Shown here: positions 1 to 64,000 of the stretch, one piece after another | Position numbering within the stretch: the first letter of the stretch is position 1 | How the letters are laid out: each line of letters begins with the position of its first letter | Assembly: GCA_963705115.1 (NCBI GenBank) | Contig: CAVPIX010000002.1 | Span: 11,555-75,554 of the forward strand | Origin: an uncultured delta proteobacterium | GTDB lineage: Bacteria; Desulfobacterota; Desulfobaccia; Desulfobaccales; 0-14-0-80-60-11 | DNA: 64,000 bases | Reading direction: 5' to 3' | Translations under genes and position numbers: made by a program | Notes under the pieces: generated by a model | The model's input: only the letters and a program-made list of their open reading frames with translations | Database searches by the model: none | Told to the model about the DNA's origin: nothing

Positions 1-747
1 GCGGTTCAAGGCTTCCAGTTCCTCCCAGAGGCCCTGCAATTCCGGGTGGAGCTGCCATTCCGCCGGGCCGGTGGCGTACTGGGCACCCTCATTGATGAAC
101 CGGTACATGTAGACCTCGCAGGCCCGGTACTCCTGCTGATTTCTGGCCCAGCGGGTGAAATTGCCGGGGAAAATGCCGGCCACCCGCCAGCCCTTGCCGA
201 TTTTTAAGGTCTCCCCCTGGGTGATGGTGTGCCAGGTCTCCAGGAAGGTGGTCAGGTATTCCGCCCCCGAGGCCTGGCTCATCCAGGCCATCATGTCCCC
301 CAAAAGAGCCATGAGGCCCATTTGGCGATAATCGGGGCGGGTGCCGGCAAAGGACCATTCTATCTGGAGGTTCCGGTCGAATTTGGTCATGAGGGAGGCC
401 GCGGCCAGGACGCCCGTGGCCTTCTCCTCCGCCACCAGCATGCAGCAGGGTTTCCGGAACGCGTCCTCTTCCCAGGTCTCCAGGAGGGCCAGGCGGGCCT
501 CGTAGTCTTCCGGGAAGAGCATAAAATCATGGACGGAGCCGTAGAGTTCCGGATAGGCCTGGCGCCACAGTTCGGCCGCGTCCTCGAAATCCCCCCGCAG
601 CAGCAGGCGACCCGCAAAACGCCCGTCCCTGGTCTCCCAGGGCTGCGGCCTCATCCAGGACACCCTTTTGTCGCTGATGGGGCGCGTCCGGCAATGCTGC
701 CCCATGGGCCGGAAGGGGTGATACTGAGTCATGTCCAGAAACCGCAT
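1..747 (-). CDS. GNAT-like N-acetyltransferase-fold protein, partial (runs off left edge)
   Basis: Hand translation from ATG at 747 stays open to base 1 (MRFLDMTQY...IEWSFAGTRPDYRQMGLM...LWEELEALNR). TRPDYRQMGLM resembles the GNAT acetyl-CoA-binding motif. It is absent from the ORF track because no stop lies in the window. Confidence 0.6.
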   Translation of the reverse strand, partial: MRFLDMTQYHPFRPMGQHCRTRPISDKRVSWMRPQPWETRDGRFAGRLLLRGDFEDAAELWRQAYPELYGSVHDFMLFPEDYEARLALLETWEEDAFRKPCCMLVAEEKATGVLAAASLMTKFDRNLQIEWSFAGTRPDYRQMGLMALLGDMMAWMSQASGAEYLTTFLETWHTITQGETLKIGKGWRVAGIFPGNFTRWARNQQEYRACEVYMYRFINEGAQYATGPAEWQLHPELQGLWEELEALNR

Positions 748-881
748 AGCTCCCTCTCCATATCTCTGTGGATCAAGTTTTGTGAAAATTTTCTCGTATA
801 ACTCATCCCGATTTTTTGTCGTATCTGGTATTATGCGAAAGTTTCGCATGTTGTCAGCAAATTTTCCCCCGGAGGTCTCAT

Positions 882-1901
882 TTGTCTACCCGGTTTTTTA
901 GCGCCCTTGTCACCCTTGTTCTGGCTTTGACCTTTACCCTGGCCAGTTCCCCTGAAGCACCCGCGGCCCCCAAGAAAAAAAGCGGCAAAGCCGCGACCGA
1001 TGCCAAAAAAACCCAGGCAACCGAAGGGGAGCCCAAGGTCAAATACGATACCGGCGAGGACCCGGAATTTGCCAAAAAGAAAGGTTGGCCGGTGCAAGGC
1101 CCCGCGCCCCTGCCCGGCGCCATTTTGCCGGACAAGCGCATCGTGGCCTATTACGGCAACCCCCTGTCCAAGCGCATGGGGGCCCTGGGTGAGTATCCCA
1201 AGGACGAGATGCTGCGGCGCCTGAAGGTGGAGGTGGACAAGTGGGAGAAGGCCGATCCGACCCTGCCGGTGCAGCCCGCCCTGCACCTGGTGGCCGCGGT
1301 GGCCCAGGGCCTGCCCGGCAAGGACGGCAAATATTCCATGGTCATGCCGGACAAGGTGGTGAACGAAGTCTACGACTGGGCCAAGGAGAACAAAGCCATC
1401 CTCTTTGTGGACATCCAGTCCGGCCTGGGCAATATCCGGGACGTGCTGCCGCGCTTTGAGTGGCTGCTGAAAAATCCTGATGTGCATCTGGGGATCGACC
1501 CCGAATTCAATATGGGCAAAAGCGGCAAGCGGCCGGGGACCAAGATCGGCACCTATGACGCCGCGGACATCAACTATGCTTCAGGTTATCTGGCTGATCT
1601 GGTGAAAAAGTACAACCTGCCCCCCAAGGTCTTTATCGTGCACCGCTTCACCCGGGACATGGTCACCAATTCCAAGAATATCGCGCTGCGCCCCGAGGTG
1701 CAGATCGTCATGCACATGGACGGCTGGGGCGCGCCCTGGCTCAAGCGGGATTCCTACCGGGACTACATCATCGCCGAACCGGTGCAGTACACCGGCTTCA
1801 AGCTCTTTTACCACAATGACACCAAAAAGGGCGACCCCCTGATGACGCCCCAGGACCTGTTGCGGCTAGTGCCCCGGCCCATTTATATCCAGTATCAGTA
1901 G
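882..1901 (+). CDS. Exported conserved hypothetical protein
   Basis: The ORF track gives 816..1901; TTG at 882 follows GGAGG. A hydrophobic signal peptide and Lys/Ala-rich linker precede a globular domain (VAYYGNP, HLGIDPEF, MHMDGWG, GFKLFY). Codon usage is strongly coding-like. Confidence 0.75.
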   Translation: MSTRFFSALVTLVLALTFTLASSPEAPAAPKKKSGKAATDAKKTQATEGEPKVKYDTGEDPEFAKKKGWPVQGPAPLPGAILPDKRIVAYYGNPLSKRMGALGEYPKDEMLRRLKVEVDKWEKADPTLPVQPALHLVAAVAQGLPGKDGKYSMVMPDKVVNEVYDWAKENKAILFVDIQSGLGNIRDVLPRFEWLLKNPDVHLGIDPEFNMGKSGKRPGTKIGTYDAADINYASGYLADLVKKYNLPPKVFIVHRFTRDMVTNSKNIALRPEVQIVMHMDGWGAPWLKRDSYRDYIIAEPVQYTGFKLFYHNDTKKGDPLMTPQDLLRLVPRPIYIQYQ

Positions 1902-1987
1902 GGCGGTTTTCGGTTTTCGGGTTTCAGTTTCCGGTGAACAAAGGGGTGCATAAGGATTATCAGTAACGTCTCTACGGATGCCGCCCT

Positions 1988-2039
1988 GTAGGGGCACAAC
2001 TTGCTGCGCCCTGGTGGGCATGGCAAGGCAAGCCCCTGC
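1988..2039. repeat. REP-like palindromes (GTAGGGGC...GCCC family plus GGCATGGCAAG family)
   Basis: gtaggggcacaacttgctgcgccct; related copies at 13001, 22347 and 48963. Confidence 0.6.
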
Positions 2040-2074
2040 AGCACGAAATTACTATGGCTGCCGGTAGATGACGG

Positions 2075-2497
2075 TCAATAGAAAAACCACAACACGGTGA
2101 TAACACCCAGGGTGATGGCCGCATCCGCGAGATTGAACACGGGCCACCAGCCCAGATCCAGGAAGTCGGTCACCGCGCCGTGCCGGAGTTGATCATAGAC
2201 ATTGCTGGCCGCACCGCCCAGGGCCAGCCCCAGGCCGAGCTGGGCGGCGGGGCGCTGGAAGAAGCGGCCGTGCCAAACAATCAGGCAGATGCCGCCAAGC
2301 AGGGCCGCCAAAACCAGGAGCTGCAGCCGGGTTTGGCGGAACAGCGCCAGCCCCGGCGCGGGGGCCACCCGCCTGATGGTGAGCCAGGAGGTCACCGCCA
2401 CCGACTGCCCAACAGCCAAACCACGGCTCACCAGCATCTTGGTGACCCGGTCCAGGCCAAAAGACAAACCCGCCGCCACGAGCAGCCTGAGATACAT
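2075..2497 (-). CDS. lspA: Signal peptidase II (lipoprotein signal peptidase), divergent paralogue
   Basis: Motifs D-x-x-TK, GGAxxNxxD, GAVTDF and VFNLAD in a multi-TM pattern. Both catalytic Asp motifs are present. Confidence 0.85.
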   Translation of the reverse strand: MYLRLLVAAGLSFGLDRVTKMLVSRGLAVGQSVAVTSWLTIRRVAPAPGLALFRQTRLQLLVLAALLGGICLIVWHGRFFQRPAAQLGLGLALGGAASNVYDQLRHGAVTDFLDLGWWPVFNLADAAITLGVITVLWFFY

Positions 2498-2574
2498 CTT
2501 ATCTCCGCGCCTCAGTACGCTGTTTCAAAAATACAGTAACGTATTTGTGAACGACATGGGGCCAGTGAATTTTT

Positions 2575-2686
2575 CCCCCTCACCCTAACCCTCTCCCCCA
2601 TTGGGGGAGAGGGTTATTAAGAAGATCCTTGACAGGTAACACTCCCTCTCCACCCAGCGGGGGGAGAGGGCTGGGGTGAGGGGGGG
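2575..2686. repeat. Inverted pair of CCCTCACCC-x-x-CCCTCTCCC...GGGAGAGGG (BoxC-like) repeats
   Basis: Copies at 2575-2613 and, in opposite orientation, 2643-2686; a third copy at 12652-12694. Confidence 0.7.
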
Positions 2687-2905
2687 CCGGAATAAGAAAC
2701 GTTACCATATTAAGAAATCGTGTACTTAGGTTATCCCGAGTTTGAATCTTACTCGCAAAGCTTGTTGGTCATCCTGAGGGAAGCAAACGCCTATGCCAGA
2801 ATCGGGCCGACCGGGGGAGAAGAGCCCTGTCTCCGTTCCCCCTTGAACCAATCAGGTCTCTCTTCTCCCCGGCCTTCCCGGGTTACCCCGCGCCACATTC
2901 ATCTG

Positions 2906-3460
2906 TCAACCGGGGGGCCTCTCCCCGATCTGGGGCGGCCGCTCCGGTCTCGGGGGCTTTTCTTCGAAGGGCTCCGGCTTCCGGCAGGGCCGGTCCACGC
3001 ACGCCGGCTCCGGGGCCTTGGGCGGGCAGCAGGCCTCGACCTGTTTGCGCAGCGCCGCTTCCCGCTCCAGGGCCACCGCCGCGTCCCCGTGGGTGGCGGC
3101 GTAGAGATCGGCAAGCTGGCGGCCCGCGTCCTTGATCTCTTCCTGCAACCCGGTCTGGAGGTGGGCTTCATTACAGATGCAGCAGGTGTTCTGGGCAATC
3201 TGCTGCAACTGGCAAATCATGGTGTCATTCTGCTGGTTGTTGTGGAACAGGGCCTGGTTGGTGTACTGCGCCTGGGTGATGAGTTGCTGAAAGCCCCAGA
3301 GGAGCAGCTTCTGCACCAGTTCGATGTCCTTGTCGATGATATCCAGCTTTACTTCAATGGTGGACAGGTGGTTGTTGACCGTGTCCATCTTCCCGTTGAT
3401 TTGGTTCGTGTTGTCCCGCACAGCTTTAATGGCGTCATAAATTTCTTTTGCGGATGGCAT
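2906..3460 (-). CDS. Hypothetical protein: N-terminal coiled coil, Cys clusters, Pro-rich tail
   Basis: 184-aa ORF with RBS (aggagga). Asn-rich heptads, TCCICNE and ACCPP...ACVDRPC. No signal peptide. Confidence 0.8.
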   Translation of the reverse strand: MPSAKEIYDAIKAVRDNTNQINGKMDTVNNHLSTIEVKLDIIDKDIELVQKLLLWGFQQLITQAQYTNQALFHNNQQNDTMICQLQQIAQNTCCICNEAHLQTGLQEEIKDAGRQLADLYAATHGDAAVALEREAALRKQVEACCPPKAPEPACVDRPCRKPEPFEEKPPRPERPPQIGERPPG

Positions 3461-3487
3461 GGATATTTCCTCCTAGCTCGTGAGTAG

Positions 3488-4609
3488 TTATAGGTTGCCG
3501 CCAGCTAAAAAATGGGATTCCAATATGTTTCCAGGTACGACACTTTTATAGAGCGCCACCTCCTGGATTTTCCCCCGAAACGGATACAGACGCTGCGGGG
3601 GGGCCCCGATCACCGGAAACAGGTTGCTGCCCGCGCCGATGATGAATTCCCCCTTGCCGGCAGACGAGGCATCGTTGGGTTTAAAGGTAAAAGGGTTGAT
3701 GAGCAGGTTCAGGGCCGGCGACTCCAGAAGTGCGAGGTCCTCCTCGGTGTCGGGGTGATAGAGCCAGAGCTGTAGTTTTTGGGTTCCATCGTAGGTCAGG
3801 GCCAGATAGGTCCGGGTGAGCGGCGAGCGCCCGGGGTTGGCCACGGCCACTTGCTTATACTCGGAGCCGGTGCCCATCCACACCTGCCAGCACAGCGGCC
3901 CCAAGTGGGTGTTGATGTTTGCCGGTCCCAGGTAGAGGCCCCAACCGGTCTTCTTCTGGCCCAACCCTGTCGGACCGGTGGATTCCACCAGACAGAAATA
4001 AAATTGTTGGGCCCCAGGCCCGGTGTCGAACATGGTGGAATCGGGAGACACCCAGGCTTCCAGGGTGAAGGCCTGAGGGTTGAGGGCGTTGTCCCAGGGC
4101 ACCTGCACGAATCCCCCATCAAGTTGAAGGCAGGCGTAATTATTCTGGGGTGCAACGTCAAGCAGGCCGGGGGTAACTCCGGGAATGACGTCGCCGGCGG
4201 TTTTCGGCGAATGGCGCGCAAAATCCGGGGTATTGACCGGATTTAATTTGAAATGATACCCGTCATACTTGCTGGTGTCAGTCCACCATGGACCCGGGGT
4301 GGTCTTAGCCGTTTTGACCGCGCCAGCCGGTATGGGGTCCGAGGCCTTGAGCACCGTGGTCCCGGTCGGTTCCCCCAGCCGCCAGTAGGCCACCAGATTC
4401 TCGGTTCTGGTAATCCAGTTGCCGTAGGCGCCGTGGTCAGGCGGGGTTGGCGGCGGGGCTGGCGGGGTTGGCGTTGGCGGTGTCTGGGCTGACGGCGGTT
4501 CAGGGTCAGGAGCGGGTGAAGTGCCAAAGGGCTTACAGCCGACAAACCCGCACAACAGCAAGGCGACCAGCAGCGCCAGAGCTCCGATCAAGAAATACAA
4601 TACAATCAT
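3488..4609 (-). CDS. LamG/concanavalin A-like domain putative lipoprotein, copy 1
   Basis: Start at ATG 4609 (MIVLYFLIG...GFVGC, lipobox-like), then a Pro-rich linker and LamG hallmarks LVAYWRLGE, FTLEAWV, YLALTYDG, FIIGAG, FRGKIQEVALY. Confidence 0.8.
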   Translation of the reverse strand: MIVLYFLIGALALLVALLLCGFVGCKPFGTSPAPDPEPPSAQTPPTPTPPAPPPTPPDHGAYGNWITRTENLVAYWRLGEPTGTTVLKASDPIPAGAVKTAKTTPGPWWTDTSKYDGYHFKLNPVNTPDFARHSPKTAGDVIPGVTPGLLDVAPQNNYACLQLDGGFVQVPWDNALNPQAFTLEAWVSPDSTMFDTGPGAQQFYFCLVESTGPTGLGQKKTGWGLYLGPANINTHLGPLCWQVWMGTGSEYKQVAVANPGRSPLTRTYLALTYDGTQKLQLWLYHPDTEEDLALLESPALNLLINPFTFKPNDASSAGKGEFIIGAGSNLFPVIGAPPQRLYPFRGKIQEVALYKSVVPGNILESHFLAGGNL

Positions 4610-4731
4610 GCGAAGCCTCCTTTGGTGAAACTCATGCGGAACCCCCTTTTCACATTGGGTGGACCATAAAACTGATTTTTCAACCTTCTGCTCAGAAATC
4701 TTGAGCAGATATCTCCTCATAGGTAAGTAGT

Positions 4732-5810
4732 CTAGAGGTTCCCGCCAGCCATGAAATGTTGCCTCAGATCTAATTGCACCCCGGCATTATTCGGCGCCGA
4801 CAAATCCCTTTTATAGAGAGCCACCTCCTGAATTCTCCCCTTAAAGGGATAAAGACGCTGAGGGGGGACTCCCAGGACCGGAAACAGATTGCTGCCCGCA
4901 CCGATGAGGAATTCACCCTGCCCGTTGGGAGAAACGTCATTCGGCTGAAAAGTAAAGTTCGGCATGACTATATTCAGGTAGGGCACTTCCAGGGCGTCGA
5001 GATCCATTTCAACATAGGGGAAGTACACCCATAGTTGCAATTTATGAACTCCGTCGAACGTCAGCACCAGATATGTCAAACTGAGTTGTGAAATCACCTG
5101 GTTATTGGCATCCTTGAGATAATCCCATTTGCCGATGGCCACTTGATTGAAGGTATTGTTAAAAACCATCCAGACTTGCCAGACCAGCGAACCGGGATGG
5201 CCCGGGTCAGGCCCCAGGTATAGACCCCAACCGGTTTTCCGGGGGCCCAATCCCGAAGGTCCGGTGGACTCCGCCAGGCAATAGTAGTATTGCGTTTCCA
5301 AGCCGGGATCGGGAGAGACCCACGCTTCCAGGGAGAATTCTTGAGGGTTGAGATGATTGTCCCAGGGCGCCATCACGAACCCCCCATCAACGTAAATGCA
5401 CGGGAAGTCTTCTTGAGGTGGAACTTCGAGAAGCCCGGGGGTTACCCCGAGGGTGATGGTGCCGGTGGTTGGCGGCGACTGGCGCGCATAGTCCGGCGTC
5501 GTAACGGGATTTAATTTGAAGTAGTACCCATCAAACCCGCCGAAGGTGTCCTTGGCCGTTTTTTCTGCACCTGTCGGTATCGGCATCGAGGCCGGCAGGA
5601 CCGGTGCTGTTGCCGGTTCCCCGAGCCGCCAGTAGGCCACGAGATCCGGTGTGGCCTGGATCACTGCGGGGTAGTCATCCGGCGAGGGGGGCGTGGTGCC
5701 GGGGGGGGATCACGTTCAAGGCCAAAAACTACATCGCAGCCGACAAAGCCGAACAATAGCAGGGTGACGAGCACGGCCAGAGCGCCGATCAGGAAATACA
5801 GGGCGATCAT
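4732..5810 (-). pseudogene. LamG/concanavalin A-like putative lipoprotein, copy 2, frameshifted in a C8 tract (G8 at 5701-5708 on +)
   Basis: ATG 5810 gives MIALYFLIG...GFVGCDVVFGLERDPP and then leaves frame. Adding one C gives DPPPGTTPPSPDDYPAVIQATPDLVAYWRLGE, joining the 4732..5664 ORF, which is clearly paralogous to copy 1. Confidence 0.8.
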
Positions 5811-5888
5811 GGTTAGTCTCCTTCTCTGATCTGCGGATTCATATGGCTACCCGCCCCGCCTGCCGGCGCTGGCCGCTCTGACCACGGC

Positions 5889-6626
5889 TTACCGGGGCCA
5901 CATAAACCAAAAACCCGCCAGACAGACCGCGGCCAGGACCACGGCGATGGTACGGTGCAGGCTGAGCCTGCCAACGGTTTCGATGTCCTCCCGGGTGGAC
6001 TCGAGCCACCAGCGCCCCAGGGAGTAGGTCGACACGGTGTAAAGGAAGAGCGCCCCCTCAAACGGGAGCCGGTTCCAGAGTCCCACCAGGCCAAGATAGA
6101 TCAGCGCGGCCCAGCCGGCCTCCAGGAGCTGGGTGGGCACGCGACGGCGCCAGACACCCTGAAGGTTGGGGAGATACAGGGCCAAAGGACCCGAGGTCGG
6201 CCGCCCGGCGCAGCAGCCGTTTAAGAGACAGCCCATCTTGGTGAAGATCATGCCGACAAGCAGGGTGATGCTGGCCGCGTCCCAGAAAGGGCCGATGGGG
6301 ACCCTTAAGAAAGTAAGTAATGGCAGGGACAGGAGAAAAAAGAGGATCAGGCCGCCGTATAACGACGACCCGCCTTCCGACTGCCGCCAGATGCGGCGGG
6401 GCGCGTCACGGTAGGTGTGCCAGTGGGAAATGACGAACAGGAGTCTTGCGCCCACCAGGCCAAAGGGAAACAGAAGGAGCATGGCCAGGTAGACCCGGCC
6501 GGGATTGAGACCCTGCCGCCAGGCGCCGCAGGTGCCGGCGATGATGCCCAGGAGGGTGCCGCAGTAAAGCATGACCGGGTAGGAGTAGAGCTTAAGCCCG
6601 CGCCATTCAAAGAGAATCCGCCGCAC
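5889..6626 (-). CDS. lgt: Prolipoprotein diacylglyceryl transferase family protein, divergent paralogue
   Basis: Likely GTG start at 6626 after GGAGG. Motifs YSYPVM, GGSSLYGG, KMGCLLNGCCAG, PTQLLE and RWWLESTR align with Lgt; multi-TM. Confidence 0.85.
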   Translation of the reverse strand: MRRILFEWRGLKLYSYPVMLYCGTLLGIIAGTCGAWRQGLNPGRVYLAMLLLFPFGLVGARLLFVISHWHTYRDAPRRIWRQSEGGSSLYGGLILFFLLSLPLLTFLRVPIGPFWDAASITLLVGMIFTKMGCLLNGCCAGRPTSGPLALYLPNLQGVWRRRVPTQLLEAGWAALIYLGLVGLWNRLPFEGALFLYTVSTYSLGRWWLESTREDIETVGRLSLHRTIAVVLAAVCLAGFWFMWPR

Positions 6627-6814
6627 AATCCACCCTCCCTGGTGAAAAGACCAAGTTCCGGCCCGGCACGCCAACGTTGCTATCTTTAACTTAAGCTATT
6701 GTTGAGGGTGAGGAAGTCAAGCTCCCTCAGGGAGGAAAATTCGCGAGGGTTTAAAATTGGTTATTTTATACCAACCTCACTTTTATCTGCCGTTGTCGCC
6801 GCCGAAATTTTTGA

Positions 6815-7450
6815 TCAGTTCCCCTTTATGGGCTCGCCAGAGCGGGGCATAAGCAGGTTGGAAACAATCTCCGACAGTTGCTGAATAGCCTTTTCCATGG
6901 CCAGGGAAAATTGCATGGGGGCATAGGCCACAAAGCCGCTGGCATCCTTGGTGGAAGAGCCTTTGCCGCTGGCCGGCAACATTTGCAGGCTCCGCATGGA
7001 CTTGCCGTCCAGGATTTCCATGGTGATGGAAACTTCAGCCTGGGACTTGGCTTCCTGCCTCAAGTAACCGGGGATAAATTCCACCTGGAGCTTGGAGTCC
7101 TGAACATCAAAGGCGATAACCCGCTCGAATTCTCCCGGTCTCGGGGGCACCGTGACCACGGTCACCTGGGAGTAGGCCGCTTGCACGCTTTTCGTCAGCG
7201 CGGCCTGCAGGGCCGGACCCCAATTATAGGTATATTGGTGCTGGGCGCCATACCTGGTGTCGGGCCGCACCGCCACCTCATGGCGCACGAGTTTTGTGCT
7301 AAAATAAACTGCCGCGGGGGCCGAATTTTTCAGGGGCGTGGCCGCAGTGGGGGCAATCTCGGTGGTAACGGTTTTAAAATGTTGCTGTACACAGGCGGCC
7401 GGCAGCATGGCCCACAACATAAGAACAAGGAGAACCTTCCGCATGACCAT
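6815..7450 (-). CDS. Putative lipoprotein of unknown function
   Basis: MRK + hydrophobic stretch + LPAAC lipobox-like site; 211 aa. Confidence 0.7.
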   Translation of the reverse strand: MVMRKVLLVLMLWAMLPAACVQQHFKTVTTEIAPTAATPLKNSAPAAVYFSTKLVRHEVAVRPDTRYGAQHQYTYNWGPALQAALTKSVQAAYSQVTVVTVPPRPGEFERVIAFDVQDSKLQVEFIPGYLRQEAKSQAEVSITMEILDGKSMRSLQMLPASGKGSSTKDASGFVAYAPMQFSLAMEKAIQQLSEIVSNLLMPRSGEPIKGN

Positions 7451-7588
7451 CTCCTGAGACCGCGGCTCCCCCTGGTTGGGGAGAAGACGGCGCGGACTCT
7501 CATCCTGGGGTTGGCGAGATTATCGCACGGATTCGGAAGGCTGCCAAGATTCTAAGGCGCCGGCCTGACAGCCGGAAAGGAGTACGCC

Positions 7589-9214
7589 GTGGAGGTAACA
7601 ACCAGTCTGTCTCACCTGTTCCCCTGGGAAAAGGACATCCCCCCGGATGTCCGGCTGGACGGCCCCATCGCCCAGGACACCTATCTGGTGGGGGGCGAAC
7701 TGATACCCTGGGACGGCCCCGTCCATGAGGTCTTCTCCCCGGTTTATGTGCAGACGGCAGCCGGGCCGGCCCCCAAAAAACTGGGGCATTTCCCCCTGTT
7801 GACCGTGGAGGCGGCCCATAAGGCCCTGGCCGCGGCGGTGGCTGCGTATAACAGCGGCCGGGGGGAGTGGCCCACCGCCAGCGTGGGCTGGCGCATCGCC
7901 CATGTGGAGGATTTCATCTTTCGCATGATAGAGCGCAAAGCCGACGTGGTGAAGCTCCTCATGTGGGAGATCGGCAAGTCCCGCCAGGATTCGGAAAAGG
8001 AGTTCGACCGCACCGTCATTTATCTCCGGGACACCATCGAGGCCTATAAGGACCTGGACCGGGCCAATTCCCGTTTTGTCATCGAAGAAGGCATCATCGC
8101 CCAGATCAGGCGGGCTCCACTGGGGGTGGCCCTGTGTATGGGGCCTTTCAATTACCCCCTAAACGAGACCTTCACCACCCTCCTGCCGGCCCTCATCATG
8201 GGGAACTGCGTGGTGCTCAAGCCCCCGAAGCTGGGGGTGCTGCTGTTCACCCCCCTGCTCGAGGCGTTCCGGGACGCGTTTCCCCCCGGGGTGGTCAACA
8301 TCATTTACGGCCAGGGCCGGGAGATTGCCACACCGCTGATGGCCACCGGCCAGGTGGACATCCTGGCCTTTATCGGCACCAGCAAGCCGGCGGACCTCCT
8401 GAAAAAAGCCCACCCCAAACCCCACCGTTTGCGGTCGGTCCTGGGCCTGGAGGCCAAAAACCCGGCCATTGTCCTGCCGGACGCCGACCTGGACCTGACC
8501 GTGCGGGAATGCCTGAGCGGCTCCCTGTCTTTTAACGGCCAGCGCTGCAGCGCCATCAAGATCATCTTTGTGCATAAGGGCATCGTGGACGCCTTTTTGG
8601 AGAAGTTCACCGCGGCCCTGGCCGCCGCCAAATTCGGCCTCCCCTGGGAGGAGGGGGTGTTTTTGACCCCCCTGCCGGAACCGGGCAAACCCAAAATCCT
8701 CAGCGACTTTGTGCAAGATGCGGTGGCGCAGGGGGCCGGGGTAGTCAACCCGGGCGGGGGCGCGGTGCACCACTCCTTTTTCTATCCCGCCGTGGTCTAT
8801 CCGGTGGCCGGCGCCATGCGGCTTTTCCATGAAGAGCAGTTCGGGCCGGTGGTGCCGGTGGCGCCTTTTGACACCCTCGACACCCCCATTAACTACATCA
8901 TCTCTTCCAATTACGGTCAGCAGGCCAGCATTTTCTCCAGAGACCCCCAGGTAATTGCGGACCTTATCGATCCCCTGGTCAACCAGGTGTGCCGGGTCAA
9001 CATCAACAGCCAATGCCAGCGGGGGCCGGATACCTTCCCCTGGACAGGGCGCAAGGACTCCGCCGAAGCCACCCTGTCGGTGGCGGACGCGTTGCGGGCC
9101 TTTTCCATCCGCACCCTGGTGGCGGCCAAGGCCACGGACTTGAATAAAAAGATCATCACCGACATCGTGCGGGGACAAAAATCCTCATTTTTATCCACTG
9201 ACTATATTTTGTAG
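7589..9214 (+). CDS. gapN: NADP-dependent non-phosphorylating glyceraldehyde-3-phosphate dehydrogenase (ALDH superfamily)
   Basis: PFNYP, FIGTS, LGLEAKNP (catalytic Glu), SFNGQRCSA (catalytic Cys), EEQFGPV, SQCQRGPD, GRKDSA. Confidence 0.8.
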   Translation: MEVTTSLSHLFPWEKDIPPDVRLDGPIAQDTYLVGGELIPWDGPVHEVFSPVYVQTAAGPAPKKLGHFPLLTVEAAHKALAAAVAAYNSGRGEWPTASVGWRIAHVEDFIFRMIERKADVVKLLMWEIGKSRQDSEKEFDRTVIYLRDTIEAYKDLDRANSRFVIEEGIIAQIRRAPLGVALCMGPFNYPLNETFTTLLPALIMGNCVVLKPPKLGVLLFTPLLEAFRDAFPPGVVNIIYGQGREIATPLMATGQVDILAFIGTSKPADLLKKAHPKPHRLRSVLGLEAKNPAIVLPDADLDLTVRECLSGSLSFNGQRCSAIKIIFVHKGIVDAFLEKFTAALAAAKFGLPWEEGVFLTPLPEPGKPKILSDFVQDAVAQGAGVVNPGGGAVHHSFFYPAVVYPVAGAMRLFHEEQFGPVVPVAPFDTLDTPINYIISSNYGQQASIFSRDPQVIADLIDPLVNQVCRVNINSQCQRGPDTFPWTGRKDSAEATLSVADALRAFSIRTLVAAKATDLNKKIITDIVRGQKSSFLSTDYIL

Positions 9215-9622
9215 GACTTCGGCCCCGGAGGGCCCGGCACTTTCCGCCGGGCTCTTGGGGGCGTGCCGGTCCAGCCCCTGGCTTTATTTTCTCGGGTCAA
9301 TCTCTTCCTGAAGATTTCTTGTCCAGGAAGAATTTTCCCGCCGATAGAAAATCTTCTTATCCCACGCTAGTCAGCAGGAGCGTTTTTTGTATCACCGCGA
9401 TGTCGGTTTCCGGCAGTCGGCCTGCATATTTCCCCTGGGGAGATCTGGTAGTCATCCTTTGCTATTCACCAGAAAAAATATATTAATATAATGATAACAA
9501 TTAGTTGTCCATTCTGCGTTATCTTTTTCGATAAAGTCTCGGCGAACTTGGTACGATCCTTGTTATGAGTATGACTATCGCTGCCCCTTAAACTCCTTAA
9601 ATCTCGACTGGCGGCCCTGCGG

Positions 9623-9958
9623 ATGACACAAACAATGAGCGAGTACTTTGTAGCCGGCGGCATCTTTGAAAACCCCATGGGCACAGAGCGGTTCGATTTG
9701 GTCTGTGCCGGTCCGGGGGAGCCGCCCCTGGTGATGGCGGAGAGCGTTATGCATTATTTTCGGCTGGTCTGGCAAAACGCCCACCTTTACCGGGTAGAAA
9801 AAGATTACACCCTGGTCTTGATCGTGTCCTCCCCCGAAGCTCTGGAGCGGGGAGTCAAAGCGCCGCCCCGGGTCACGCCGGACCAGGAATTGTTGGCGAA
9901 ATTGCAGTCAGTTATCAAACATGAGCCCTCATCCCCCACTCCCACCTCTTCACAGTAA
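9623..9958 (+). CDS. Hypothetical protein
   Basis: 111-aa ORF with coding-like codon usage; no recognisable motif. Confidence 0.55.
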   Translation: MTQTMSEYFVAGGIFENPMGTERFDLVCAGPGEPPLVMAESVMHYFRLVWQNAHLYRVEKDYTLVLIVSSPEALERGVKAPPRVTPDQELLAKLQSVIKHEPSSPTPTSSQ

Positions 9959-10006
9959 AGATCAACCCCGTCCAGTGGGAAATTTGGTCAAATTTCTTTT
10001 TATTAT

Positions 10007-10035
10007 TTGACAAATTTGGGCGCTTGCTGTATAGT
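10007..10035 (+). promoter_or_regulatory. sigma70 promoter
   Basis: TTGACA (10007-10012), 17-bp spacer, TATAGT (10030-10035), upstream of the SLT gene. Confidence 0.7.
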
Positions 10036-10174
10036 GAAAAACTACACAATCTCATAGTCCTTTTAAGGGCTTAATCTGCTGAAATAACTGATTAAATCAG
10101 CCAAAGCCCTTTCGCTTTAAACCTTCTCTGTTCCAATCACCACAATTCCAGAACAAACCAGGAGGCAAAATAAA

Positions 10175-10654
10175 TTGAGAACTATTGCTATTTTTTTCCT
10201 TGTAACCTTGTTAAATGTGCCGGTCTGGGCCCAATCCTATTCCAAGTCGCCCCCGCAGATCGGCAGACTGGTCCTCAAACAGGAATATTGGGGGTACATC
10301 CAGGAAGCCGCCAAAAAATACAACCTATCACCCCACCTGATCCAGGCGGTCTGCGCCATCGAATCCCGCTACGACCCTTATGCCACTTCGGGGCGGGGAC
10401 GCTGCATCGGCCTGATGCAATTACACCAGGACACCGCCAGAAAATATGGCGTCGACCCCTACAATCCCCGGGAAAATATCATGGGTGGCGCCGCGGTCCT
10501 GGCCAAATTCATGGAGCGCTACAACGGCGATATCAGGAAGGTGTTGAGGAAATATAACGCCACCTGTACTGCGGCTTATGAGCGCGAGGTCATCCGAGCT
10601 TATGAGCAGGCCCTAACCACCAGCATCGTTTTCGCCAAAAAGCCCTTGAAATAG
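10175..10654 (+). CDS. Soluble lytic transglycosylase (SLT domain), exported
   Basis: Signal peptide; AIES (catalytic Glu), GLMQL and NIMGG motifs; GGAGG before the TTG start. Confidence 0.9.
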   Translation: MRTIAIFFLVTLLNVPVWAQSYSKSPPQIGRLVLKQEYWGYIQEAAKKYNLSPHLIQAVCAIESRYDPYATSGRGRCIGLMQLHQDTARKYGVDPYNPRENIMGGAAVLAKFMERYNGDIRKVLRKYNATCTAAYEREVIRAYEQALTTSIVFAKKPLK

Positions 10655-11357
10655 CCAGGCCTGCTGTTTTTCCTGTAGTCTCGGACCCAAAAATCACCCG
10701 GACAACTTCTGCCTTTCCCGCCGTTTTTGCCAGACGGACAGGCGACTCTCGTCTTCAGGCCGGCGTTTAAGTCCATAATAGCTGGGGAATAGACCGAGCA
10801 TAATCCCGCCCCGCCCTCTCCAGAAAAAATTTTGACTTTCCGGAGGGGGGCCCTTATAATTGATAAAATTTTCTCAAGGGAGGTGCTTCCAGGTGTACCG
10901 GTTTGTGCACATTGTTCGCAGGAAGTCCTGAAGCCCAGGTGCTGCGAGAACCTTGGCAAGGTTCTCCACCGAACCCGGCTGGCTGAGGCGGGAACGGCGC
11001 GCCTGGGAGAAGCTCAACACAGGATAATTCCTGAAGCTCCTGCCAGACCCTCCTTCCCTTCCCAGCGGGGGTTCATTTCCCCGCCACTTCCCTCAAAGCC
11101 AGCAATAATTCAGGATTTTCCAGCCTGGGACAAGAAGGCCATGGACAGATATGCTCTGTCCAATTGACCTCTCCCGGACAGCCATGCGTCAATCCACGCC
11201 GTTGGGTTGGGACCGCGCCGCCTCCGGGTGAACCCAGGCAATCTCCTCGAGGCCTGGGGCTTGGCCTTGTGGATCGTGCCGAAGGGCTGCAACAAGATCG
11301 TCCCCAAGGCATCAACCGTATTATCTTTAAAAAGAGGGAAACGGAGGAAGTGGTGAC

Positions 11358-12449
11358 ATGTCTGCCATAAAAGAATTTTTTGCCTCCCGGACCGGGATCA
11401 TCGGTGTGGGAGCTTTCATCGGCGTCTTTGCAGCCCTGCTGCAAAAATGGGGCAACCCCGGCAACATGGGGATTTGCGTGGCCTGCTTCGACCGGGACAT
11501 CGCCGGGGGCATCGGCATCCACCGGGCGGCCCTGGTGCAGTATTTGCGCCCGGAGATTATGGGCTTCGTTTTGGGCGCTCTCATATCCGCTTATATATTC
11601 AAGGAATTTCGGGCCCGGGCCGGCTCGGCCCCCATCGTGCGCTTTGTCCTGGGCATGATTGCCATGATCGGCGCCCTGGTGTTTCTGGGCTGCCCCTGGC
11701 GGGCCTTGCTGCGCCTGGCCGGGGGGGATGGCAACGCCATCTTCGGCCTCCTGGGCTTAACAGCCGGAGTTGGCATCGGCGCCCTTTTTTTCAAAGCCGG
11801 CTACAACCTGGGACGCACCCAGAAGGCCTACCCCTCGGTGGGCTGGCTCCTGCCTTTGATTATCCTTGGCCTTCTGGCTTTGCGTCTCATCTTCCCGCCG
11901 ATTCCCGGCCAGGAGCAGAGCGGCATCCTTTTTTACAGCCTCAAAGGGCCGGGCTCCATGTACGCTCCTTTCCTGGTCTCCCTGGGGGTGGGGCTGGGGG
12001 TGGGTATCGTGGCCCAACGCAGCCGCTTTTGCACCATGGGGGCCATCCGGGACTTGTTATTATTTCGGCAGATTCACCTGCTCTCCGGGGTGGTGGCTTT
12101 GCTGGTGGCGGCCTTTGTCACCAATCTGATTCTGGGCCAGTTCAAGCCTGGTTTTGAAGGCCAACCAGTGGCCCACACCATGGAACTGTGGAATTTTCTG
12201 GGCATGGTGGTGGCCGGCCTGGCCTTTGCCCTGGCGGGGGGCTGCCCGGGGCGGCAGTTGTTTATGGCGGGGGAAGGCGACGGTGACGCGGCGGTATTCG
12301 TGCTGGGCATGATTGTGGGGGCCGGGGTTTCCCACAACTTCGGCCTGGCCAGCTCCCCCGCCGGCATCGGCCCCCACGGCGTGGCCGCAGTATTTGTCAG
12401 CCTGATGGTGCTTCTGTTCATCGGCTTCACCATGCGGCAAAAGGCCTGA
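11358..12449 (+). CDS. yedE: YedE/YeeE-family putative selenium/sulfur transporter
   Basis: GNPGNMGICVACFDRDIAG, FLGCPWR, RSRFCTMG and LAGGCPGRQL; multi-TM; adjacent TusA-like gene. Confidence 0.85.
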   Translation: MSAIKEFFASRTGIIGVGAFIGVFAALLQKWGNPGNMGICVACFDRDIAGGIGIHRAALVQYLRPEIMGFVLGALISAYIFKEFRARAGSAPIVRFVLGMIAMIGALVFLGCPWRALLRLAGGDGNAIFGLLGLTAGVGIGALFFKAGYNLGRTQKAYPSVGWLLPLIILGLLALRLIFPPIPGQEQSGILFYSLKGPGSMYAPFLVSLGVGLGVGIVAQRSRFCTMGAIRDLLLFRQIHLLSGVVALLVAAFVTNLILGQFKPGFEGQPVAHTMELWNFLGMVVAGLAFALAGGCPGRQLFMAGEGDGDAAVFVLGMIVGAGVSHNFGLASSPAGIGPHGVAAVFVSLMVLLFIGFTMRQKA

Positions 12450-12737
12450 GCGCACAGGCTTCCAGCCTGTGCCGCAACAGGCAAGATGCCTGTTCTCCCG
12501 GTCTAAGGGAGTTGGCGCGGCAGGACGGGCTTTTCGCCCGTCTGGCCCGGGCAGGCTGCCCGTGCTGCCCACATTGAGGGTTAGAGGGTAAAGGACCCTG
12601 CTTTTCCCCCGAGACTTTTTATTGCGATTGCCAGAAGTTCTTTCCTTTAATTCCCTCTCCACCCGCCGGGGGGAGAGGGCTAGGGTGAGGGGGGATAAGA
12701 AAAAACTATTGGCAACAAATATAAATGGAGGCGCACC

Positions 12738-12956
12738 ATGACTGAACAAATCGACGCCCGGGGGCTCTCCTGCCCCCAGCCGGTCTTGCTGACCATGGAA
12801 AAATTGAGAGATTTGCAACAGGGAGAACTGGTGGTCCTGGTGGGCACTGACACCTCCCGGGAAAACGTCAGCCGGGCCGCGGCCAGCCTGGGCTGGCAGG
12901 TGAAAGACGTCCAGCCCGACGGCGAGGAATACCAGATTACCTTACAGAAAGGCTGA
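12738..12956 (+). CDS. TusA/SirA/YedF-family sulfur(selenium) carrier
   Basis: IDARGLSCPQPV motif; 72 aa. Confidence 0.9.
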   Translation: MTEQIDARGLSCPQPVLLTMEKLRDLQQGELVVLVGTDTSRENVSRAAASLGWQVKDVQPDGEEYQITLQKG

Positions 12957-13055
12957 TTAGTAACATATCAACAGCATAACACTATAGATAAGCATCTCTT
13001 GTAGGGGCGACGCATGCGTCGCCCTTACGGACAAACCTGCCATTCTGGAGGAAAC

Positions 13056-13604
13056 ATGGCCTTCTGGCCTTTTAAAAAACGATCCCAACCTAAAGCCGCA
13101 GCTGGTCCCACGGGCGACCGGGGGATTTTGGTGTTTTCCCACACCAGCGAGGTCATTCGGGCCGAAAAGGCCCTCAAAGAGGGGGGCTGGCGGATTCGGG
13201 TCATGGGCCCGCCTCCCGAAATCCAAAGCGGCTGCGACCTGGTGATCGAGTTTCCCATTATCGAGGAATTACAAGTATTGAGGGTCCTGGACCAGGCTCG
13301 CCTGAGCCCCCTGGAGGTGTTGCCGGTGAGCGGCCCCTTGCTGAAGCCGGTAGATCTCTTCCAGGTGAAAGACTTCGGGCGCTTCCTCATGGTGCGGGCC
13401 GCCAACATGAAGCTCACCGTGGACAAGGACACCCGCAAGATCGTCAACGTCTCCGGGGGCGGCTGCCCGGACGTGCCCTACCTGGCCCGGGAACTGGTGG
13501 GCCGCCCTCTGGATCAGGCCCCTCGGCCCCGGGACCTGGGCCACACCCTGTGCGGCTATGCCCTGGAACTGGCCTTTCAGGAGATGGAGCGCCAATGCTC
13601 TTGA
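13056..13604 (+). CDS. DUF3343-like domain protein with Cys-containing C-terminal extension
   Basis: Start at ATG 13056 after GGAGG. F-x-HTSEVIRAE...PPPEIQSGCDL N-terminal domain; GGGCPDVP and TLCGYAL in the C-terminal part. Confidence 0.75.
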   Translation: MAFWPFKKRSQPKAAAGPTGDRGILVFSHTSEVIRAEKALKEGGWRIRVMGPPPEIQSGCDLVIEFPIIEELQVLRVLDQARLSPLEVLPVSGPLLKPVDLFQVKDFGRFLMVRAANMKLTVDKDTRKIVNVSGGGCPDVPYLARELVGRPLDQAPRPRDLGHTLCGYALELAFQEMERQCS

Positions 13605-14467
13605 TCGTCGGCACTATTCCGGACCCGGACTTGCCCCTCAGCGAAGGGGAAGCCAGGCTGGCAGGGCAAAATCTTGTGGCGGCTGGACGGGAGATGCCGG
13701 TGAACCGGGGCACCTTAGCCCTGGCGGCCGCGGCCGCCGCCACCCTGGCCTATCTCAAAAAACCTGCCCCGTTTGTTTGCCTGGCCGGGGATATCGGCAA
13801 GGGCGGGGGCAGCCGCCTGGTGTATGAACACCTGGAACGCACCCTGTCTGACCGGGAGTTCGGGGTTATCTGCTTCCATTATCTCCAACCCGATGTGGAC
13901 TGGCACAACCGGGTCCTGTTCGCGATCCAGGAGATGAACCCCAGGCCCCTCCTTATCGCGGATGCGGGATTCATGTATGTGGCCAAGATGAGCGGCCAGG
14001 CGGCGGAATACGACCTGTTCACCCCGGATGCCGGAGAGTTGGCCTTCCTGGCTGACGAAACCGCGCCCCACCCCTTTTACACCCGGGGTTTTATCCTGCA
14101 TGAAAACAACCGGGTGCCGGACCTCATCGCCAGGGCCTATGCCCACCAGAACGCCGCCCGCTACCTCCTGGTGAAGGGAGAAACGGATTATCTGGCCGAC
14201 TCCACGGGCATCCTGGCCACCGTGGCCGAGCCCCGCCTCGAGGCTCTGGAGGCCATCGGCGGCACCGGCGACACCCTCACCGGCATGGCGGCCGCGCTCA
14301 TCGCCGCCGGCTACAACCTGGAGACCGCCGCGGTCCTGGCGGCCAGAGCCAACCGCCTGGCCGGTCTTCTGGCCGCCCCCACGCCGGCCACCCAGGTAGA
14401 GGAGATTATTCAGTATATTCCGGAAGCCCTGGCGGAATTGCAGGAATCAGTGAGCGGTGAGCAGTAA
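13595..14467 (+). CDS. YjeF-C/ribokinase-like carbohydrate kinase-fold protein
   Basis: LIADAG, FTPDAGE, LLVKG and GGTGDTLTG motifs; overlaps the upstream stop codon. Confidence 0.8.
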   Translation: MLLIVGTIPDPDLPLSEGEARLAGQNLVAAGREMPVNRGTLALAAAAAATLAYLKKPAPFVCLAGDIGKGGGSRLVYEHLERTLSDREFGVICFHYLQPDVDWHNRVLFAIQEMNPRPLLIADAGFMYVAKMSGQAAEYDLFTPDAGELAFLADETAPHPFYTRGFILHENNRVPDLIARAYAHQNAARYLLVKGETDYLADSTGILATVAEPRLEALEAIGGTGDTLTGMAAALIAAGYNLETAAVLAARANRLAGLLAAPTPATQVEEIIQYIPEALAELQESVSGEQ

Positions 14468-14512
14468 GAGGTTGCGCATGAGGTTTGGCTCACCCGTGAA
14501 TGATGAAAGGAC

Positions 14513-14785
14513 CGGTGGGGCGGGCCTCCGTGCCCGCCATTTTGGTGTGCAGTGCGCACCCTACACCTGAAGGAAAAGACTAAACTTAAGGCGGGTACTG
14601 CCCGCCAAATATGTGGTGGGCGGTGCCCACCCTACACAACTTTTCGAAGACAAGTGAGGCTCTTGCAAAATTGTAGCCGCAGGCTTCAGCCTGCGCAGGC
14701 ACAGGCTGGAAAGCCTGTGCCACCAAGGCTTAACTTAGCAACCAGATAAAATCTTCCGCCTGTAAATGTATTTTGCAAGAGGCTC
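14513..14785. repeat. Mosaic of REP-like palindromes, including a TIR-bounded MITE-like element (14656-14785)
   Basis: Hairpins ggtggggcgggcctccgtgcccgcc, ggtgggcggtgcccaccctac, gcaggcttcagcctgc and gcacaggctggaaagcctgtgc. GAGGCTCTTGCAAAA and TTTTGCAAGAGGCTC form inverted repeats. Confidence 0.7.
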
Positions 14786-14852
14786 AAGTATCAGGGAAAA
14801 GTTGGGTATCAAACAGAACAATGGCCACTGATCCCTACTCGTTGCTCACTGC

Positions 14853-17800
14853 TCAAAGCTCACTGCTCACTGCTCGCTGCCCTTTGGCCCGTTCATAGCG
14901 CTCACTCAATCCCTGCAAAAGCACAAAAAATACCGGCACAAAGGGAATGGCCAGGAGCGTCGAGGAGAGCATGCCCCCGAAGACCACGGTGCCGATGGCC
15001 CGCTGGCTGGCGGCCCCGGCCCCGCTGGCGTACAACAGGGGCAGGACCCCCATGATGAAGGCGAAGGAGGTCATGATGATGGGGCGGAACCGTCGGCGGG
15101 TGGCCTCCACCGCGGCCTCGGTGATGGACAGGCCTTCCTGCCGCATGTCCCGGGCGAACTCCACGATGAGGATGGCGTTTTTACTAGCTAAAGCGATCAT
15201 CAAGACCAGGCCCACCTGGGTGTAGAGGTTGTTGTCGTAACCACGGACCGCTTGAGCCGCAACAATCCCCACCAAGGCCATGGGCACGGCCAGGATGACG
15301 GCCACCGGGCTCGTCCAGCTTTCGTACTGCGCGGCCAAAACCAGGTAAACCAGGGTCAGGGCCAGGGCGTAAATGGCATAGGCCTGAAAGCCCACCTGTT
15401 TTTCCTGGAAGGAGGTGGCGGTCCATTCCGCGGCCATCCCCTGGGGCAGGGTGTTGGCGGCCACCTGTTCCATGAGGTTCAGGGCCTGCCCCGAACTGAA
15501 CCCGGGCGCGGCGGAGCCGAAAATGGTGGCCGCGGGGAAAAGATTATAGCGGGGCACCAGTTCAGCTCCCACAGAGCGTTCCACCTCCATAATGGTGCCC
15601 AGGGGCACCATCTGGCCCTTGAGATTCCTGACATGCAGCTTTTTGATATCCTCCCGGCGGAGGCGAAACTGGGCGTCGGCCTGGATGTACACCTGGAACA
15701 CCTGGTTGAACTTATTGAAAAGATTGACAAAGGAAGATCCCAGGTAGGCTTGCAGGGTTTCAAAAACCGTGTTCAGGGGCACTTGCAGGGACTCGGCCTT
15801 GGTGCGGTCGATTTCCAGGTAAATCTGGGGACTGCCGGCGCTGAAGGTGGTAGTGAGGCCTCGCAGGCCTGACTGGCTGTTGCCCGCGGCAATGAGTTCC
15901 CGCACGGCTTTGCTGAGCTCATCTAAACCCAGCCCCCGGCGGTCTTCCACCACCATCTGGAAGCCCCCGGCCTGGCCCAAACCCCGGATGGAGGGCGGCA
16001 CCAGGACAAAGGCCAGGGCGTCCGGCACCGAGGCCAACTGCCGATTCAAGCCGCCGATAATGTTTTCCTGGCTCAAAGCCGAGCCGCGCTTGCTCCAGGG
16101 TTCATAAACAATAAAAGTGGTGGAAATGTTGGAGATATTGGCGCCGTCCAGGACGGAAAAGCCGCCGATGCTCACCCAACTGGCTATGCCGGGAGTCTTT
16201 TCCAGAATCCCGTCGATCTGGTTGGACACCGCCCGGGCCCGGGGCTGGGAGGTGGCCTCCGGCAGCCGGCTTACCAGGATACCGTAGCCCTGGTCCTCCA
16301 CCGGCAGGAAGCCCACGGGCTGCAGGCTGTAGACCCAAGCCGCCGCCGCGATAATGAGGAGGAAAATCAGCAGCATGAGCTTTGGGTGCAGGACCATGCG
16401 GCGCACCAGGACCACATAGGCATGCTCCAGGACAGCGTAGACTTTGTTGAAGTGGCGGTAGAACCAGTTGGGCTCTTTATCGCTGGGAGGACGCAGCCAC
16501 AGGGCGCACTGGGCCGGCTTCAGGGTCAGGGCGTTAATGGCGCTGATAACCGCAGTGGCGGCGATCACCAGGGCGAACTGCCGGAAGAGTTGGCCGGTGA
16601 TGCCCGGAAAAAACGCGGCCGGCAGAAAGACGGAAACCAGCACCAGGGTGATGCCGATGACCGGACCGGTGACCTCCCCCATGGCCTTGATGGTGGCCTC
16701 TTTGGGGGGCAGGCCCCGCTCCACGTGGTACGAGGAGTTTTCCACAATGACAATGGCGTCGTCCACCACGATGCCGATGGCCAGGATGAGGGCGAACAGG
16801 GTCATGAGGTTGACGCCGAAACCCAGGGCCGCCATGGCTGCAAAAGTGCCGATAAGGGTCACCGGGATGGTGGTGGCCGGCACCAGGGTGGCCCGCCAAT
16901 TTTGCAGGAATACCATAATGACCAGGAGGACCAGGAGAGCGGCCTCCAGCAGGGTTTCATAGACCTTGGCCACCGTGTCCCGCACAAACCGGGTGGTGTC
17001 GTAGCGGATGATGTAATTGAGGCCCTCGGGAAAATCCTTACTCATCTCGGTCACGGCCTTGTAGACCTGGTCGGCCACATCAATGGCGTTGGCGTCAGGC
17101 AGAGCGAAAATGACAATCTGGGCCGACCGCAAGCCGCCCACATTGGCGTAGTTGGCGAAGCTCTGCTGGCTCAACTCCACCCGGGCGATGTCCTTCACGC
17201 GCACCAGTTGGGCCGTTTCATCCCGCTGACTTTTGACAATGATATTCTCGAACTGGGCTACATCGGACAGCCGGCCCAGGGCGTTGATGGTGAACTGGTT
17301 GACCTGATCCGGGGGTGTGGGCGGCCCGCCCAGTTGGCCGGCCACCACCTGGACGTTCTGGCGGCGGATGGCGGCCAGGACATCCAGGGTGGTGAGGTTG
17401 TAGCTCTGGAGGCGCTGGGGGTCCAGCCAGACCCGCATGCTGTAAGGGCCGGCCCCCACCACCCGGATCTGGCCCACCCCCGGCAGGCGCCCCAGGGGAT
17501 ACTGCATGTTGATGACCGCATAGTTGGACAGGAAGGCCTCGTCGAAGCGGTTGTCCTTGGAATACAGGCTCACCACCATGAGGATGTTGGTGGACACCTT
17601 TTTGATGGTGAGCCCCTGTTCCCGCACCTCCACCGGCAGCTGCGCGGTGGCCGTGGTGAGCTGGTTTTGCACCAGGGCCAGGGAGGTGTTCAGGTCCGTG
17701 CCCACATTGAAGGTGATAATCAGATTGTAGGAGCCGTCATTGGTGCTGGTGGACGACATGTAGATGGAATTTTCCACGCCGTTCACCGCCTGTTCGATGG

Positions 17801-17993
17801 GCGCGCCCACCGTGGCCGCGATGACCTCGGCGCTGGCGCCGGGATAGCGGGTGCTCACCTGGATGGTGGGCGGCACGATCTGGGGGTATTGGGACACCGG
17901 CAGGCGGTACAGGCAGACAAAGCCAATGATGATAAAGATAATAGCGATGACGTTGGCGAAGATGGGCCGCTCAATGAAGAACCGGGAGATCAT
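14853..17993 (-). CDS. RND efflux permease (HAE1, AcrB/MexF-like)
   Basis: MISRFFIERPIFA, LPVSQYP, GIVVDDAIV and KNAILIVEFA; 1046 aa. Confidence 0.97.
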   Translation of the reverse strand: MISRFFIERPIFANVIAIIFIIIGFVCLYRLPVSQYPQIVPPTIQVSTRYPGASAEVIAATVGAPIEQAVNGVENSIYMSSTSTNDGSYNLIITFNVGTDLNTSLALVQNQLTTATAQLPVEVREQGLTIKKVSTNILMVVSLYSKDNRFDEAFLSNYAVINMQYPLGRLPGVGQIRVVGAGPYSMRVWLDPQRLQSYNLTTLDVLAAIRRQNVQVVAGQLGGPPTPPDQVNQFTINALGRLSDVAQFENIIVKSQRDETAQLVRVKDIARVELSQQSFANYANVGGLRSAQIVIFALPDANAIDVADQVYKAVTEMSKDFPEGLNYIIRYDTTRFVRDTVAKVYETLLEAALLVLLVIMVFLQNWRATLVPATTIPVTLIGTFAAMAALGFGVNLMTLFALILAIGIVVDDAIVIVENSSYHVERGLPPKEATIKAMGEVTGPVIGITLVLVSVFLPAAFFPGITGQLFRQFALVIAATAVISAINALTLKPAQCALWLRPPSDKEPNWFYRHFNKVYAVLEHAYVVLVRRMVLHPKLMLLIFLLIIAAAAWVYSLQPVGFLPVEDQGYGILVSRLPEATSQPRARAVSNQIDGILEKTPGIASWVSIGGFSVLDGANISNISTTFIVYEPWSKRGSALSQENIIGGLNRQLASVPDALAFVLVPPSIRGLGQAGGFQMVVEDRRGLGLDELSKAVRELIAAGNSQSGLRGLTTTFSAGSPQIYLEIDRTKAESLQVPLNTVFETLQAYLGSSFVNLFNKFNQVFQVYIQADAQFRLRREDIKKLHVRNLKGQMVPLGTIMEVERSVGAELVPRYNLFPAATIFGSAAPGFSSGQALNLMEQVAANTLPQGMAAEWTATSFQEKQVGFQAYAIYALALTLVYLVLAAQYESWTSPVAVILAVPMALVGIVAAQAVRGYDNNLYTQVGLVLMIALASKNAILIVEFARDMRQEGLSITEAAVEATRRRFRPIIMTSFAFIMGVLPLLYASGAGAASQRAIGTVVFGGMLSSTLLAIPFVPVFFVLLQGLSERYERAKGQRAVSSEL

Positions 17994-19240
17994 GGCCCTG
18001 TTTTCGCCTTCTGTGGGGGGGTGGCGGCGTCAGTGGAGGCCGGGCCGGAGGCTTCTGGCTCCTGGCGTTCCGGCGTCACCGGCCGTCCGGGGATGGCCCG
18101 GATGAGATTGGTGGTGATGACCCACTCATCGCCCTGGAGGCCTTCCTCCACAATGCGCAGATTGTCCACCGGCGGCCCCACCTTCACCGGCCGCCGCTCC
18201 ACCAGGTTTTTGTCATTGACCACCAGCACAAAGGGGCCCTGCTGATCGTAGCTCAGGGCCACCTGGGGCACGAGCAGGGCCGACCGGTTCTGATTCAGGG
18301 GGATGCGCACCCGGGCGAAGAGGCCGGGCACCAGCTTGCCGTCGGGATTGGCCAGGATGCCCCGGAAAAGCTGGGTGCCGGTGGTGGAATCGAGGCTGAT
18401 GGCGGCAAAATCCAGATAGCCCTGGTGGGGGAAGCCCTTTTCATCGGCCAGGCCGACGCTCACCGGTATGCTCTTGGCTTTGACGTTGCCCGGCATGTCC
18501 TGGGAATAATCCATGAGCCGCAGGAGGTCCCGCTCGCTGATATTAAAATACACGTAAATGGGGTCGATCTGGTTGATCTCCGCCAGGACGGTGCTTTCCC
18601 CGGAGCCCACCAGGTTGCCCACGTCTTTTAGGCGGCGGTCGATGCGGCCGTCGAAGGGCGCCGTCACCCGGGTATAGCTCAGGTTCAGCTTGGCCAAATC
18701 CCGCCGGGCTTCCGCGGCCTGGAGCGCGGCTGCCGCCGCGTCCTGCTCATAGCGCCAGCGGTCCACTTCCGACTGGGACGCGGCCTTCTTCTGGACCAGG
18801 GTGAGATTGCGGGCCAATTCGGTTTGGGACTGGGTGAGGCGGGCCTTCTGGGCCTGAATTTCCGCTTCCGCTTCCTTGAGCTTGGCCATATAGGTGTTGG
18901 GCTGGATGAGAAAAACCAGTTGCCCTTTTTTCAGGTTCTCCCCGTCCTTGAAGAGGGCGGCCTCCAGGTAACCCTCCACCCGGGCCCGGAGTTGGACGGT
19001 GTTGATGGCCTGGGTGTTGCCGGTGAACTCGAGATAATCGGTGACTTCCCGGCGTACGGGGTGGCTCACCATGACCTTGGGGGGCGGGGGCGGCGCATAG
19101 ACATTTTTGTCGCCGCAGGCCGCGGCCAGGAACAGCAGAAGGAGTGCCGCTCCCCAGACCGGCCGGCGTCGGCTCTGCCGGGGCTCGCCTCGGTGGCGCC
19201 TATCCATAGACAAGTTCTCCAGGAGTGTCCTTGCTGTCAT
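17990..19240 (-). CDS. RND membrane fusion protein (periplasmic adaptor)
   Basis: V-x-LRARVEGYL, LNLSYTRVTAPFDG and PGLFARV; lipobox-like LAAAC. Confidence 0.95.
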   Translation of the reverse strand: MTARTLLENLSMDRRHRGEPRQSRRRPVWGAALLLLFLAAACGDKNVYAPPPPPKVMVSHPVRREVTDYLEFTGNTQAINTVQLRARVEGYLEAALFKDGENLKKGQLVFLIQPNTYMAKLKEAEAEIQAQKARLTQSQTELARNLTLVQKKAASQSEVDRWRYEQDAAAAALQAAEARRDLAKLNLSYTRVTAPFDGRIDRRLKDVGNLVGSGESTVLAEINQIDPIYVYFNISERDLLRLMDYSQDMPGNVKAKSIPVSVGLADEKGFPHQGYLDFAAISLDSTTGTQLFRGILANPDGKLVPGLFARVRIPLNQNRSALLVPQVALSYDQQGPFVLVVNDKNLVERRPVKVGPPVDNLRIVEEGLQGDEWVITTNLIRAIPGRPVTPERQEPEASGPASTDAATPPQKAKTGP

Positions 19241-20829
19241 TGTCGCTTCGGCCAGGGTGAGCCGGAGGGGGTTGCCTCCGGCCGGGGGGTGTGGGCCGCG
19301 GGCTCAAGCAGCCGCCCCCAGTTGGTGCGCCTGGCCATATCAGCTTTCACTGCGTCCGGCACGAAATCCTGGCCCTCCCTGAGTTCCCAACCCCCTCCCA
19401 GGGAGCGGTACACGCCCACCAGGCTCCGGGCGATGTCTCCCAGGGTGTTGGCCAGGCTTTCCTGTTCAGCGAGCAGGGCCTGCTGCGCCGTGAGCACCGT
19501 GGTAAAGTCGGTTTTCCCCTCCCGATATTGCAGGAGGGCCAGATCCAGGGACCGTTGGGCCGCCTCGGCGCTTTGGGCCAGGCGTTCGGCCCGTTCCTGG
19601 GTGCGCAAAAACGCAACCAAGTTATCCTCCACCTCCTGCTGGGCCTTGAGCACCGTGTTCTGGTAAGTAAGGAGCAGTTCCTGAAAGCGGGCGTCCTGCA
19701 CCCGCACCAGGTTGGCCAACCGGCCGTAATTGAGGATTTTCCAGCGCACCGCCGGGCCCCCCACCACATTCAAACTGCTCCCTTGGAACACCTCCCCCAG
19801 GGAAAAATTACTGGTGTTGCTGGATAGATAGCCGAAGGTGCCGGACAGGGAAAAAGCCGGAAACAGATCCGCCTTGGCCACCCCGATTTTGGCGCATTGG
19901 GATGCGGCCTGGTATTCCGCGCTCCTGATGTCCGGCCGCCGGCGCAGCAGGTCCGCCGGAATGCCCACTGCCAGCCGGGGGGGCGGCACCGGGATGGTCC
20001 GAGGGCCGGTGAGAATATCGGTGAGGGGGCCCGGGGGCCGGCCCAACAGCACCGACAGGGCGTTTTGGGTCTGGCGCAGGAGGCTCTCCAGCGCGGGAAT
20101 CTGGGCCCTGGTATTCTGGAGCACGGTCTGGGCCTGCTCCACGTCCCGCTGGGAGGTAGCCCCTCCCTGGAAGCGGGCCTCGGAGATTTCCAGGCTTTCC
20201 TGCTGGGTCTTCACATTCTGGCGCGCAATGGCCAGGCGTTTTTCCAGGGTCCGGTGCAGGATGTAAAGGTTGGCCACATCCGCGGTGAGACTCACGAGAG
20301 CGCTGTCGTAGTCGGCCACCGCGGCCATGAGGCTCGCGTCGGCGGACTCTATGGCCCGGCGGAATTTGCCCCAGAAGTCCAGCTCCCAACTGGCCACCAG
20401 GCCCGCCTGATCGGTGATGTAATCCCGGGTGCCCCGGCCGGCTGCCTGGGGGCTGCGCAGGCTGAGGCGGTTATATTCCAGAACCCCGACGGCCTGCTGG
20501 GTCTGGGGAAAAAACTCGCCTTTGGCAAAACCCAACTGGGCCCGGGCTTCCAGAACCCGCACCCCGGCAATCCTTAAGGGCAGGTTCTCCTGGTAGGCCT
20601 GGCCGATGAGCCGGTCCAGGGTGGGGTCCTTAAAGGAGCGCCACCAGTAGCGATAATCCGCAGGCGCGCTTTGCACCCTTTGGTCGGCCGCGTCCTGCCA
20701 GGCGGGCTCCACCTTGGTGTCGGGCCGGACAAAATTGGGGCCCACCTTGAGGCAGCCGCCCGCCAGAAGGGAAAAAATCACCGCGACCAAAAGGCGCGCC
20801 CGACCGCCTGGTTGGAAAAAGCCGTTCAT
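19237..20829 (-). CDS. RND outer membrane factor lipoprotein (NodT/OprM-like)
   Basis: LAGGC lipobox; WELDFWGKFRR, LLRRRPDIR and YRSLGGGW. Confidence 0.95.
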   Translation of the reverse strand: MNGFFQPGGRARLLVAVIFSLLAGGCLKVGPNFVRPDTKVEPAWQDAADQRVQSAPADYRYWWRSFKDPTLDRLIGQAYQENLPLRIAGVRVLEARAQLGFAKGEFFPQTQQAVGVLEYNRLSLRSPQAAGRGTRDYITDQAGLVASWELDFWGKFRRAIESADASLMAAVADYDSALVSLTADVANLYILHRTLEKRLAIARQNVKTQQESLEISEARFQGGATSQRDVEQAQTVLQNTRAQIPALESLLRQTQNALSVLLGRPPGPLTDILTGPRTIPVPPPRLAVGIPADLLRRRPDIRSAEYQAASQCAKIGVAKADLFPAFSLSGTFGYLSSNTSNFSLGEVFQGSSLNVVGGPAVRWKILNYGRLANLVRVQDARFQELLLTYQNTVLKAQQEVEDNLVAFLRTQERAERLAQSAEAAQRSLDLALLQYREGKTDFTTVLTAQQALLAEQESLANTLGDIARSLVGVYRSLGGGWELREGQDFVPDAVKADMARRTNWGRLLEPAAHTPRPEATPSGSPWPKRQ

Positions 20830-21021
20830 GGAGAAATCGTCTGAAAAGAAGCTTCTCTAAGGTAACGTGCCATCAAGGGCCGGCCGTCATCTTCATCGCC
20901 AGACCTTGACACATCCCAGAAGATTAAAGCGGGAAAGCCAGGTTAAGGCAAGCTCTTTTTGGCGGCTGGGAAAGGTATGCCAGGGCCAAAATAACAAGTG
21001 CGCCCGGTCTATACTTCTTCT

Positions 21022-21530
21022 GGTTTCCAAACTCCCGCTGGGGACCCATTATAGGAGGCATAGCTCTGCTTAGCACCGAAGTGGGGAACTCCGATGGGAG
21101 GCAGCCGTGAAAAGCATATTGGTCATCCTGAGCGAAGCGAAAAATCTCCTGTGTTCAGGGAGTCTTTTGGGATTCTTCGGTCGCTTTGCTTCCTCAGGAT
21201 GACACTTTGAAGGACTTTCGCAGAGATAGCGACGATGAAGCTGCCAGGGCCAGAGTCAGCCTGGCGTCCACGGGCGTCCCCAAGCAGGAGCTGGGGGACG
21301 AGACGACCGAGGTTCTAAATAATTCCCTGATACCGAGTCGCATTCAACTGGCAATAATAATGTAGCCGCAGGCTTCAGCCTGCGCTCGGGCACGGCAAGC
21401 CGTGCCCCTAAGATTAATTGTCGGTTGGCTGCACAATGGTATTAAAATCCTTTTCCTGACCATTTGCTCATGAGCCCTGGGCTACCCCATGAATTTGCCA
21501 AAGCCGGTGGGGCGGGCGTCCCCGCCCGCC
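21022..21530. repeat. Composite REP/REPIN-like intergenic mosaic
   Basis: Inverted pair gtcatcctgagcgaagcg...cctcaggatgac (21122-21203), gcgtccccaagcaggagctgggggacgag, and tgtagccgcaggcttcagcctgcgc (identical to 14672-14696). ggtggggcgggcgtccccgcccgcc resembles the copy at 14513. Confidence 0.7.
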
Positions 21531-21531
21531 A

Positions 21532-22242
21532 TTAGCCATTCTCCTCAATGGAATCCAACTTGACCGCCGCAGCCTCATCGGCAAAAACCAGGGCCTGGTC
21601 CCGGCGCACCCGGCCGGCAGGGATAGAGGGATCCCCAACCCGCAGGCGCACCAGCATGTCGGCCTTGTCCGTCCCGGTCACCAGCCACAGGATGCGCCGG
21701 GCACGGTTGATGATGGGATAGGTCAAAGTCAGACGGCGCCTCCCCTGATAGATTCCGCTTACGGCCACATCCCGGTCCATGACCTCCAGAACCGGATCAT
21801 CCGGCACCAGAGAGGCGGTGTGGCCGTCCGGCCCCAGGCCCAGGTGGACCAGGTCCAGGACCGGGGGCGAACCGGCGATTTCCCTGAGGGTTTGGGCATA
21901 ACGGGCCGCGGCCGCCGCTGGATCATCATCCTCCACCGGCATGGCATGGACCTGCTCCGGCCTAAGGGGGGCGCGCCCCAGCAGGCTCTCCCGCAGGTGG
22001 GTGAGGTTGCGCTCCGGGTCGCCCCATGGGGCCACCCGTTCATCCACCTGGAGGACCTGCACCCCTTCCCAGGGAAGCTCCTGGTCCGCCAGGGCTCGGA
22101 GCATAAGCCAGGGGGTGCGGCCGCCGCTCACCGCCAAGGTGAACCGGCCCCGTCCCGCCACCGCCGCCCGGGCCGCCTGGGCGATGAAAATCGCCGCCTC
22201 CCGGGCCGCGGCCTCAGGATTGGGAAGCACGATTATGTTCAA
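21532..22242 (-). CDS. pgl: 6-phosphogluconolactonase
   Basis: AVSGGRTP, QVDER, LGLGPDGHTASL and RLTLT; probable TTG start at 22242 after GGAGG. Confidence 0.92.
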   Translation of the reverse strand: MNIIVLPNPEAAAREAAIFIAQAARAAVAGRGRFTLAVSGGRTPWLMLRALADQELPWEGVQVLQVDERVAPWGDPERNLTHLRESLLGRAPLRPEQVHAMPVEDDDPAAAAARYAQTLREIAGSPPVLDLVHLGLGPDGHTASLVPDDPVLEVMDRDVAVSGIYQGRRRLTLTYPIINRARRILWLVTGTDKADMLVRLRVGDPSIPAGRVRRDQALVFADEAAAVKLDSIEENG

Positions 22243-22484
22243 GGGGGGTCCTCCATTCACCCAATCCTGACGTGACGAAATGCGGCTGGTTTCTAACGCC
22301 TCAGGATAATTGCGGAACAATTATCCCCCTTCCATCCTTCTCCCTCGTAGGGGCTTGATTCATCAAGCCCGGAGGGCGCCATAAATTGCGCCCCTACACG
22401 GGGTTGGCAGCATGGGCTTCTTGGTCTGCAGAAGCTGCCGTCCCCTTTCCCCAAGGCTATTACAACTATTTCAAGGAAATACCA

Positions 22485-23222
22485 TCACTCACTATAATTC
22501 CTTACCAACACCATGGCCCAGATGAGGCTCGCCGCGCTGTAAACCGCCAAGACCCCGAGGGAGACCAGGGCGCCCGTGCTCCACACCGGGGAGCGCAAAA
22601 GGTCGTTGGTATGGGTCAGGGGGAGACAGCTCACGACAATCTGCAAAACCCAGGGCATCTGGTGGATAGGAAAGAAGGTGCCGCTGAAAAAGGCCATGGG
22701 CATGATGAAAAAATTGCTGAAATTGGCGGTGTCTTCGTGGGTTTTGGAGCGCATGCCCACCACCACCCCCAGAGCCGCGAAGAGCAGGCAGTTAATGAGC
22801 AGGGTCAGCAGGAACACCAGGTTCAGTTTGAGGCTGCTCCCCACCGCGAGCCCTACCACCACCAAAATGACCGACGAAAACAGGCCCCGCAGGATGCCCG
22901 CGGCCACCTGGCCCCAGACAATGGCGGCCGCGCTCACCGGGGCCTGAACATAGACCTGAAAGGTATGGAAGTACAGGCGGCCCATGGTGAGGCCGTTGGC
23001 CACCCAGGTGTAGGAGTTGATCATGGAGCTCATGGCCAAAAGCCCGGGGAGAAGATAGTTGAGATAGGTGCCCTCATCGATGGCGACCTTGCGGCCCAGC
23101 CCCAGCCCGAAGGCCAACAGATACAGGAGGGGCATGAGAAAGGCCGACACCACATACCCCAGGCGCAAGAGGCGCCGCTGGAAGATCAAGATCTCCCGCA
23201 AAAAAATGGGATACCAGTTCAT
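22485..23222 (-). CDS. ABC-2 type exporter permease
   Basis: Six-TM pattern; YLLPGL, PMAFFSGTFFP and PLTH. Confidence 0.9.
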   Translation of the reverse strand: MNWYPIFLREILIFQRRLLRLGYVVSAFLMPLLYLLAFGLGLGRKVAIDEGTYLNYLLPGLLAMSSMINSYTWVANGLTMGRLYFHTFQVYVQAPVSAAAIVWGQVAAGILRGLFSSVILVVVGLAVGSSLKLNLVFLLTLLINCLLFAALGVVVGMRSKTHEDTANFSNFFIMPMAFFSGTFFPIHQMPWVLQIVVSCLPLTHTNDLLRSPVWSTGALVSLGVLAVYSAASLIWAMVLVRNYSE

Positions 23223-24064
23223 GCCGCGCTTTTCTCCCCCAGGCTCTCACCGGTGAGCCTGATAAAGACATCTTCCAGGTTCACCCGGCGGACGGTGACC
23301 CCTTGGGGTTCCTCAAGGGCGCGGCGGTGAGCCTCCTCCCGGTCCTGGACGTACTCATAATGCCGGCGGCCGTTGCGCCGGGATTCCACGGTGTAGGCCC
23401 CGGTCTGGGCCTTGAGGGCCTGGGGGGTGTCCAGGGCTATGAGGCGGCCCCGGTTGAGGATGCCCACCCGGTCGCAAAGAACTTCCGCCTCTTCGATATA
23501 GTGGGTGGTGAGGAGCACCGTCATGCCCTCGGCCTTGAACTGGGTGACGAGGTCCCACAGGGTGCGCCGCAGTTGGGGGTCCAACCCCACGGTGGGCTCA
23601 TCCAGAAAAAGCACCCGGGGCCTGGTCATGATGGCCCTGATCATAAGGAGCCGCCGCTGCATGCCCCCGGAGAACTCCCGCACCCGGTGGCGGGCCCGGT
23701 CGCTGAGCTCCCCCAGCTTCAGGAGGTCGGTGATGCGGCCCTCCAGATCGGCAACCCGATGAAGTTTGCCGTAGATGAGGAGGTTCTCGTACGCAGTTAA
23801 TTCCTTGTCCAGATTGATGTCCTGGGGCGACACCCCGATCAGTTTTTTCACTTCCAGGGGCTGGCGCACCACATCATAGCCGGCGATGCTGGCCTGGCCC
23901 CGGGTGGGCCGGGCCAAGCCGGTCAAGATCTTGATGAGGGTGGTTTTGCCCGCGCCGTTGGGCCCCAGAAGGCCGAAAATCTCCCCGCCCTCAATCTCCA
24001 GGGACAAGTCCGCCAGCGCCGCGATGTCCTGATATTGTTTGCTTAAATGGTCAATAACAATCAT
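23219..24064 (-). CDS. ABC exporter ATP-binding subunit (DrrA/NodI-like)
   Basis: GPNGAGKTT, FSGGMQRR, LFLDEPT and TTHY. Confidence 0.95.
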   Translation of the reverse strand: MIVIDHLSKQYQDIAALADLSLEIEGGEIFGLLGPNGAGKTTLIKILTGLARPTRGQASIAGYDVVRQPLEVKKLIGVSPQDINLDKELTAYENLLIYGKLHRVADLEGRITDLLKLGELSDRARHRVREFSGGMQRRLLMIRAIMTRPRVLFLDEPTVGLDPQLRRTLWDLVTQFKAEGMTVLLTTHYIEEAEVLCDRVGILNRGRLIALDTPQALKAQTGAYTVESRRNGRRHYEYVQDREEAHRRALEEPQGVTVRRVNLEDVFIRLTGESLGEKSAA

Positions 24065-24572
24065 AGCTGATGAAAGAACCATATTTTTGGAAAATCAGGG
24101 GGCACGGGGTCATGGACCTCTGCCCCTTTCCTCGCACGTCCCTTCCTGAGTCCTGCCACTTGGAAAACCGCGCTTTCGCCTCAGGGGCGGGCTGCCCGGC
24201 GTTGCCCCCCGATCTTATCGGCTTTGCTTGCCTTATAGAAAGTTATGCACCCGTTTTGAGAAACGCAATGGATAGCGCCACTACAAATGGCGGAAGACGC
24301 CGCGCTTTCCGGCCTGGGACCTGTTAAGCTCTGCCCAGGAAAAAGGCGGGCCCGGAGGCCCGCCCCACCAATGATAAGAGGGACCATTGCGACCATCCCT
24401 CGTGAATCCAAAAGTTTTTTATAGCGGTTGCCAAAGGCAATTCGGTCTTTTAGGGGCATGGCTTGCCAGGACCCCAGGGTACAATCTTTCTTGCTGGTGG
24501 CCGGGCGCGGCAAGCCGCGCCCCTATCCTTTTTAATTCATTTGACTGCAACGCGATATAAGAATGGCAATCC

Positions 24573-26075
24573 TCAGGATGTGTTATTCCCAGGGAAGGAA
24601 AGCCGGTACAGGGGCAGTTCCACCGCAAAGGTTGTCCCTTTGGGGCTTGTTTCCTTAACCCAAATCCGTCCCTTGTTCTCCTTGATGATGCCATACGCGG
24701 TGCTCAGACCCAGCCCGGTGCCCTTTCCCGGCGCTTTGGTGGTGAAAAAGGGGTCGAAGATCCGGGGGAGGTTCTCTTTCGGAATACCCCGCCCCGTGTC
24801 GGCCACCTCAATATAGGCTTTGCCCGCGGACTTGTGGCGATAGGTGCGCAGCGTCATGGTCCCTTGATGGTCCATGGCGTCCACGGCATTCAAAATGAGA
24901 TTGACAATCACCTGGCCCAGCTGATCCCTATCCCCTTTGACGAGCATGATTTCGTCGGAAAGCTCTTTTTTGATCTGGGTACCCATGAAAAATTTGGGGT
25001 CGCGGATGAGATCCAGGCTGTGCTCCAGCAGGGTATTGACGTGCAGGATTTCTTCGCTGTGGCTTTGCTGTCGGCTGTAGGTCAGAAGGTTCTTGATAAT
25101 CTTGCCGCACCGTTTGGCGTCTTCATACATGCACTTGAGATTCTGCCGCCGGGGATCATCCTCTTCAAGGGTGTTCAATAACAGATCGGCATAGAAAATA
25201 ATACCGGTCAGGGGATTGTTGATCTCATGGGCCACCCCGGCCGCGAGCTGGCCCAGGGAAGCCATTTTTTCCGCCCGGGAAATCCGTTGGGCCATCTCCC
25301 GCATGGCCTGCTCGTGTTTGAGCTTCTCCCTTAAATCATTAAACAAGCCCATGGTGGCGACTTCCTGATCGCCCTCGTAAATGATGGCGGCCGTGAGTTC
25401 CACCGGGATCTCTTCCCTTCGAGCATTGATAAGGGTGACTCTGCTCAGGTGCAGCTTGCCTCTCCCCCCCTTGGTACCGTCCCTCAAAATACCCATCATC
25501 GCCCTGGCCTGCCCCTGGGGGTAAAGGTCCTTGGCGGTTACATTTTTGGCCTGGGCCTCCTGCAGCGAATATCCTGTGAGTTCCTCGGCCGCGGGGTTCA
25601 TGGTGAGAATCCTGCCCTGGAGGTCAGCGGCAATAATGGCAGTGGTGGAGCTCTCTATAAGTTTTTCGTTAAGGTCTTTGGCGCCCGAGAGTTCCCGCTC
25701 GAGCCTCTTCAAGTTCGTGACATCATGAATACATTCCACGACGTACAGAACTTCGCCATTCTCGTCGAGGATGGGGGAGAACACGCGATTATCCCATTTT
25801 TCTATGCCATTGCTGCAGGTGACATACGCCTGGACGGAATGACCGCGGCGGTCCGACAGAACCTTGGCCAGAGCGCACGTTTCCATGGGGCAGGGCTCCA
25901 CTGAGTTGTAGAAGAAATCGTGACAGGTCTTCCCTACTATATCCTCTTTACTGGACCCGAACTTCTCCAGGAAATTCGTGTTCACGTCCACTACGATTTT
26001 ATTGGGTTTCAGGATCAGGGTGGGAACAGACAGGCTGTCGAAAAGTCTGTTTTTCCAGATGTGGGGAGTCTGCAT
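24573..26075 (-). CDS. Cytoplasmic PAS-PAS sensor histidine kinase
   Basis: Two PAS-like domains (first has GKTCH...PCPMETC); AHEINNP H-box; DTGRGI and GTGLGL; no TM segment. Confidence 0.93.
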   Translation of the reverse strand: MQTPHIWKNRLFDSLSVPTLILKPNKIVVDVNTNFLEKFGSSKEDIVGKTCHDFFYNSVEPCPMETCALAKVLSDRRGHSVQAYVTCSNGIEKWDNRVFSPILDENGEVLYVVECIHDVTNLKRLERELSGAKDLNEKLIESSTTAIIAADLQGRILTMNPAAEELTGYSLQEAQAKNVTAKDLYPQGQARAMMGILRDGTKGGRGKLHLSRVTLINARREEIPVELTAAIIYEGDQEVATMGLFNDLREKLKHEQAMREMAQRISRAEKMASLGQLAAGVAHEINNPLTGIIFYADLLLNTLEEDDPRRQNLKCMYEDAKRCGKIIKNLLTYSRQQSHSEEILHVNTLLEHSLDLIRDPKFFMGTQIKKELSDEIMLVKGDRDQLGQVIVNLILNAVDAMDHQGTMTLRTYRHKSAGKAYIEVADTGRGIPKENLPRIFDPFFTTKAPGKGTGLGLSTAYGIIKENKGRIWVKETSPKGTTFAVELPLYRLSFPGNNTS

Positions 26076-26109
26076 GGTCGGTCTCTAGGGCAGCGTCTGT
26101 CGCTGCCGG

Positions 26110-27471
26110 TTAAGCATGGGAGCCCCGGTTGCCATTGGCTTTGAGGTTGTAATGCTTAATTTTGCTGTGCAGCGTCACCCGGCTGATTTCCAGGGCCTCC
26201 GCGGCCTTGGAAATGTTCCAGCCATGAAGCGCCAGAATCCGCTCGATGTGCTGCTTTTCGTTCTCTTTTAATGATTGCGGCAGGTCCTGGGTGGAGGATC
26301 GCAAGAGAAAGGCAAAATCATCCTTGGTAAGGTAGTGCCCTTTAGCCAACACCACGGCCCGTTCCACCGCATTTTCCAACTCCCGGACATTGCCGGGCCA
26401 CGGATAACTCTTCAGGGCGCTGATGGCCTGCGGATTGATGCCCGCCACCGGTTTATTGGTTTCCTGGCGGATGCGTTCCAGAAAGTGCTGGGCCAACACG
26501 GGGATATCATCAAGTCGAGCCCTGAGGGGCGGAATTTCAAGGTCAATGACATTCAAGCGATAGTAAAAATCCTGGCGAAAGGCGCCCCGCTCGATCTCCT
26601 TGGCAAGGTCCCGATGAGTGGCGGAAATCAGGCGGAACTCAATGGGAATCTTCTCGGTGCCGCCCACGCGGTGAAAGGATTTTTCCTGCAGCACCCGCAG
26701 AAGATCGATTTGCATTTTGAGGGGGATTTCGCCGATTTCGTCCAAAAACAGGGTCCCGCCCTGGGCCATCTCCAGCCGCCCTTTTTTGGCCCTTCGGGCC
26801 CCGGTGAAGGCTCCGCTCTCGTGGCCGAACAACTCGCTTTCCAGGAGCGTTTCGGTGAAGGCCCCGCAGTTTATGGGAATAAAAGGCCCTATACTCCGGT
26901 CGCTCATGGCATGGATGGCCTTGGCCACCAACTCTTTGCCGGTGCCGGTTTCGCCCCGCAGGAGCACGGGAGAATCGAAGGTGGCCACCTGTTCGATCAG
27001 TTTAAACAATTGCTGCATGCAGTGGGAGGCGCCGATCAAATCATCGCAGCGCACCCGGCAGGCCACCTGCTCCCGCAGGATGGCATTTTCATCAATCAGC
27101 TTTTTTTGCCGCAGGAGTCTTTCCAGGAGGCAGGCCAAATCCGCCGGTTCGAAGGGCTTGGTGAGATAATCGCAGGCGCCCCGCTTCATGGCGTCCACCG
27201 CGGTTTCAATGGAGCCGTACGCGGTGATCATGACCACCATGGAGTGGGGGCAGTTCTGCTTCAGGTAATCAAGGACCTGGAAGCCATCCACTTCGGGCAT
27301 TTTGATATCGAGGAAGATGAAATCGTAGTCCTTCTCGTCCACCATATCGAGAGCAGCCCGGCCGCCGTCCGCGCCCTCCACGTCATAGCCCGACATCCTG
27401 AACCAGTCCACCAGGGATTCCCGCACAATCTTTTCATCATCGACAATCAACACCTTCCATCTGCCGCTCAT
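26110..27471 (-). CDS. sigma54-dependent response regulator (REC-AAA+-HTH, NtrC family)
   Basis: DIKMP receiver, [29 protein letters not shown] and Fis-type HTH. Confidence 0.96.
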   Translation of the reverse strand: MSGRWKVLIVDDEKIVRESLVDWFRMSGYDVEGADGGRAALDMVDEKDYDFIFLDIKMPEVDGFQVLDYLKQNCPHSMVVMITAYGSIETAVDAMKRGACDYLTKPFEPADLACLLERLLRQKKLIDENAILREQVACRVRCDDLIGASHCMQQLFKLIEQVATFDSPVLLRGETGTGKELVAKAIHAMSDRSIGPFIPINCGAFTETLLESELFGHESGAFTGARRAKKGRLEMAQGGTLFLDEIGEIPLKMQIDLLRVLQEKSFHRVGGTEKIPIEFRLISATHRDLAKEIERGAFRQDFYYRLNVIDLEIPPLRARLDDIPVLAQHFLERIRQETNKPVAGINPQAISALKSYPWPGNVRELENAVERAVVLAKGHYLTKDDFAFLLRSSTQDLPQSLKENEKQHIERILALHGWNISKAAEALEISRVTLHSKIKHYNLKANGNRGSHA

Positions 27472-27599
27472 AAATCACCTTGCTTCAGAATGTTGGGGTT
27501 CAGGGAGAAACGCGGCCTGAGGTCTTCATCTCGCGCTTGGCCCCGATGACCTGCCTAAAGCTGAACTGTATAGATATTTATCATTATGCTCTTTCCTTG

Positions 27600-27615
27600 T
27601 GCAAAATCAATACCG
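27600..27615 (-). promoter_or_regulatory. Putative sigma54 (-24/-12) promoter for the regulator-kinase pair
   Basis: Minus strand CGGTAT-TGATT-TTGCA (GG-N10-GC). Confidence 0.55.
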
Positions 27616-27772
27616 AACATTTGTTAGCTTCCCGCCGGCAGAAGCGGGCAGGCGCCGCGGCTTTTCTCTTGGGGAACAACTTGATATCTTATCAGAAAGT
27701 GGTTGATACCTGCCTGGCGCAAATACCCCGCTCTGCGATCCCCGGAAATTGGCCTTGGGCCCGGACCCTAAG

Positions 27773-27878
27773 TGTACAGTATCTTAACAGTTGTACATAA
27801 AACCTTTACACTCATATAACACATTGAATTAATTATAATAGTTTTTGGCCTCCTGTAAGCCTGTCAAGATGCTTTACA
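27773..27878. promoter_or_regulatory. Candidate enhancer (UAS) sites TGT-N11-ACA
   Basis: tgtacagtatcttaaca (27773-27789) and tgtcaagatgctttaca (27862-27878), between two divergent sigma54-like promoters. Confidence 0.4.
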
Positions 27879-27989
27879 GTTGGGGAGCCCCACCCCAGAG
27901 AGACCCCTGCAACCGCCAATATCCCGGATGTCCCCCATTGCCACCGTTTACGGTGTTCCCCTTTAAAAAGACCGGAGAAAAAAGCTGCG

Positions 27990-28005
27990 TGGCACAGATA
28001 TTGTA
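27990..28005 (+). promoter_or_regulatory. Putative sigma54 promoter for the Cys-rich/GcvH-like genes
   Basis: TGGCAC-AGATA-TTGTA (-12 is GT rather than GC). Confidence 0.5.
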
Positions 28006-28101
28006 ATGATAGTAGTGCAAATGCGACAAACCAAGTAATAGCTGCTCTTCAACTAAAAGAACACCGTGTTATTACAGGGTTCAACCTGAAGGAGGCTGGT
28101 C

Positions 28102-28530
28102 ATGAGAACGGCAAGCGAACAGCAAAGTCAAGGGAGGCAGGTTTTTTCCATTAACGGTAATCAGTGTGTGTGGATGAAAGCCGGCGTGGTGAATTACAAG
28201 ACCTGCGATAATGCCTTCGATTGTACTTCCTGTACTTTTGATAAGGAAATCAGCAGGAAGTCGGCACAAAAAGCAACTGCCTTGGTTAGTTGGGGAGAGG
28301 TCATGCGGCAACCCCATTTGCATAAGGAATGCCGGCACATGCTGACCGGCCGGGTCCTTTTTAAACTCTGCGCCCACAACTACGAATGTAAGGACTGTGC
28401 CTACGATCAGCAACTGTATGAATATGACCAGCTCATGAATGAAGAGAACCTGTCAGCTATCGCCGCGGTTCAGGTTGATAACTTTCCCGGCTTCACAGTG
28501 TCCATGGTTGACAATTATTGCTCCATATGA
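28102..28530 (+). CDS. Stand-alone double Cys-rich domain (2 x CX12CX5CX2C), duplicate of the N-terminus of the next gene
   Basis: GGAGG RBS; near-identical to the N-terminal ~110 aa of 28621..29541; all eight Cys retained. Confidence 0.8.
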   Translation: MRTASEQQSQGRQVFSINGNQCVWMKAGVVNYKTCDNAFDCTSCTFDKEISRKSAQKATALVSWGEVMRQPHLHKECRHMLTGRVLFKLCAHNYECKDCAYDQQLYEYDQLMNEENLSAIAAVQVDNFPGFTVSMVDNYCSI

Positions 28531-28620
28531 GCATGACGCCGCTCGGCGCCAATAATTCCATTGCCACCCCGCACCGAAGAGAGCGCCTGCTCTGGTGCGG
28601 GGAAATCAAGGAGGGTGATT

Positions 28621-29541
28621 ATGAAAACGCCAGACGGACAAAAAGGCCACAGAGTTAAAGTTTTTTCCATGGAAGACAACCAGTGTGTCTGGATGAAGGC
28701 CGGGGTGGTGAATTTCAAAATCTGCGACAATGCCTTTGATTGCACTTCCTGCGCCTTTGACAAGGGCATCAGCAAGAAGGCGGCGCAAAAGCCCACCGCA
28801 CTGGTCAGTTGGCAGGAGGTCATGCAGCAGCCGCATTTGCACAAGGAATGCCGGCATATGCTCACCGGCCGGGTCCAATTCAAGTTGTGCTCCCACAATT
28901 TCGAATGCAAGGACTGCGCCTACGATCAGCAGCTCTATGAGTACGACCAGCTCCTGGTTGAAGAGGACCTGTGGTCTCATCCCGCGGCGACGGCCAACAA
29001 GATTGGCGGCTTCAGGGTGGCCGACGGCTATTACTACCACAAGGGCCACGGCTGGGCCCGCATCGAGCACGGCGGCTTCGTGCGCCTGGGGGTGGATGAT
29101 TTTGCCTGGAAGCTCCTCGGTTGGCCCACGGATATCTCTTTGCCGAAAATCGGCGCGAAGCTCAAGCCCACTGAGACAGGCTGGTCCATTACGAGAGAGG
29201 ACCATACCGCTGAGGTGCTCTCCCCCATGAGCGGCGTCGTCATGGCCACCAATCAAAACGCCTTGAAGCAGCCCAAGCTCGCCAAACAAGACCCCTACGG
29301 CCAGGGCTGGCTGGTGGTCATTGACCCCTTGAGCGGCCTGAAGAGCAAAACCAGAAGTCTGATGTTCGAGCAGAAAGCCGTTTCCTGGCTCAATGCCGAG
29401 GTCATGAAGCTGGACGACCTGGTGATGAGTGCCTACGGCGTCCCCCTGGCGGCCACCGGTGGTGAAATCGTGGACGATATCTACGGCAACCTGCATGATG
29501 TCAAGTGGGAAGACCTGATGCAGACGTTTCTGCATACCTGA
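28621..29541 (+). CDS. GcvH-like protein 1 (Cys-rich N-terminus, lipoyl Lys absent)
   Basis: YYHKGHGWA, VRLGVDDFA, SPMSGVV and DPYGQGWL define the H-protein fold; the lipoyl-Lys position reads Asp (ITREDHTAE). Confidence 0.85.
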   Translation: MKTPDGQKGHRVKVFSMEDNQCVWMKAGVVNFKICDNAFDCTSCAFDKGISKKAAQKPTALVSWQEVMQQPHLHKECRHMLTGRVQFKLCSHNFECKDCAYDQQLYEYDQLLVEEDLWSHPAATANKIGGFRVADGYYYHKGHGWARIEHGGFVRLGVDDFAWKLLGWPTDISLPKIGAKLKPTETGWSITREDHTAEVLSPMSGVVMATNQNALKQPKLAKQDPYGQGWLVVIDPLSGLKSKTRSLMFEQKAVSWLNAEVMKLDDLVMSAYGVPLAATGGEIVDDIYGNLHDVKWEDLMQTFLHT

Positions 29542-29573
29542 GGGTGGCCCGGCATGAGGGGCGGGGCGGCCAG

Positions 29574-30146
29574 TCAGGCCGGCAGGCTGCGCAGGCTCTG
29601 GCGCAGGGCAAAGCTGCACCGCTCGCAAAAAAAGAGGTCCAAGTCGTCGAGGTGGCGGAGTCCGGGGCTATAACACATGAGGCACTTGGGGGTCTCGCAA
29701 TGGTACAGGGAGAAAGTGTGAGCCAGTTCATGGAGGGCGATCTTGGCCAGACGTTCATAATAGACGCCCTCCGGAGCCACCACCCCGTCTTCCAGGTGCT
29801 TCAGGCGGAAATCGGAAATAATTGCCAGGCTTAGCCCCAACTCCGCCTGACCGAACACAAAGGTGAGTATCGGCGAGCACAGGTCTACGTTCGTGACGGC
29901 CAGGATGCGCAGGTGGTGCGGGAACGGAAAGCCGGCCAGGTGCTTAAGGATGAGCCCGGCATCATACTGATTGCGCTGGCGTTGAAAAGCTTCCGCCGGG
30001 ATGGCCATGGCCGGCAGCATCTCCACCGGCGTTTCCAAAAGCGCCTGGATGTTGGCGGCTATCACCCGCAGCGCGGGGCGCGGCACCCGGCCCATCAAGG
30101 TCAGACCGATGGCGGGGGCCTGGGGCTTTTCTCGTGGCGGCGGCAT
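29574..30146 (-). CDS. Archaemetzincin-like Zn metalloprotease
   Basis: TFVFGQA, HELAHTFSLYHC...CLM...FCERC (HExxHxxGxxH with Gly replaced by Ser; Cys4 site retained). Confidence 0.85.
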   Translation of the reverse strand: MPPPREKPQAPAIGLTLMGRVPRPALRVIAANIQALLETPVEMLPAMAIPAEAFQRQRNQYDAGLILKHLAGFPFPHHLRILAVTNVDLCSPILTFVFGQAELGLSLAIISDFRLKHLEDGVVAPEGVYYERLAKIALHELAHTFSLYHCETPKCLMCYSPGLRHLDDLDLFFCERCSFALRQSLRSLPA

Positions 30147-30745
30147 ATCAAAAAGCCCGGGGGGGGGGATTCATAGACATGGTTTCACATTATGGGCGGG
30201 ACTGTAGGGTCTTTTCCCTCCATAAGTCTTTTTGAATTTTAGATGTTCTCTCCCACTTCTGCTTTCAGAAAATAGCATGCGCAGTCCTCCCGTCAAGGCC
30301 AAACCTGGGACCCGCTCCCCTGGGCCTTGATCCGCCTATTCCCGCACTACCAGCCATGGCCAAACCGCATTTTTCCCGAAGGGCAGGACCTAAGGTCCCT
30401 GCCCTCCCCCATCCCCTCTCCCAACCCCTTGAGAAGCCGCCGGGTCCATTGACTACAAGTCTCTGGGATTGATGAAAATCCCATCAAAAAGTGATATCTT
30501 AGATTTACCTGTTGCGAAATAAATCACAAAAGGCCTAGGATTTTTCTGGTCAAGGCTGGTAACTTTTCGTAATATCGTGAAAATACTATTTCCCTGAGGC
30601 ATCATGAGCAAGACCGGCAGCGGCAAAGGCCCCCTGGTGGGCCACTTCACCTGCGACCCCGTGCTGCGTCGGCGCCCCCCTTTCCGCCGCGATCTCCCCT
30701 GGATTGAGGTGACAGGCGGTCCTGCTCCTTTCCCGGAGTGTTCTC

Positions 30746-33001
30746 ATGAGTCCTTTTAAATCCAACTACAATCTTGCCATAGTGGGCGCCGGCCGGCAGG
30801 GGGTGTCCATCCTGGCGGCCCTGGTGCCGCCCCGCAAGGAAAATGAATTTCTCCGGGTGGTGGGCATAGCGGACCTCAATCCCCTAGCTCCCGGCATCGT
30901 CTACGCCAACCGCCACGACCTTTTCGTCACCGACAATTTCACCGATCTCCTCAAGATTCCGGACCTGGACATCATCGTCAACGCCACCGGCCGCCCGGAG
31001 GTCCTGGAGCAATTGAACGAGCAGCGCCCGGAGGGGCTCATCATCTTGAGCGTTAACCGCCCCTATTCCTGGGAAGATTTCTGGGACCTCGTCTCCATGG
31101 AGCTGTCTGCCCCGCAAGTCGCGCCCATACGCCTGGGCATCGTGGGGGGCGGCAAGGCGGCCCACGAAGTCCTCCAGCTTATTACCAAAGACCGCCGCCA
31201 CCAACGGCGCATCGACATTGTCGGCGTGGCTGACCCCGATAAGGAAGCCCCGGGGGTTATCCTTGCCCAGCACATGAAAATTCCGGTTTTCAAGAATTGC
31301 GCCCTGCTGTTGGCGGAAAAGCCGGATGTCATCCTGGAGCTCACCGGCGACCCCAAGGTGCGGGAGCAGGTTATCCAGCAGAAGGACCCTCATGCCCAGA
31401 TTATCGACCACATCAAGGCCCGTTTGTTTTGGGACCTCCTGCGTTATGAAGAGGAAGGCCTGCGCCGGAAAGTGGAAAGTGAAATCAAAATTGCCGGCCA
31501 GCGGGACCGGTTTCAGAGAATTTTTGACCATCTCCCTGATCCGGTGCTGGTGTTAAGATCGGATTATCTCGTGGAGGATGCCAACCTCCCCTCTTTAGAG
31601 CGCTTTCAGAAAAAGGCCGAGGAAGTGGTGGGCCGGCCTTGCTATGAAGTTTTTCATGGCTTTGAGGACCCCTGCGATCACCTGGGCATGACCTGCCCCT
31701 TGCCGGAGGTTTTGGACAAGTGCCAGGCCGTCAAGGTCTTGCAGCGCTGTGACCAGGCTGACGGCACCCAGAGCTATGACGAAATCACCATGGCGCCTCT
31801 GTGTCCGCCGGAGGGCGCCAAAAAAAGGGTGATCGAGGTCATCAGGGATGTCACCCCCCGCAAGAACTTGGAAGAAGCCCTGCGCCTTTCGGAAAAAAGG
31901 GTCCGCAAGGATAAGGCCTTTCTCGAGACCATTGTCAACGGCATCCAAGATCACATGATGGTCATCGGCCTGGATTACCGGATCATCGAGGTCAATGAGG
32001 CCCTGCTGCAGATGGTGGGCCAGAAGCGGGAAGAGGTAGTGGGCAAGCATTGTTATCAGGTGTCCCACCACTTGCATGAGCCCTGCACCGACCCCGATCA
32101 TCCCTGTCCCTTAAAGGATGTCCTGACCACGGGCAAGGCGGTCTCCGCCACCCACGTACACTTCGACAAGGACGGCCGGGAGCGCTATTACCAGGTGGTC
32201 TGCCACCCCATATACGATGATAACGGGCGCATCCATCAGGTGGTTGACCTGGCCCGGGATGTCACCCAGGAAATCACCAGCCGCACCCAGTTGCTGCACG
32301 ACGACAAGATGACGTCCCTGGGTAAGTTATCCGCCAGTGTCGTCCATGAAATTAACAACCCGCTGACCGGAATCCTTAATTTTATCAAATTGATACAGAG
32401 ATTGGTAGGCAAAGGCGAGCTGGACGAGGATGATCTGTCGCAATTATCCGGCTACCTCGATTTGGTTTATAAGGAAACCTACCGGGTCAGCAAAACGGTA
32501 TCCAATCTTCTGATGTTTTCCCGCAAGACCAAGGCGGAGTTCCGGCCCGTGAATCTGAATAACCTGATCTCCGAGACCATCTCCCTGGTGGAAAGCCAGT
32601 TGCGCTTGCAGGACATCAAGGTGAAGCGCCGCCTATCCGCCGACCTGCTGTCCGTCATGGGGGATCAGAGTCAGTTGAAACAGGCGCTCTTAAACCTGTT
32701 GCTGAACGCCATTGAGGCCATGCCCACCGGCGGCGCCCTGACATTGAGCACCAAAAACACCCGGAGCCAGAATGTGGAGATGCAAATCGCCGACACCGGG
32801 GTAGGCATCCCCAAAGAAAGTTTTTCTTATATTTTCGAACCCTTCTATACCACAAAGAAAACCGGCTCCAGCGTAGGTCTTGGGCTTTCCGTGGTGTATG
32901 GCATCATCCGCGACCACAAAGGCACCATCAAAGTGGATAGCACTGTGGGGCAAGGGACGGTCTTTACTGTCCGACTGCCTGCTACTAAACCGGAGGAATA
33001 A
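30746..33001 (+). CDS. Cytoplasmic histidine kinase: two Rossmann-like domains, two Cys-motif PAS domains, HisKA-HATPase
   Basis: IVGAGRQG...GIAD and IVGGGKAA...GVAD; GRPCYE...PC...CPL and GKHCYQ...PC...CPL; VHEINNP; DTGVGI; VGLGL. Confidence 0.92.
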   Translation: MSPFKSNYNLAIVGAGRQGVSILAALVPPRKENEFLRVVGIADLNPLAPGIVYANRHDLFVTDNFTDLLKIPDLDIIVNATGRPEVLEQLNEQRPEGLIILSVNRPYSWEDFWDLVSMELSAPQVAPIRLGIVGGGKAAHEVLQLITKDRRHQRRIDIVGVADPDKEAPGVILAQHMKIPVFKNCALLLAEKPDVILELTGDPKVREQVIQQKDPHAQIIDHIKARLFWDLLRYEEEGLRRKVESEIKIAGQRDRFQRIFDHLPDPVLVLRSDYLVEDANLPSLERFQKKAEEVVGRPCYEVFHGFEDPCDHLGMTCPLPEVLDKCQAVKVLQRCDQADGTQSYDEITMAPLCPPEGAKKRVIEVIRDVTPRKNLEEALRLSEKRVRKDKAFLETIVNGIQDHMMVIGLDYRIIEVNEALLQMVGQKREEVVGKHCYQVSHHLHEPCTDPDHPCPLKDVLTTGKAVSATHVHFDKDGRERYYQVVCHPIYDDNGRIHQVVDLARDVTQEITSRTQLLHDDKMTSLGKLSASVVHEINNPLTGILNFIKLIQRLVGKGELDEDDLSQLSGYLDLVYKETYRVSKTVSNLLMFSRKTKAEFRPVNLNNLISETISLVESQLRLQDIKVKRRLSADLLSVMGDQSQLKQALLNLLLNAIEAMPTGGALTLSTKNTRSQNVEMQIADTGVGIPKESFSYIFEPFYTTKKTGSSVGLGLSVVYGIIRDHKGTIKVDSTVGQGTVFTVRLPATKPEE

Positions 33002-34352
33002 GTGCTGCCGCATAAAAAGATCAGGATCCTCGTCGTGGACGACGAACTGAGCATCCGTGAATCCCTTAAAGGTTGGCTGCAACTGGACGGCTACCAGGTG
33101 GACGCCGCGGCCGGCGGTTCGGAGGCCCTGGCCAAGAACGCCGAGAACCGCTTCGACATCATGCTCATCGACGTCAAGATGCCTGAAATGGACGGCTTGA
33201 CCTTGCTGAAAAAGGTTAAGGAAACCGATGCCGATATCGCCATTCTCATGATGACCGCCCACGGCGCCATTCGGGATGCGGTGGAAGCCATGAAACTGGG
33301 CGCCTACGATTATCTGCTCAAGCCCTTCGAACTGGAGGAATTAAGCCTCAGCATCGAAAAACTGGTGCATTTGCAAACCCTGGCCATGGAAAACCTTATC
33401 CTGAAGGAGCGGGTCGCCAGCATCACCCGGTTTGAAAACCTGGTGAGTCAGGCTCCGGTCATGATTAAGCTGTTTGAAACCATTGTGGATGTGGCCCAAA
33501 CCGACGCCACCGTCCTCATCACCGGCGAAACCGGCACCGGCAAAGAGTTGGTGGCCCGGGCCATCCATACTCAAAGCCCGCGCTGTTACGCCCCTTTCAT
33601 TGCCATCAACTGCGGGGCCTTCACCGAACAACTCCTGGAGAGCGAACTCTTCGGCCACGAGCGGGGCGCGTTCACCGACGCCAAAAGCGCCAAGAAGGGC
33701 CGCCTGGAAATGGCCAATGCCGGCACCCTCTTCCTGGACGAAGTGGGTGATATTTCCATGAGGATGCAGATTGACCTGCTGCGGGTGCTCCAGACCCGGG
33801 AATTCACCCGAGTGGGCGGCACCCTCACCCTGCGCAGCGATTTCCGGGTCATCGCCGCCACCAACCAGGATATCCAGGAAGCCATCCAGAAAAAGACCTT
33901 CCGATCCGACTTGTTTTACCGGTTAAATGTGGTTCATCTCGAGGTACCGCCCCTGAGGGAGAGGCCGGAAGATATTCCCCTTTTTGGCCCAGCATTTTTT
34001 GTGGTGCTATGCCACCGAGACCAATAAAAAGATCGACTCCATCCATCCGGAGGCCATGGAGGCCTTGCGGCGCTATCTGTGGCCCGGAAATGTCAGGGAA
34101 CTGGAGAATGCCATCGAACGGGCCGTAGTGGTGGGGAAAGGCCGGCAAATCCAACTAAAGGATTTGCCTTTTACCATTGCTTTGGGAGGCGCGGCGGAAA
34201 TGGAAAAATTGTCTCTGGAGGAGATGGAGCGCCAGCATATTGCCCGGGTCCTGGCCATCGAAGCCGGCAATCTTTCCAATGTTGCCAGAGTCCTGCGCAT
34301 CAACCGCTCCACGCTTTATGCCAAGATCAAGAAATACGGCTTGGCGCCCTAA
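33002..34352 (+). pseudogene. sigma54-dependent response regulator split by a +1 frameshift (T5 at 33981-33985)
   Basis: ORF 33002..34027 carries REC and AAA+ (GAFTDA). Removing one T gives DIPLLAQHFL and joins ORF 33984..34352 (WPGNVRELEN, HTH). Confidence 0.85.
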
Positions 34353-34392
34353 AACCGTTTCTTAAACTCTCCAATGCTAACTTATGGGTTGA

Positions 34393-35031
34393 ATGGCAAA
34401 CCATCCGTTTTTAGGCCTGGTGGCCTTAGGTCCCGTCGATCCGGACATCCTTCGGAGACTGCGCACCACCCTCGCTAAGTTCCTCAAGCTGCCGGTGCGG
34501 GTGCTGAAACCCAAGCCCCTGCCGGCGCAGACGTATCACTTGACGCGGCAGCAGTATAATTCCACCCAGTTGCTGGAATTTCTCCTGGACCATGTAAAAA
34601 CCAGGGCCCTGCGGGTTTTAGGGGTGACGGCCGGGGATCTTTATATTCCCATCCTGACTTTCATTTTCGGTGAGGGCCTGGTAAACGGCAAGGCTGCCAT
34701 CATCTCCCTGTTCCGTCCCCGGGGTGACGCCGATGGGGTCACACCTTCCCGGACGGTCCTCATGGAACGCCTTATAAAGCTGAGCCTGCACGAATTGGGT
34801 CACACCTTCGGCCTGGGGCATTGCCGCGAAAAGGGGTGTTTAATGGGATTTTCGTCGAATTTGGAAAAATTGGACCAGACAGAAATTGCTTTCTGTGATT
34901 ATTGCCAGGTTTTAATGACGGATTTCTTTCTGGAGCAAGGCTTGCAGCCGCCCCTCAAGCGGTATGCAGAAACTCCTGTACAAGTCGCTTCCAACCCAGG
35001 TTCGGGTAATTCCCATAAACATCGTCAATGA
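34393..35031 (+). CDS. Archaemetzincin-like Zn metalloprotease
   Basis: TFIFGEG, HELGHTFGLGHC...CLMGFS...FCDYC (canonical motif). Confidence 0.9.
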   Translation: MANHPFLGLVALGPVDPDILRRLRTTLAKFLKLPVRVLKPKPLPAQTYHLTRQQYNSTQLLEFLLDHVKTRALRVLGVTAGDLYIPILTFIFGEGLVNGKAAIISLFRPRGDADGVTPSRTVLMERLIKLSLHELGHTFGLGHCREKGCLMGFSSNLEKLDQTEIAFCDYCQVLMTDFFLEQGLQPPLKRYAETPVQVASNPGSGNSHKHRQ

Positions 35032-35836
35032 TCGTCCCTCCGGAAGGCAGGAAGGCTCCCGGAGCGGCTTGCAGCATCCCCAACAGCTTGATGATTTCGC
35101 TCTCGGTCCAGGCGATGTTGCACTGGCCAAAAAGCATCTCTTCCAGATCCCCCTTCAAGTTGGTGGGAGTAACTACAAAGAGCCAGCCCTCACCGTAGGG
35201 ATCGTCATGGGTGATTTGCGGTCTTTCCCGGACCTTGGGATTAATGGCGTCGATGGTCCCGTCAAGGGGCGCCAGAACCTCAGCCTTTTTCCTCTGGCGG
35301 CCCAGGCTCATGAACGGTTCGTTAGCTCTAATTTTTTGGCCGATTTTCGGAAAATCCATCCTGGTGACCGGGCCCAGGAGTTTTTGCGAGAAGTCGTCCA
35401 AGCCGAGACGCACCCGGTCAGCCTTCTCCAGAGCCACCCAGGTGTGGCCCAGATGCAGAAAATTGGAGGTGGGCACTTGAATGCCGAAAATTTCATGCAC
35501 CCGGGGTTGGGGGGGGGCCAGGAAAAAATCGAATTGTTCTTCCAGAAGCTCGTCAAAGGAACACTGGTGGCAGAAATTTGTCTTCATCAACGGGCACTGG
35601 CGGCGTTCCCCGAACCGTTGGTGCATCTTGTTTTCCCACGGCAGCCGCTTTACTGCCTGTGCCGCAGGATCCTTCGCTGACTGTCGCCGGGCCAGTTGTT
35701 TGACCGCGGATTCGGTCATGGCCTGGTCGAATTCGCAGGCCTGGCAATCGAAGTTATTATCACAGAGCTTGAACTGGATCACCCCGGCATCCACCCAGAT
35801 GCAGGATTTCTTACTTTCCATAACTCTCTCTGCCAT
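34955..35836 (-). CDS. GcvH-like protein 2 (Cys-rich N-terminus, lipoyl Lys absent)
   Basis: Start at ATG 35836. CIWVDAGVIQFKLCDNNFDCQAC; LHLGHTW, LGLDDF, APLDG and DPYGEGW; the lipoyl position reads Arg. Confidence 0.85.
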   Translation of the reverse strand: MAERVMESKKSCIWVDAGVIQFKLCDNNFDCQACEFDQAMTESAVKQLARRQSAKDPAAQAVKRLPWENKMHQRFGERRQCPLMKTNFCHQCSFDELLEEQFDFFLAPPQPRVHEIFGIQVPTSNFLHLGHTWVALEKADRVRLGLDDFSQKLLGPVTRMDFPKIGQKIRANEPFMSLGRQRKKAEVLAPLDGTIDAINPKVRERPQITHDDPYGEGWLFVVTPTNLKGDLEEMLFGQCNIAWTESEIIKLLGMLQAAPGAFLPSGGTIIDDVYGNYPNLGWKRLVQEFLHTA

Positions 35837-35986
35837 GATCTTAGCTCCCAGCCTGACAAACCCTGGCGGATTTACCAATGAGCAAGGTTTGCCCAATCCA
35901 CCCTGCCTTCACCCTTCTCCAGGAAGGGTGAAGGCCAGGGAACAGGAGAAACAGCTGCGTTCTCCTGATTTTCAGGTCTCCCTCCT

Positions 35987-36601
35987 TTACTTCACCGGAC
36001 GGATGAGACCCTTTTTCATCAGGTTTTTCAGGAAAAATTCCTGGACCAGGAGCTTCCAGCCCAACTCCTGATAATTGCCATAGACGTCGTCGACGATTTC
36101 GCCGCCGTCAGGCAGGGTGACGCCAATCCTGGTCTCCATCAGGTTCAGCAGGCGGTGCGACTCCTTTTCCATCCAGATGACCGCATCCTCGCCGGTGAGC
36201 AGGTTCTCCAGATTGCGGCGGAGATTGATGGGCTTGACCATAAACAGCCAGCCTTCCCCGTAAGGATCATCATGAATGAGACCAGGGTTTTGCTGGACCT
36301 TGGGGTTGACCTCCTCAATGGCGCCGTCCACCGGAGCCTCAAAGGAAGCCTTTTTCCCCTCCCGGATCAAAGCCAGGCAAAGATGATCCTGAAAGTAGAC
36401 CTTGCCGATCTCCGGCAGCCTGACTTCCTTTGCCAGGCCCAGGAGCTTTTGAGAGAAGTCATCCAGTCCCACCCTTACCAGATCGTCGCCCTCAGGCGCC
36501 GCCCAGGTATGGCCCCGGTGCAGGTAATAATTCTCGGTGGGCACTTGAAAACCGAAAACCTCGCTCATCTGTGACCGTGTGATCTTTTCCTGAGGCATCA
36601 T
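35987..36601 (-). CDS. GcvH-like protein 3 (no Cys-rich domain, lipoyl Lys absent)
   Basis: Start at ATG 36601 after AAGGAGG; LHRGHTW, VGLDDF, APVDG and DPYGEGW; the lipoyl position reads Gly. Confidence 0.85.
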   Translation of the reverse strand: MMPQEKITRSQMSEVFGFQVPTENYYLHRGHTWAAPEGDDLVRVGLDDFSQKLLGLAKEVRLPEIGKVYFQDHLCLALIREGKKASFEAPVDGAIEEVNPKVQQNPGLIHDDPYGEGWLFMVKPINLRRNLENLLTGEDAVIWMEKESHRLLNLMETRIGVTLPDGGEIVDDVYGNYQELGWKLLVQEFFLKNLMKKGLIRPVK

Positions 36602-36677
36602 GACCTGTCCCTCCTTAAAGGACATACTGAAGTTCGATGTTTCAACCTCTGCCACTATCTCGCGGCAGAGGGGACCG

Positions 36678-37583
36678 TTATGCATTCGGAGTGACAGCCA
36701 CCATATGGCTGATGACGGCGTCCCTGGGAACGTTGCAAATCGACGCCACCTGTTTGGGATCAAATCCCAGACAGAGGGCCAGCAGCTGGTTGTAATCGAA
36801 CACCGGGATCTTGTAGCGCTCTTCGCCCAATTGTTCGTTGAGGATATTCTGAACCCTTTCCATGTGCATCAGACAGGTAATGCAGGAGACCGCGATGAAA
36901 TCGGCCTTGGTTTCTTCAAGGATGGCGTCGAATTTCTTTTGGGCGAACTCGATGGCCTGCTCCGGGGTGCTTTTCATAAAGCCGCCGGCCCCGCCGCAAC
37001 AGTCCAGCTCGCGACTAAAGCCGTCCACCTCGGCTCCCAGGGCTTCCACCAGCAGCCGCAGGCCCTTGGGCGCCCGGGGAGATTCCTCAAACCCCACGAC
37101 TTCGCTGGGGAACAGGGTGTGGCAGGGGTACTGCACCACCCCGTGGAGTCCCGTGAGGCTCTTTTTGAGATTCGAGGAAATTTTCTCCGGACCTACTTCC
37201 CGCAAGAGGACCTCCGACACATGGCGCACCTTGGATTTCCCGGTGACGGACCGCCCGGTGGGCTCGAGCAGTTCATTGACGTGGGCCAGTTTTTCCTGGT
37301 CATGGATCATGTGCTCGCGTCCCATGCGCAGGGAACTGTAGCAGGAACCGCACTGGACTACGAAATCACAGCCATGCTGCTCGGCAATGGAAAGGTTCCA
37401 GCCGCTGGTGGCCATCCAGGCCTCCTCGTCGGACGATGGGAAAGACCCGAAGGCCGGACAGCAGACATAGTTGTCGGCATCCACGATGTCAATGCCCAAG
37501 ACCGGCATTGACGCCCGAATGGCCCGCTCCACATCCGGCCGGATGGCAGGGGTGTTACAGCCCGGGAAGAAACATAGTTGCAT
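36678..37583 (-). CDS. hdrB: Heterodisulfide reductase subunit B (two CCG domains)
   Basis: Start MQLCFFPGC at 37583; VCCPAFG, QCGSCY, QYPCH, DCCGGAGG and SCITC. Confidence 0.9.
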   Translation of the reverse strand: MQLCFFPGCNTPAIRPDVERAIRASMPVLGIDIVDADNYVCCPAFGSFPSSDEEAWMATSGWNLSIAEQHGCDFVVQCGSCYSSLRMGREHMIHDQEKLAHVNELLEPTGRSVTGKSKVRHVSEVLLREVGPEKISSNLKKSLTGLHGVVQYPCHTLFPSEVVGFEESPRAPKGLRLLVEALGAEVDGFSRELDCCGGAGGFMKSTPEQAIEFAQKKFDAILEETKADFIAVSCITCLMHMERVQNILNEQLGEERYKIPVFDYNQLLALCLGFDPKQVASICNVPRDAVISHMVAVTPNA

Positions 37584-37615
37584 CTTATTGTCCTCGTGTG
37601 TATGAACTTGCTCTT

Positions 37616-38128
37616 TTATCCCTTGAACATATAGTCGTTTTCGCTGACTATCTGGGTCTGCATGAGCATTTCCTGGAACATGGCCAGTTGCTCCGGGTTT
37701 TTGGTTATGATGGGCAAGGGGGGCAACCCCAGGGAATCGCGCAACTCCTGGTTGGCGCCGGCCGCCTGGGTATAGCCCCGCTTGTAGATCTCCACGATGG
37801 CCGACGGGATCAGGGTCTCGTCGTTTTTGCACTGCCATTGCCGGATGGAGAGGATCATCTCAAAGGGCATGACATTTTGGGGGCACATCTCCTCGCACCT
37901 GGAACAGGAGACACAGGCCCAGGGCGTGTCATCCATGAGGAGATCCTCCTCCAGTCCCAGGATCACCTTCCGAGCCAGATTCCTGACCAGCAGCGGCGGG
38001 TCCCCATGGGAGGCCGGACAGCCGGAGACACAGGTGCTGCAATTGAAACAGTAATGCAGGTTGCCGGTGTTATAGATATCTTTCCACAGATCCTTGGTCG
38101 ATCCTTCTTGCAAGTCCATGATCCCCAC
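37616..38128 (-). CDS. hdrC: Heterodisulfide reductase subunit C (2x[4Fe-4S])
   Basis: CFNCSTCVSGCP and WACVSCSRCEEMCP. Confidence 0.9.
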   Translation of the reverse strand: MGIMDLQEGSTKDLWKDIYNTGNLHYCFNCSTCVSGCPASHGDPPLLVRNLARKVILGLEEDLLMDDTPWACVSCSRCEEMCPQNVMPFEMILSIRQWQCKNDETLIPSAIVEIYKRGYTQAAGANQELRDSLGLPPLPIITKNPEQLAMFQEMLMQTQIVSENDYMFKG

Positions 38129-38131
38129 CTC

Positions 38132-41100
38132 TTATCCGGCAGTTGATGAAAACAAGCTGTCAATGAGTTTGGCGTCAATGACAGCCATCAGTTGCTTGTC
38201 ACTCCAGCCTCTGACCTCAGCCGCATTGTTCTGGCACTCCACCGCGCACATGCCGCAGGCCTGACAGGCTGCCGCATCGATCTCAATGCAATTATCCGCC
38301 TCATTAAAGGATCTCGCCTCAAACGGGCAGATGGGCACGCATCTCTGGCAGCGCACACACAAGGCGTCTTTCACCAGTGAGGTGACCGCAGCCGTGTGCA
38401 CCTCCCGGCGGGACAGATAGGTGTAGGCCTTCTGGGCTGCCGCCTCGGCCTGCAAGAGCACGCTCCTTAAAGGCATGGGCGAATGGGCCGTGCCGGCCGC
38501 ATAGATGCCCACCTTCTGGAATTCGATGGGACGCCATTTGGAATCCGCCTCGGCAAAAAACCAATCTCCGGTTACCGGGATATTGAAGGCTTCGGCCAGG
38601 TGCAGATTGGACTCTTCCGGATCCACGCCGGTGGCCAGAACCACCAGGTCTGCAGGTACCTGCAATTCTTCCTGGAGGACCGTATCCATGATTTTGACCA
38701 CCGGCTTGCCGTCCTCGCCAATTTCCACCTGGGGCTTGTTATCCAGGCTGTAATTGATGAAAATCACCCCGGCGGCCCTGGCTTGGGAGTAATACTGCTC
38801 GTAGAAGCCATAGGTCATGATGTCCCGGTAGAGCATGAAGACCCGGGCTTCGGGATTCATTTCCTTGATCTTCAGGGCATTGCCGATGGCTCCCAGGCAG
38901 CAGATCCGGCTGCAGTAGGGGCGCCCGGTCTTCTCCCGCGACCCCACACACTGGATCATCACCACATTTTCCAGTTCTCCGGGGTCGATGTCGCCGCTGG
39001 CGAGCCCCTGGCGCAATTCCGCCTGGGTCAGGACCGCGTCCGAGGTCCCGTAGCCGTATTCGTCGGCGGCGCCTTCATGCCCGCCGGTGGCCATGATCAC
39101 CGCCCCGTGATGCAAATAGGTGTCATTGCCGCTATCCTTGAAATGCAGCTTGGACTCGAAATCGCCCAGGTTGCCCACGGTTTTCTCAACCTCGCAATTC
39201 AGGTGGACATTGATGTTCTTGTGTTCGAAAACCTTGAGCTTCATATCATTGGCCATGGCCATGGGAGCCAGGCCATCCACCGTCCTCTCCACCCGGGTGC
39301 CGAGATAGCCGCCCAGATGGGCTTCCTTTTCCACCAGATGCACCGGCACCCCCCGTTCCGCCAGGGACAGGGCGGTGTGCATGCCGGCGAGGCCGCCGCC
39401 GATCACCAGGGCGTTCTGGTTGATGGGCAGAGTGCTCACCGAAAGATCCGGCTTAAATCTGAGCTTTTCGATATCCCCTTTGATTTCCCTGGCTGTCCGC
39501 AAGGTCCAGTCCTCGGTGGACGGCTCGGCCAGGCCTTTCCTGGCCATGCCGAACAGATCGAAAATCTCCACCATGGAGGAGTTGAAGCCGGCCTTCCTGG
39601 CTTCATTCTTGAGATGCCGCCGGTACATGAAAGGGTGGCAGGCCCCGATGACCAACCGGTTGCATTTGGACTTGCCCAAAACATCCTCGAGGACCGCCTC
39701 GCCATCGGCCATGCACATGGAATCGATGACCTGGACCGCGCCCACGCCCGGGTAGCGTTTCAATTCGGCGCCCAGGAGCTCGTAATCGAGCCCTTCCGCA
39801 CCAGGCTTTTCCCCGCATTTGCACAGGGCCACCGAGACCAGGGGCATTTCCCGCCGATGGCTGGTGGGTTCGGGGATTTCCTCTTCCTGCACCTTGTCCA
39901 GGCCCAGGGAAGCGAGGAATTTGGTGGCCTCTCCCGCCGCGGCGATACCGCTGGACACGGCCTCGCTGATATCCGTGAGTCCCATGAGCGAGCCGCAGAG
40001 AAACAGGGCGGGCTTGCCCTCAACCCTCACCTTGCTGGCCTCTTCGGTGGCGATCAGGCCCCGCTCATCCAGGGGGGCGTTCACCAGGCCGGCCATTTTT
40101 ATATGGGTCTCATAGGGCATCTGACCTGTGGACATTACCACCAGGTCATAATCCTGCACATGGAACTCGTTGGTCTCGGGATCGATATAACGTATGGCCA
40201 GACTACCGTCAGGCTTGGCCATCACCCCCTGCACCCGGCAGCGGATCAGGTTCACCCCATGTACGTCCACGGCCTCGTCCCGGTACTGTTGGAAGCCTTT
40301 GCCGAAGGTCCGCATATCCATGTAAAAAATGGTGGTGTCCACCTCCGGCCCGCCTTTTTCCTTGGCCAGGACGGCCTCTTTCAGGGCAAACATGCAGCAT
40401 ATGGAAGAACAGTAATCTCTTCCCTGCCGCCGGTTGCGCGAACCCATGCACTGGATCCAGGCAATGTTTTTGGCGGGCTGGCCGTCGGACGGCCGTCTGA
40501 TGACGCCGTCCTGATAGGTGCCGGAACCGCTCAGCATCCGCTCAAAGGCGAGGGAGGTGACCACATCCGGCGACACGGCATAGGACTTGGCGTCCTCGTA
40601 ATCCCGGGTGTTATAGAGCTTGACCCCGGAGGCCAGGATAAGGGCGTGGACCTCTCTCGTCTCAGCAAGGTCCTGGGCCTCCAGGTTGATGGCATTGGTG
40701 GGACAAACCTTGAGGCACTCACCGCAGCTGGTGCAAGCCTGTTTGTCGATGAGCAGCATCCTCGGGGTATTGTGGGGCACCGGCTGGTAGATGGCCTTGC
40801 GCGTGGTCAGCCCCTGGTTGAACTCATCTGGGACCTCCACCGGGCAAACGTCCAGGCATTCCCCCATCTCGTTGCAGATGGCCGGGTCGATATAGCGGGC
40901 CTTTTTCAGCAACTCGACCTTATAATTCCCCGCATCCCCTGTTACCGAGGTGATCTCCGTAAAGGGCAGGATCTCGATATTTTCGTGAAACAGGCTTTTG
41001 CGCATACAGTACTGCGAGGCATACTCGCGGCCCACCAGGGGCAGCATTCTGCACATGCCGCAATGATCCGTGGGGAATTGGTAATCAAGTTTGGCCAGGA

Positions 41101-41233
41101 TGCCCCCCATCTGGGGGGAATCGTCGGTCAATATGACCTTGTAGCCCGATTCGGCCAACTCTATGGCCGCCTTGACCCCGGAAATGCCGGCGCCGGCTAC
41201 CAGGACGGTTCCTATAGGCTTTTTCTCCGCCAT
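38132..41233 (-). CDS. hdrA: HdrA-like flavoprotein with two FAD modules (tandem, QmoA/QmoB-like arrangement)
   Basis: GAGISG and GGGLAG dinucleotide motifs; two IQC-x-GSR...YCS-x-ICC motifs; internal CKCG; ferredoxin motifs. Confidence 0.88.
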   Translation of the reverse strand: MAEKKPIGTVLVAGAGISGVKAAIELAESGYKVILTDDSPQMGGILAKLDYQFPTDHCGMCRMLPLVGREYASQYCMRKSLFHENIEILPFTEITSVTGDAGNYKVELLKKARYIDPAICNEMGECLDVCPVEVPDEFNQGLTTRKAIYQPVPHNTPRMLLIDKQACTSCGECLKVCPTNAINLEAQDLAETREVHALILASGVKLYNTRDYEDAKSYAVSPDVVTSLAFERMLSGSGTYQDGVIRRPSDGQPAKNIAWIQCMGSRNRRQGRDYCSSICCMFALKEAVLAKEKGGPEVDTTIFYMDMRTFGKGFQQYRDEAVDVHGVNLIRCRVQGVMAKPDGSLAIRYIDPETNEFHVQDYDLVVMSTGQMPYETHIKMAGLVNAPLDERGLIATEEASKVRVEGKPALFLCGSLMGLTDISEAVSSGIAAAGEATKFLASLGLDKVQEEEIPEPTSHRREMPLVSVALCKCGEKPGAEGLDYELLGAELKRYPGVGAVQVIDSMCMADGEAVLEDVLGKSKCNRLVIGACHPFMYRRHLKNEARKAGFNSSMVEIFDLFGMARKGLAEPSTEDWTLRTAREIKGDIEKLRFKPDLSVSTLPINQNALVIGGGLAGMHTALSLAERGVPVHLVEKEAHLGGYLGTRVERTVDGLAPMAMANDMKLKVFEHKNINVHLNCEVEKTVGNLGDFESKLHFKDSGNDTYLHHGAVIMATGGHEGAADEYGYGTSDAVLTQAELRQGLASGDIDPGELENVVMIQCVGSREKTGRPYCSRICCLGAIGNALKIKEMNPEARVFMLYRDIMTYGFYEQYYSQARAAGVIFINYSLDNKPQVEIGEDGKPVVKIMDTVLQEELQVPADLVVLATGVDPEESNLHLAEAFNIPVTGDWFFAEADSKWRPIEFQKVGIYAAGTAHSPMPLRSVLLQAEAAAQKAYTYLSRREVHTAAVTSLVKDALCVRCQRCVPICPFEARSFNEADNCIEIDAAACQACGMCAVECQNNAAEVRGWSDKQLMAVIDAKLIDSLFSSTAG

Positions 41234-41243
41234 AATCCCGCTC

Positions 41244-42374
41244 CTATTTGACCTGACCGGTCACTTCCATCAACTCATCTGATTTGAAGACAGCCATGGG
41301 CTGTTCTTCCTCAAGAGACCGTCCTGCCTGATAGTTGAACCGGGCCTGAGTCTTGTCGGCGCAAGTTCTGAACAACGGCATCAGATCAATGTCATTGGGG
41401 CAGGCGCTGGTGCACTGACCGCAGCCGACACACATGAGGCTCATGTGGGTCATGCGGACCAGGTGATAGAACAGGGTGTCGTTGGGCAGCTTCAGCGCCC
41501 CGCTTTGATCGGCCCACAGCATGTATTGGTCGCCAGTGTGCCGGAAGGTGTCGGTAACGAAGACGCATTCCTTGCAGTAGCACACCGGGCAGGCCACCCG
41601 GCAGTTGTAACAGTTGATACAGGCGGACAGTTTGTCGGCCAGCGCCTCAAAGTTGCTGGTCTCATCCCGGAATTCAGCAAATTTCTTATCCCTGGCCTCG
41701 GTGCGGGCCGCCATCAGTTTCTTCACCGCTTCGTCCCGCCCGGCCGGAGCCGCACCCGATTTCAGGCCCGATTTTTCCAGGGCTTGCTTGCCTTTGGAAG
41801 TAATGGCTTCGATGAAGACCGCGCCATTGCCCGCGCCCAGGGAGCACAACCTCATATCCACCTGGTCAGCCGTGGGGAATTCGCAGATCTGGCAGGCGCC
41901 GCAGATGTCGACATCCCCCATGGCGGTCTTGCCGGCCTGGGCGTTTTCCAGGAAGGACTCGGAGGTCCCGCCCTGCTCCTGGAATTTGGCAAAATCGGTA
42001 TTCTCATAGCGGCCCAAGCAGTCCACGCTCATCAGCAGGACATCATCGAGGGCCACCTGCTTTAACTTGGCCAGTTCCACCACGGCGCGAATCTCGCAGG
42101 GGCGCAGGACCATGACCAGCCTGCGGCCGGAGGGCCGAGCGGTCAGCGAAGAGGCAATCTTGGCGCCGCTCACCGCCGCTATGGGGGCAAAAGGATCCAC
42201 CCGGTCGGTATATTCAGGGGAGGTGATCAGAGAAAGCCGAACCCCCTTCTTGGGTTGCGCCATGGGCACCAGGACCCCATCAACCGCGCCCTTTTCCAGC
42301 ATGCCCTTGAAAAAGGCGCCCAGTTTCGTATTCATCTCGTCTTTCTGAAAAGACAGTTGCGCATAGTTAGCCAT
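41244..42374 (-). CDS. FdhB/FrhB-N (FlxD-like) iron-sulfur protein
   Basis: RPCEIRA, SVDCLG, CGACQIC, CINCYNCRVACPVCYC and CVGCGQCTSACP. Confidence 0.8.
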   Translation of the reverse strand: MANYAQLSFQKDEMNTKLGAFFKGMLEKGAVDGVLVPMAQPKKGVRLSLITSPEYTDRVDPFAPIAAVSGAKIASSLTARPSGRRLVMVLRPCEIRAVVELAKLKQVALDDVLLMSVDCLGRYENTDFAKFQEQGGTSESFLENAQAGKTAMGDVDICGACQICEFPTADQVDMRLCSLGAGNGAVFIEAITSKGKQALEKSGLKSGAAPAGRDEAVKKLMAARTEARDKKFAEFRDETSNFEALADKLSACINCYNCRVACPVCYCKECVFVTDTFRHTGDQYMLWADQSGALKLPNDTLFYHLVRMTHMSLMCVGCGQCTSACPNDIDLMPLFRTCADKTQARFNYQAGRSLEEEQPMAVFKSDELMEVTGQVK

Positions 42375-42393
42375 GTCCGTCCTCTCCGTGTCC

Positions 42394-42822
42394 TCAGATT
42401 GCCATTTGAGCCAAGGCCCGCAGCGGGCTTGGTCCTAAGTGCCTCAATTTTTTGGTCATCTCGTCCGCGACTTCTTTCAGCATGGTGCCCTCACTGGCGG
42501 CGATCCACCTGAGCCAGAAACGCTGTTCATCGATGCCGTACTGTTTCAGGATCTCGGTGAGGTTGGCCACCCGGCGCCGGGCCTTCAGGTTGCCGTTGAT
42601 ATAATGACAGTCCCCCGGCCAGCAGCCGCCGATGAGGACGCCGTCCGCGCCGTTCAGAAAGGCCTTGATGACGTATTTCGGGTCCACCATGCCGGTGCAC
42701 ATAACCCGGATGATCTTGAGGTTGGGCGGGTACGCCAGGCGCGAAGTGCCGGCCAGGTCGGCGGCAGTGAAGGTGCACCAGTTACAGAAAAAGGCTACGA
42801 TTTGGGGTTCTAACTCGCTCAT
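42394..42822 (-). CDS. mvhD: MvhD-like [2Fe-2S] subunit
   Basis: FFCNWC, RVMCTG, GADGV and GCWPGDCHY. Confidence 0.93.
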   Translation of the reverse strand: MSELEPQIVAFFCNWCTFTAADLAGTSRLAYPPNLKIIRVMCTGMVDPKYVIKAFLNGADGVLIGGCWPGDCHYINGNLKARRRVANLTEILKQYGIDEQRFWLRWIAASEGTMLKEVADEMTKKLRHLGPSPLRALAQMAI

Positions 42823-42825
42823 CGC

Positions 42826-45800
42826 CTAGGCTCCTTGTTGAAATAAAAGTCCGTCGATTTCGGCAAAAATCTGCTTATCGGTGAAGTGTCTCACCTTGGC
42901 GGCGCCGCTGGGACAAGCACCGGAGCAGCTTCCACATCCTTTACAGATGGCGCTGTTGACCTCACTGATGCCCCCATACTCATTGAACTCGATGGCCGTA
43001 TAGGGGCAGAGGCCGATACAGAGTTGGCAACCGACGCAGATGTCCGGATCAATGCCGGAGATCATGGGCGGGATCTCCACCTGACCCGCGGAGGACAGCG
43101 CCAGGCATTCCGCCGCGGCCCCCTTGGCCTGGGCCACCGTGTCCGGGATGTCCTTCGGTCCCTGGCAGGTCCCGGCCAGAAAAACACCGCTGGTGGGGGT
43201 GGATACAGGCGCCAGTTTCGGATGCTGCTCCTGGAAGAAGCCGTCCTGACCGATGCCGATACCGAATTTGCGCATGACGTCGGTGGCGTCGGGTCTCGGT
43301 TCCATGGCGGTGCAGAGGATGACCATCTCCACCGGGACTTCGATCAGGCGGCCGGAGAGGGTATCCTCCCCCTTCACGGTGAGGATGCCGTTGGCATCTT
43401 CGGTGATGGAACCGGCCTTGCCGCGAATCATCTTGACGCCTTCGGCCTGGACCTTTTTGTAGAATTCCTCGTAGCCCTTGCCGAAGCAGCGCATGTCGAT
43501 GTAGAAGTTGTAGATTTCGGTGTCGTGCCCGCATTTGTCTTTCAGCAGATGGGCATACTTCAGGGCATACATGCAGCAGGTGCGGGAGCAGTATTCGTGG
43601 TAGTTCTTGTCCCGGCTGCCGATGCAGTGGAGAATGGCCACGCTCTTGGGCGGGTCCGTGAACTTCAGGGGATCTTTCAGATCACGCTTCAGGAGCTTGC
43701 CCGCGGTGGGCCCGGTGGCGTTGCTGAGCCGCTCGAACTCCAGGTTGGTAAAGACGTTCCGGTACTTGCCGTAGCCGTACTGGGTCATCTTGGACGGATT
43801 CATGGGGTCAAAGCCCGTGGCGATGATGATGGAGCCGACGTCGATGGTTTCTCTCTTGTCAACCATCTCATGGTCAATGGCCTTGGCCTGGCAGGCATCC
43901 ACACAGAGCCTGCATTCGCAGCAGCCGCCGCAATCCACGCAGCGGGCCGCCTCCGCCTTGGCCTGCTCCTCACCGAACCCCAGTTCCACTTCCTTGTAAT
44001 TGTGAATCCGGTCAGCTACCGGCAGGAGGGGCATCTTGGCCCGGGGTGCAGACTTGACCTCTTTCGGGATGGCCTTCCAGTTGCTGCCGGCGGGCTTGGG
44101 CGGTCTGTTTTCCGCCAGATCCTCGCCCAGCAGGTATTTTTCTATGGAGATGGCCGCCTGCTGGCCTGCGGCGATGGCGTCCACCGCGATGGAGGGCCCG
44201 GTGAACAGGTCGCCGCCGGCAAAGATGCCTGGGTAGGTGGTCTGGAAGGTCACCGGATTGGCCACCACCGTCCCCCACCTGGATAGCTCGATCCCTTCCG
44301 TGCCTTCCAGGAAACTGCTGTTGACGTGCTGGCCGATGGCCGGGATAATCATGTCGCAGTCCACGTCGAATTCCGAACCAGCCACCGGCACCGGTCTCCT
44401 TCTGCCGGAGACGTCCGGTTCGCCCAGTTCCATCTTGATGCAGCGGAGCCCCGTAACCTTGCCGTTTTCGGTGAGGACGGCCAGTGGAGCCACCAGCAGT
44501 TCGATCTTGATGCCTTCTTCCTCCGCGGCCTTGACTTCATGCTTGGAGGCCGGCATCTCGTCCCGGCTCCGCCGGTACAGCATGGTCACCTCGGAGGCGC
44601 CTTGCCGCAAAGCCTCCCGGGCCGAGTCGATGGCCGTGTCGCCGCCGCCCACCACCGCTACCTTTTTCCCGGTCTTCACCGGTTCCCTGCGGTTGAGCAT
44701 GCCGAGATAATCGACCCCGTGCACGACGCCTTCCGCATCCTCGTTTTCGATCTTCATCTTCATGCTGCTCTGGGCGCCGGTGGCCAGGTAAACGGCCTTA
44801 AAGCCCTCATTGAAGAGACCGGCGATGGGGCGGTCCTTGCCGATGGAGACGTTCAGCTGGATATCCACACCCAGCTTCTTGATGTAGTTGACCTCCCGTT
44901 CGAGAACCTCGGGTGGCAGGCGGTAGTCCGGAATGCCGGCCCGGAGCATGCCGCCGACAAAGGGGGCCCCTTCGAAGATGGTGGGATGATAGCCTTTTTT
45001 GGCCAGGAAATAGGCAGCGGTCAGGCCGGCCGGACCCGCGCCGATGATGGCCACCTTCTCGGTTTCCGGCTGCTTGTCGATTTCCGGCACCGGCAGGGTG
45101 TCCCAATCCACCTGATCCGCGGCAAACCGCTTCAACTGGCAGATGGCCAGGGGAGATTCCACCTCTTTCCGGCGACATTGCCCCTCACAGGGAGCGGGAC
45201 AGATGCGCCCCAGGGAGCCGGGCAGGGGCATGGTCTCCATGATCACCTTGAGTGATTCCTCGTACCGGCCTTCCCTGATGAGGGCGACAAATCCCTGGAT
45301 ATTGATACCCGCGGGGCAGTTCTGCACGCAGGGGCCCCGGTCGTATTTTTCGATGGCGTAGCGCACCGGCACCGCCTGGGGGAAAGAGATATAGATGGCC
45401 TTGCGCATCTTGGTGCCCGCGTCCCATTCGTTGGGCGACTCCACGGGACAGACCTTGGCGCAGTCGCCGCAGCCGGTGCAGTTGGTCTTCACAAAGCGGG
45501 AGCGCTGATTGACGTTGACCTTGAAGTTGCCCACAAAGCCGCTGACGCTCTCCACCTCGGAGTTGGTCATCAGATTGATGTTCTTGTCCTGGCCCACGGC
45601 CACCATTTTCGGGGTGCCGATACAGGCGGCGCAGTCCAGGGTGGGGAAGGTCTTGTCGTACTGGAGCATGTGCCCCCCCACGGTGGGCTGCCGCTCCACC
45701 AGGAAGACCTTGTTGCCGGAGCTGGCGATGTCCAGGGCCGCCTGCATGCCGGCGATGCCCCCACCCACCACCAGGGTGTTGGGGTTGACCGAGAAGGTGC

Positions 45801-46209
45801 TCGGGTAAAGCGCGCTCTGGTTCTTGACCCGCCGCAGACCGGCCCGGATCAGGACAATGGCCTTGGCCGTGGCCTCTTCCTCGCTTTCCGTCACCCAGGA
45901 GCCGTGCTCCCGGACACAGACCATGTGGAAGGCCCGGTAGGGATTCAACCCGGCCCTCTGGCAAGCGGCCCGGAAGGTCTTTTCGTGCATGCGGGGCGAG
46001 CAGGCGGCCACCACCACATGCGACAGGTTTTGATTTTTGATTTCTTTTTCAATGAGATCCTGCCCCGGGTCCGAGCACATAAACAGATAGTCGTTGGCCA
46101 CGATGACATCCGGGAAGGAGGCCGCATACTCCGCCACATCTTTCACTCTCACCTTGGAGGCGATGTTGATCCCGCAGTGGCAGATAAAAAAACCGATTCG
46201 CTCAGACAT
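42826..46209 (-). CDS. hdrA: HdrL-type protein: HdrA with inserted GltD-like NAD(P)H:flavin oxidoreductase
   Basis: CHCGINI, ACSPRMHE and GGGIAG; insert from CVQNCPAG through GAGPAG, GGGDTA and FAGGD; then HCIGSRD...YCSRTCC and a C-terminal ferredoxin. Confidence 0.88.
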   Translation of the reverse strand: MSERIGFFICHCGINIASKVRVKDVAEYAASFPDVIVANDYLFMCSDPGQDLIEKEIKNQNLSHVVVAACSPRMHEKTFRAACQRAGLNPYRAFHMVCVREHGSWVTESEEEATAKAIVLIRAGLRRVKNQSALYPSTFSVNPNTLVVGGGIAGMQAALDIASSGNKVFLVERQPTVGGHMLQYDKTFPTLDCAACIGTPKMVAVGQDKNINLMTNSEVESVSGFVGNFKVNVNQRSRFVKTNCTGCGDCAKVCPVESPNEWDAGTKMRKAIYISFPQAVPVRYAIEKYDRGPCVQNCPAGINIQGFVALIREGRYEESLKVIMETMPLPGSLGRICPAPCEGQCRRKEVESPLAICQLKRFAADQVDWDTLPVPEIDKQPETEKVAIIGAGPAGLTAAYFLAKKGYHPTIFEGAPFVGGMLRAGIPDYRLPPEVLEREVNYIKKLGVDIQLNVSIGKDRPIAGLFNEGFKAVYLATGAQSSMKMKIENEDAEGVVHGVDYLGMLNRREPVKTGKKVAVVGGGDTAIDSAREALRQGASEVTMLYRRSRDEMPASKHEVKAAEEEGIKIELLVAPLAVLTENGKVTGLRCIKMELGEPDVSGRRRPVPVAGSEFDVDCDMIIPAIGQHVNSSFLEGTEGIELSRWGTVVANPVTFQTTYPGIFAGGDLFTGPSIAVDAIAAGQQAAISIEKYLLGEDLAENRPPKPAGSNWKAIPKEVKSAPRAKMPLLPVADRIHNYKEVELGFGEEQAKAEAARCVDCGGCCECRLCVDACQAKAIDHEMVDKRETIDVGSIIIATGFDPMNPSKMTQYGYGKYRNVFTNLEFERLSNATGPTAGKLLKRDLKDPLKFTDPPKSVAILHCIGSRDKNYHEYCSRTCCMYALKYAHLLKDKCGHDTEIYNFYIDMRCFGKGYEEFYKKVQAEGVKMIRGKAGSITEDANGILTVKGEDTLSGRLIEVPVEMVILCTAMEPRPDATDVMRKFGIGIGQDGFFQEQHPKLAPVSTPTSGVFLAGTCQGPKDIPDTVAQAKGAAAECLALSSAGQVEIPPMISGIDPDICVGCQLCIGLCPYTAIEFNEYGGISEVNSAICKGCGSCSGACPSGAAKVRHFTDKQIFAEIDGLLFQQGA

Positions 46210-48526
46210 GAAGCCCCTCCTGAGAAAGCCCCATTACAGCCCCGATATTTTTTTTGCCGGTTTTGGCAATGGTATCCGTCAGATCAACCGATTGCAGCAG
46301 CAGCTCGGCGACGTCCTGAACCTTGATCAGGTTGCTGACGCCCTGTTTGGCGATGGCCTCATTGAGAATGCGTATGCAATACGGGCAGGCGGTGGCGATG
46401 ACCTCAGCCCCGGTGGCCAGGGCCTCTTTGAGCCGCGTTTCCCCAAGACTCTCCTGGCCGACCCCGTCTTTCCAGGGGCCGCCGCCGCCACCGCCGCAGC
46501 AGAAGCTCCGCTCCCGGTTATTCTGCATTTCAATCAGGGTGACGCCCGGTATGGCTTCCAGGATGCGCCGGGGTTTGTCATAGAGGCCGGAATGCCTGCC
46601 GAGATAGCAGGGATCATGGTAAGTAACTTTGAGGCCGAGGCTGTTGACGGGCTTGAGGTCGCCCGCCCGGATGAGTTCATCCAGGAGCTCCACGGCGTGA
46701 ACCGTGGTTATGTCCTTCAGCCCTTCATACCTTTTCTTGAAGGAATCAAGACAATGGGGCGAGATGGTCAGGATTTTATTGGCCCCGGCCTCAAGAAACA
46801 TCTCGGTATTCTTCTTGGCCAGATCTGCGGCCACGTTTTTGGCGCCGATCTTATCGGCCAGGTCGCCGCAGCAATTTTCCTTGGCGCCCAGCGTGCCAAA
46901 AGAGACGCCGGCATGATTGAGCAGGGTCAAAAGGGCCAGGCCGGCCTTTTGGCTGCCTTTGGCGGCGTTGGTGTCATAGGCCGTGGTGCAGCAGGTGAAC
47001 AGGCAGTATTCATGCTCCTGGTTATACGCGGGCAGCTCGTTGCCCTTGGCCCAATCCAGGCGCTTTTCCCTTTGGCCCTGCCAGGGATTGCCTTCTTTTT
47101 GCAGACTTTGCACCACATGATTAAAAGATTTCGGCATCAAGCCGGCCTCCGCCACATGGCTGCGCACGGATTTAACCATGTCAACCAGGCCGATGCCCCG
47201 GGGGCAGCTTTCCACGCAACTATTGCAGGTAGTGCAGGTCCAGGAGGCCTCATCCACGGAGACGTTGTTGGGCCGGTCCAAAGCCACATCCCGGAGGACT
47301 TTCCGGGGACTGTAGCTGGAAATTTCGCTGTAGGGGCAGACCCCGGTGCAGGCGCCGCACTGCATGCAGCTCTGGAAATTCTCCCCGATGTCATGTTTGA
47401 CCATGGCCAGATCAACCTGGGATTCCCGCAGCGCCTTTTGCTTCAGCGTGGTCAGGAAAATGGCCAGGGGCCGGTACATCAGATGGGAGAGCTTGCCGAA
47501 GGGAATCATCAGGACCAGCATGCTGGCGGCGATGCCCACATGGATGACGTAAACGGTGTAGGTCATGATGGGCAGGCCAAGGAGCCGCAGGAAATGGACC
47601 ATGATGCCGGTGGCTGCCACCGTGATAATCAGCACCAGAAAAAACACATCGGTAAAATCCGAATACCGGTGAAGATTCTCTTCCTTTTTGAACCAGCGGC
47701 TGTAGAGCATGGTGGTGGCGGCAAACATCAGGGCGATGGTGGCGTAATAGCCCAACAGGCGGGTCCAATGCCAAAAGGGATGGACAATATCGGTCTGAAA
47801 TTCCGACAGGTAGGCCATGACCAGAATTTCCATGGACACCCACCCGGAAAACAGTAAGATATGCCGCCACCAGGCGCTGCCCGGGCCGGTGCCGCATTTG
47901 CGCCAGCGTTTCTGGGTGAAATAGTTAAGGAAGAACACCGGCGCCTGGGTCAGGAAAAGATAGGGCGGTATCTTGGTGCCCTGCATGATCTTGCGATACA
48001 TGTGAAAGGCATTGGAGAACAGCATCAGGAAGATCAAACCCACCATGATCTGGTCGCCCAGGTGAATCGTGTGCACCGGCGCAAAGGTGGTGAGTTCCAC
48101 CCGGTCGGTGACCACCGGCCCCCGAAAGATCAGGAGCAGGGCGACCACCAAGAAGAATACGCCGAGAAAAGCCCCAACCTCCCATTTCGGCGAGGCATAA
48201 AATCTCTTGGCGAGCCCGGTCCAGTCATACTGGGTCATGAGCCAGCGCCGGGTGGCCATCATGGTCTCGGCGGGTTCCGCGCCCCGGGGGCAGTCGGTGT
48301 TGCAGGTGCCGCAATAATAGCAGAGCCAGGGTTCTGGAGATTCCAACAGCTTATCCCGCAGGCCGAGTTGGAGGTAACGATAAATCTTCCGAGGAAACGT
48401 GTTGTCCCCGGTGGACAAGGGACAGGCGGAGGCGCAGTTGCCGCATTGGAAGCAGGCCTCCATGTCCCTGGCCCCGAGCTTCTTGACCTCGCTGTACAAA
48501 TCAGGGCTGATACTGTTTTTGTTCAC
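46202..48526 (-). CDS. QmoC-like (ferredoxin + heme-b-type membrane domain) fused to an HdrD-like ferredoxin-CCG module
   Basis: CFQCGNCASACP and CYYCGTCNTDCP; TM region with His residues (HILL, HFLR, HVGI, KLSHL); CMQCGAC, NCCG, YHDPC, FCCGGGGG and TACPYC. Confidence 0.85.
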   Translation of the reverse strand: MNKNSISPDLYSEVKKLGARDMEACFQCGNCASACPLSTGDNTFPRKIYRYLQLGLRDKLLESPEPWLCYYCGTCNTDCPRGAEPAETMMATRRWLMTQYDWTGLAKRFYASPKWEVGAFLGVFFLVVALLLIFRGPVVTDRVELTTFAPVHTIHLGDQIMVGLIFLMLFSNAFHMYRKIMQGTKIPPYLFLTQAPVFFLNYFTQKRWRKCGTGPGSAWWRHILLFSGWVSMEILVMAYLSEFQTDIVHPFWHWTRLLGYYATIALMFAATTMLYSRWFKKEENLHRYSDFTDVFFLVLIITVAATGIMVHFLRLLGLPIMTYTVYVIHVGIAASMLVLMIPFGKLSHLMYRPLAIFLTTLKQKALRESQVDLAMVKHDIGENFQSCMQCGACTGVCPYSEISSYSPRKVLRDVALDRPNNVSVDEASWTCTTCNSCVESCPRGIGLVDMVKSVRSHVAEAGLMPKSFNHVVQSLQKEGNPWQGQREKRLDWAKGNELPAYNQEHEYCLFTCCTTAYDTNAAKGSQKAGLALLTLLNHAGVSFGTLGAKENCCGDLADKIGAKNVAADLAKKNTEMFLEAGANKILTISPHCLDSFKKRYEGLKDITTVHAVELLDELIRAGDLKPVNSLGLKVTYHDPCYLGRHSGLYDKPRRILEAIPGVTLIEMQNNRERSFCCGGGGGGPWKDGVGQESLGETRLKEALATGAEVIATACPYCIRILNEAIAKQGVSNLIKVQDVAELLLQSVDLTDTIAKTGKKNIGAVMGLSQEGLHV

Positions 48527-48571
48527 GATCTTCCCCTTAATAGACCAACGTGGTTATTGCTATGCCAAGGA

Positions 48572-48587
48572 AGCAAGACACATGCCA
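48572..48587 (-). promoter_or_regulatory. sigma54 (-24/-12) promoter of the hdr operon
   Basis: Minus strand TGGCAT-GTGTC-TTGCT, a consensus match about 45 bp upstream of the start. A TGT-N11-ACA site lies at 48652-48668. Confidence 0.8.
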
Positions 48588-48900
48588 CTTGCTTAACTAA
48601 TTAATTTATTTAGCTATTATAAATTTCCTTAAGATTTTTGGGGTTCTTATCTGTCTTATAATCCAACAGCCATTACGACCGCATTGAGTATCTATTTGAT
48701 TTTACTAAGAATTTTATTTTGGAAAATCCGACAGCAACTTTTTCAGGTTGTGGCATAGATGGACAAAGGGAGGATGATTTGCCGGGGGCAAGGAAACCGG
48801 CGCTCATGTCAATACCCAGGATAGGCCGGCCAAGATGGCGGCGGCCAGGCGGGGAGGGTCAAGGGGACGGGTTAATACAGTTTGCAGTCACACGCTGGCC

Positions 48901-48991
48901 CAGGCTTTCCAGCCTGTGCCCGGGCACGGCAAGCCGCACCCCCTAGAATTATACCAAGGTTTGTAGGGGCGGGTTTAAAACCCGCCCCTAC
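48901..48991. repeat. REP-like palindrome cluster
   Basis: caggctttccagcctg, gggcacggcaagccg and gtaggggcgggtttaaaacccgcccctac; the same families occur at 12452, 14700, 21388 and 13001. Confidence 0.65.
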
Positions 48992-49183
48992 GTGTGATAT
49001 CAATAGGTTATCTGAGTGATTTGCTTGATTTCAAGGCGAACTTGGTATTACTTGTCGGTTGGCGGCACCATGGTATCAAAACCTGGCGAACCCGGAGATC
49101 CGACCCGACACGGGTGTCCGGTAGGGTTTGGCACATGGAGTTCCAGGTGCCCAAGACCCCCTGAGGCAACTAAGGGGATTAAC

Positions 49184-49228
49184 TGGTCGGGACGGGCGGA
49201 TTTGAACCGCCGACCTCCTGCTCCCAAG
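49184..49228 (-). tRNA. 3' half only of tRNA-Pro(TGG); probable attachment-site remnant, not a functional tRNA
   Basis: Minus strand CTTGGGA-GCAGG-AGGTC-GGCGG-TTCAAAT-CCGCC-CGTCCCG-ACCA: anticodon loop, T arm and 3' acceptor strand. The upstream sequence cannot supply the D arm or the 5' acceptor strand. Confidence 0.85.
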
Positions 49229-50027
49229 ACGGATAAAGGGGGTTTGGGAAACAGGTTGAACTAATTCACTAAATTGATTTTATTATGAAATTGGGTGTTG
49301 ACATAATTAAGACTTTGGGGGCACTTTGGGGTCTGAAAATAATTAATGGACACTTTTTGGACAACCAAAATGCCCCCCTTGATATCTGTATCAAAATGTT
49401 CTTTTTTTCTATGAATAAAGCAAACTGCCGGGGTGTATGCTGGAAATGGGGCCGGATATCTTGAACCAGGACGTCTCACGGTTTCCACCCATAGCGGCCT
49501 TGGTTTATGCTATGTCTTATTTCTTCCTCTACAAACCGATGCCGTTCCCGGGAGAATCCTGTCATACGGGCCAAATGGCTGGATGGCTGCCCGATTTTTC
49601 GAGAAGCTAAATTATGAATGATCGTGGTTGGGGCAAGTCGCAATATATCTAAATAATATCGAAACCTCTCAGCGGAGATTACAAATGCCAGATAGAGGGC
49701 AGTGAGCACCACATCCGCCCCTGTTCAAATAGTCGACTATTTGATCAAAGTAAAGATCAGAGTTTATCATCCTGCCCTGCGTCCGACTTTCTTTTTTCCC
49801 TTGCCGAATTGTATATGTCAATTCCCAATATTTGACCTACAAACACGCCACCATTGTTACCAGGGCCCACAACCGAGTCGCATTAAGTTGCTCGTTTTTT
49901 TCTTGGTCTTGGATGGTTAAGTCTGCTATTGTGCCAAATACCGCGTCCAATCATCCAACAACTTTCCTCATCTAAAGCGCCAAGGGCTACGGATAGCCCT
50001 GGCGTTCCTAAGGAAGGGGGTCAGGAT

Positions 50028-51098
50028 ATGCTGAAGAAATGGTTTATCGTTTTCTGCGCTCTGTGGTTTGCTTTAACTTGGGACACCGGTACGTCTGTGG
50101 CGCAAAGGACCTCACCAGACGGCCTGCAACTAAGTAATTTTAAAGTTACCCCTATGCAGGCGCAGGTTGGGGACCAAGTGCAAGTATCTTTTGTCCTAAC
50201 AAACACGACGGCCCACCCCATCACCATCAGTCCCGAATCTGGCGTCTTTGTGGGTGCGAGGTGGAATTCCACAACCGATGCGAACAACCGAGATTTTAGT
50301 CATAGAAACAGAGGAAGATTCTTGAAACCTGGGGACAAGGTCAAGATGGAGGCAACCAGAAAGCTCGATGCGGCGGGCACCTGGAGGTTCTGGCCCGCCT
50401 ACAAGGTCAACGGTCACTGGGGGCCTTTCAGGTGGAATGAAATCGTTGTCGAAGTGGCAGAAGCGACTACGGGAACCCCACGGCGGGATGATGGCGTCTG
50501 CCCGGTGCACGGCGTAAGGATGGAACCCATAAATCTGCGGGTTATTTACGGAATGCCATCCCAGAAAGAATTCCTAGAGATGCGCGCTGGTAAGTCGCTT
50601 TTTCCCTATGGCCGTGACTATGTTCTGGGCGGTTGTGTGGTGAAGCCGGAGAAGTTCCGGAAAGGCTTCCTCTGCCCAGAGTGTGTGAAGGCGCGCAATG
50701 CCTGGATCGCGTCACAAAAACACGGGGATAAAATTTCGCGAGCCAGCCAAGCTAGCCTCGAGGAATTCTTTGCAATCGTCAACAGCCGGGATGTCGATGG
50801 GGCCATGAAGTCAATGGCACCAGGCATGCTTAAGACGCCGGAGCAACGTGAGGCCTGGCGGAGACAGCTTGCTGCCTTTCGCTCAATCCATGTAATTGAT
50901 GTAGAACCGGCGAACGTGAACGACTGGAGCAGCACCCGCCATATCTTCAGAGTCACGCTGGAAGCATACGTCAAAGAAGAGCCCGGCGCCCCAATCCCAT
51001 TTTTTGGCTGGCACGATAACCCAAACGTCCGCTGGATCACGATGGAGCTGAACAACAATCACCGCTGGGTTGTCGCTGGAATCGCAACTGGCCCGTAG
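50028..51098 (+). CDS. Exported three-domain protein (Ig-like, small Cys domain, NTF2/DUF4829-like C-terminus)
   Basis: ATG 50028 after AAGGAAGG; signal peptide; beta-sandwich pattern; CPVH...IYGMP...LGGC...CPEC; C-terminal WVVAGIATGP. Confidence 0.7.
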   Translation: MLKKWFIVFCALWFALTWDTGTSVAQRTSPDGLQLSNFKVTPMQAQVGDQVQVSFVLTNTTAHPITISPESGVFVGARWNSTTDANNRDFSHRNRGRFLKPGDKVKMEATRKLDAAGTWRFWPAYKVNGHWGPFRWNEIVVEVAEATTGTPRRDDGVCPVHGVRMEPINLRVIYGMPSQKEFLEMRAGKSLFPYGRDYVLGGCVVKPEKFRKGFLCPECVKARNAWIASQKHGDKISRASQASLEEFFAIVNSRDVDGAMKSMAPGMLKTPEQREAWRRQLAAFRSIHVIDVEPANVNDWSSTRHIFRVTLEAYVKEEPGAPIPFFGWHDNPNVRWITMELNNNHRWVVAGIATGP

Positions 51099-51149
51099 CT
51101 CCCTCGCTTTCCATTTCTTCAATTCCTGCTTTCAGGTTTGCCCGGTTTA

Positions 51150-51363
51150 TTAGTCAGAGCATTAAACTGATCAACTTTTCAGGCTGCGCAGTGGATATGT
51201 TCTCCCATGAAAACGTGGGCAACAATGTCCGGTTGGCATTTGCGGCTCACCCGGGCGTTGGGGCCCCAGGGCATTATTTTTGACATCTTGGATGAGCAAT
51301 TCATCCCGGTTCAGCTCGGGACCATAACTGGGAAGGAATACGGGGCGAATCCGCTCCTCATTC
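51150..51363 (-). mobile_element. IS630-family transposase 3' remnant
   Basis: VFLPSYGPELNRDE matches the IS630 LP-x-YSPELNP-x-E motif; truncated at the IS3 end. Confidence 0.65.
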
Positions 51364-52631
51364 TGACCTGCCATCAGTAATTGTACCAAGTTTTAAGTTA
51401 GGATGGGGTTCAAGTCAAGCCAGAGATTCTGGCGGAGCCTAGCGTAGCCAGGATCTCTGGGAATCGGCCGTATGGCCTTAGGTGGCAGTGGCCGATAATT
51501 CAAAGCACTATGAGGCCTGATCGTGTTGTATGCTTTCCGCCAACGCTCGATCAGAATCTTGGCCTCTTTCAAGGTGTAGAAAATCTCCCCCTTGAGCAAC
51601 TCATCCCGCAGCTTCCCATTGAAGCTCTCGTTGTAACCATTCTCCCAAGGACTGCCAGGTTCAATGTAGAGCGTGTTGACTCCTACTCGGCTTAACCACT
51701 CCCGAACCACCTTGGCCGTAAACTCCGACCCGTTGTCCGACCGGATATAGTCTGGTGGGCGCCTTGACACAAACAGCTCCGTCAACCGATACAACACCGC
51801 ATCTGCATCAAAACGCCGGGATACCTCGATGGCCAGGCATTCCCGCGTGTACTCATCAATGATGGAGAGCATACGGAAAGCCTTGCCATCGTGTGTCCGC
51901 GCCATGACGAAGTCATAGGACCAAATATGGTCCGCCCAGCACGGCCGGAGACGAACACAAGATCCATCGGTTAACCACAATCTGCTCCGCTTTGGCTGCT
52001 TCTGGGGCACCTTCAGTCCTTCCTGTCGCCAGATCCGTTCCACCCGCTTGTGGTTTACTCTCCAGCCCTCTCGATGGAGCAAGGCAGTGATGCGGCGATA
52101 GCCATACCGGCCGAAATGCGTGGCATAGCCAATGATGGCAGCAGTCAGCCCCACCTCGTCATCAGGCTCGGTGGCTTGGTAACGCTGGGTCGCACGGGGT
52201 TGCCCAATCACCCCGCAGACCCGGCGTTCCGACACCGGCAGAGCCTTCCGGATATGCTCTAGGCTTTGCCGGCGACGGGTCGGGCTTAGAAGTTTCCCCC
52301 TACCGCCTCCTGGAGGATCAGTTTGTCCAAGGTCAGATCCGCCACCGCCCGTCTCAGCCGGGTATTCTCTTGCTCTAAAGCCTTGAGCCGCTTGGCCTGT
52401 TCTATCTTTAAACCCCCTTACTCCCGGCGCCACCGATAGAAGGTCTGTTCGGCAATACCCAAAGTACGGCAAACCTGGGCCGCCGTCTGCCCTTGGGCCA
52501 GGGCCACCTCTGCTTCCCGCAGCTTTCCAATGATCTGCTCCGGCGAATAACGCTTCCTACTCATCTCCCTGCCTCCCTTCGATCCATTACTCTAAACAAT
52601 ACTTATGGATCAGTTTTCGGGGGGCAGGTCA
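51364..52631 (-). mobile_element. IS3-family insertion sequence (~1268 bp); orfA carries a nonsense mutation
   Basis: Terminal IRs TGACCTGCC... at both ends. orfA from ATG 52564 (MSRKRYSPEQII...) has TAA at 52418-52420 in place of the EYGG Tyr. Slippery G-GGA-AAC at 52292-52298. orfB is an rve-type integrase (WSYDF, RSDNGSEF, ENGYNESFNG). Confidence 0.93.
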
Positions 52632-52858
52632 CTTGGTCTTACGGACACTCTAACGCGCTTGCAGGAACTTTCCCTGCCGGAGCGAGGTTATTTTAAATAG
52701 CTAACCAGGGCTTAGCAAAATAGGAAGATACTATTTCTCTGTCTTTTTTTTGGATTTCTGTTCAATTTTATGGATTAATAACTTATTTTTGTCCAAATAT
52801 TGAAACATATTCAACTTATAATTTATATTAACCATAATAATATCAGATATATATGATT

Positions 52859-52874
52859 TGGCACAAAAATTGAT
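52859..52874 (+). promoter_or_regulatory. Putative sigma54 promoter upstream of flp
   Basis: TGGCAC-AAAAA-TTGAT in an AT-rich region (-12 is GA). Confidence 0.5.
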
Positions 52875-52996
52875 TAAATATCATATAGCTATGGTTTAGA
52901 TGACCAACGAGTTTGGTCGGCCGTTTAAGTTCAAACCCCTAAATACATTATGATGGCCGAGGCTGTCACATGATCTCGGGTAAATGGGGAATCGAT

Positions 52997-53161
52997 ATGC
53001 TAAGGAACGATTTTATCAAGGAAGAGGACGGCGTGATAACCACTGAATATGTCGTTTTTGTGGCATGTATCGCCATACTTCTGATTGCCGGGGTTTCCGG
53101 GCTTTACAATGCTCTGGGCGGATACTTCAACAGGTGGGCCGGGTTTTTCGCCGGGAGTTGA
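52997..53161 (+). CDS. flp: Flp/Fap type IVc prepilin
   Basis: EEDG|VITTEYVVF: canonical Gly-1, Glu+5 and Tyr+6, then a hydrophobic helix. Confidence 0.88.
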   Translation: MLRNDFIKEEDGVITTEYVVFVACIAILLIAGVSGLYNALGGYFNRWAGFFAGS

Positions 53162-53325
53162 ACTCCTTGCAGATGAGCGGTTTCACTCCCCTCAGAATGA
53201 CAAATTGGGGGCCCGGGGGTTTGGCGCCTAAATTCCAGAAGGAGATGATAACCCCAAGGAAAAGTAGATTGAGGATAGAAATAATGTTCAAAAAACTAAA
53301 CATAACAAAGCAGGAGGATTGGCAA

Positions 53326-53535
53326 ATGGAAAGGATCAAACGGTTTCTCTTGGATGATGCGGCCACGGCGGAGGCGACCTCCACCGTGGTCATGATTGCC
53401 TGTGCGGCCGTCTTGCTGGTCGGCTTGGTGGCTGTCTGGTACAACACGGGCTTAGGCGGTTTCTTTAACACTGCCTCCACGAGGGTGTCTGGGTGGGGAA
53501 CTAACATCCCCGCATCGGTACCCACAGGCAGTTAA
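53326..53535 (+). CDS. Flp-like prepilin with non-canonical cleavage motif
   Basis: GGAGG RBS; MERIKRFLLDDAATAEATSTVVMIAC + hydrophobic helix; 69 aa. Confidence 0.7.
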   Translation: MERIKRFLLDDAATAEATSTVVMIACAAVLLVGLVAVWYNTGLGGFFNTASTRVSGWGTNIPASVPTGS

Positions 53536-53642
53536 AAGAACCAGGCCTCGGGGGGAGGCCAAACCGGGCTTCCCCCGTTAGCCGGTGCACTGTTTTAAAT
53601 GGCAGTGGGTCAGAGAAGGTTCTTTGCCTGCGAGAGCCAGCC

Positions 53643-54084
53643 ATGAACAACGGTTTTCTGAAGATCTTCAAAAAAACCCGCTTTGGGGCCGGGCAAGAAG
53701 GGAGCATCTCGGTGGAGTTTGTCATCCTGTTTCCCCTTCTGGCTCTCATCGTGGTGGCCATGATGGAATTCGGCTACCTGTGGTTTGTGCGCCACACCCT
53801 CACCAACGCCAGCCGGGAGGGGGCCAGGGCTGCGGTGGTCTTCTACACCGGCGGCGAGCGGGCCACCTGGGCCCAAAATACGGCCAGGAGCACGGTGGAC
53901 ACATACCTGCAGCATATTCACTTCCCCGGCACCTGGACAGTGATAATCAACCCGGGGGCCAGCACGGGAGACCTGACCACACGTGACGGTCACCACCCCG
54001 AATGGTCTCATGCTGCTGGATAAATTTCTCCCCTCCTATAGAGGGATCACCGTCACAGGCGTAACCACCATGAAAATGGAGTGA
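53643..54084 (+). pseudogene. tadE: TadE-like pseudopilin with +1 frameshift near 53973-53982
   Basis: QEG|SISVEF...ASREGAR N-terminus. The shifted frame continues VTVTTPNG...VTTMKME*, a typical TadE C-terminus, with stop at 54082-54084. Confidence 0.75.
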
Positions 54085-54093
54085 GGCAGAGTT

Positions 54094-54906
54094 ATGAAAA
54101 TATCTCCGGGATTAAAGTATTTCATTCTGGCCGGTCTGGTAGGGCTGGCGGCCGTTTTACTGATCCAGAAATACCTCAACAGCAAATTGGCCGCGGCGCC
54201 TCCGCCCCTAACCGCCCAGGTGGTGGTGGCGGAAATGGACATCGCTCCGGGTACAGCCCTGGAGAGCCGCATGATGAAAGTCTCCAACTGGCCCAGTGAA
54301 ATTATCCCGCCCAAGGCCGTAAGCAGCCCGCAACAGATGCAGGGACGGGTGATCTTGACGCCCATCAGCAAAGGTGAGCCCATCCTCGAGCACAGGCTGG
54401 CTCCGGAAGGCACGGCAGCCGGTCTCACCGGCCTTCTCGACCCCAATATGCTGGCCGTAACGGTGAAAACCGACGAAGTCTCCGGGGTGGCCGGCTTTAT
54501 CAACCCTGGTGACCGCATTGACGTTTTGGCGGAGATGCCCAAGGGGGGCGGCAAAGACGGCAGTGACCATTTCTCCAAAATAATCCTCCAGAACCTGAAA
54601 GTTCTGAGCAAAGGGCAGATTTGGGACCAGACGGGCGATAAACAGCCCAAGGTGGTGCCCACCGTGACCCTGGAGGTGACCCCGGTGCAGGCCGAGATGT
54701 TGAATCTCGCCACCGGTGAGGGGAGAATCCGTTTGGCGCTGCGCAACCAGACGAATCGAAACTTCTTTGCCACCAAGGGAGTGGATATTCCGCAATTGCT
54801 CAACAAGCCACCGGAGCAAGTCGATGCTCTGTCAGAGAAAAAGCCGACATCAGGCCCGAGCGCTATGTTGATCAAACGCATGACGGTTTCCACCCAAAAC
54901 TTTTAA
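54094..54906 (+). CDS. cpaB: Flp pilus assembly protein CpaB/RcpC
   Basis: SAF domain (VVVAEMDIAPG, GEPI), GVAGFINPGDRIDV and TVTLEVTP. Confidence 0.92.
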   Translation: MKISPGLKYFILAGLVGLAAVLLIQKYLNSKLAAAPPPLTAQVVVAEMDIAPGTALESRMMKVSNWPSEIIPPKAVSSPQQMQGRVILTPISKGEPILEHRLAPEGTAAGLTGLLDPNMLAVTVKTDEVSGVAGFINPGDRIDVLAEMPKGGGKDGSDHFSKIILQNLKVLSKGQIWDQTGDKQPKVVPTVTLEVTPVQAEMLNLATGEGRIRLALRNQTNRNFFATKGVDIPQLLNKPPEQVDALSEKKPTSGPSAMLIKRMTVSTQNF

Positions 54907-55027
54907 GGGAGCGGCCCTGGTCTCTCATTATCATAACGGAGAGAACCCAAGGAAATCTGGTGGTGATGACCTCGCTTACTTGGGAATCTCTCCAGGGCAA
55001 GGACAGGTAACCATAGTGTCGCCAGAG

Positions 55028-56245
55028 ATGAAGCCCAAAACCATATCTGTTTCAATTCTTGGAGGCCCCCAGTCCGGAGATCCGGTGCTCCAGGATATGT
55101 TACAGGGCATTCCTGATCTGCGGCTGTTAAAGAGCGTTCAGGATCCTGAGGCTTTCTTGACCACCTATGAGGACAGCCCCCCTGACCTGGTGCTGGTGGA
55201 ACTGAACGGCAAGTCTGCCATCCCCCACTGGCTTGGAAGAGTGACCGAACGGCTCTCCAAATCCAAGGTGTTCGTTTGCTCTCAGAGTCGGGACCCGGAC
55301 TTCCTGATTAAGATCATGAAGCTGCATATCGGGGGTTTTATCCCTCTGCCGCTGCAACAGGAAGAGCTGTTTGCCGCCATTGAACAGATTAAGGCTGAGC
55401 GAGCCCAACAAGCCGACCCCAGTCAGAGCCAGGTCCTGGCGGTTACCGGCACCAAGGGGGGAGTAGGGGTCACCTCCATAGCCGTTAATCTGGCGGTGGC
55501 TATGGCTGAAAGTCTTCAAGAAGGTGTGCTCCTGGTTGATTTGGCCCGGCCCTTCCCCCATGTGGGCCAGTTCTTGGACCTGAAGACCGCCCACACCATA
55601 AGAGAGCTGGCCGAGAGTTCGGAGGCCCTGGATCCTTTGTTCATCCAGAAAGTGATTCAGAAACACACCTCGGGCCTGGACGTGGTTCTCGGGCCGCCAT
55701 CTATCACGTCAGACCCCAAATCGCTGGAATCTGCGGCGTTCCCGGAGCCCCAGTCCCTGAAGAAAGTCTTCCAGGCCTTCAGGTCAATTTATCCTTGGGT
55801 CCTGGTTGATTTGGGATCGTGGTTGGACCCCTTCTATTTCCAGGTGCTGCGGACTGCCGACCAGATTTTGCTGGTGACCGAACTTACCGTGCCGGATTTG
55901 CGGAACCTCAAGACCATCAACACCCTTTGGTATGAGTGGGACCTTTATGACCGGGACTGGAAGGTTGTGGTCAACCGCTATGTGAAAGATTACAGTTTAG
56001 GGCTCAAGGACGTGGAAGAAATCTGTCATCACCCGGTTTTCTTTACCATCCCTGACGACCCGGCGGTCATGCGGGAAGCCGTCAATCAGGGAATGGCGGT
56101 GGGAGACCTGGCACCCCGCTCCAGGCCGTGGCAAAAATTCAAATCCATGGCTTCTGAGTTGGTGGGTGAGTCTAAGCGACAAACGGCAAAACAGATGGAC
56201 GCCCGGCAAGGTATGTTTTGGAGACTATTTCAGAAAAAAGGATAA
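55028..56245 (+). CDS. cpaE: CpaE/TadZ (receiver-like domain + MinD-like ATPase)
   Basis: Receiver-like N-terminus; GTKGGVGVT deviant Walker A; VVNR. Confidence 0.88.
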   Translation: MKPKTISVSILGGPQSGDPVLQDMLQGIPDLRLLKSVQDPEAFLTTYEDSPPDLVLVELNGKSAIPHWLGRVTERLSKSKVFVCSQSRDPDFLIKIMKLHIGGFIPLPLQQEELFAAIEQIKAERAQQADPSQSQVLAVTGTKGGVGVTSIAVNLAVAMAESLQEGVLLVDLARPFPHVGQFLDLKTAHTIRELAESSEALDPLFIQKVIQKHTSGLDVVLGPPSITSDPKSLESAAFPEPQSLKKVFQAFRSIYPWVLVDLGSWLDPFYFQVLRTADQILLVTELTVPDLRNLKTINTLWYEWDLYDRDWKVVVNRYVKDYSLGLKDVEEICHHPVFFTIPDDPAVMREAVNQGMAVGDLAPRSRPWQKFKSMASELVGESKRQTAKQMDARQGMFWRLFQKKG

Positions 56246-56253
56246 AACCGCCC

Positions 56254-57664
56254 ATGGCCTGGTTACCCGCTGATAAGACGGAGCACCGCGACTCCAGAAT
56301 TTATGACACCCAAATAATCTCTGGAGGCCGGCCCCCTTTCCGAAAAGATCGGGAAGACCACTTCCACGACATTAAAAACCGTCTGCACCGCACCCTGGTG
56401 GAGCGCCTGGATACCGGTCAGCTGGACGCCATGGAAGAAAGCCAGGTGGCCACTGAGATCCGCCGGGCCGTGGCCCAACTTCTAGCTCGAAGACCCCTTT
56501 CCCTTAAATTCTGAAGAGCGGGCTCGCTTAGCAGAGGAACTGGAATTCGAAATCCTGGGATTAGGTCCCTTGGAGCCCTTGGTGCGGGACGACACCATTG
56601 CCGACATTTTGGTGAACCGGTTCGATGAGGTGTACATCGAGCGTAATGGCCGCATGATGCTCACCGATGTGCACTTTCGGAACAACGCTCACCTCATGAA
56701 AATTATCCATAAAATTGTCAGTAACGTAGGGCGCCGCATCGATGAGTCCTCCCCCATGGTAGACGCCCGGCTGCCGGATGGCTCCCGGGTCAATGCGGTC
56801 ATTCCTCCTCTGGCCTTGGACGGGCCCATGCTGTCCATCCGCCGCTTCATGGTGATGCGTCCCAACATGGATGAGATCTTGGCCCGGGGAACTCTCACCC
56901 CTGAGATGGCCGAAGTTCTCAAGGCCATAGTCAAGGCCAAACTTAATATTCTGATTTCAGGCGGCACCGGGTCAGGCAAGACCACCTTGCTCAATATCCT
57001 GTCAACGCATCTCGACCCGGAGGAACGCATCATCACTATTGAGGATGCCGCCGAACTGCAGCTGCAGAAACGGAATGTCTGCCGCCTGGAGACCCGGCCA
57101 CCCAACATCGAGGGTAAAGGGGAAATCACCCAAAGAGAACTGGTCCGCAACGCCCTGCGGATGCGCCCGGACCGCATTATCGTGGGTGAGGTGCGGGGGG
57201 TCGAAGTGATGGACATGTTTCAAGCTATGAACACGGGCCACGAAGGCTCCATGACCACGGTACACGCCAACAGTCCCCGGGATGCCTTGCTGCGGCTGGA
57301 GACTATGGTCAACCTGGCCGGCTATCAGATCCCCCAAAAGGCCTTGCGCCATTTAATCACCTCTTCCCTGGACGTTATTATTCATCTGGCCCGCCATTCT
57401 GACGGCGTCCGCCGGCTCGTGTCTTTTTCAGAAATCACCGGCATGGAGGGTGAGGTTATCAGCCTGCAGGACATCTTTCTCTTCGACCGCCATGGGGTCA
57501 AGGAGGATGGCCAGATTTTGGGGGAATTTGCGGCTACCGGCATCAGGCCGCAATTCGTCAACCGATGTCAGAAGTATGGCATTCAATTACCCGGCGAATA
57601 CTTTGTCCCACCCCAACAGGAACGGGTGAGACGCTCAAACAGAGGTTCTCAAGCAGGAAGGTAA
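56254..57664 (+). pseudogene. cpaF: CpaF/TadA pilus ATPase split by a +1 frameshift between 56486 and 56511
   Basis: The first ORF (IKNRLHRTLVERLD) stops at 56512-56514. The next frame reads [31 protein letters not shown] into ORF 56570..57664 ([21 protein letters not shown]). Confidence 0.85.
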
Positions 57665-57670
57665 GCCGTC

Positions 57671-58660
57671 ATGACTTTTACTTGGGGAGAGCTTTGGCAC
57701 GCGACCATCCTGGCGTCAAGTCTGGGGGCAGTATTACTGTTGGCCACGGCGATTTACCATTTTATTATCGTGCCGCTGGCCAGACGCAAAAAAGTAGTCC
57801 GGCGTTTAACTGAAGAAGCCAAGCATCTCCAGCGCATCCAAATTTTGAAGGACCGTTCAGGGGATAAGAAAAATTGGCAAAGAACTTTATTGAGCAGGTT
57901 GTTGAGTGCCAAACGGCTGGACAGACTGCAGGCCCTGATGCTGCAGGGTGACTTGTATCTGGATTCTGAAACTTTTCTGTTTGTCATTCTTCTGAGCAGT
58001 GCAGCAGGATTCCTTCTGGGGTATTGGTTCTTAAAAAATGTCCTTATCGGCTTGCTCATCTTCGTGGCGCTGGGCATCTTGCCCTTTATCTACCTTAAAG
58101 GGAACCAGCTGAGAAAGACTGCTAAATTTGAGAAACAAATGCCGGACGCCATGGAACTGTTAGCTCGTTCTTTGCGGGCCGGCCACACGCTACCCTCCGC
58201 CATCGAGCTGCTCGGAGAAGAAATGGATGCCCCTTTGGGCGCCGAAATGAAGATTGCTTATGAAGAGCAGAAATACGGGATTAGTGTCGCAGATTCATTG
58301 CTGCACATGCTGCAGCGGGTGGAGAGCATGGACTTCAAATATTTTGTGGCAGCCGTGCTCATCCAGCAGGAAACCGGCGGCAACCTGGCCGAACTCATGG
58401 AGAACATCGCCCACGTCATCCGCAGCCGCCTCAATTTTAAAGCAAAAGTCCGTGGGCTGACCGCTTCGGGACGCCTCTCGGCCGGTATTATGATTGTTAC
58501 TCCAGTAGTAACCTTCTTTTTACTAATGTTGGTGGCTCCATATTATGAAAAAATTTTATTTGATTCTTCCCTCGGCCGAAAGATGTTGCTGGGCGGTATT
58601 ATTTCAACCTTCATCGGAGCTATCCTGTTAAGAAGAATAATCCGGTCTGTCCAGACCTGA
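57671..58660 (+). CDS. tadB: TadB inner-membrane platform protein
   Basis: QMPDAMELLARSLRAGH, IQQETGGNLAE and LTASGR. Confidence 0.92.
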   Translation: MTFTWGELWHATILASSLGAVLLLATAIYHFIIVPLARRKKVVRRLTEEAKHLQRIQILKDRSGDKKNWQRTLLSRLLSAKRLDRLQALMLQGDLYLDSETFLFVILLSSAAGFLLGYWFLKNVLIGLLIFVALGILPFIYLKGNQLRKTAKFEKQMPDAMELLARSLRAGHTLPSAIELLGEEMDAPLGAEMKIAYEEQKYGISVADSLLHMLQRVESMDFKYFVAAVLIQQETGGNLAELMENIAHVIRSRLNFKAKVRGLTASGRLSAGIMIVTPVVTFFLLMLVAPYYEKILFDSSLGRKMLLGGIISTFIGAILLRRIIRSVQT

Positions 58661-58681
58661 TGCTATGTTTGGAGCATTACC

Positions 58682-59638
58682 ATGATCTGGATCATTAGAG
58701 CCACAATTTTCATCACTTTCTTCCTGCTGACCCTGGGTTTTGTCACGGTATGGCTGCGCCGCTACCGGGTTAAGGTGCGGATGACCGATGCGGGACTGCA
58801 GTCGGAATCCGTCCTGATGCGGCCCAAAGAGAAGGCCTCGCTCTTCCCGGAATGGCTGTTAAACTGGTTTGCTTTCTCCGGACAATGGGCCCTGCCTAAT
58901 ATGGATAAAATTTCCGAAATCCGCAGGGACCTGCTCAGCGCCGGCTATCATCATCCCCAAGCGCCGGCTATTTATTTGGGTCTAAGAGTTACGATGGCTT
59001 TTGTTTTTTCCCTCCCTTTACTGCTCTTTTTTGTCATGCACGGGAATCTCAGCTTGCTCACTATAGGAGTGGCCTTTCTCGCGGCGCTTTTTGGTTTCTT
59101 TCTGGTAAGCAAGCTTTTAGCGGTAAAAATCAGGCTCCGGCAGGAAAACCTGGATCGGTCATTGCCTGACATCATTGACCTGTTCGTGGTCTGCATGGAG
59201 GCCGGGTTGTCCTTAAACGCTGCTTTACAGCGGGTTTCAGAAGAAATCCAGGAAGTTTACCGGGATTTTTCTTTTGAACTCCAGATTGTTTCCAAGGAAC
59301 TGCGCGCCGGCATTCCCTGGGGTGAGGCTTTTGACAATCTGGGAAAACGCACCAACGTGCAAAGCATTCGTTCCATGGTGGGACTCATGATTCAGTCCAA
59401 TAAGCTGGGGGCCAGCATCGGTGATGCCTTGCGCCACCACGCCGATTTTATTCGCACGCAAAGAATATTAATAGCCGAAGAGAGGGCTGCCAAACTCGCG
59501 TTAAAAATGATATTCCCCTTAATTTTCTTCATTATGCCGGCAATCCTGATAGTTGCAGCCGGCCCTGGCCTTATCCACATCCTTGATACTTTCTTTAAAG
59601 GTGAACTATTCCAGGGAGGCGGGGTCTATATCCGCTGA
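58682..59638 (+). CDS. tadC: TadC inner-membrane platform protein
   Basis: LPDIIDLFVVCMEAGLSL, EERAAKL and FIMPAIL. Confidence 0.92.
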   Translation: MIWIIRATIFITFFLLTLGFVTVWLRRYRVKVRMTDAGLQSESVLMRPKEKASLFPEWLLNWFAFSGQWALPNMDKISEIRRDLLSAGYHHPQAPAIYLGLRVTMAFVFSLPLLLFFVMHGNLSLLTIGVAFLAALFGFFLVSKLLAVKIRLRQENLDRSLPDIIDLFVVCMEAGLSLNAALQRVSEEIQEVYRDFSFELQIVSKELRAGIPWGEAFDNLGKRTNVQSIRSMVGLMIQSNKLGASIGDALRHHADFIRTQRILIAEERAAKLALKMIFPLIFFIMPAILIVAAGPGLIHILDTFFKGELFQGGGVYIR

Positions 59639-59661
59639 GGAATGAATAGAGGAGGTGCGAA

Positions 59662-60849
59662 ATGAAGCGAAAGATTTCCTTCGTAAAAGATTGTCATGGT
59701 TCCATGACGGTCGCTGTCGTCATCCTGATGTTCGTGATTGCCGGGCTTCTGGCTGTCGTCTTTGACATGGCCCATGTGGAGGTGGCCAAAAACGAGCTTC
59801 AGAATGCCGGAGACGCTTGCGCCCTGCGGGGCGCCAGGGCTTTTCTACCGGACAATATCAACCTCACCGGGTATACTCCCATCGACCCTGACCCCGACAA
59901 CGCCAAGCTTCAGGCCCAGAATACCATTGCCAACAATAAATCCGACAACACGGCTTTTCAGACCGGCGACCTGCCCATCTCTGACATTGAGGTGGGTCTC
60001 TGGGATTTTTCCAACCGGACTTTTCTCCCCTGGCAATGGCCCCCTCCCTCCTCCAGGGGGCAGTATGTCGGCCCCGCGGTCAGCCTTCCCACCAAACGGA
60101 CTGACACAGCCAGCCTCGGGCCGGTGAGCACGAAACTTGCTGCTGTCTTTGGTACTCAGACGGTTTCTGTGGTTGCCAGGGCAACTGCGGCCCTGACCCC
60201 GCCCGCGGAGTTGCCCCGTGGGTATAAAGACAGCTTTCCCATCTTTTTCAACGAGGACAAGCTATCTGTAACCGGCGACGAGACCATCTGTGTCACTCTT
60301 GATATGGCGGACCTGGGGGGGTGGACCAGTCTGGATAACTATGGCGAGGCCAACGCCAAGTCGCTTATAGACCTCATCAAACATCTGAAGCAAAATCCCC
60401 AGGTCAAGCTTGATGACAGGATAAATAGGGTCTTAACGTCGTATGTGGATTCTTCGGTGATTGATGCCATCGTGGACTATTATAAAACCAGGCCTGGCCT
60501 CACCGAAGTGGAGACCGGGGTTTATCGGCCCATATCACCCATATATGTGGTGGTACCGGTGGTGAAAATAAGTAAATTCGGGCAAACCTACCGGGGCGTG
60601 GACTTGTTCCTTAATATGCTGGCCCGGGCCCTGCCCTTAGGACCTGGCCAGGCTGTGGCCTGCACCTCCCCCACAGCAGGCCCGGTGAAGGGCTTTACGG
60701 GTGTCAACATTGAAGAGATCAGGAATTCCAAGGCCAATGATGAAAAGAATAGGCTCAAATGCAAGCGCAAAAAAGGCGTAACGGGTGGCACGTCGGGCGG
60801 CGGCCGGTATTATGGTCTGCTGTCAACCGTGCCGAAGTTGGTTGAATAA
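59662..60849 (+). CDS. tadG: TadG-like pseudopilin (Tad N-terminal domain)
   Basis: CHG|SMTVAV...VFDMAH...ELQNAGDACALRGA; C-terminal PKLVE. Confidence 0.8.
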   Translation: MKRKISFVKDCHGSMTVAVVILMFVIAGLLAVVFDMAHVEVAKNELQNAGDACALRGARAFLPDNINLTGYTPIDPDPDNAKLQAQNTIANNKSDNTAFQTGDLPISDIEVGLWDFSNRTFLPWQWPPPSSRGQYVGPAVSLPTKRTDTASLGPVSTKLAAVFGTQTVSVVARATAALTPPAELPRGYKDSFPIFFNEDKLSVTGDETICVTLDMADLGGWTSLDNYGEANAKSLIDLIKHLKQNPQVKLDDRINRVLTSYVDSSVIDAIVDYYKTRPGLTEVETGVYRPISPIYVVVPVVKISKFGQTYRGVDLFLNMLARALPLGPGQAVACTSPTAGPVKGFTGVNIEEIRNSKANDEKNRLKCKRKKGVTGGTSGGGRYYGLLSTVPKLVE

Positions 60850-60946
60850 GGCAACTTGCTTCCCGTGCTTATGTTCAAGATTGGCTCGGTGAGAGGTGGC
60901 CCGGTTATAGCTGGGCCCTCGGACTCCTCGGGTTAAGGGGGGAAAA

Positions 60947-61102
60947 ATGAGCGGTGCTATGGACCCCTTTGTAATCGTTTTGAATAAACTCACCCGAGGT
61001 TTTGACTACACTGCCCAATTTTTTGACAGGCCTGAGATCATCCTTGTCCTGACCATGGTGGCTCTGATGACATCTTTGTGCTTGTTGAGGCTGAGGCGCT
61101 AA
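60947..61102 (+). CDS. Small putative membrane protein (51 aa), not in ORF track
   Basis: Purine-rich RBS; MSGAMDPFVIVLNKLTRGFDYTAQFFDRPEIILVLTMVALMTSLCLLRLRR*; lies between tadG and the ATPase gene. Confidence 0.4.
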   Translation: MSGAMDPFVIVLNKLTRGFDYTAQFFDRPEIILVLTMVALMTSLCLLRLRR

Positions 61103-61134
61103 AAGCGGCACCCCTCCATGCAGGAGGCCATACC

Positions 61135-62625
61135 ATGAATCTGACCAACCGCCTTCTCAAGGCCAAAGTGTTCTCCCCCGCCCAACTGGGCCCCGTCCTG
61201 CAACGCCAGAAAAAACTCAGAGGGTTTTTGGGCAACCACCTCTTAGATCTGGGCCTGATGGATCCTGATGAGTTGGGCAGGTTCTTCGGACCCTACCCTA
61301 CGGTGCCCGAAACCTTAGAGGAGACAGGCCTTCCCGAGAATCTGTTGGCTGACCTTTTACTCAAGCAGGCCTTTTTCCGGTACAACTTCACCATCCGGGA
61401 AATGTCCGAAGCCTTAAAAATCCCTGCAGAGATTGTGGAGTATCTTCTGGAATATCTCAAGCAACAGAAGTTCGTGGATATCAGCCCGAGAGACCTGTTG
61501 CGCCCCAGTCCGGGCCACTTGGCCTCGGAAATTAAATACAAGCTGACCGACACTGGGAAAAAAGCTGCCCAGCAGCAGTTGGAATTTAACGGCTATGTAG
61601 GTCCAGTGCCCATAAGCCTCGAAGACTATTGGGATTGGGTTGAATTTCAAACCGTCCGCCGGGTGAAGATCAAACCAGCGCGACTCCGGGATGCCTTCAA
61701 AGACTATGTGGTGCCGGAGTCCCTTTTCACCGAACTAGGTCCGGCTGTCGCCAGCGGCCGGTCCATTTTTCTCTTTGGTCCTTCGGGCAACGGCAAGACG
61801 GCCCTGGCCAGTTGTGTTGGTGAGGTTTTTGACGACCCGGTCTTCATCCCCTATGCCCTTTACGTCCAGGGACAGATTATCCGGGTTTATAATGAATCCG
61901 TGCATCGGGCCGAGATCTCCTCTCCAGAGACCCCCTCGCCGAACCTCGACCTGCGTTGGGTCCTTTGCCAACGCCCCACCGTCATTGCCGGGGGAGAGAT
62001 GACTGAGGCCGCCTTGGAACCCAAATTCAATCCGGTCTCCAATTATTATGAAGCTCCGCATCAGATTCAGGCCAACAACGGGATTTTCATTATCGACGAT
62101 TTTGGCCGCCAGAAAATCAGTCCCAAGGATTTACTGAACCGGTGGATGTATCCTCTGGAAACCCGCCAGGATTTTTGCAACCTCCACACAGGCCAGCAAT
62201 TTGCCGTGCCTTTTGATCAACTCGTCATCTTTTGCACCAATCTGGAACCTAGCACCCTGGCAGATGAGGCCTTTTTCCGCCGGATTCGCCACAAGGTGTT
62301 TATCGGCTATGTTTCCAAGGAACAATATCTGGAAATCTTTCGCCGTGTCTGCGATCAGTATCGCCTCAAGTTTGATGAGCACATCGTCGAAAAAATAATC
62401 GAGCAGTATTATGTTCGGGATTCCCGGCCACTTCGGGCCTGTCACCCCAGGGATTTGTTGGAAAAACTTTTGGACCGGGCTAATTTCTTGGAAAAAACGC
62501 CGGAACTTACCTACGAGGACCTGGATTTGGCTTGCCAAACCTACTTTATCAAAAATCTAGGCGTCGGTGATTTTGATCAGGCAAGCCAAGAGTCCGTACC
62601 GTGCCTCTACCCGTTTCCTCTGTGA
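61135..62625 (+). CDS. AAA-type ATPase with N-terminal MshEN-like and winged-helix-like regions, inside the Tad locus
   Basis: ATG 61135 after GGAGG; GPSGNGKT and FIIDDFGRQ; N-terminal LLKAKVFSPAQLGPVLQRQ...FLGNHLLDLGLM. Confidence 0.85.
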   Translation: MNLTNRLLKAKVFSPAQLGPVLQRQKKLRGFLGNHLLDLGLMDPDELGRFFGPYPTVPETLEETGLPENLLADLLLKQAFFRYNFTIREMSEALKIPAEIVEYLLEYLKQQKFVDISPRDLLRPSPGHLASEIKYKLTDTGKKAAQQQLEFNGYVGPVPISLEDYWDWVEFQTVRRVKIKPARLRDAFKDYVVPESLFTELGPAVASGRSIFLFGPSGNGKTALASCVGEVFDDPVFIPYALYVQGQIIRVYNESVHRAEISSPETPSPNLDLRWVLCQRPTVIAGGEMTEAALEPKFNPVSNYYEAPHQIQANNGIFIIDDFGRQKISPKDLLNRWMYPLETRQDFCNLHTGQQFAVPFDQLVIFCTNLEPSTLADEAFFRRIRHKVFIGYVSKEQYLEIFRRVCDQYRLKFDEHIVEKIIEQYYVRDSRPLRACHPRDLLEKLLDRANFLEKTPELTYEDLDLACQTYFIKNLGVGDFDQASQESVPCLYPFPL

Positions 62626-63176
62626 TTGCCTGGGGTTGGGGCCATCCGCAGTTTATCATTCCTCTGTTCTTTTCCCTGTGGATGGCTTGGACGGACATCC
62701 GCACCCACCGGATTCCCAATCTCTTGAACCTCTTCTGCGGCCTGTCCGGCCTGGGATACCAACTGGGAACCCGAGGCTTGGGTGGACTGGGAGAAGGCCT
62801 CTTAGGACTGCTCCTGGGGTTTGGCCTAATGATCGGTTTTTACCTGTTCGCCGGCATGGGGGCGGGAGATGTCAAAGCCTTAGCCGCTCTGGGGGCCTGG
62901 CTCGGCCCCTGGGATACTTTTCGCCTCTTCATTTTTATGGGCCTCTCCGGACTTCCTTTAGCTATGCTTTTTCTCTGGTACCGGGGCAAGTTGTTCACTA
63001 AACTCCGTCAATTCTGGGCCTTTGTCGTGAATTTGGCTCTCCTCCGGTTCAAATTCGCCGCCAACCCCAATAAAACTTCGCCTGAACTCGAGGAACGCAT
63101 GCCTTACGCAGTGGCAATTGCCCTTGCTATGGTGCTCCTTTGCCTTTCCAGGTCCGCTGTAAAGAATATCACCTAA
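62622..63176 (+). CDS. cpaA: Prepilin peptidase, A24 family (CpaA/TadV)
   Basis: TDIRTHRIPN and MGAGDVKALAALGAW; GTG start overlaps the ATPase stop. Confidence 0.9.
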   Translation: MIAWGWGHPQFIIPLFFSLWMAWTDIRTHRIPNLLNLFCGLSGLGYQLGTRGLGGLGEGLLGLLLGFGLMIGFYLFAGMGAGDVKALAALGAWLGPWDTFRLFIFMGLSGLPLAMLFLWYRGKLFTKLRQFWAFVVNLALLRFKFAANPNKTSPELEERMPYAVAIALAMVLLCLSRSAVKNIT

Positions 63177-63480
63177 TAAACTTTCGGCTGGTGAGCGGGA
63201 AACTTTGTGAAGTAAGAATCTAATAGACGTTGTTTCCACCTCGTTGAGCCAGGGAAAAGCCGAAAAATTCGACCTTATCTATCATTCCCTTGGCAGTCGA
63301 CGCCCACCAATCCTCAAACACACCATACTCCCTTCAAGAATGGAAGGGAACCCTGGTGGCTGCCGAGTGCGACATAACTTGCCATCCTTGACCATTTCCG
63401 GCACGCCTTCAACTATGAGGCCATGGCCCGGCAGCCTGGAATGGGCAGCTTTTTTGATGGCTGCGATCTGAGGTGAGTTA

Positions 63481-64000
63481 ATGGCTTAAAAACATTTTGG
63501 TGCCCTTTCCTGGCCCTACATGAACAAGCCCGGGGTCGCCCTGGTCGTTAAGGTGGAGTGGGACTCAAAAACCACCGGCTCCGATTACAAGGCAACTGTA
63601 ATTCATGAATCAGAAGAATTCAGTGTGCCAGCCATGTTCAAGGTTTGCTACGAGTTGCAGAGAAAATATGAGATAGACCTGTGGCACGGCGACGCTATGA
63701 ATGAGCCCATGGTTGACCTCTTGTTTCAAGCTGCAGATGGGAAGTCCTTGCCCCTGAGCATGGCGCCCTATATCGACAAGCCCGACGCCACCACGCTCTA
63801 TTTGCAGGCCATCAGGGAGTTGACTCGAAGCGACCACAAGGTGCTATGGTTCGGGGAAGGCAGTAGCCTGCCCGGGCACCTGACCAACCTGCCGAAAGAC
63901 AAGGCCATCGACGTTTCCCATTTCCCCCCGGTGGCGGCCCTTGGTTATGTGGCCGCGGCGCTGTATCTCTGGTTGCAGCTTGAGTATGAGAAAACGCCCA
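63481..64000 (+). pseudogene. Hypothetical, possibly phage-related, ORF running off the right edge; in-frame TAA at codon 3
   Basis: GAGGTG RBS, ATG GCT TAA, then the same frame stays open (KHFGALSWPYMNKPGVALVV...) to the window end. A restart at ATG 63520 is possible. Confidence 0.5.

Follow-up and report, generated by a model that had tools for sequence, protein, structure and literature searches.

The gene at 46202..48526 (minus strand) of the window, that is, of the whole stretch of 64,000 nucleotides analyzed here, encodes a protein in which a QmoC-type membrane module is joined to an HdrD-type module. Its gene is invariably the first of the same large Hdr operon, and the fusion hence most likely connects a soluble flavoenzyme complex with the quinone pool of the membrane. 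A literature search found no paper on a QmoC-HdrD fusion, and this form appears to be undescribed; an "HdrC-QmoC fusion" of Archaeoglobi is simply QmoC.

Architecture of the fusion protein

The ORF encodes 774 amino acids and begins with GTG, in front of which a ribosome-binding context (AAGGGGAAGAT) is kept across orthologous loci. [quoted passage not shown] Pfam (N-terminal Fer4; Fer4_8 at residues 385–445, 7.8e-21; two CCG domains, 4.6e-31), NCBIfam and motif analysis agree on this architecture, confirming that the ferredoxin-TM(His)-ferredoxin-CCG-CCG chain described in an earlier note on this DNA is real, and the joining of a QmoC-type to an HdrD-type module claimed there is borne out by matches to the NCBIfam qmoC model and to HdrD-type models. 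Residues 11–356 match positions 6–358 of the 360 positions of the qmoC model, and residues 379–745 match TfrB, HdrC, GlpC, TmcB and DsrK-type models, TfrB being the best NCBIfam match of the HdrD half. There are four CxxCxxCxxxC motifs (at 25, 69, 387 and 431), CC motifs at 512, 552 and 676, and a CxxC motif at 714; all 28 Cys residues are invariant in 26 orthologues. In the AF2 model (pLDDT 92.1, pTM 0.80), residues 138–756 superpose on EtfD (9ojn_A) with a Z-score of 37.8.

The N-terminal HdrC-like ferredoxin domain (approximately residues 20–85; 48272..48469, minus strand), recognized by its motifs, contains Cys 25, 28, 31, 35, 69, 72, 75 and 79, which are invariant in QmoC relatives too, and residues 1–102 of the model superpose on HdrC (5odc_C; Z 11.2, rmsd 2.4). 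The second HdrC-like 2x[4Fe-4S] domain (residues 382–445; 47192..47383, minus strand) is identified by the Fer4_8 match and by matches to HdrC in PDB (E 2e-19).

The membrane domain between them (approximately residues 113–346; 47489..48190, minus strand) is of the NarI/HdrE/QmoC type, as judged by hydropathy, the helices of the model and His conservation, and superposes in the model on NarI (1q16_C; Z 8.9). The loops rich in Lys and Arg, at 177–221, 276–291 and after 346, are consistent with the positive-inside rule, and the analysis shows a predicted topology with six helices and both termini inside, so that both iron-sulfur arms would be cytoplasmic. His 152, 155, 222, 286, 311, 329 and 348 do not vary among the 26 orthologues. 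Three of them (H222, H329 and H348) also occur in the canonical QmoC of the same genome, and the His pattern fits a b-haem domain of the NarI/QmoC type. From His conservation and the fold we infer haem binding and a quinone site; H222 and H348 would be the proximal haem ligands, and the distal haem would be bound by H329 together with H311 or H152/H155.

Operon, distribution and origin

The operon contains, in this order and on the minus strand, genes of the fusion, HdrL, MvhD, an FdhB-like subunit, HdrA, HdrC, HdrB and GcvH-like proteins. HdrL (1127 amino acids; 42826..46209) is an HdrA with an inserted GltD/NfnB-like NAD(P)H module (Pfam and NCBIfam). It is followed by MvhD (42394..42822; PF02662, 5.8e-51), an FrhB/FdhB-like Fe-S flavoprotein subunit (41244..42374; Pfam), a double HdrA-like flavoprotein of 1033 amino acids (38132..41233; Pfam and NCBIfam), an HdrC-like subunit of 170 amino acids (37616..38128; Fer4_8 and Fer4_9) and HdrB (36678..37583; TIGR03288, 5.2e-63), whose start was set at Met86 of a long ORF and whose CCG motifs are both canonical (CGSC and CITC). 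A plain ORF list hides the HdrC gene beneath the over-extended HdrB ORF. Two extended GcvH-like genes (34955..36625; PF01597), syntenic in most orthologous loci, are located at the operon end. The claim that the fusion is the first gene of the operon holds, because the start of HdrL overlaps its stop by 8 nt and approximately 1.4 kb upstream contain no same-strand gene.

A sigma-54-type promoter motif (TGGCATGTGTCTTGC; GG-N10-GC; 48573..48587, minus strand) begins 61 nt before the start codon, and a sigma-54 activator gene is situated near the operon (33002–34027). Such a promoter is not universal: of 29 orthologous loci, 10 have a similar motif 48–93 nt upstream, and two more have one farther away. 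A lipoyl shuttle was considered, in which the GcvH-like proteins would link HdrB and HdrD as carriers of a dithiol. In the copy in the window, Lys occupies the position of the lipoyl-lysine, but the idea was dropped because this column varies in orthologues (K/H/R/N/M).

All members of the fusion family found here are derived from MAGs, and the relatives belong to Desulfobaccales and Desulfocapsaceae. The fusion is present in 22 of the 83 genomes of the order, and among these 83 genomes an HdrL orthologue (at least 78% identity) is confined to those carrying the fusion. The same gene order is observed in about 20 loci from two bacterial classes, and the operon is retained in every orthologous locus with enough room. 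Thus, the fusion is strictly co-inherited with the soluble Hdr genes. The suggestion of the earlier note of a role in syntrophy is not supported: the host is a sulfate reducer, its genome containing dsrA, aprA and a canonical qmoC, and hence nothing links the fusion gene to syntrophy, nor do its MAG relatives point specifically to it.

QmoC was reportedly described in 2003 by Pires as a subunit of the QmoABC complex. It consists of an HdrC-like domain and an HdrE-like dihaem b domain and is reduced by quinols (PMC3333476). QmoC resembles the fusion in that a six-helix b-type cytochrome domain follows the HdrC-like 2x[4Fe-4S] domain, and its gene, too, accompanies those of HdrA-type flavoproteins and of an MvhD module. 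However, the fusion scores 229.6 bits with the NCBIfam QmoC model (NF038018), below the curated equivalog cut-off of 300 bits, and in the genome search with the qmoC model it scored 192.9 bits versus 442.3 bits for the real qmoC of this genome, to whose product it is 25–28% identical. The latter gene is located on contig C10 approximately 3.6 kb from aprA; canonical QmoC has the qmoA/qmoB/aprBA context, whereas the fusion is found beside HdrL, MvhD and HdrACB. The fusion also has extra invariant His residues (152, 155 and 286) and an additional HdrD module of 400 amino acids that is not known from any described QmoC. The matches in PDB searches included no solved QmoABC structure; one may still exist.

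The HdrD half has its own relatives. Soluble HdrDs with 43–46% identity are encoded by the first gene of HdrD-HdrL-MvhD-FdhB-HdrA operons. These soluble HdrD-HdrL/HdrA-MvhD-FdhB loci of Desulfobacterota, a type with hdrD, hdrL and hdrA known from the literature (PMC2702500), have the same gene order and the same SPHC-type HdrD in the first position, whereas in the fusion HdrD is anchored in the membrane through the QmoC module. In a quick, midpoint-rooted tree of HdrD domains, those of the fusion group together as a single clade (SH-aLRT 99) within the soluble HdrDs (supports 99, 96 and 97), and 45 of 46 TM-HdrD rows are placed apart from it. The N-terminal half is closest to QmoC, with 41–51% identity to QmoC subunits of Qmo-like operons. 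Taken together, the position of the HdrD half within soluble HdrDs and the affinity of the N-terminal half indicate that the fusion arose when a QmoC module was added to an HdrD already heading a soluble version of the operon.

Ligands of the HdrD arm and proposed role of the fusion

The canonical HdrD/HdrB module contains ten Cys residues, arranged as CX31-39CCX35-36CXXC twice. The second CCG domain of the fusion (46361..46627, minus strand; best Pfam CCG stretch 634–718), with the proximal site, is canonical (C640...C676, C677...C714xxC717), and its Cys residues are invariant across all groups of relatives compared. The first one (46727..47014, minus strand), delineated by motifs and by alignment with EtfD, has a variant distal non-cubane site (C508, C512, C513...C552, C553...S589-P-H591-C592), in which Ser589 replaces the first Cys of CXXC and an extra Cys512 is present. 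Cys512 was found only where Ser589 is present (42 of 42 sequences), which suggests that the fifth cluster ligand may be kept by a swap of C512 for the first CXXC Cys. The earlier note had taken this domain to be partly degenerate; the FTCC (C512-C513) and SPHC (S589-C592) motifs on which it relied are indeed there, but they form a variant that is constant throughout the family, apparently with a swapped ligand, rather than a degenerate site. The ligand set at the distal site also differs from those of the solved EMO and EtfD forms.

The note had further proposed that the fusion provides a second disulfide reductase site. This is now doubtful, since S589-P-H591-C592 aligns with C581-P-H583-C584 of Mycobacterium smegmatis EtfD, H591 matching the substrate-site His, and 108 of 109 relatives have a His there. 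According to the structural reports (PMC13083937; bioRxiv 10.64898/2026.08.18.745454), H583 of EtfD completes the proximal non-cubane cluster, fills the substrate site and renders the cluster non-catalytic, so the Hdr-like module serves as an electron wire; an equivalent His, H534, is reported there for SaEMO. The DsrK of this genome, with a single CCG and no matching motif, was uninformative as a catalytic comparator for the position of this His. By these comparisons, a role of the HdrD arm as an electron wire would be at least as likely as catalysis: we lean towards an electron-entry wire, while a catalytic disulfide site is possible but doubtful. If the arm is a wire, the canonical catalytic site would be HdrB of the operon. 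On the other hand, the ten or eleven invariant Cys residues of the HdrD arm include the "supernumerary" C553, lost in MsEMO, and the bridging C592, lost in SaEMO, which brings it nearer to catalytic Hdr than either of the solved wires.

On balance, we consider it somewhat probable that the fusion is the membrane anchor and the quinone-coupling subunit of a large flavoprotein complex of the Hdr type, which would comprise the fusion, HdrL, MvhD, the FdhB-like subunit, the double HdrA, HdrC and HdrB. Menaquinol/menaquinone at the haems would exchange electrons with the flavins of HdrL and HdrA by two cytoplasmic routes, one being the QmoC-type 2x[4Fe-4S] arm, as in QmoABC, and the other the HdrD arm, which, as in EMO/EtfD, would contain two clusters of the cubane and two of the non-cubane type. 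With these two routes, flavin-based bi- or confurcation in the complex could link together NAD(P)H, a carrier of low potential (for example, ferredoxin), the HdrB disulfide substrate and the quinone pool.

In HdrDE of Methanosarcina and DsrMK of sulfate reducers, catalysis is established and resides in complexes of separate subunits. They resemble the fusion in having an HdrD-like module of the catalytic type mounted on a membrane subunit with two b haems, through which electrons are exchanged with the membrane quinone or phenazine, whereas they are built of two subunits and have no QmoC ferredoxin arm; the fusion is one chain with such an arm, and for it catalysis may be possible. If, in line with the earlier note, the HdrD half were likewise a genuine reductase of disulfides (or trisulfides) at a second, membrane-bound site, linked to menaquinol via the haems, it would form with HdrB two thiol/disulfide sites and thus a thiol/disulfide loop coupling the quinone pool to bifurcation. 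The at least ten invariant Cys residues of the two CCG domains, among them the two CC pairs as well as C592 and C717 as equivalents of the bridging Cys, the likely ligand swap and the fold of residues 505–768, which superpose on HdrB (Z 22.7, rmsd 2.6 over 240 residues), are all in line with this, as is the best match to TfrB, whose NCB domain is considered catalytic according to a preprint. Moreover, soluble SPHC-type HdrDs head Hdr operons without HdrBC, where a module that only conducts electrons would lack an evident destination for them. Yet the His at the substrate site argues against catalysis, the operon already has canonical HdrCB, and no dithiol carrier is evident, the GcvH-like genes being without a conserved lipoyl-lysine column; we therefore regard a second reductase as rather unlikely.

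The resemblance to EtfD, the best structural and PDB sequence match, raises another explanation, that of an ordinary HdrF/EMO/EtfD-type enzyme, for example an ETF:menaquinone oxidoreductase, which is encoded beside the Hdr operon by chance and acts independently. We compared the fusion with HdrF of Desulfobacterium autotrophicum (PMC2702500), whose layout of TM, HdrC and HdrB-like parts is the same, EMO of Syntrophus aciditrophicus (bioRxiv 10.64898/2026.08.18.745454) and mycobacterial EtfD (PDB 9OJN; PMC13083937). In proteins of this group, too, a single polypeptide contains a membrane domain resembling NarI, a pair of cubane clusters and a pair of CCG/NCB domains. They have the His of the xPH(C/G) motif in common with the fusion and, like it, probably connect a cytoplasmic flavoprotein with menaquinone. 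However, they have five helices, a periplasmic N-terminus and no N-terminal ferredoxin, whereas the fusion starts with a ferredoxin and has one more helix before the five-helix core, and HdrF-like representatives match only positions ~140–320 of the qmoC model. Their HdrDs belong to the other clade, in contrast to that of the fusion, and their genes adjoin etfAB or glpAB, whereas the neighbors of the fusion in all loci are HdrL, MvhD, the FdhB-like subunit and HdrACB; neither etfAB nor glpAB was found in the operon stretch (34955–48526) or in the flanking ORFs scanned. Together with the overlap with HdrL, the strict synteny and the co-occurrence with HdrL, this largely refutes an independent enzyme, which the earlier note had named as the outcome that would speak against its claim and which we consider very unlikely. 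That the fusion results from an artefact of assembly or frameshift, or from gene decay, has a negligible probability: split or stop-containing copies occur in a few MAGs (G311, G312, G368, G370 and the second copy in G337), but more than 100 clusters at 90% identity contain the fusion as one intact ORF, as do 26 independent full-length loci, the cofactor ligands being invariant, and the linker is modelled with confidence.

Implications for Hdr-type complexes

The link of soluble HdrA-type bifurcating modules to the menaquinone pool in sulfate reducers has been discussed for QmoABC: menaquinol alone was argued to be insufficient for APS reduction, and confurcation with a third, unidentified partner was proposed (Ramos 2012; PMC3333476). 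The fusion family is a natural construct in which QmoC is covalently tied to HdrD and genetically tied to HdrL, HdrA, MvhD and HdrCB, and it therefore offers a defined target for purification and cryo-EM of a membrane-bound Hdr supercomplex. The CC...CC...SxHC pattern adds a further ligand variant at the distal non-cubane cluster site, the variability of which is stressed in the 2025–2026 reports on EtfD and EMO structures (PMC13083937; bioRxiv 10.64898/2026.08.18.745454); this variant also occurs in the large group of soluble bacterial HdrDs.

The anchoring role and catalysis might also be combined in a hybrid machine, in which one cytochrome b domain would serve both a Qmo-type arm to HdrA-like flavins and a catalytically active HdrD site. 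We consider such a machine unlikely; if it exists, a thiol/disulfide (or DsrC-type) loop formed with HdrB would couple menaquinol oxidation to flavin-based bifurcation. This would unite the chemistry of Qmo, HdrDE and HdrABC in a single machine and may hint at the function of the proposed third partner of classical QmoABC.

Architecture and predicted fold

The QmoC-HdrD fusion gene (46202-48526, minus strand) is an ORF of 774 residues with a GTG start. Pfam identifies a Fer4 motif at the N terminus, a second dicluster domain at residues 385-445 and two CCG domains (E 4.6e-31); four CxxCxxCxxxC motifs start at residues 25, 69, 387 and 431, and the hydrophobic helices span approximately residues 113-346. 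Residues 11-356 cover positions 6-358 of the 360 in the NCBIfam qmoC model with 229.6 bits, which falls short of the model's cut-off of 300 bits, and residues 379-745 match TfrB, HdrC, GlpC, TmcB, HmcF and DsrK-type models. These matches and motif positions confirm the ferredoxin-TM(His)-ferredoxin-CCG-CCG chain, with its motifs FTCC and SPHC, that the earlier note had read from the sequence.

The AlphaFold2 model, based on an input alignment of 128 sequences, is confident (mean pLDDT 92.1, pTM 0.80) and contains six long membrane helices. The K/R-rich segments are loops 177-221 and 276-291 and the stretch after residue 346, so both termini, and hence both iron-sulfur arms, are on the cytoplasmic side. 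VIA-align matched the model to Mycobacterium smegmatis EtfD (MsEMO, PDB 9OJN; residues 138-756, Z 37.8), HdrB (505-768, Z 22.7, rmsd 2.6 over 240 residues), HdrC (1-102, Z 11.2) and NarI (132-353, Z 8.9), and Foldseek agrees. The fusion shares with EtfD/EMO a body of five helices with HdrC-like and HdrB-like domains, but carries in front of it one more helix and a cytoplasmic HdrC-like ferredoxin, the contribution of QmoC (PMC3333476).

All 28 cysteines and His 152, 155, 222, 286, 311, 329 and 348 are invariant in 26 full-length orthologues; H222, H329 and H348 are also present in the host's canonical QmoC. The 19-residue spacing of H329 and H348 is similar to that of the last-helix ligands of the distal and proximal haems in EtfD (H223/H241; PMC13083937) and in Syntrophus aciditrophicus EMO (SaEMO; H233/H251; bioRxiv 10.64898/2026.08.18.745454). 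Given this conservation and spacing, the predicted proximal haem would be bound by H222/H348 and the distal one by H329 with either H311 or H152/H155.

Operon, host and distribution

Directly after the fusion, all on the minus strand, lie the genes for HdrL, MvhD, an Fe-S protein of the FrhB/FdhB type, a double HdrA (1033 aa), an HdrC-like protein of 170 aa (37616-38128; Fer4_8/Fer4_9), HdrB and two extended GcvH-like proteins (34955-36763 region). HdrL is an HdrA that contains a GltD/NfnB-like insert, and the beginning of its gene overlaps the end of the fusion gene by 8 nt. In HdrB both CCG motifs are canonical (CGSC, CITC). The HdrC gene, between HdrA and HdrB, is masked in the plain ORF list because the HdrB ORF (36678-37838) is over-extended by approximately 85 Pro/Gly/Arg-rich, off-frame codons; translation of HdrB probably begins at Met86 (37583). 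A consensus sigma-54 promoter, TGGCATGTGTCTTGC (GG-N10-GC, TGGCAT-N5-TTGC; 48573-48587, minus strand), begins 61 nt before the fusion start codon. Of 29 orthologous loci, 10 carry a similar motif 48-93 nt upstream and two others have theirs at -184 and -227; a sensor kinase and a sigma-54 activator are encoded just past the far end of the operon (30746-34027, plus strand).

In the GcvH-like copy of the window, phmmer placed a lysine (GKKAS) opposite the one that carries the lipoyl group in T. thermophilus GcvH. This column holds K, H, R, N or M among orthologues (loci L019-L026, L040 and L063), and therefore lipoylation is no conserved property of these proteins, which have conserved extensions at both termini. 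Upstream of the operon, an ORF without Pfam match (49929-51098, plus strand) and an rve-family transposase (51393-52472, minus strand) are adjoined by a region of reduced GC content (0.465 at 49-50 kb). The operon is next to mobile DNA.

The gene order fusion-HdrL-MvhD-FdhB-like-HdrA-(HdrC)-HdrB is identical in all of the approximately 20 loci, from two classes, with enough DNA, and GcvH-like genes usually follow HdrB. HdrL orthologues (at least 78% identity) were found only in fusion-bearing genomes, the remaining genomes having only paralogues of 45-50%. This constancy and co-occurrence tie the fusion to its operon and argue against an independently acting HdrF-type protein.

A large-database search yielded more than 100 full-length fusion clusters at 61-85% identity, with MAGs of Desulfobaccales, "Syntrophobacteraceae", "delta proteobacterium" and Desulfocapsaceae as named sources; all members traced come from MAGs. 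The family is narrow, since 1.84 billion representatives at 50% identity include one full-length fused sequence, plus fragments. Among 300 genomes sampled phylum-wide the full-length fusion is confined to the window's own family; in the order it is patchy (22 of 83 genomes), and it occurs in 1 of 7 other species of the same genus. GTDB species genomes added fusions of 63-72% identity in Desulfocapsaceae, Desulfopila and Desulfobulbaceae MAGs (loci L050, L054, L055 and L062), where HdrL is 77-84% identical. The high identity in another class, together with the patchiness in the window's order and genus, suggests that the operon moved horizontally as a unit. Operon copies on contigs G368:C38 (L023) and G337:C7 (L063) have several in-frame stops or frame changes across fusion, HdrL and HdrA, and are pseudogenised or poorly assembled; genome G337 has two copies, one intact and one degraded.

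The host genome (4.0 Mb, 97% complete) contains dsrA, aprA and a canonical qmoC (442 bits), the latter approximately 3.6 kb from aprA on a different contig from the window. By gene content the host is a sulfate reducer, and we found nothing specific to the syntrophic role proposed earlier. The fusion is a paralogue of the host's own QmoC, with an identity of just 25-28%.

Origin of the fused gene

Among unfused proteins, those nearest to the C half are soluble HdrDs (approximately 390 aa, 43-46% identity), likewise encoded first in HdrD-HdrL-MvhD-FdhB-HdrA or HdrD-HdrA-MvhD-FdhB operons. In a maximum-likelihood tree (109 rows of the HdrD domain, quick search, midpoint rooting) the 23 fused sequences form a single clade (SH-aLRT 99) nested in soluble HdrDs (supports 99, 96 and 97). 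Away from this clade fall 45 of 46 TM-HdrD (HdrF/EMO-like) representatives, which match the qmoC model in the membrane part only and have no N-terminal ferredoxin. The N half shares 41-51% identity with QmoC-like subunits encoded after HdrL-like/QmoA and QmoB genes. Its closest unfused relatives (46-51%) belong to three Qmo-like operons (L027, L028 and L030, in genomes G284, G197 and G029), in which an HdrL-type gene, encoding an HdrA with a GltD-like NAD(P)H insert, precedes QmoB-like and QmoC-like genes; aprA was not found within the 19.5 kb fetched at these loci. The simplest history is that a QmoC module was joined onto the HdrD of an already existing soluble operon, in an event separate from the HdrF/EMO fusions. 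A few MAGs (G312, G370 and G311) have split or frameshifted forms, which fit this grafting history or reflect assembly noise.

Role of the HdrD arm

The second CCG domain is canonical (C640...C676/C677...C714xxC717). The first (C508/C512/C513...C552/C553...S589-P-H591-C592), which had been called partly degenerate, is instead a conserved variant without decay, its cysteines being invariant and Cys512 being tied to Ser589. In the HdrD-domain alignment of 109 relatives Cys512 is found only alongside Ser589 (42 of 42), never with Cys589, a pattern rather than a statistical test, since the sequences are related; 34 others combine Gly512 with Cys589, and 30 Gly512 with Ser589. The pairing reads as a ligand swap keeping five cysteines at the distal site, and the sequences suggest that bacterial HdrD/HdrF proteins have three or more variants of the cluster ligands besides the two solved ones.

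According to cryo-EM, the CCG domains of EtfD hold a linear [3Fe-4S] and a non-cubane [4Fe-4S] cluster, screened from solvent, and His583 (C581-P-H583-C584) completes the coordination of the proximal one, "making it non-catalytic" (PMC13083937). The SaEMO structure agrees with this: H534 sits in the CoM-binding site, and the haems receive electrons from ETF through the clusters (bioRxiv 10.64898/2026.08.18.745454). S589-P-H591-C592 of the fusion was aligned by phmmer to the EtfD motif, and 108 of the 109 relatives, whether fused, soluble or TM-linked, have the His591 equivalent. By this analogy we slightly favor an HdrD arm that conducts electrons only. The second membrane-bound disulfide reductase site was the weakest inference of the earlier note, and such a catalytic site seems rather doubtful: the fusion does retain C553 and C592, replaced by Thr in MsEMO and by Gly in SaEMO, respectively, and the apparent swap preserves the five distal cysteines, but the nearly universal histidine speaks against catalysis, as does the operon's own HdrB, which already has a methanogen-like CXXC with small residues between the cysteines.

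Alongside the architecture, topology, ligand conservation, operon linkage and mode of origin demonstrated for the fusion, we propose a mechanism in which its membrane domain would hold two b haems and a quinone site, reached by two cytoplasmic Fe-S routes. HdrA-type subunits would dock on the HdrC-like arm, as they do in Qmo, and a flavin or Fe-S partner would feed electrons into the conducting HdrD arm, in the manner of the EMO-ETF complex. Flavin-based bi- or confurcation may thus couple NAD(P)H (via HdrL), a low-potential carrier, the HdrB substrate and menaquinone.

No published description of a QmoC-HdrD fusion was found in the literature searched; existing names are [quoted passage not shown] (NCBI) and "Fe-S oxidoreductase" or "QmoC" (JGI). 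The fusion belongs among the membrane-bound HdrD-like proteins and Qmo complexes, which are already known, and is of moderate interest for specialists in anaerobic bioenergetics.
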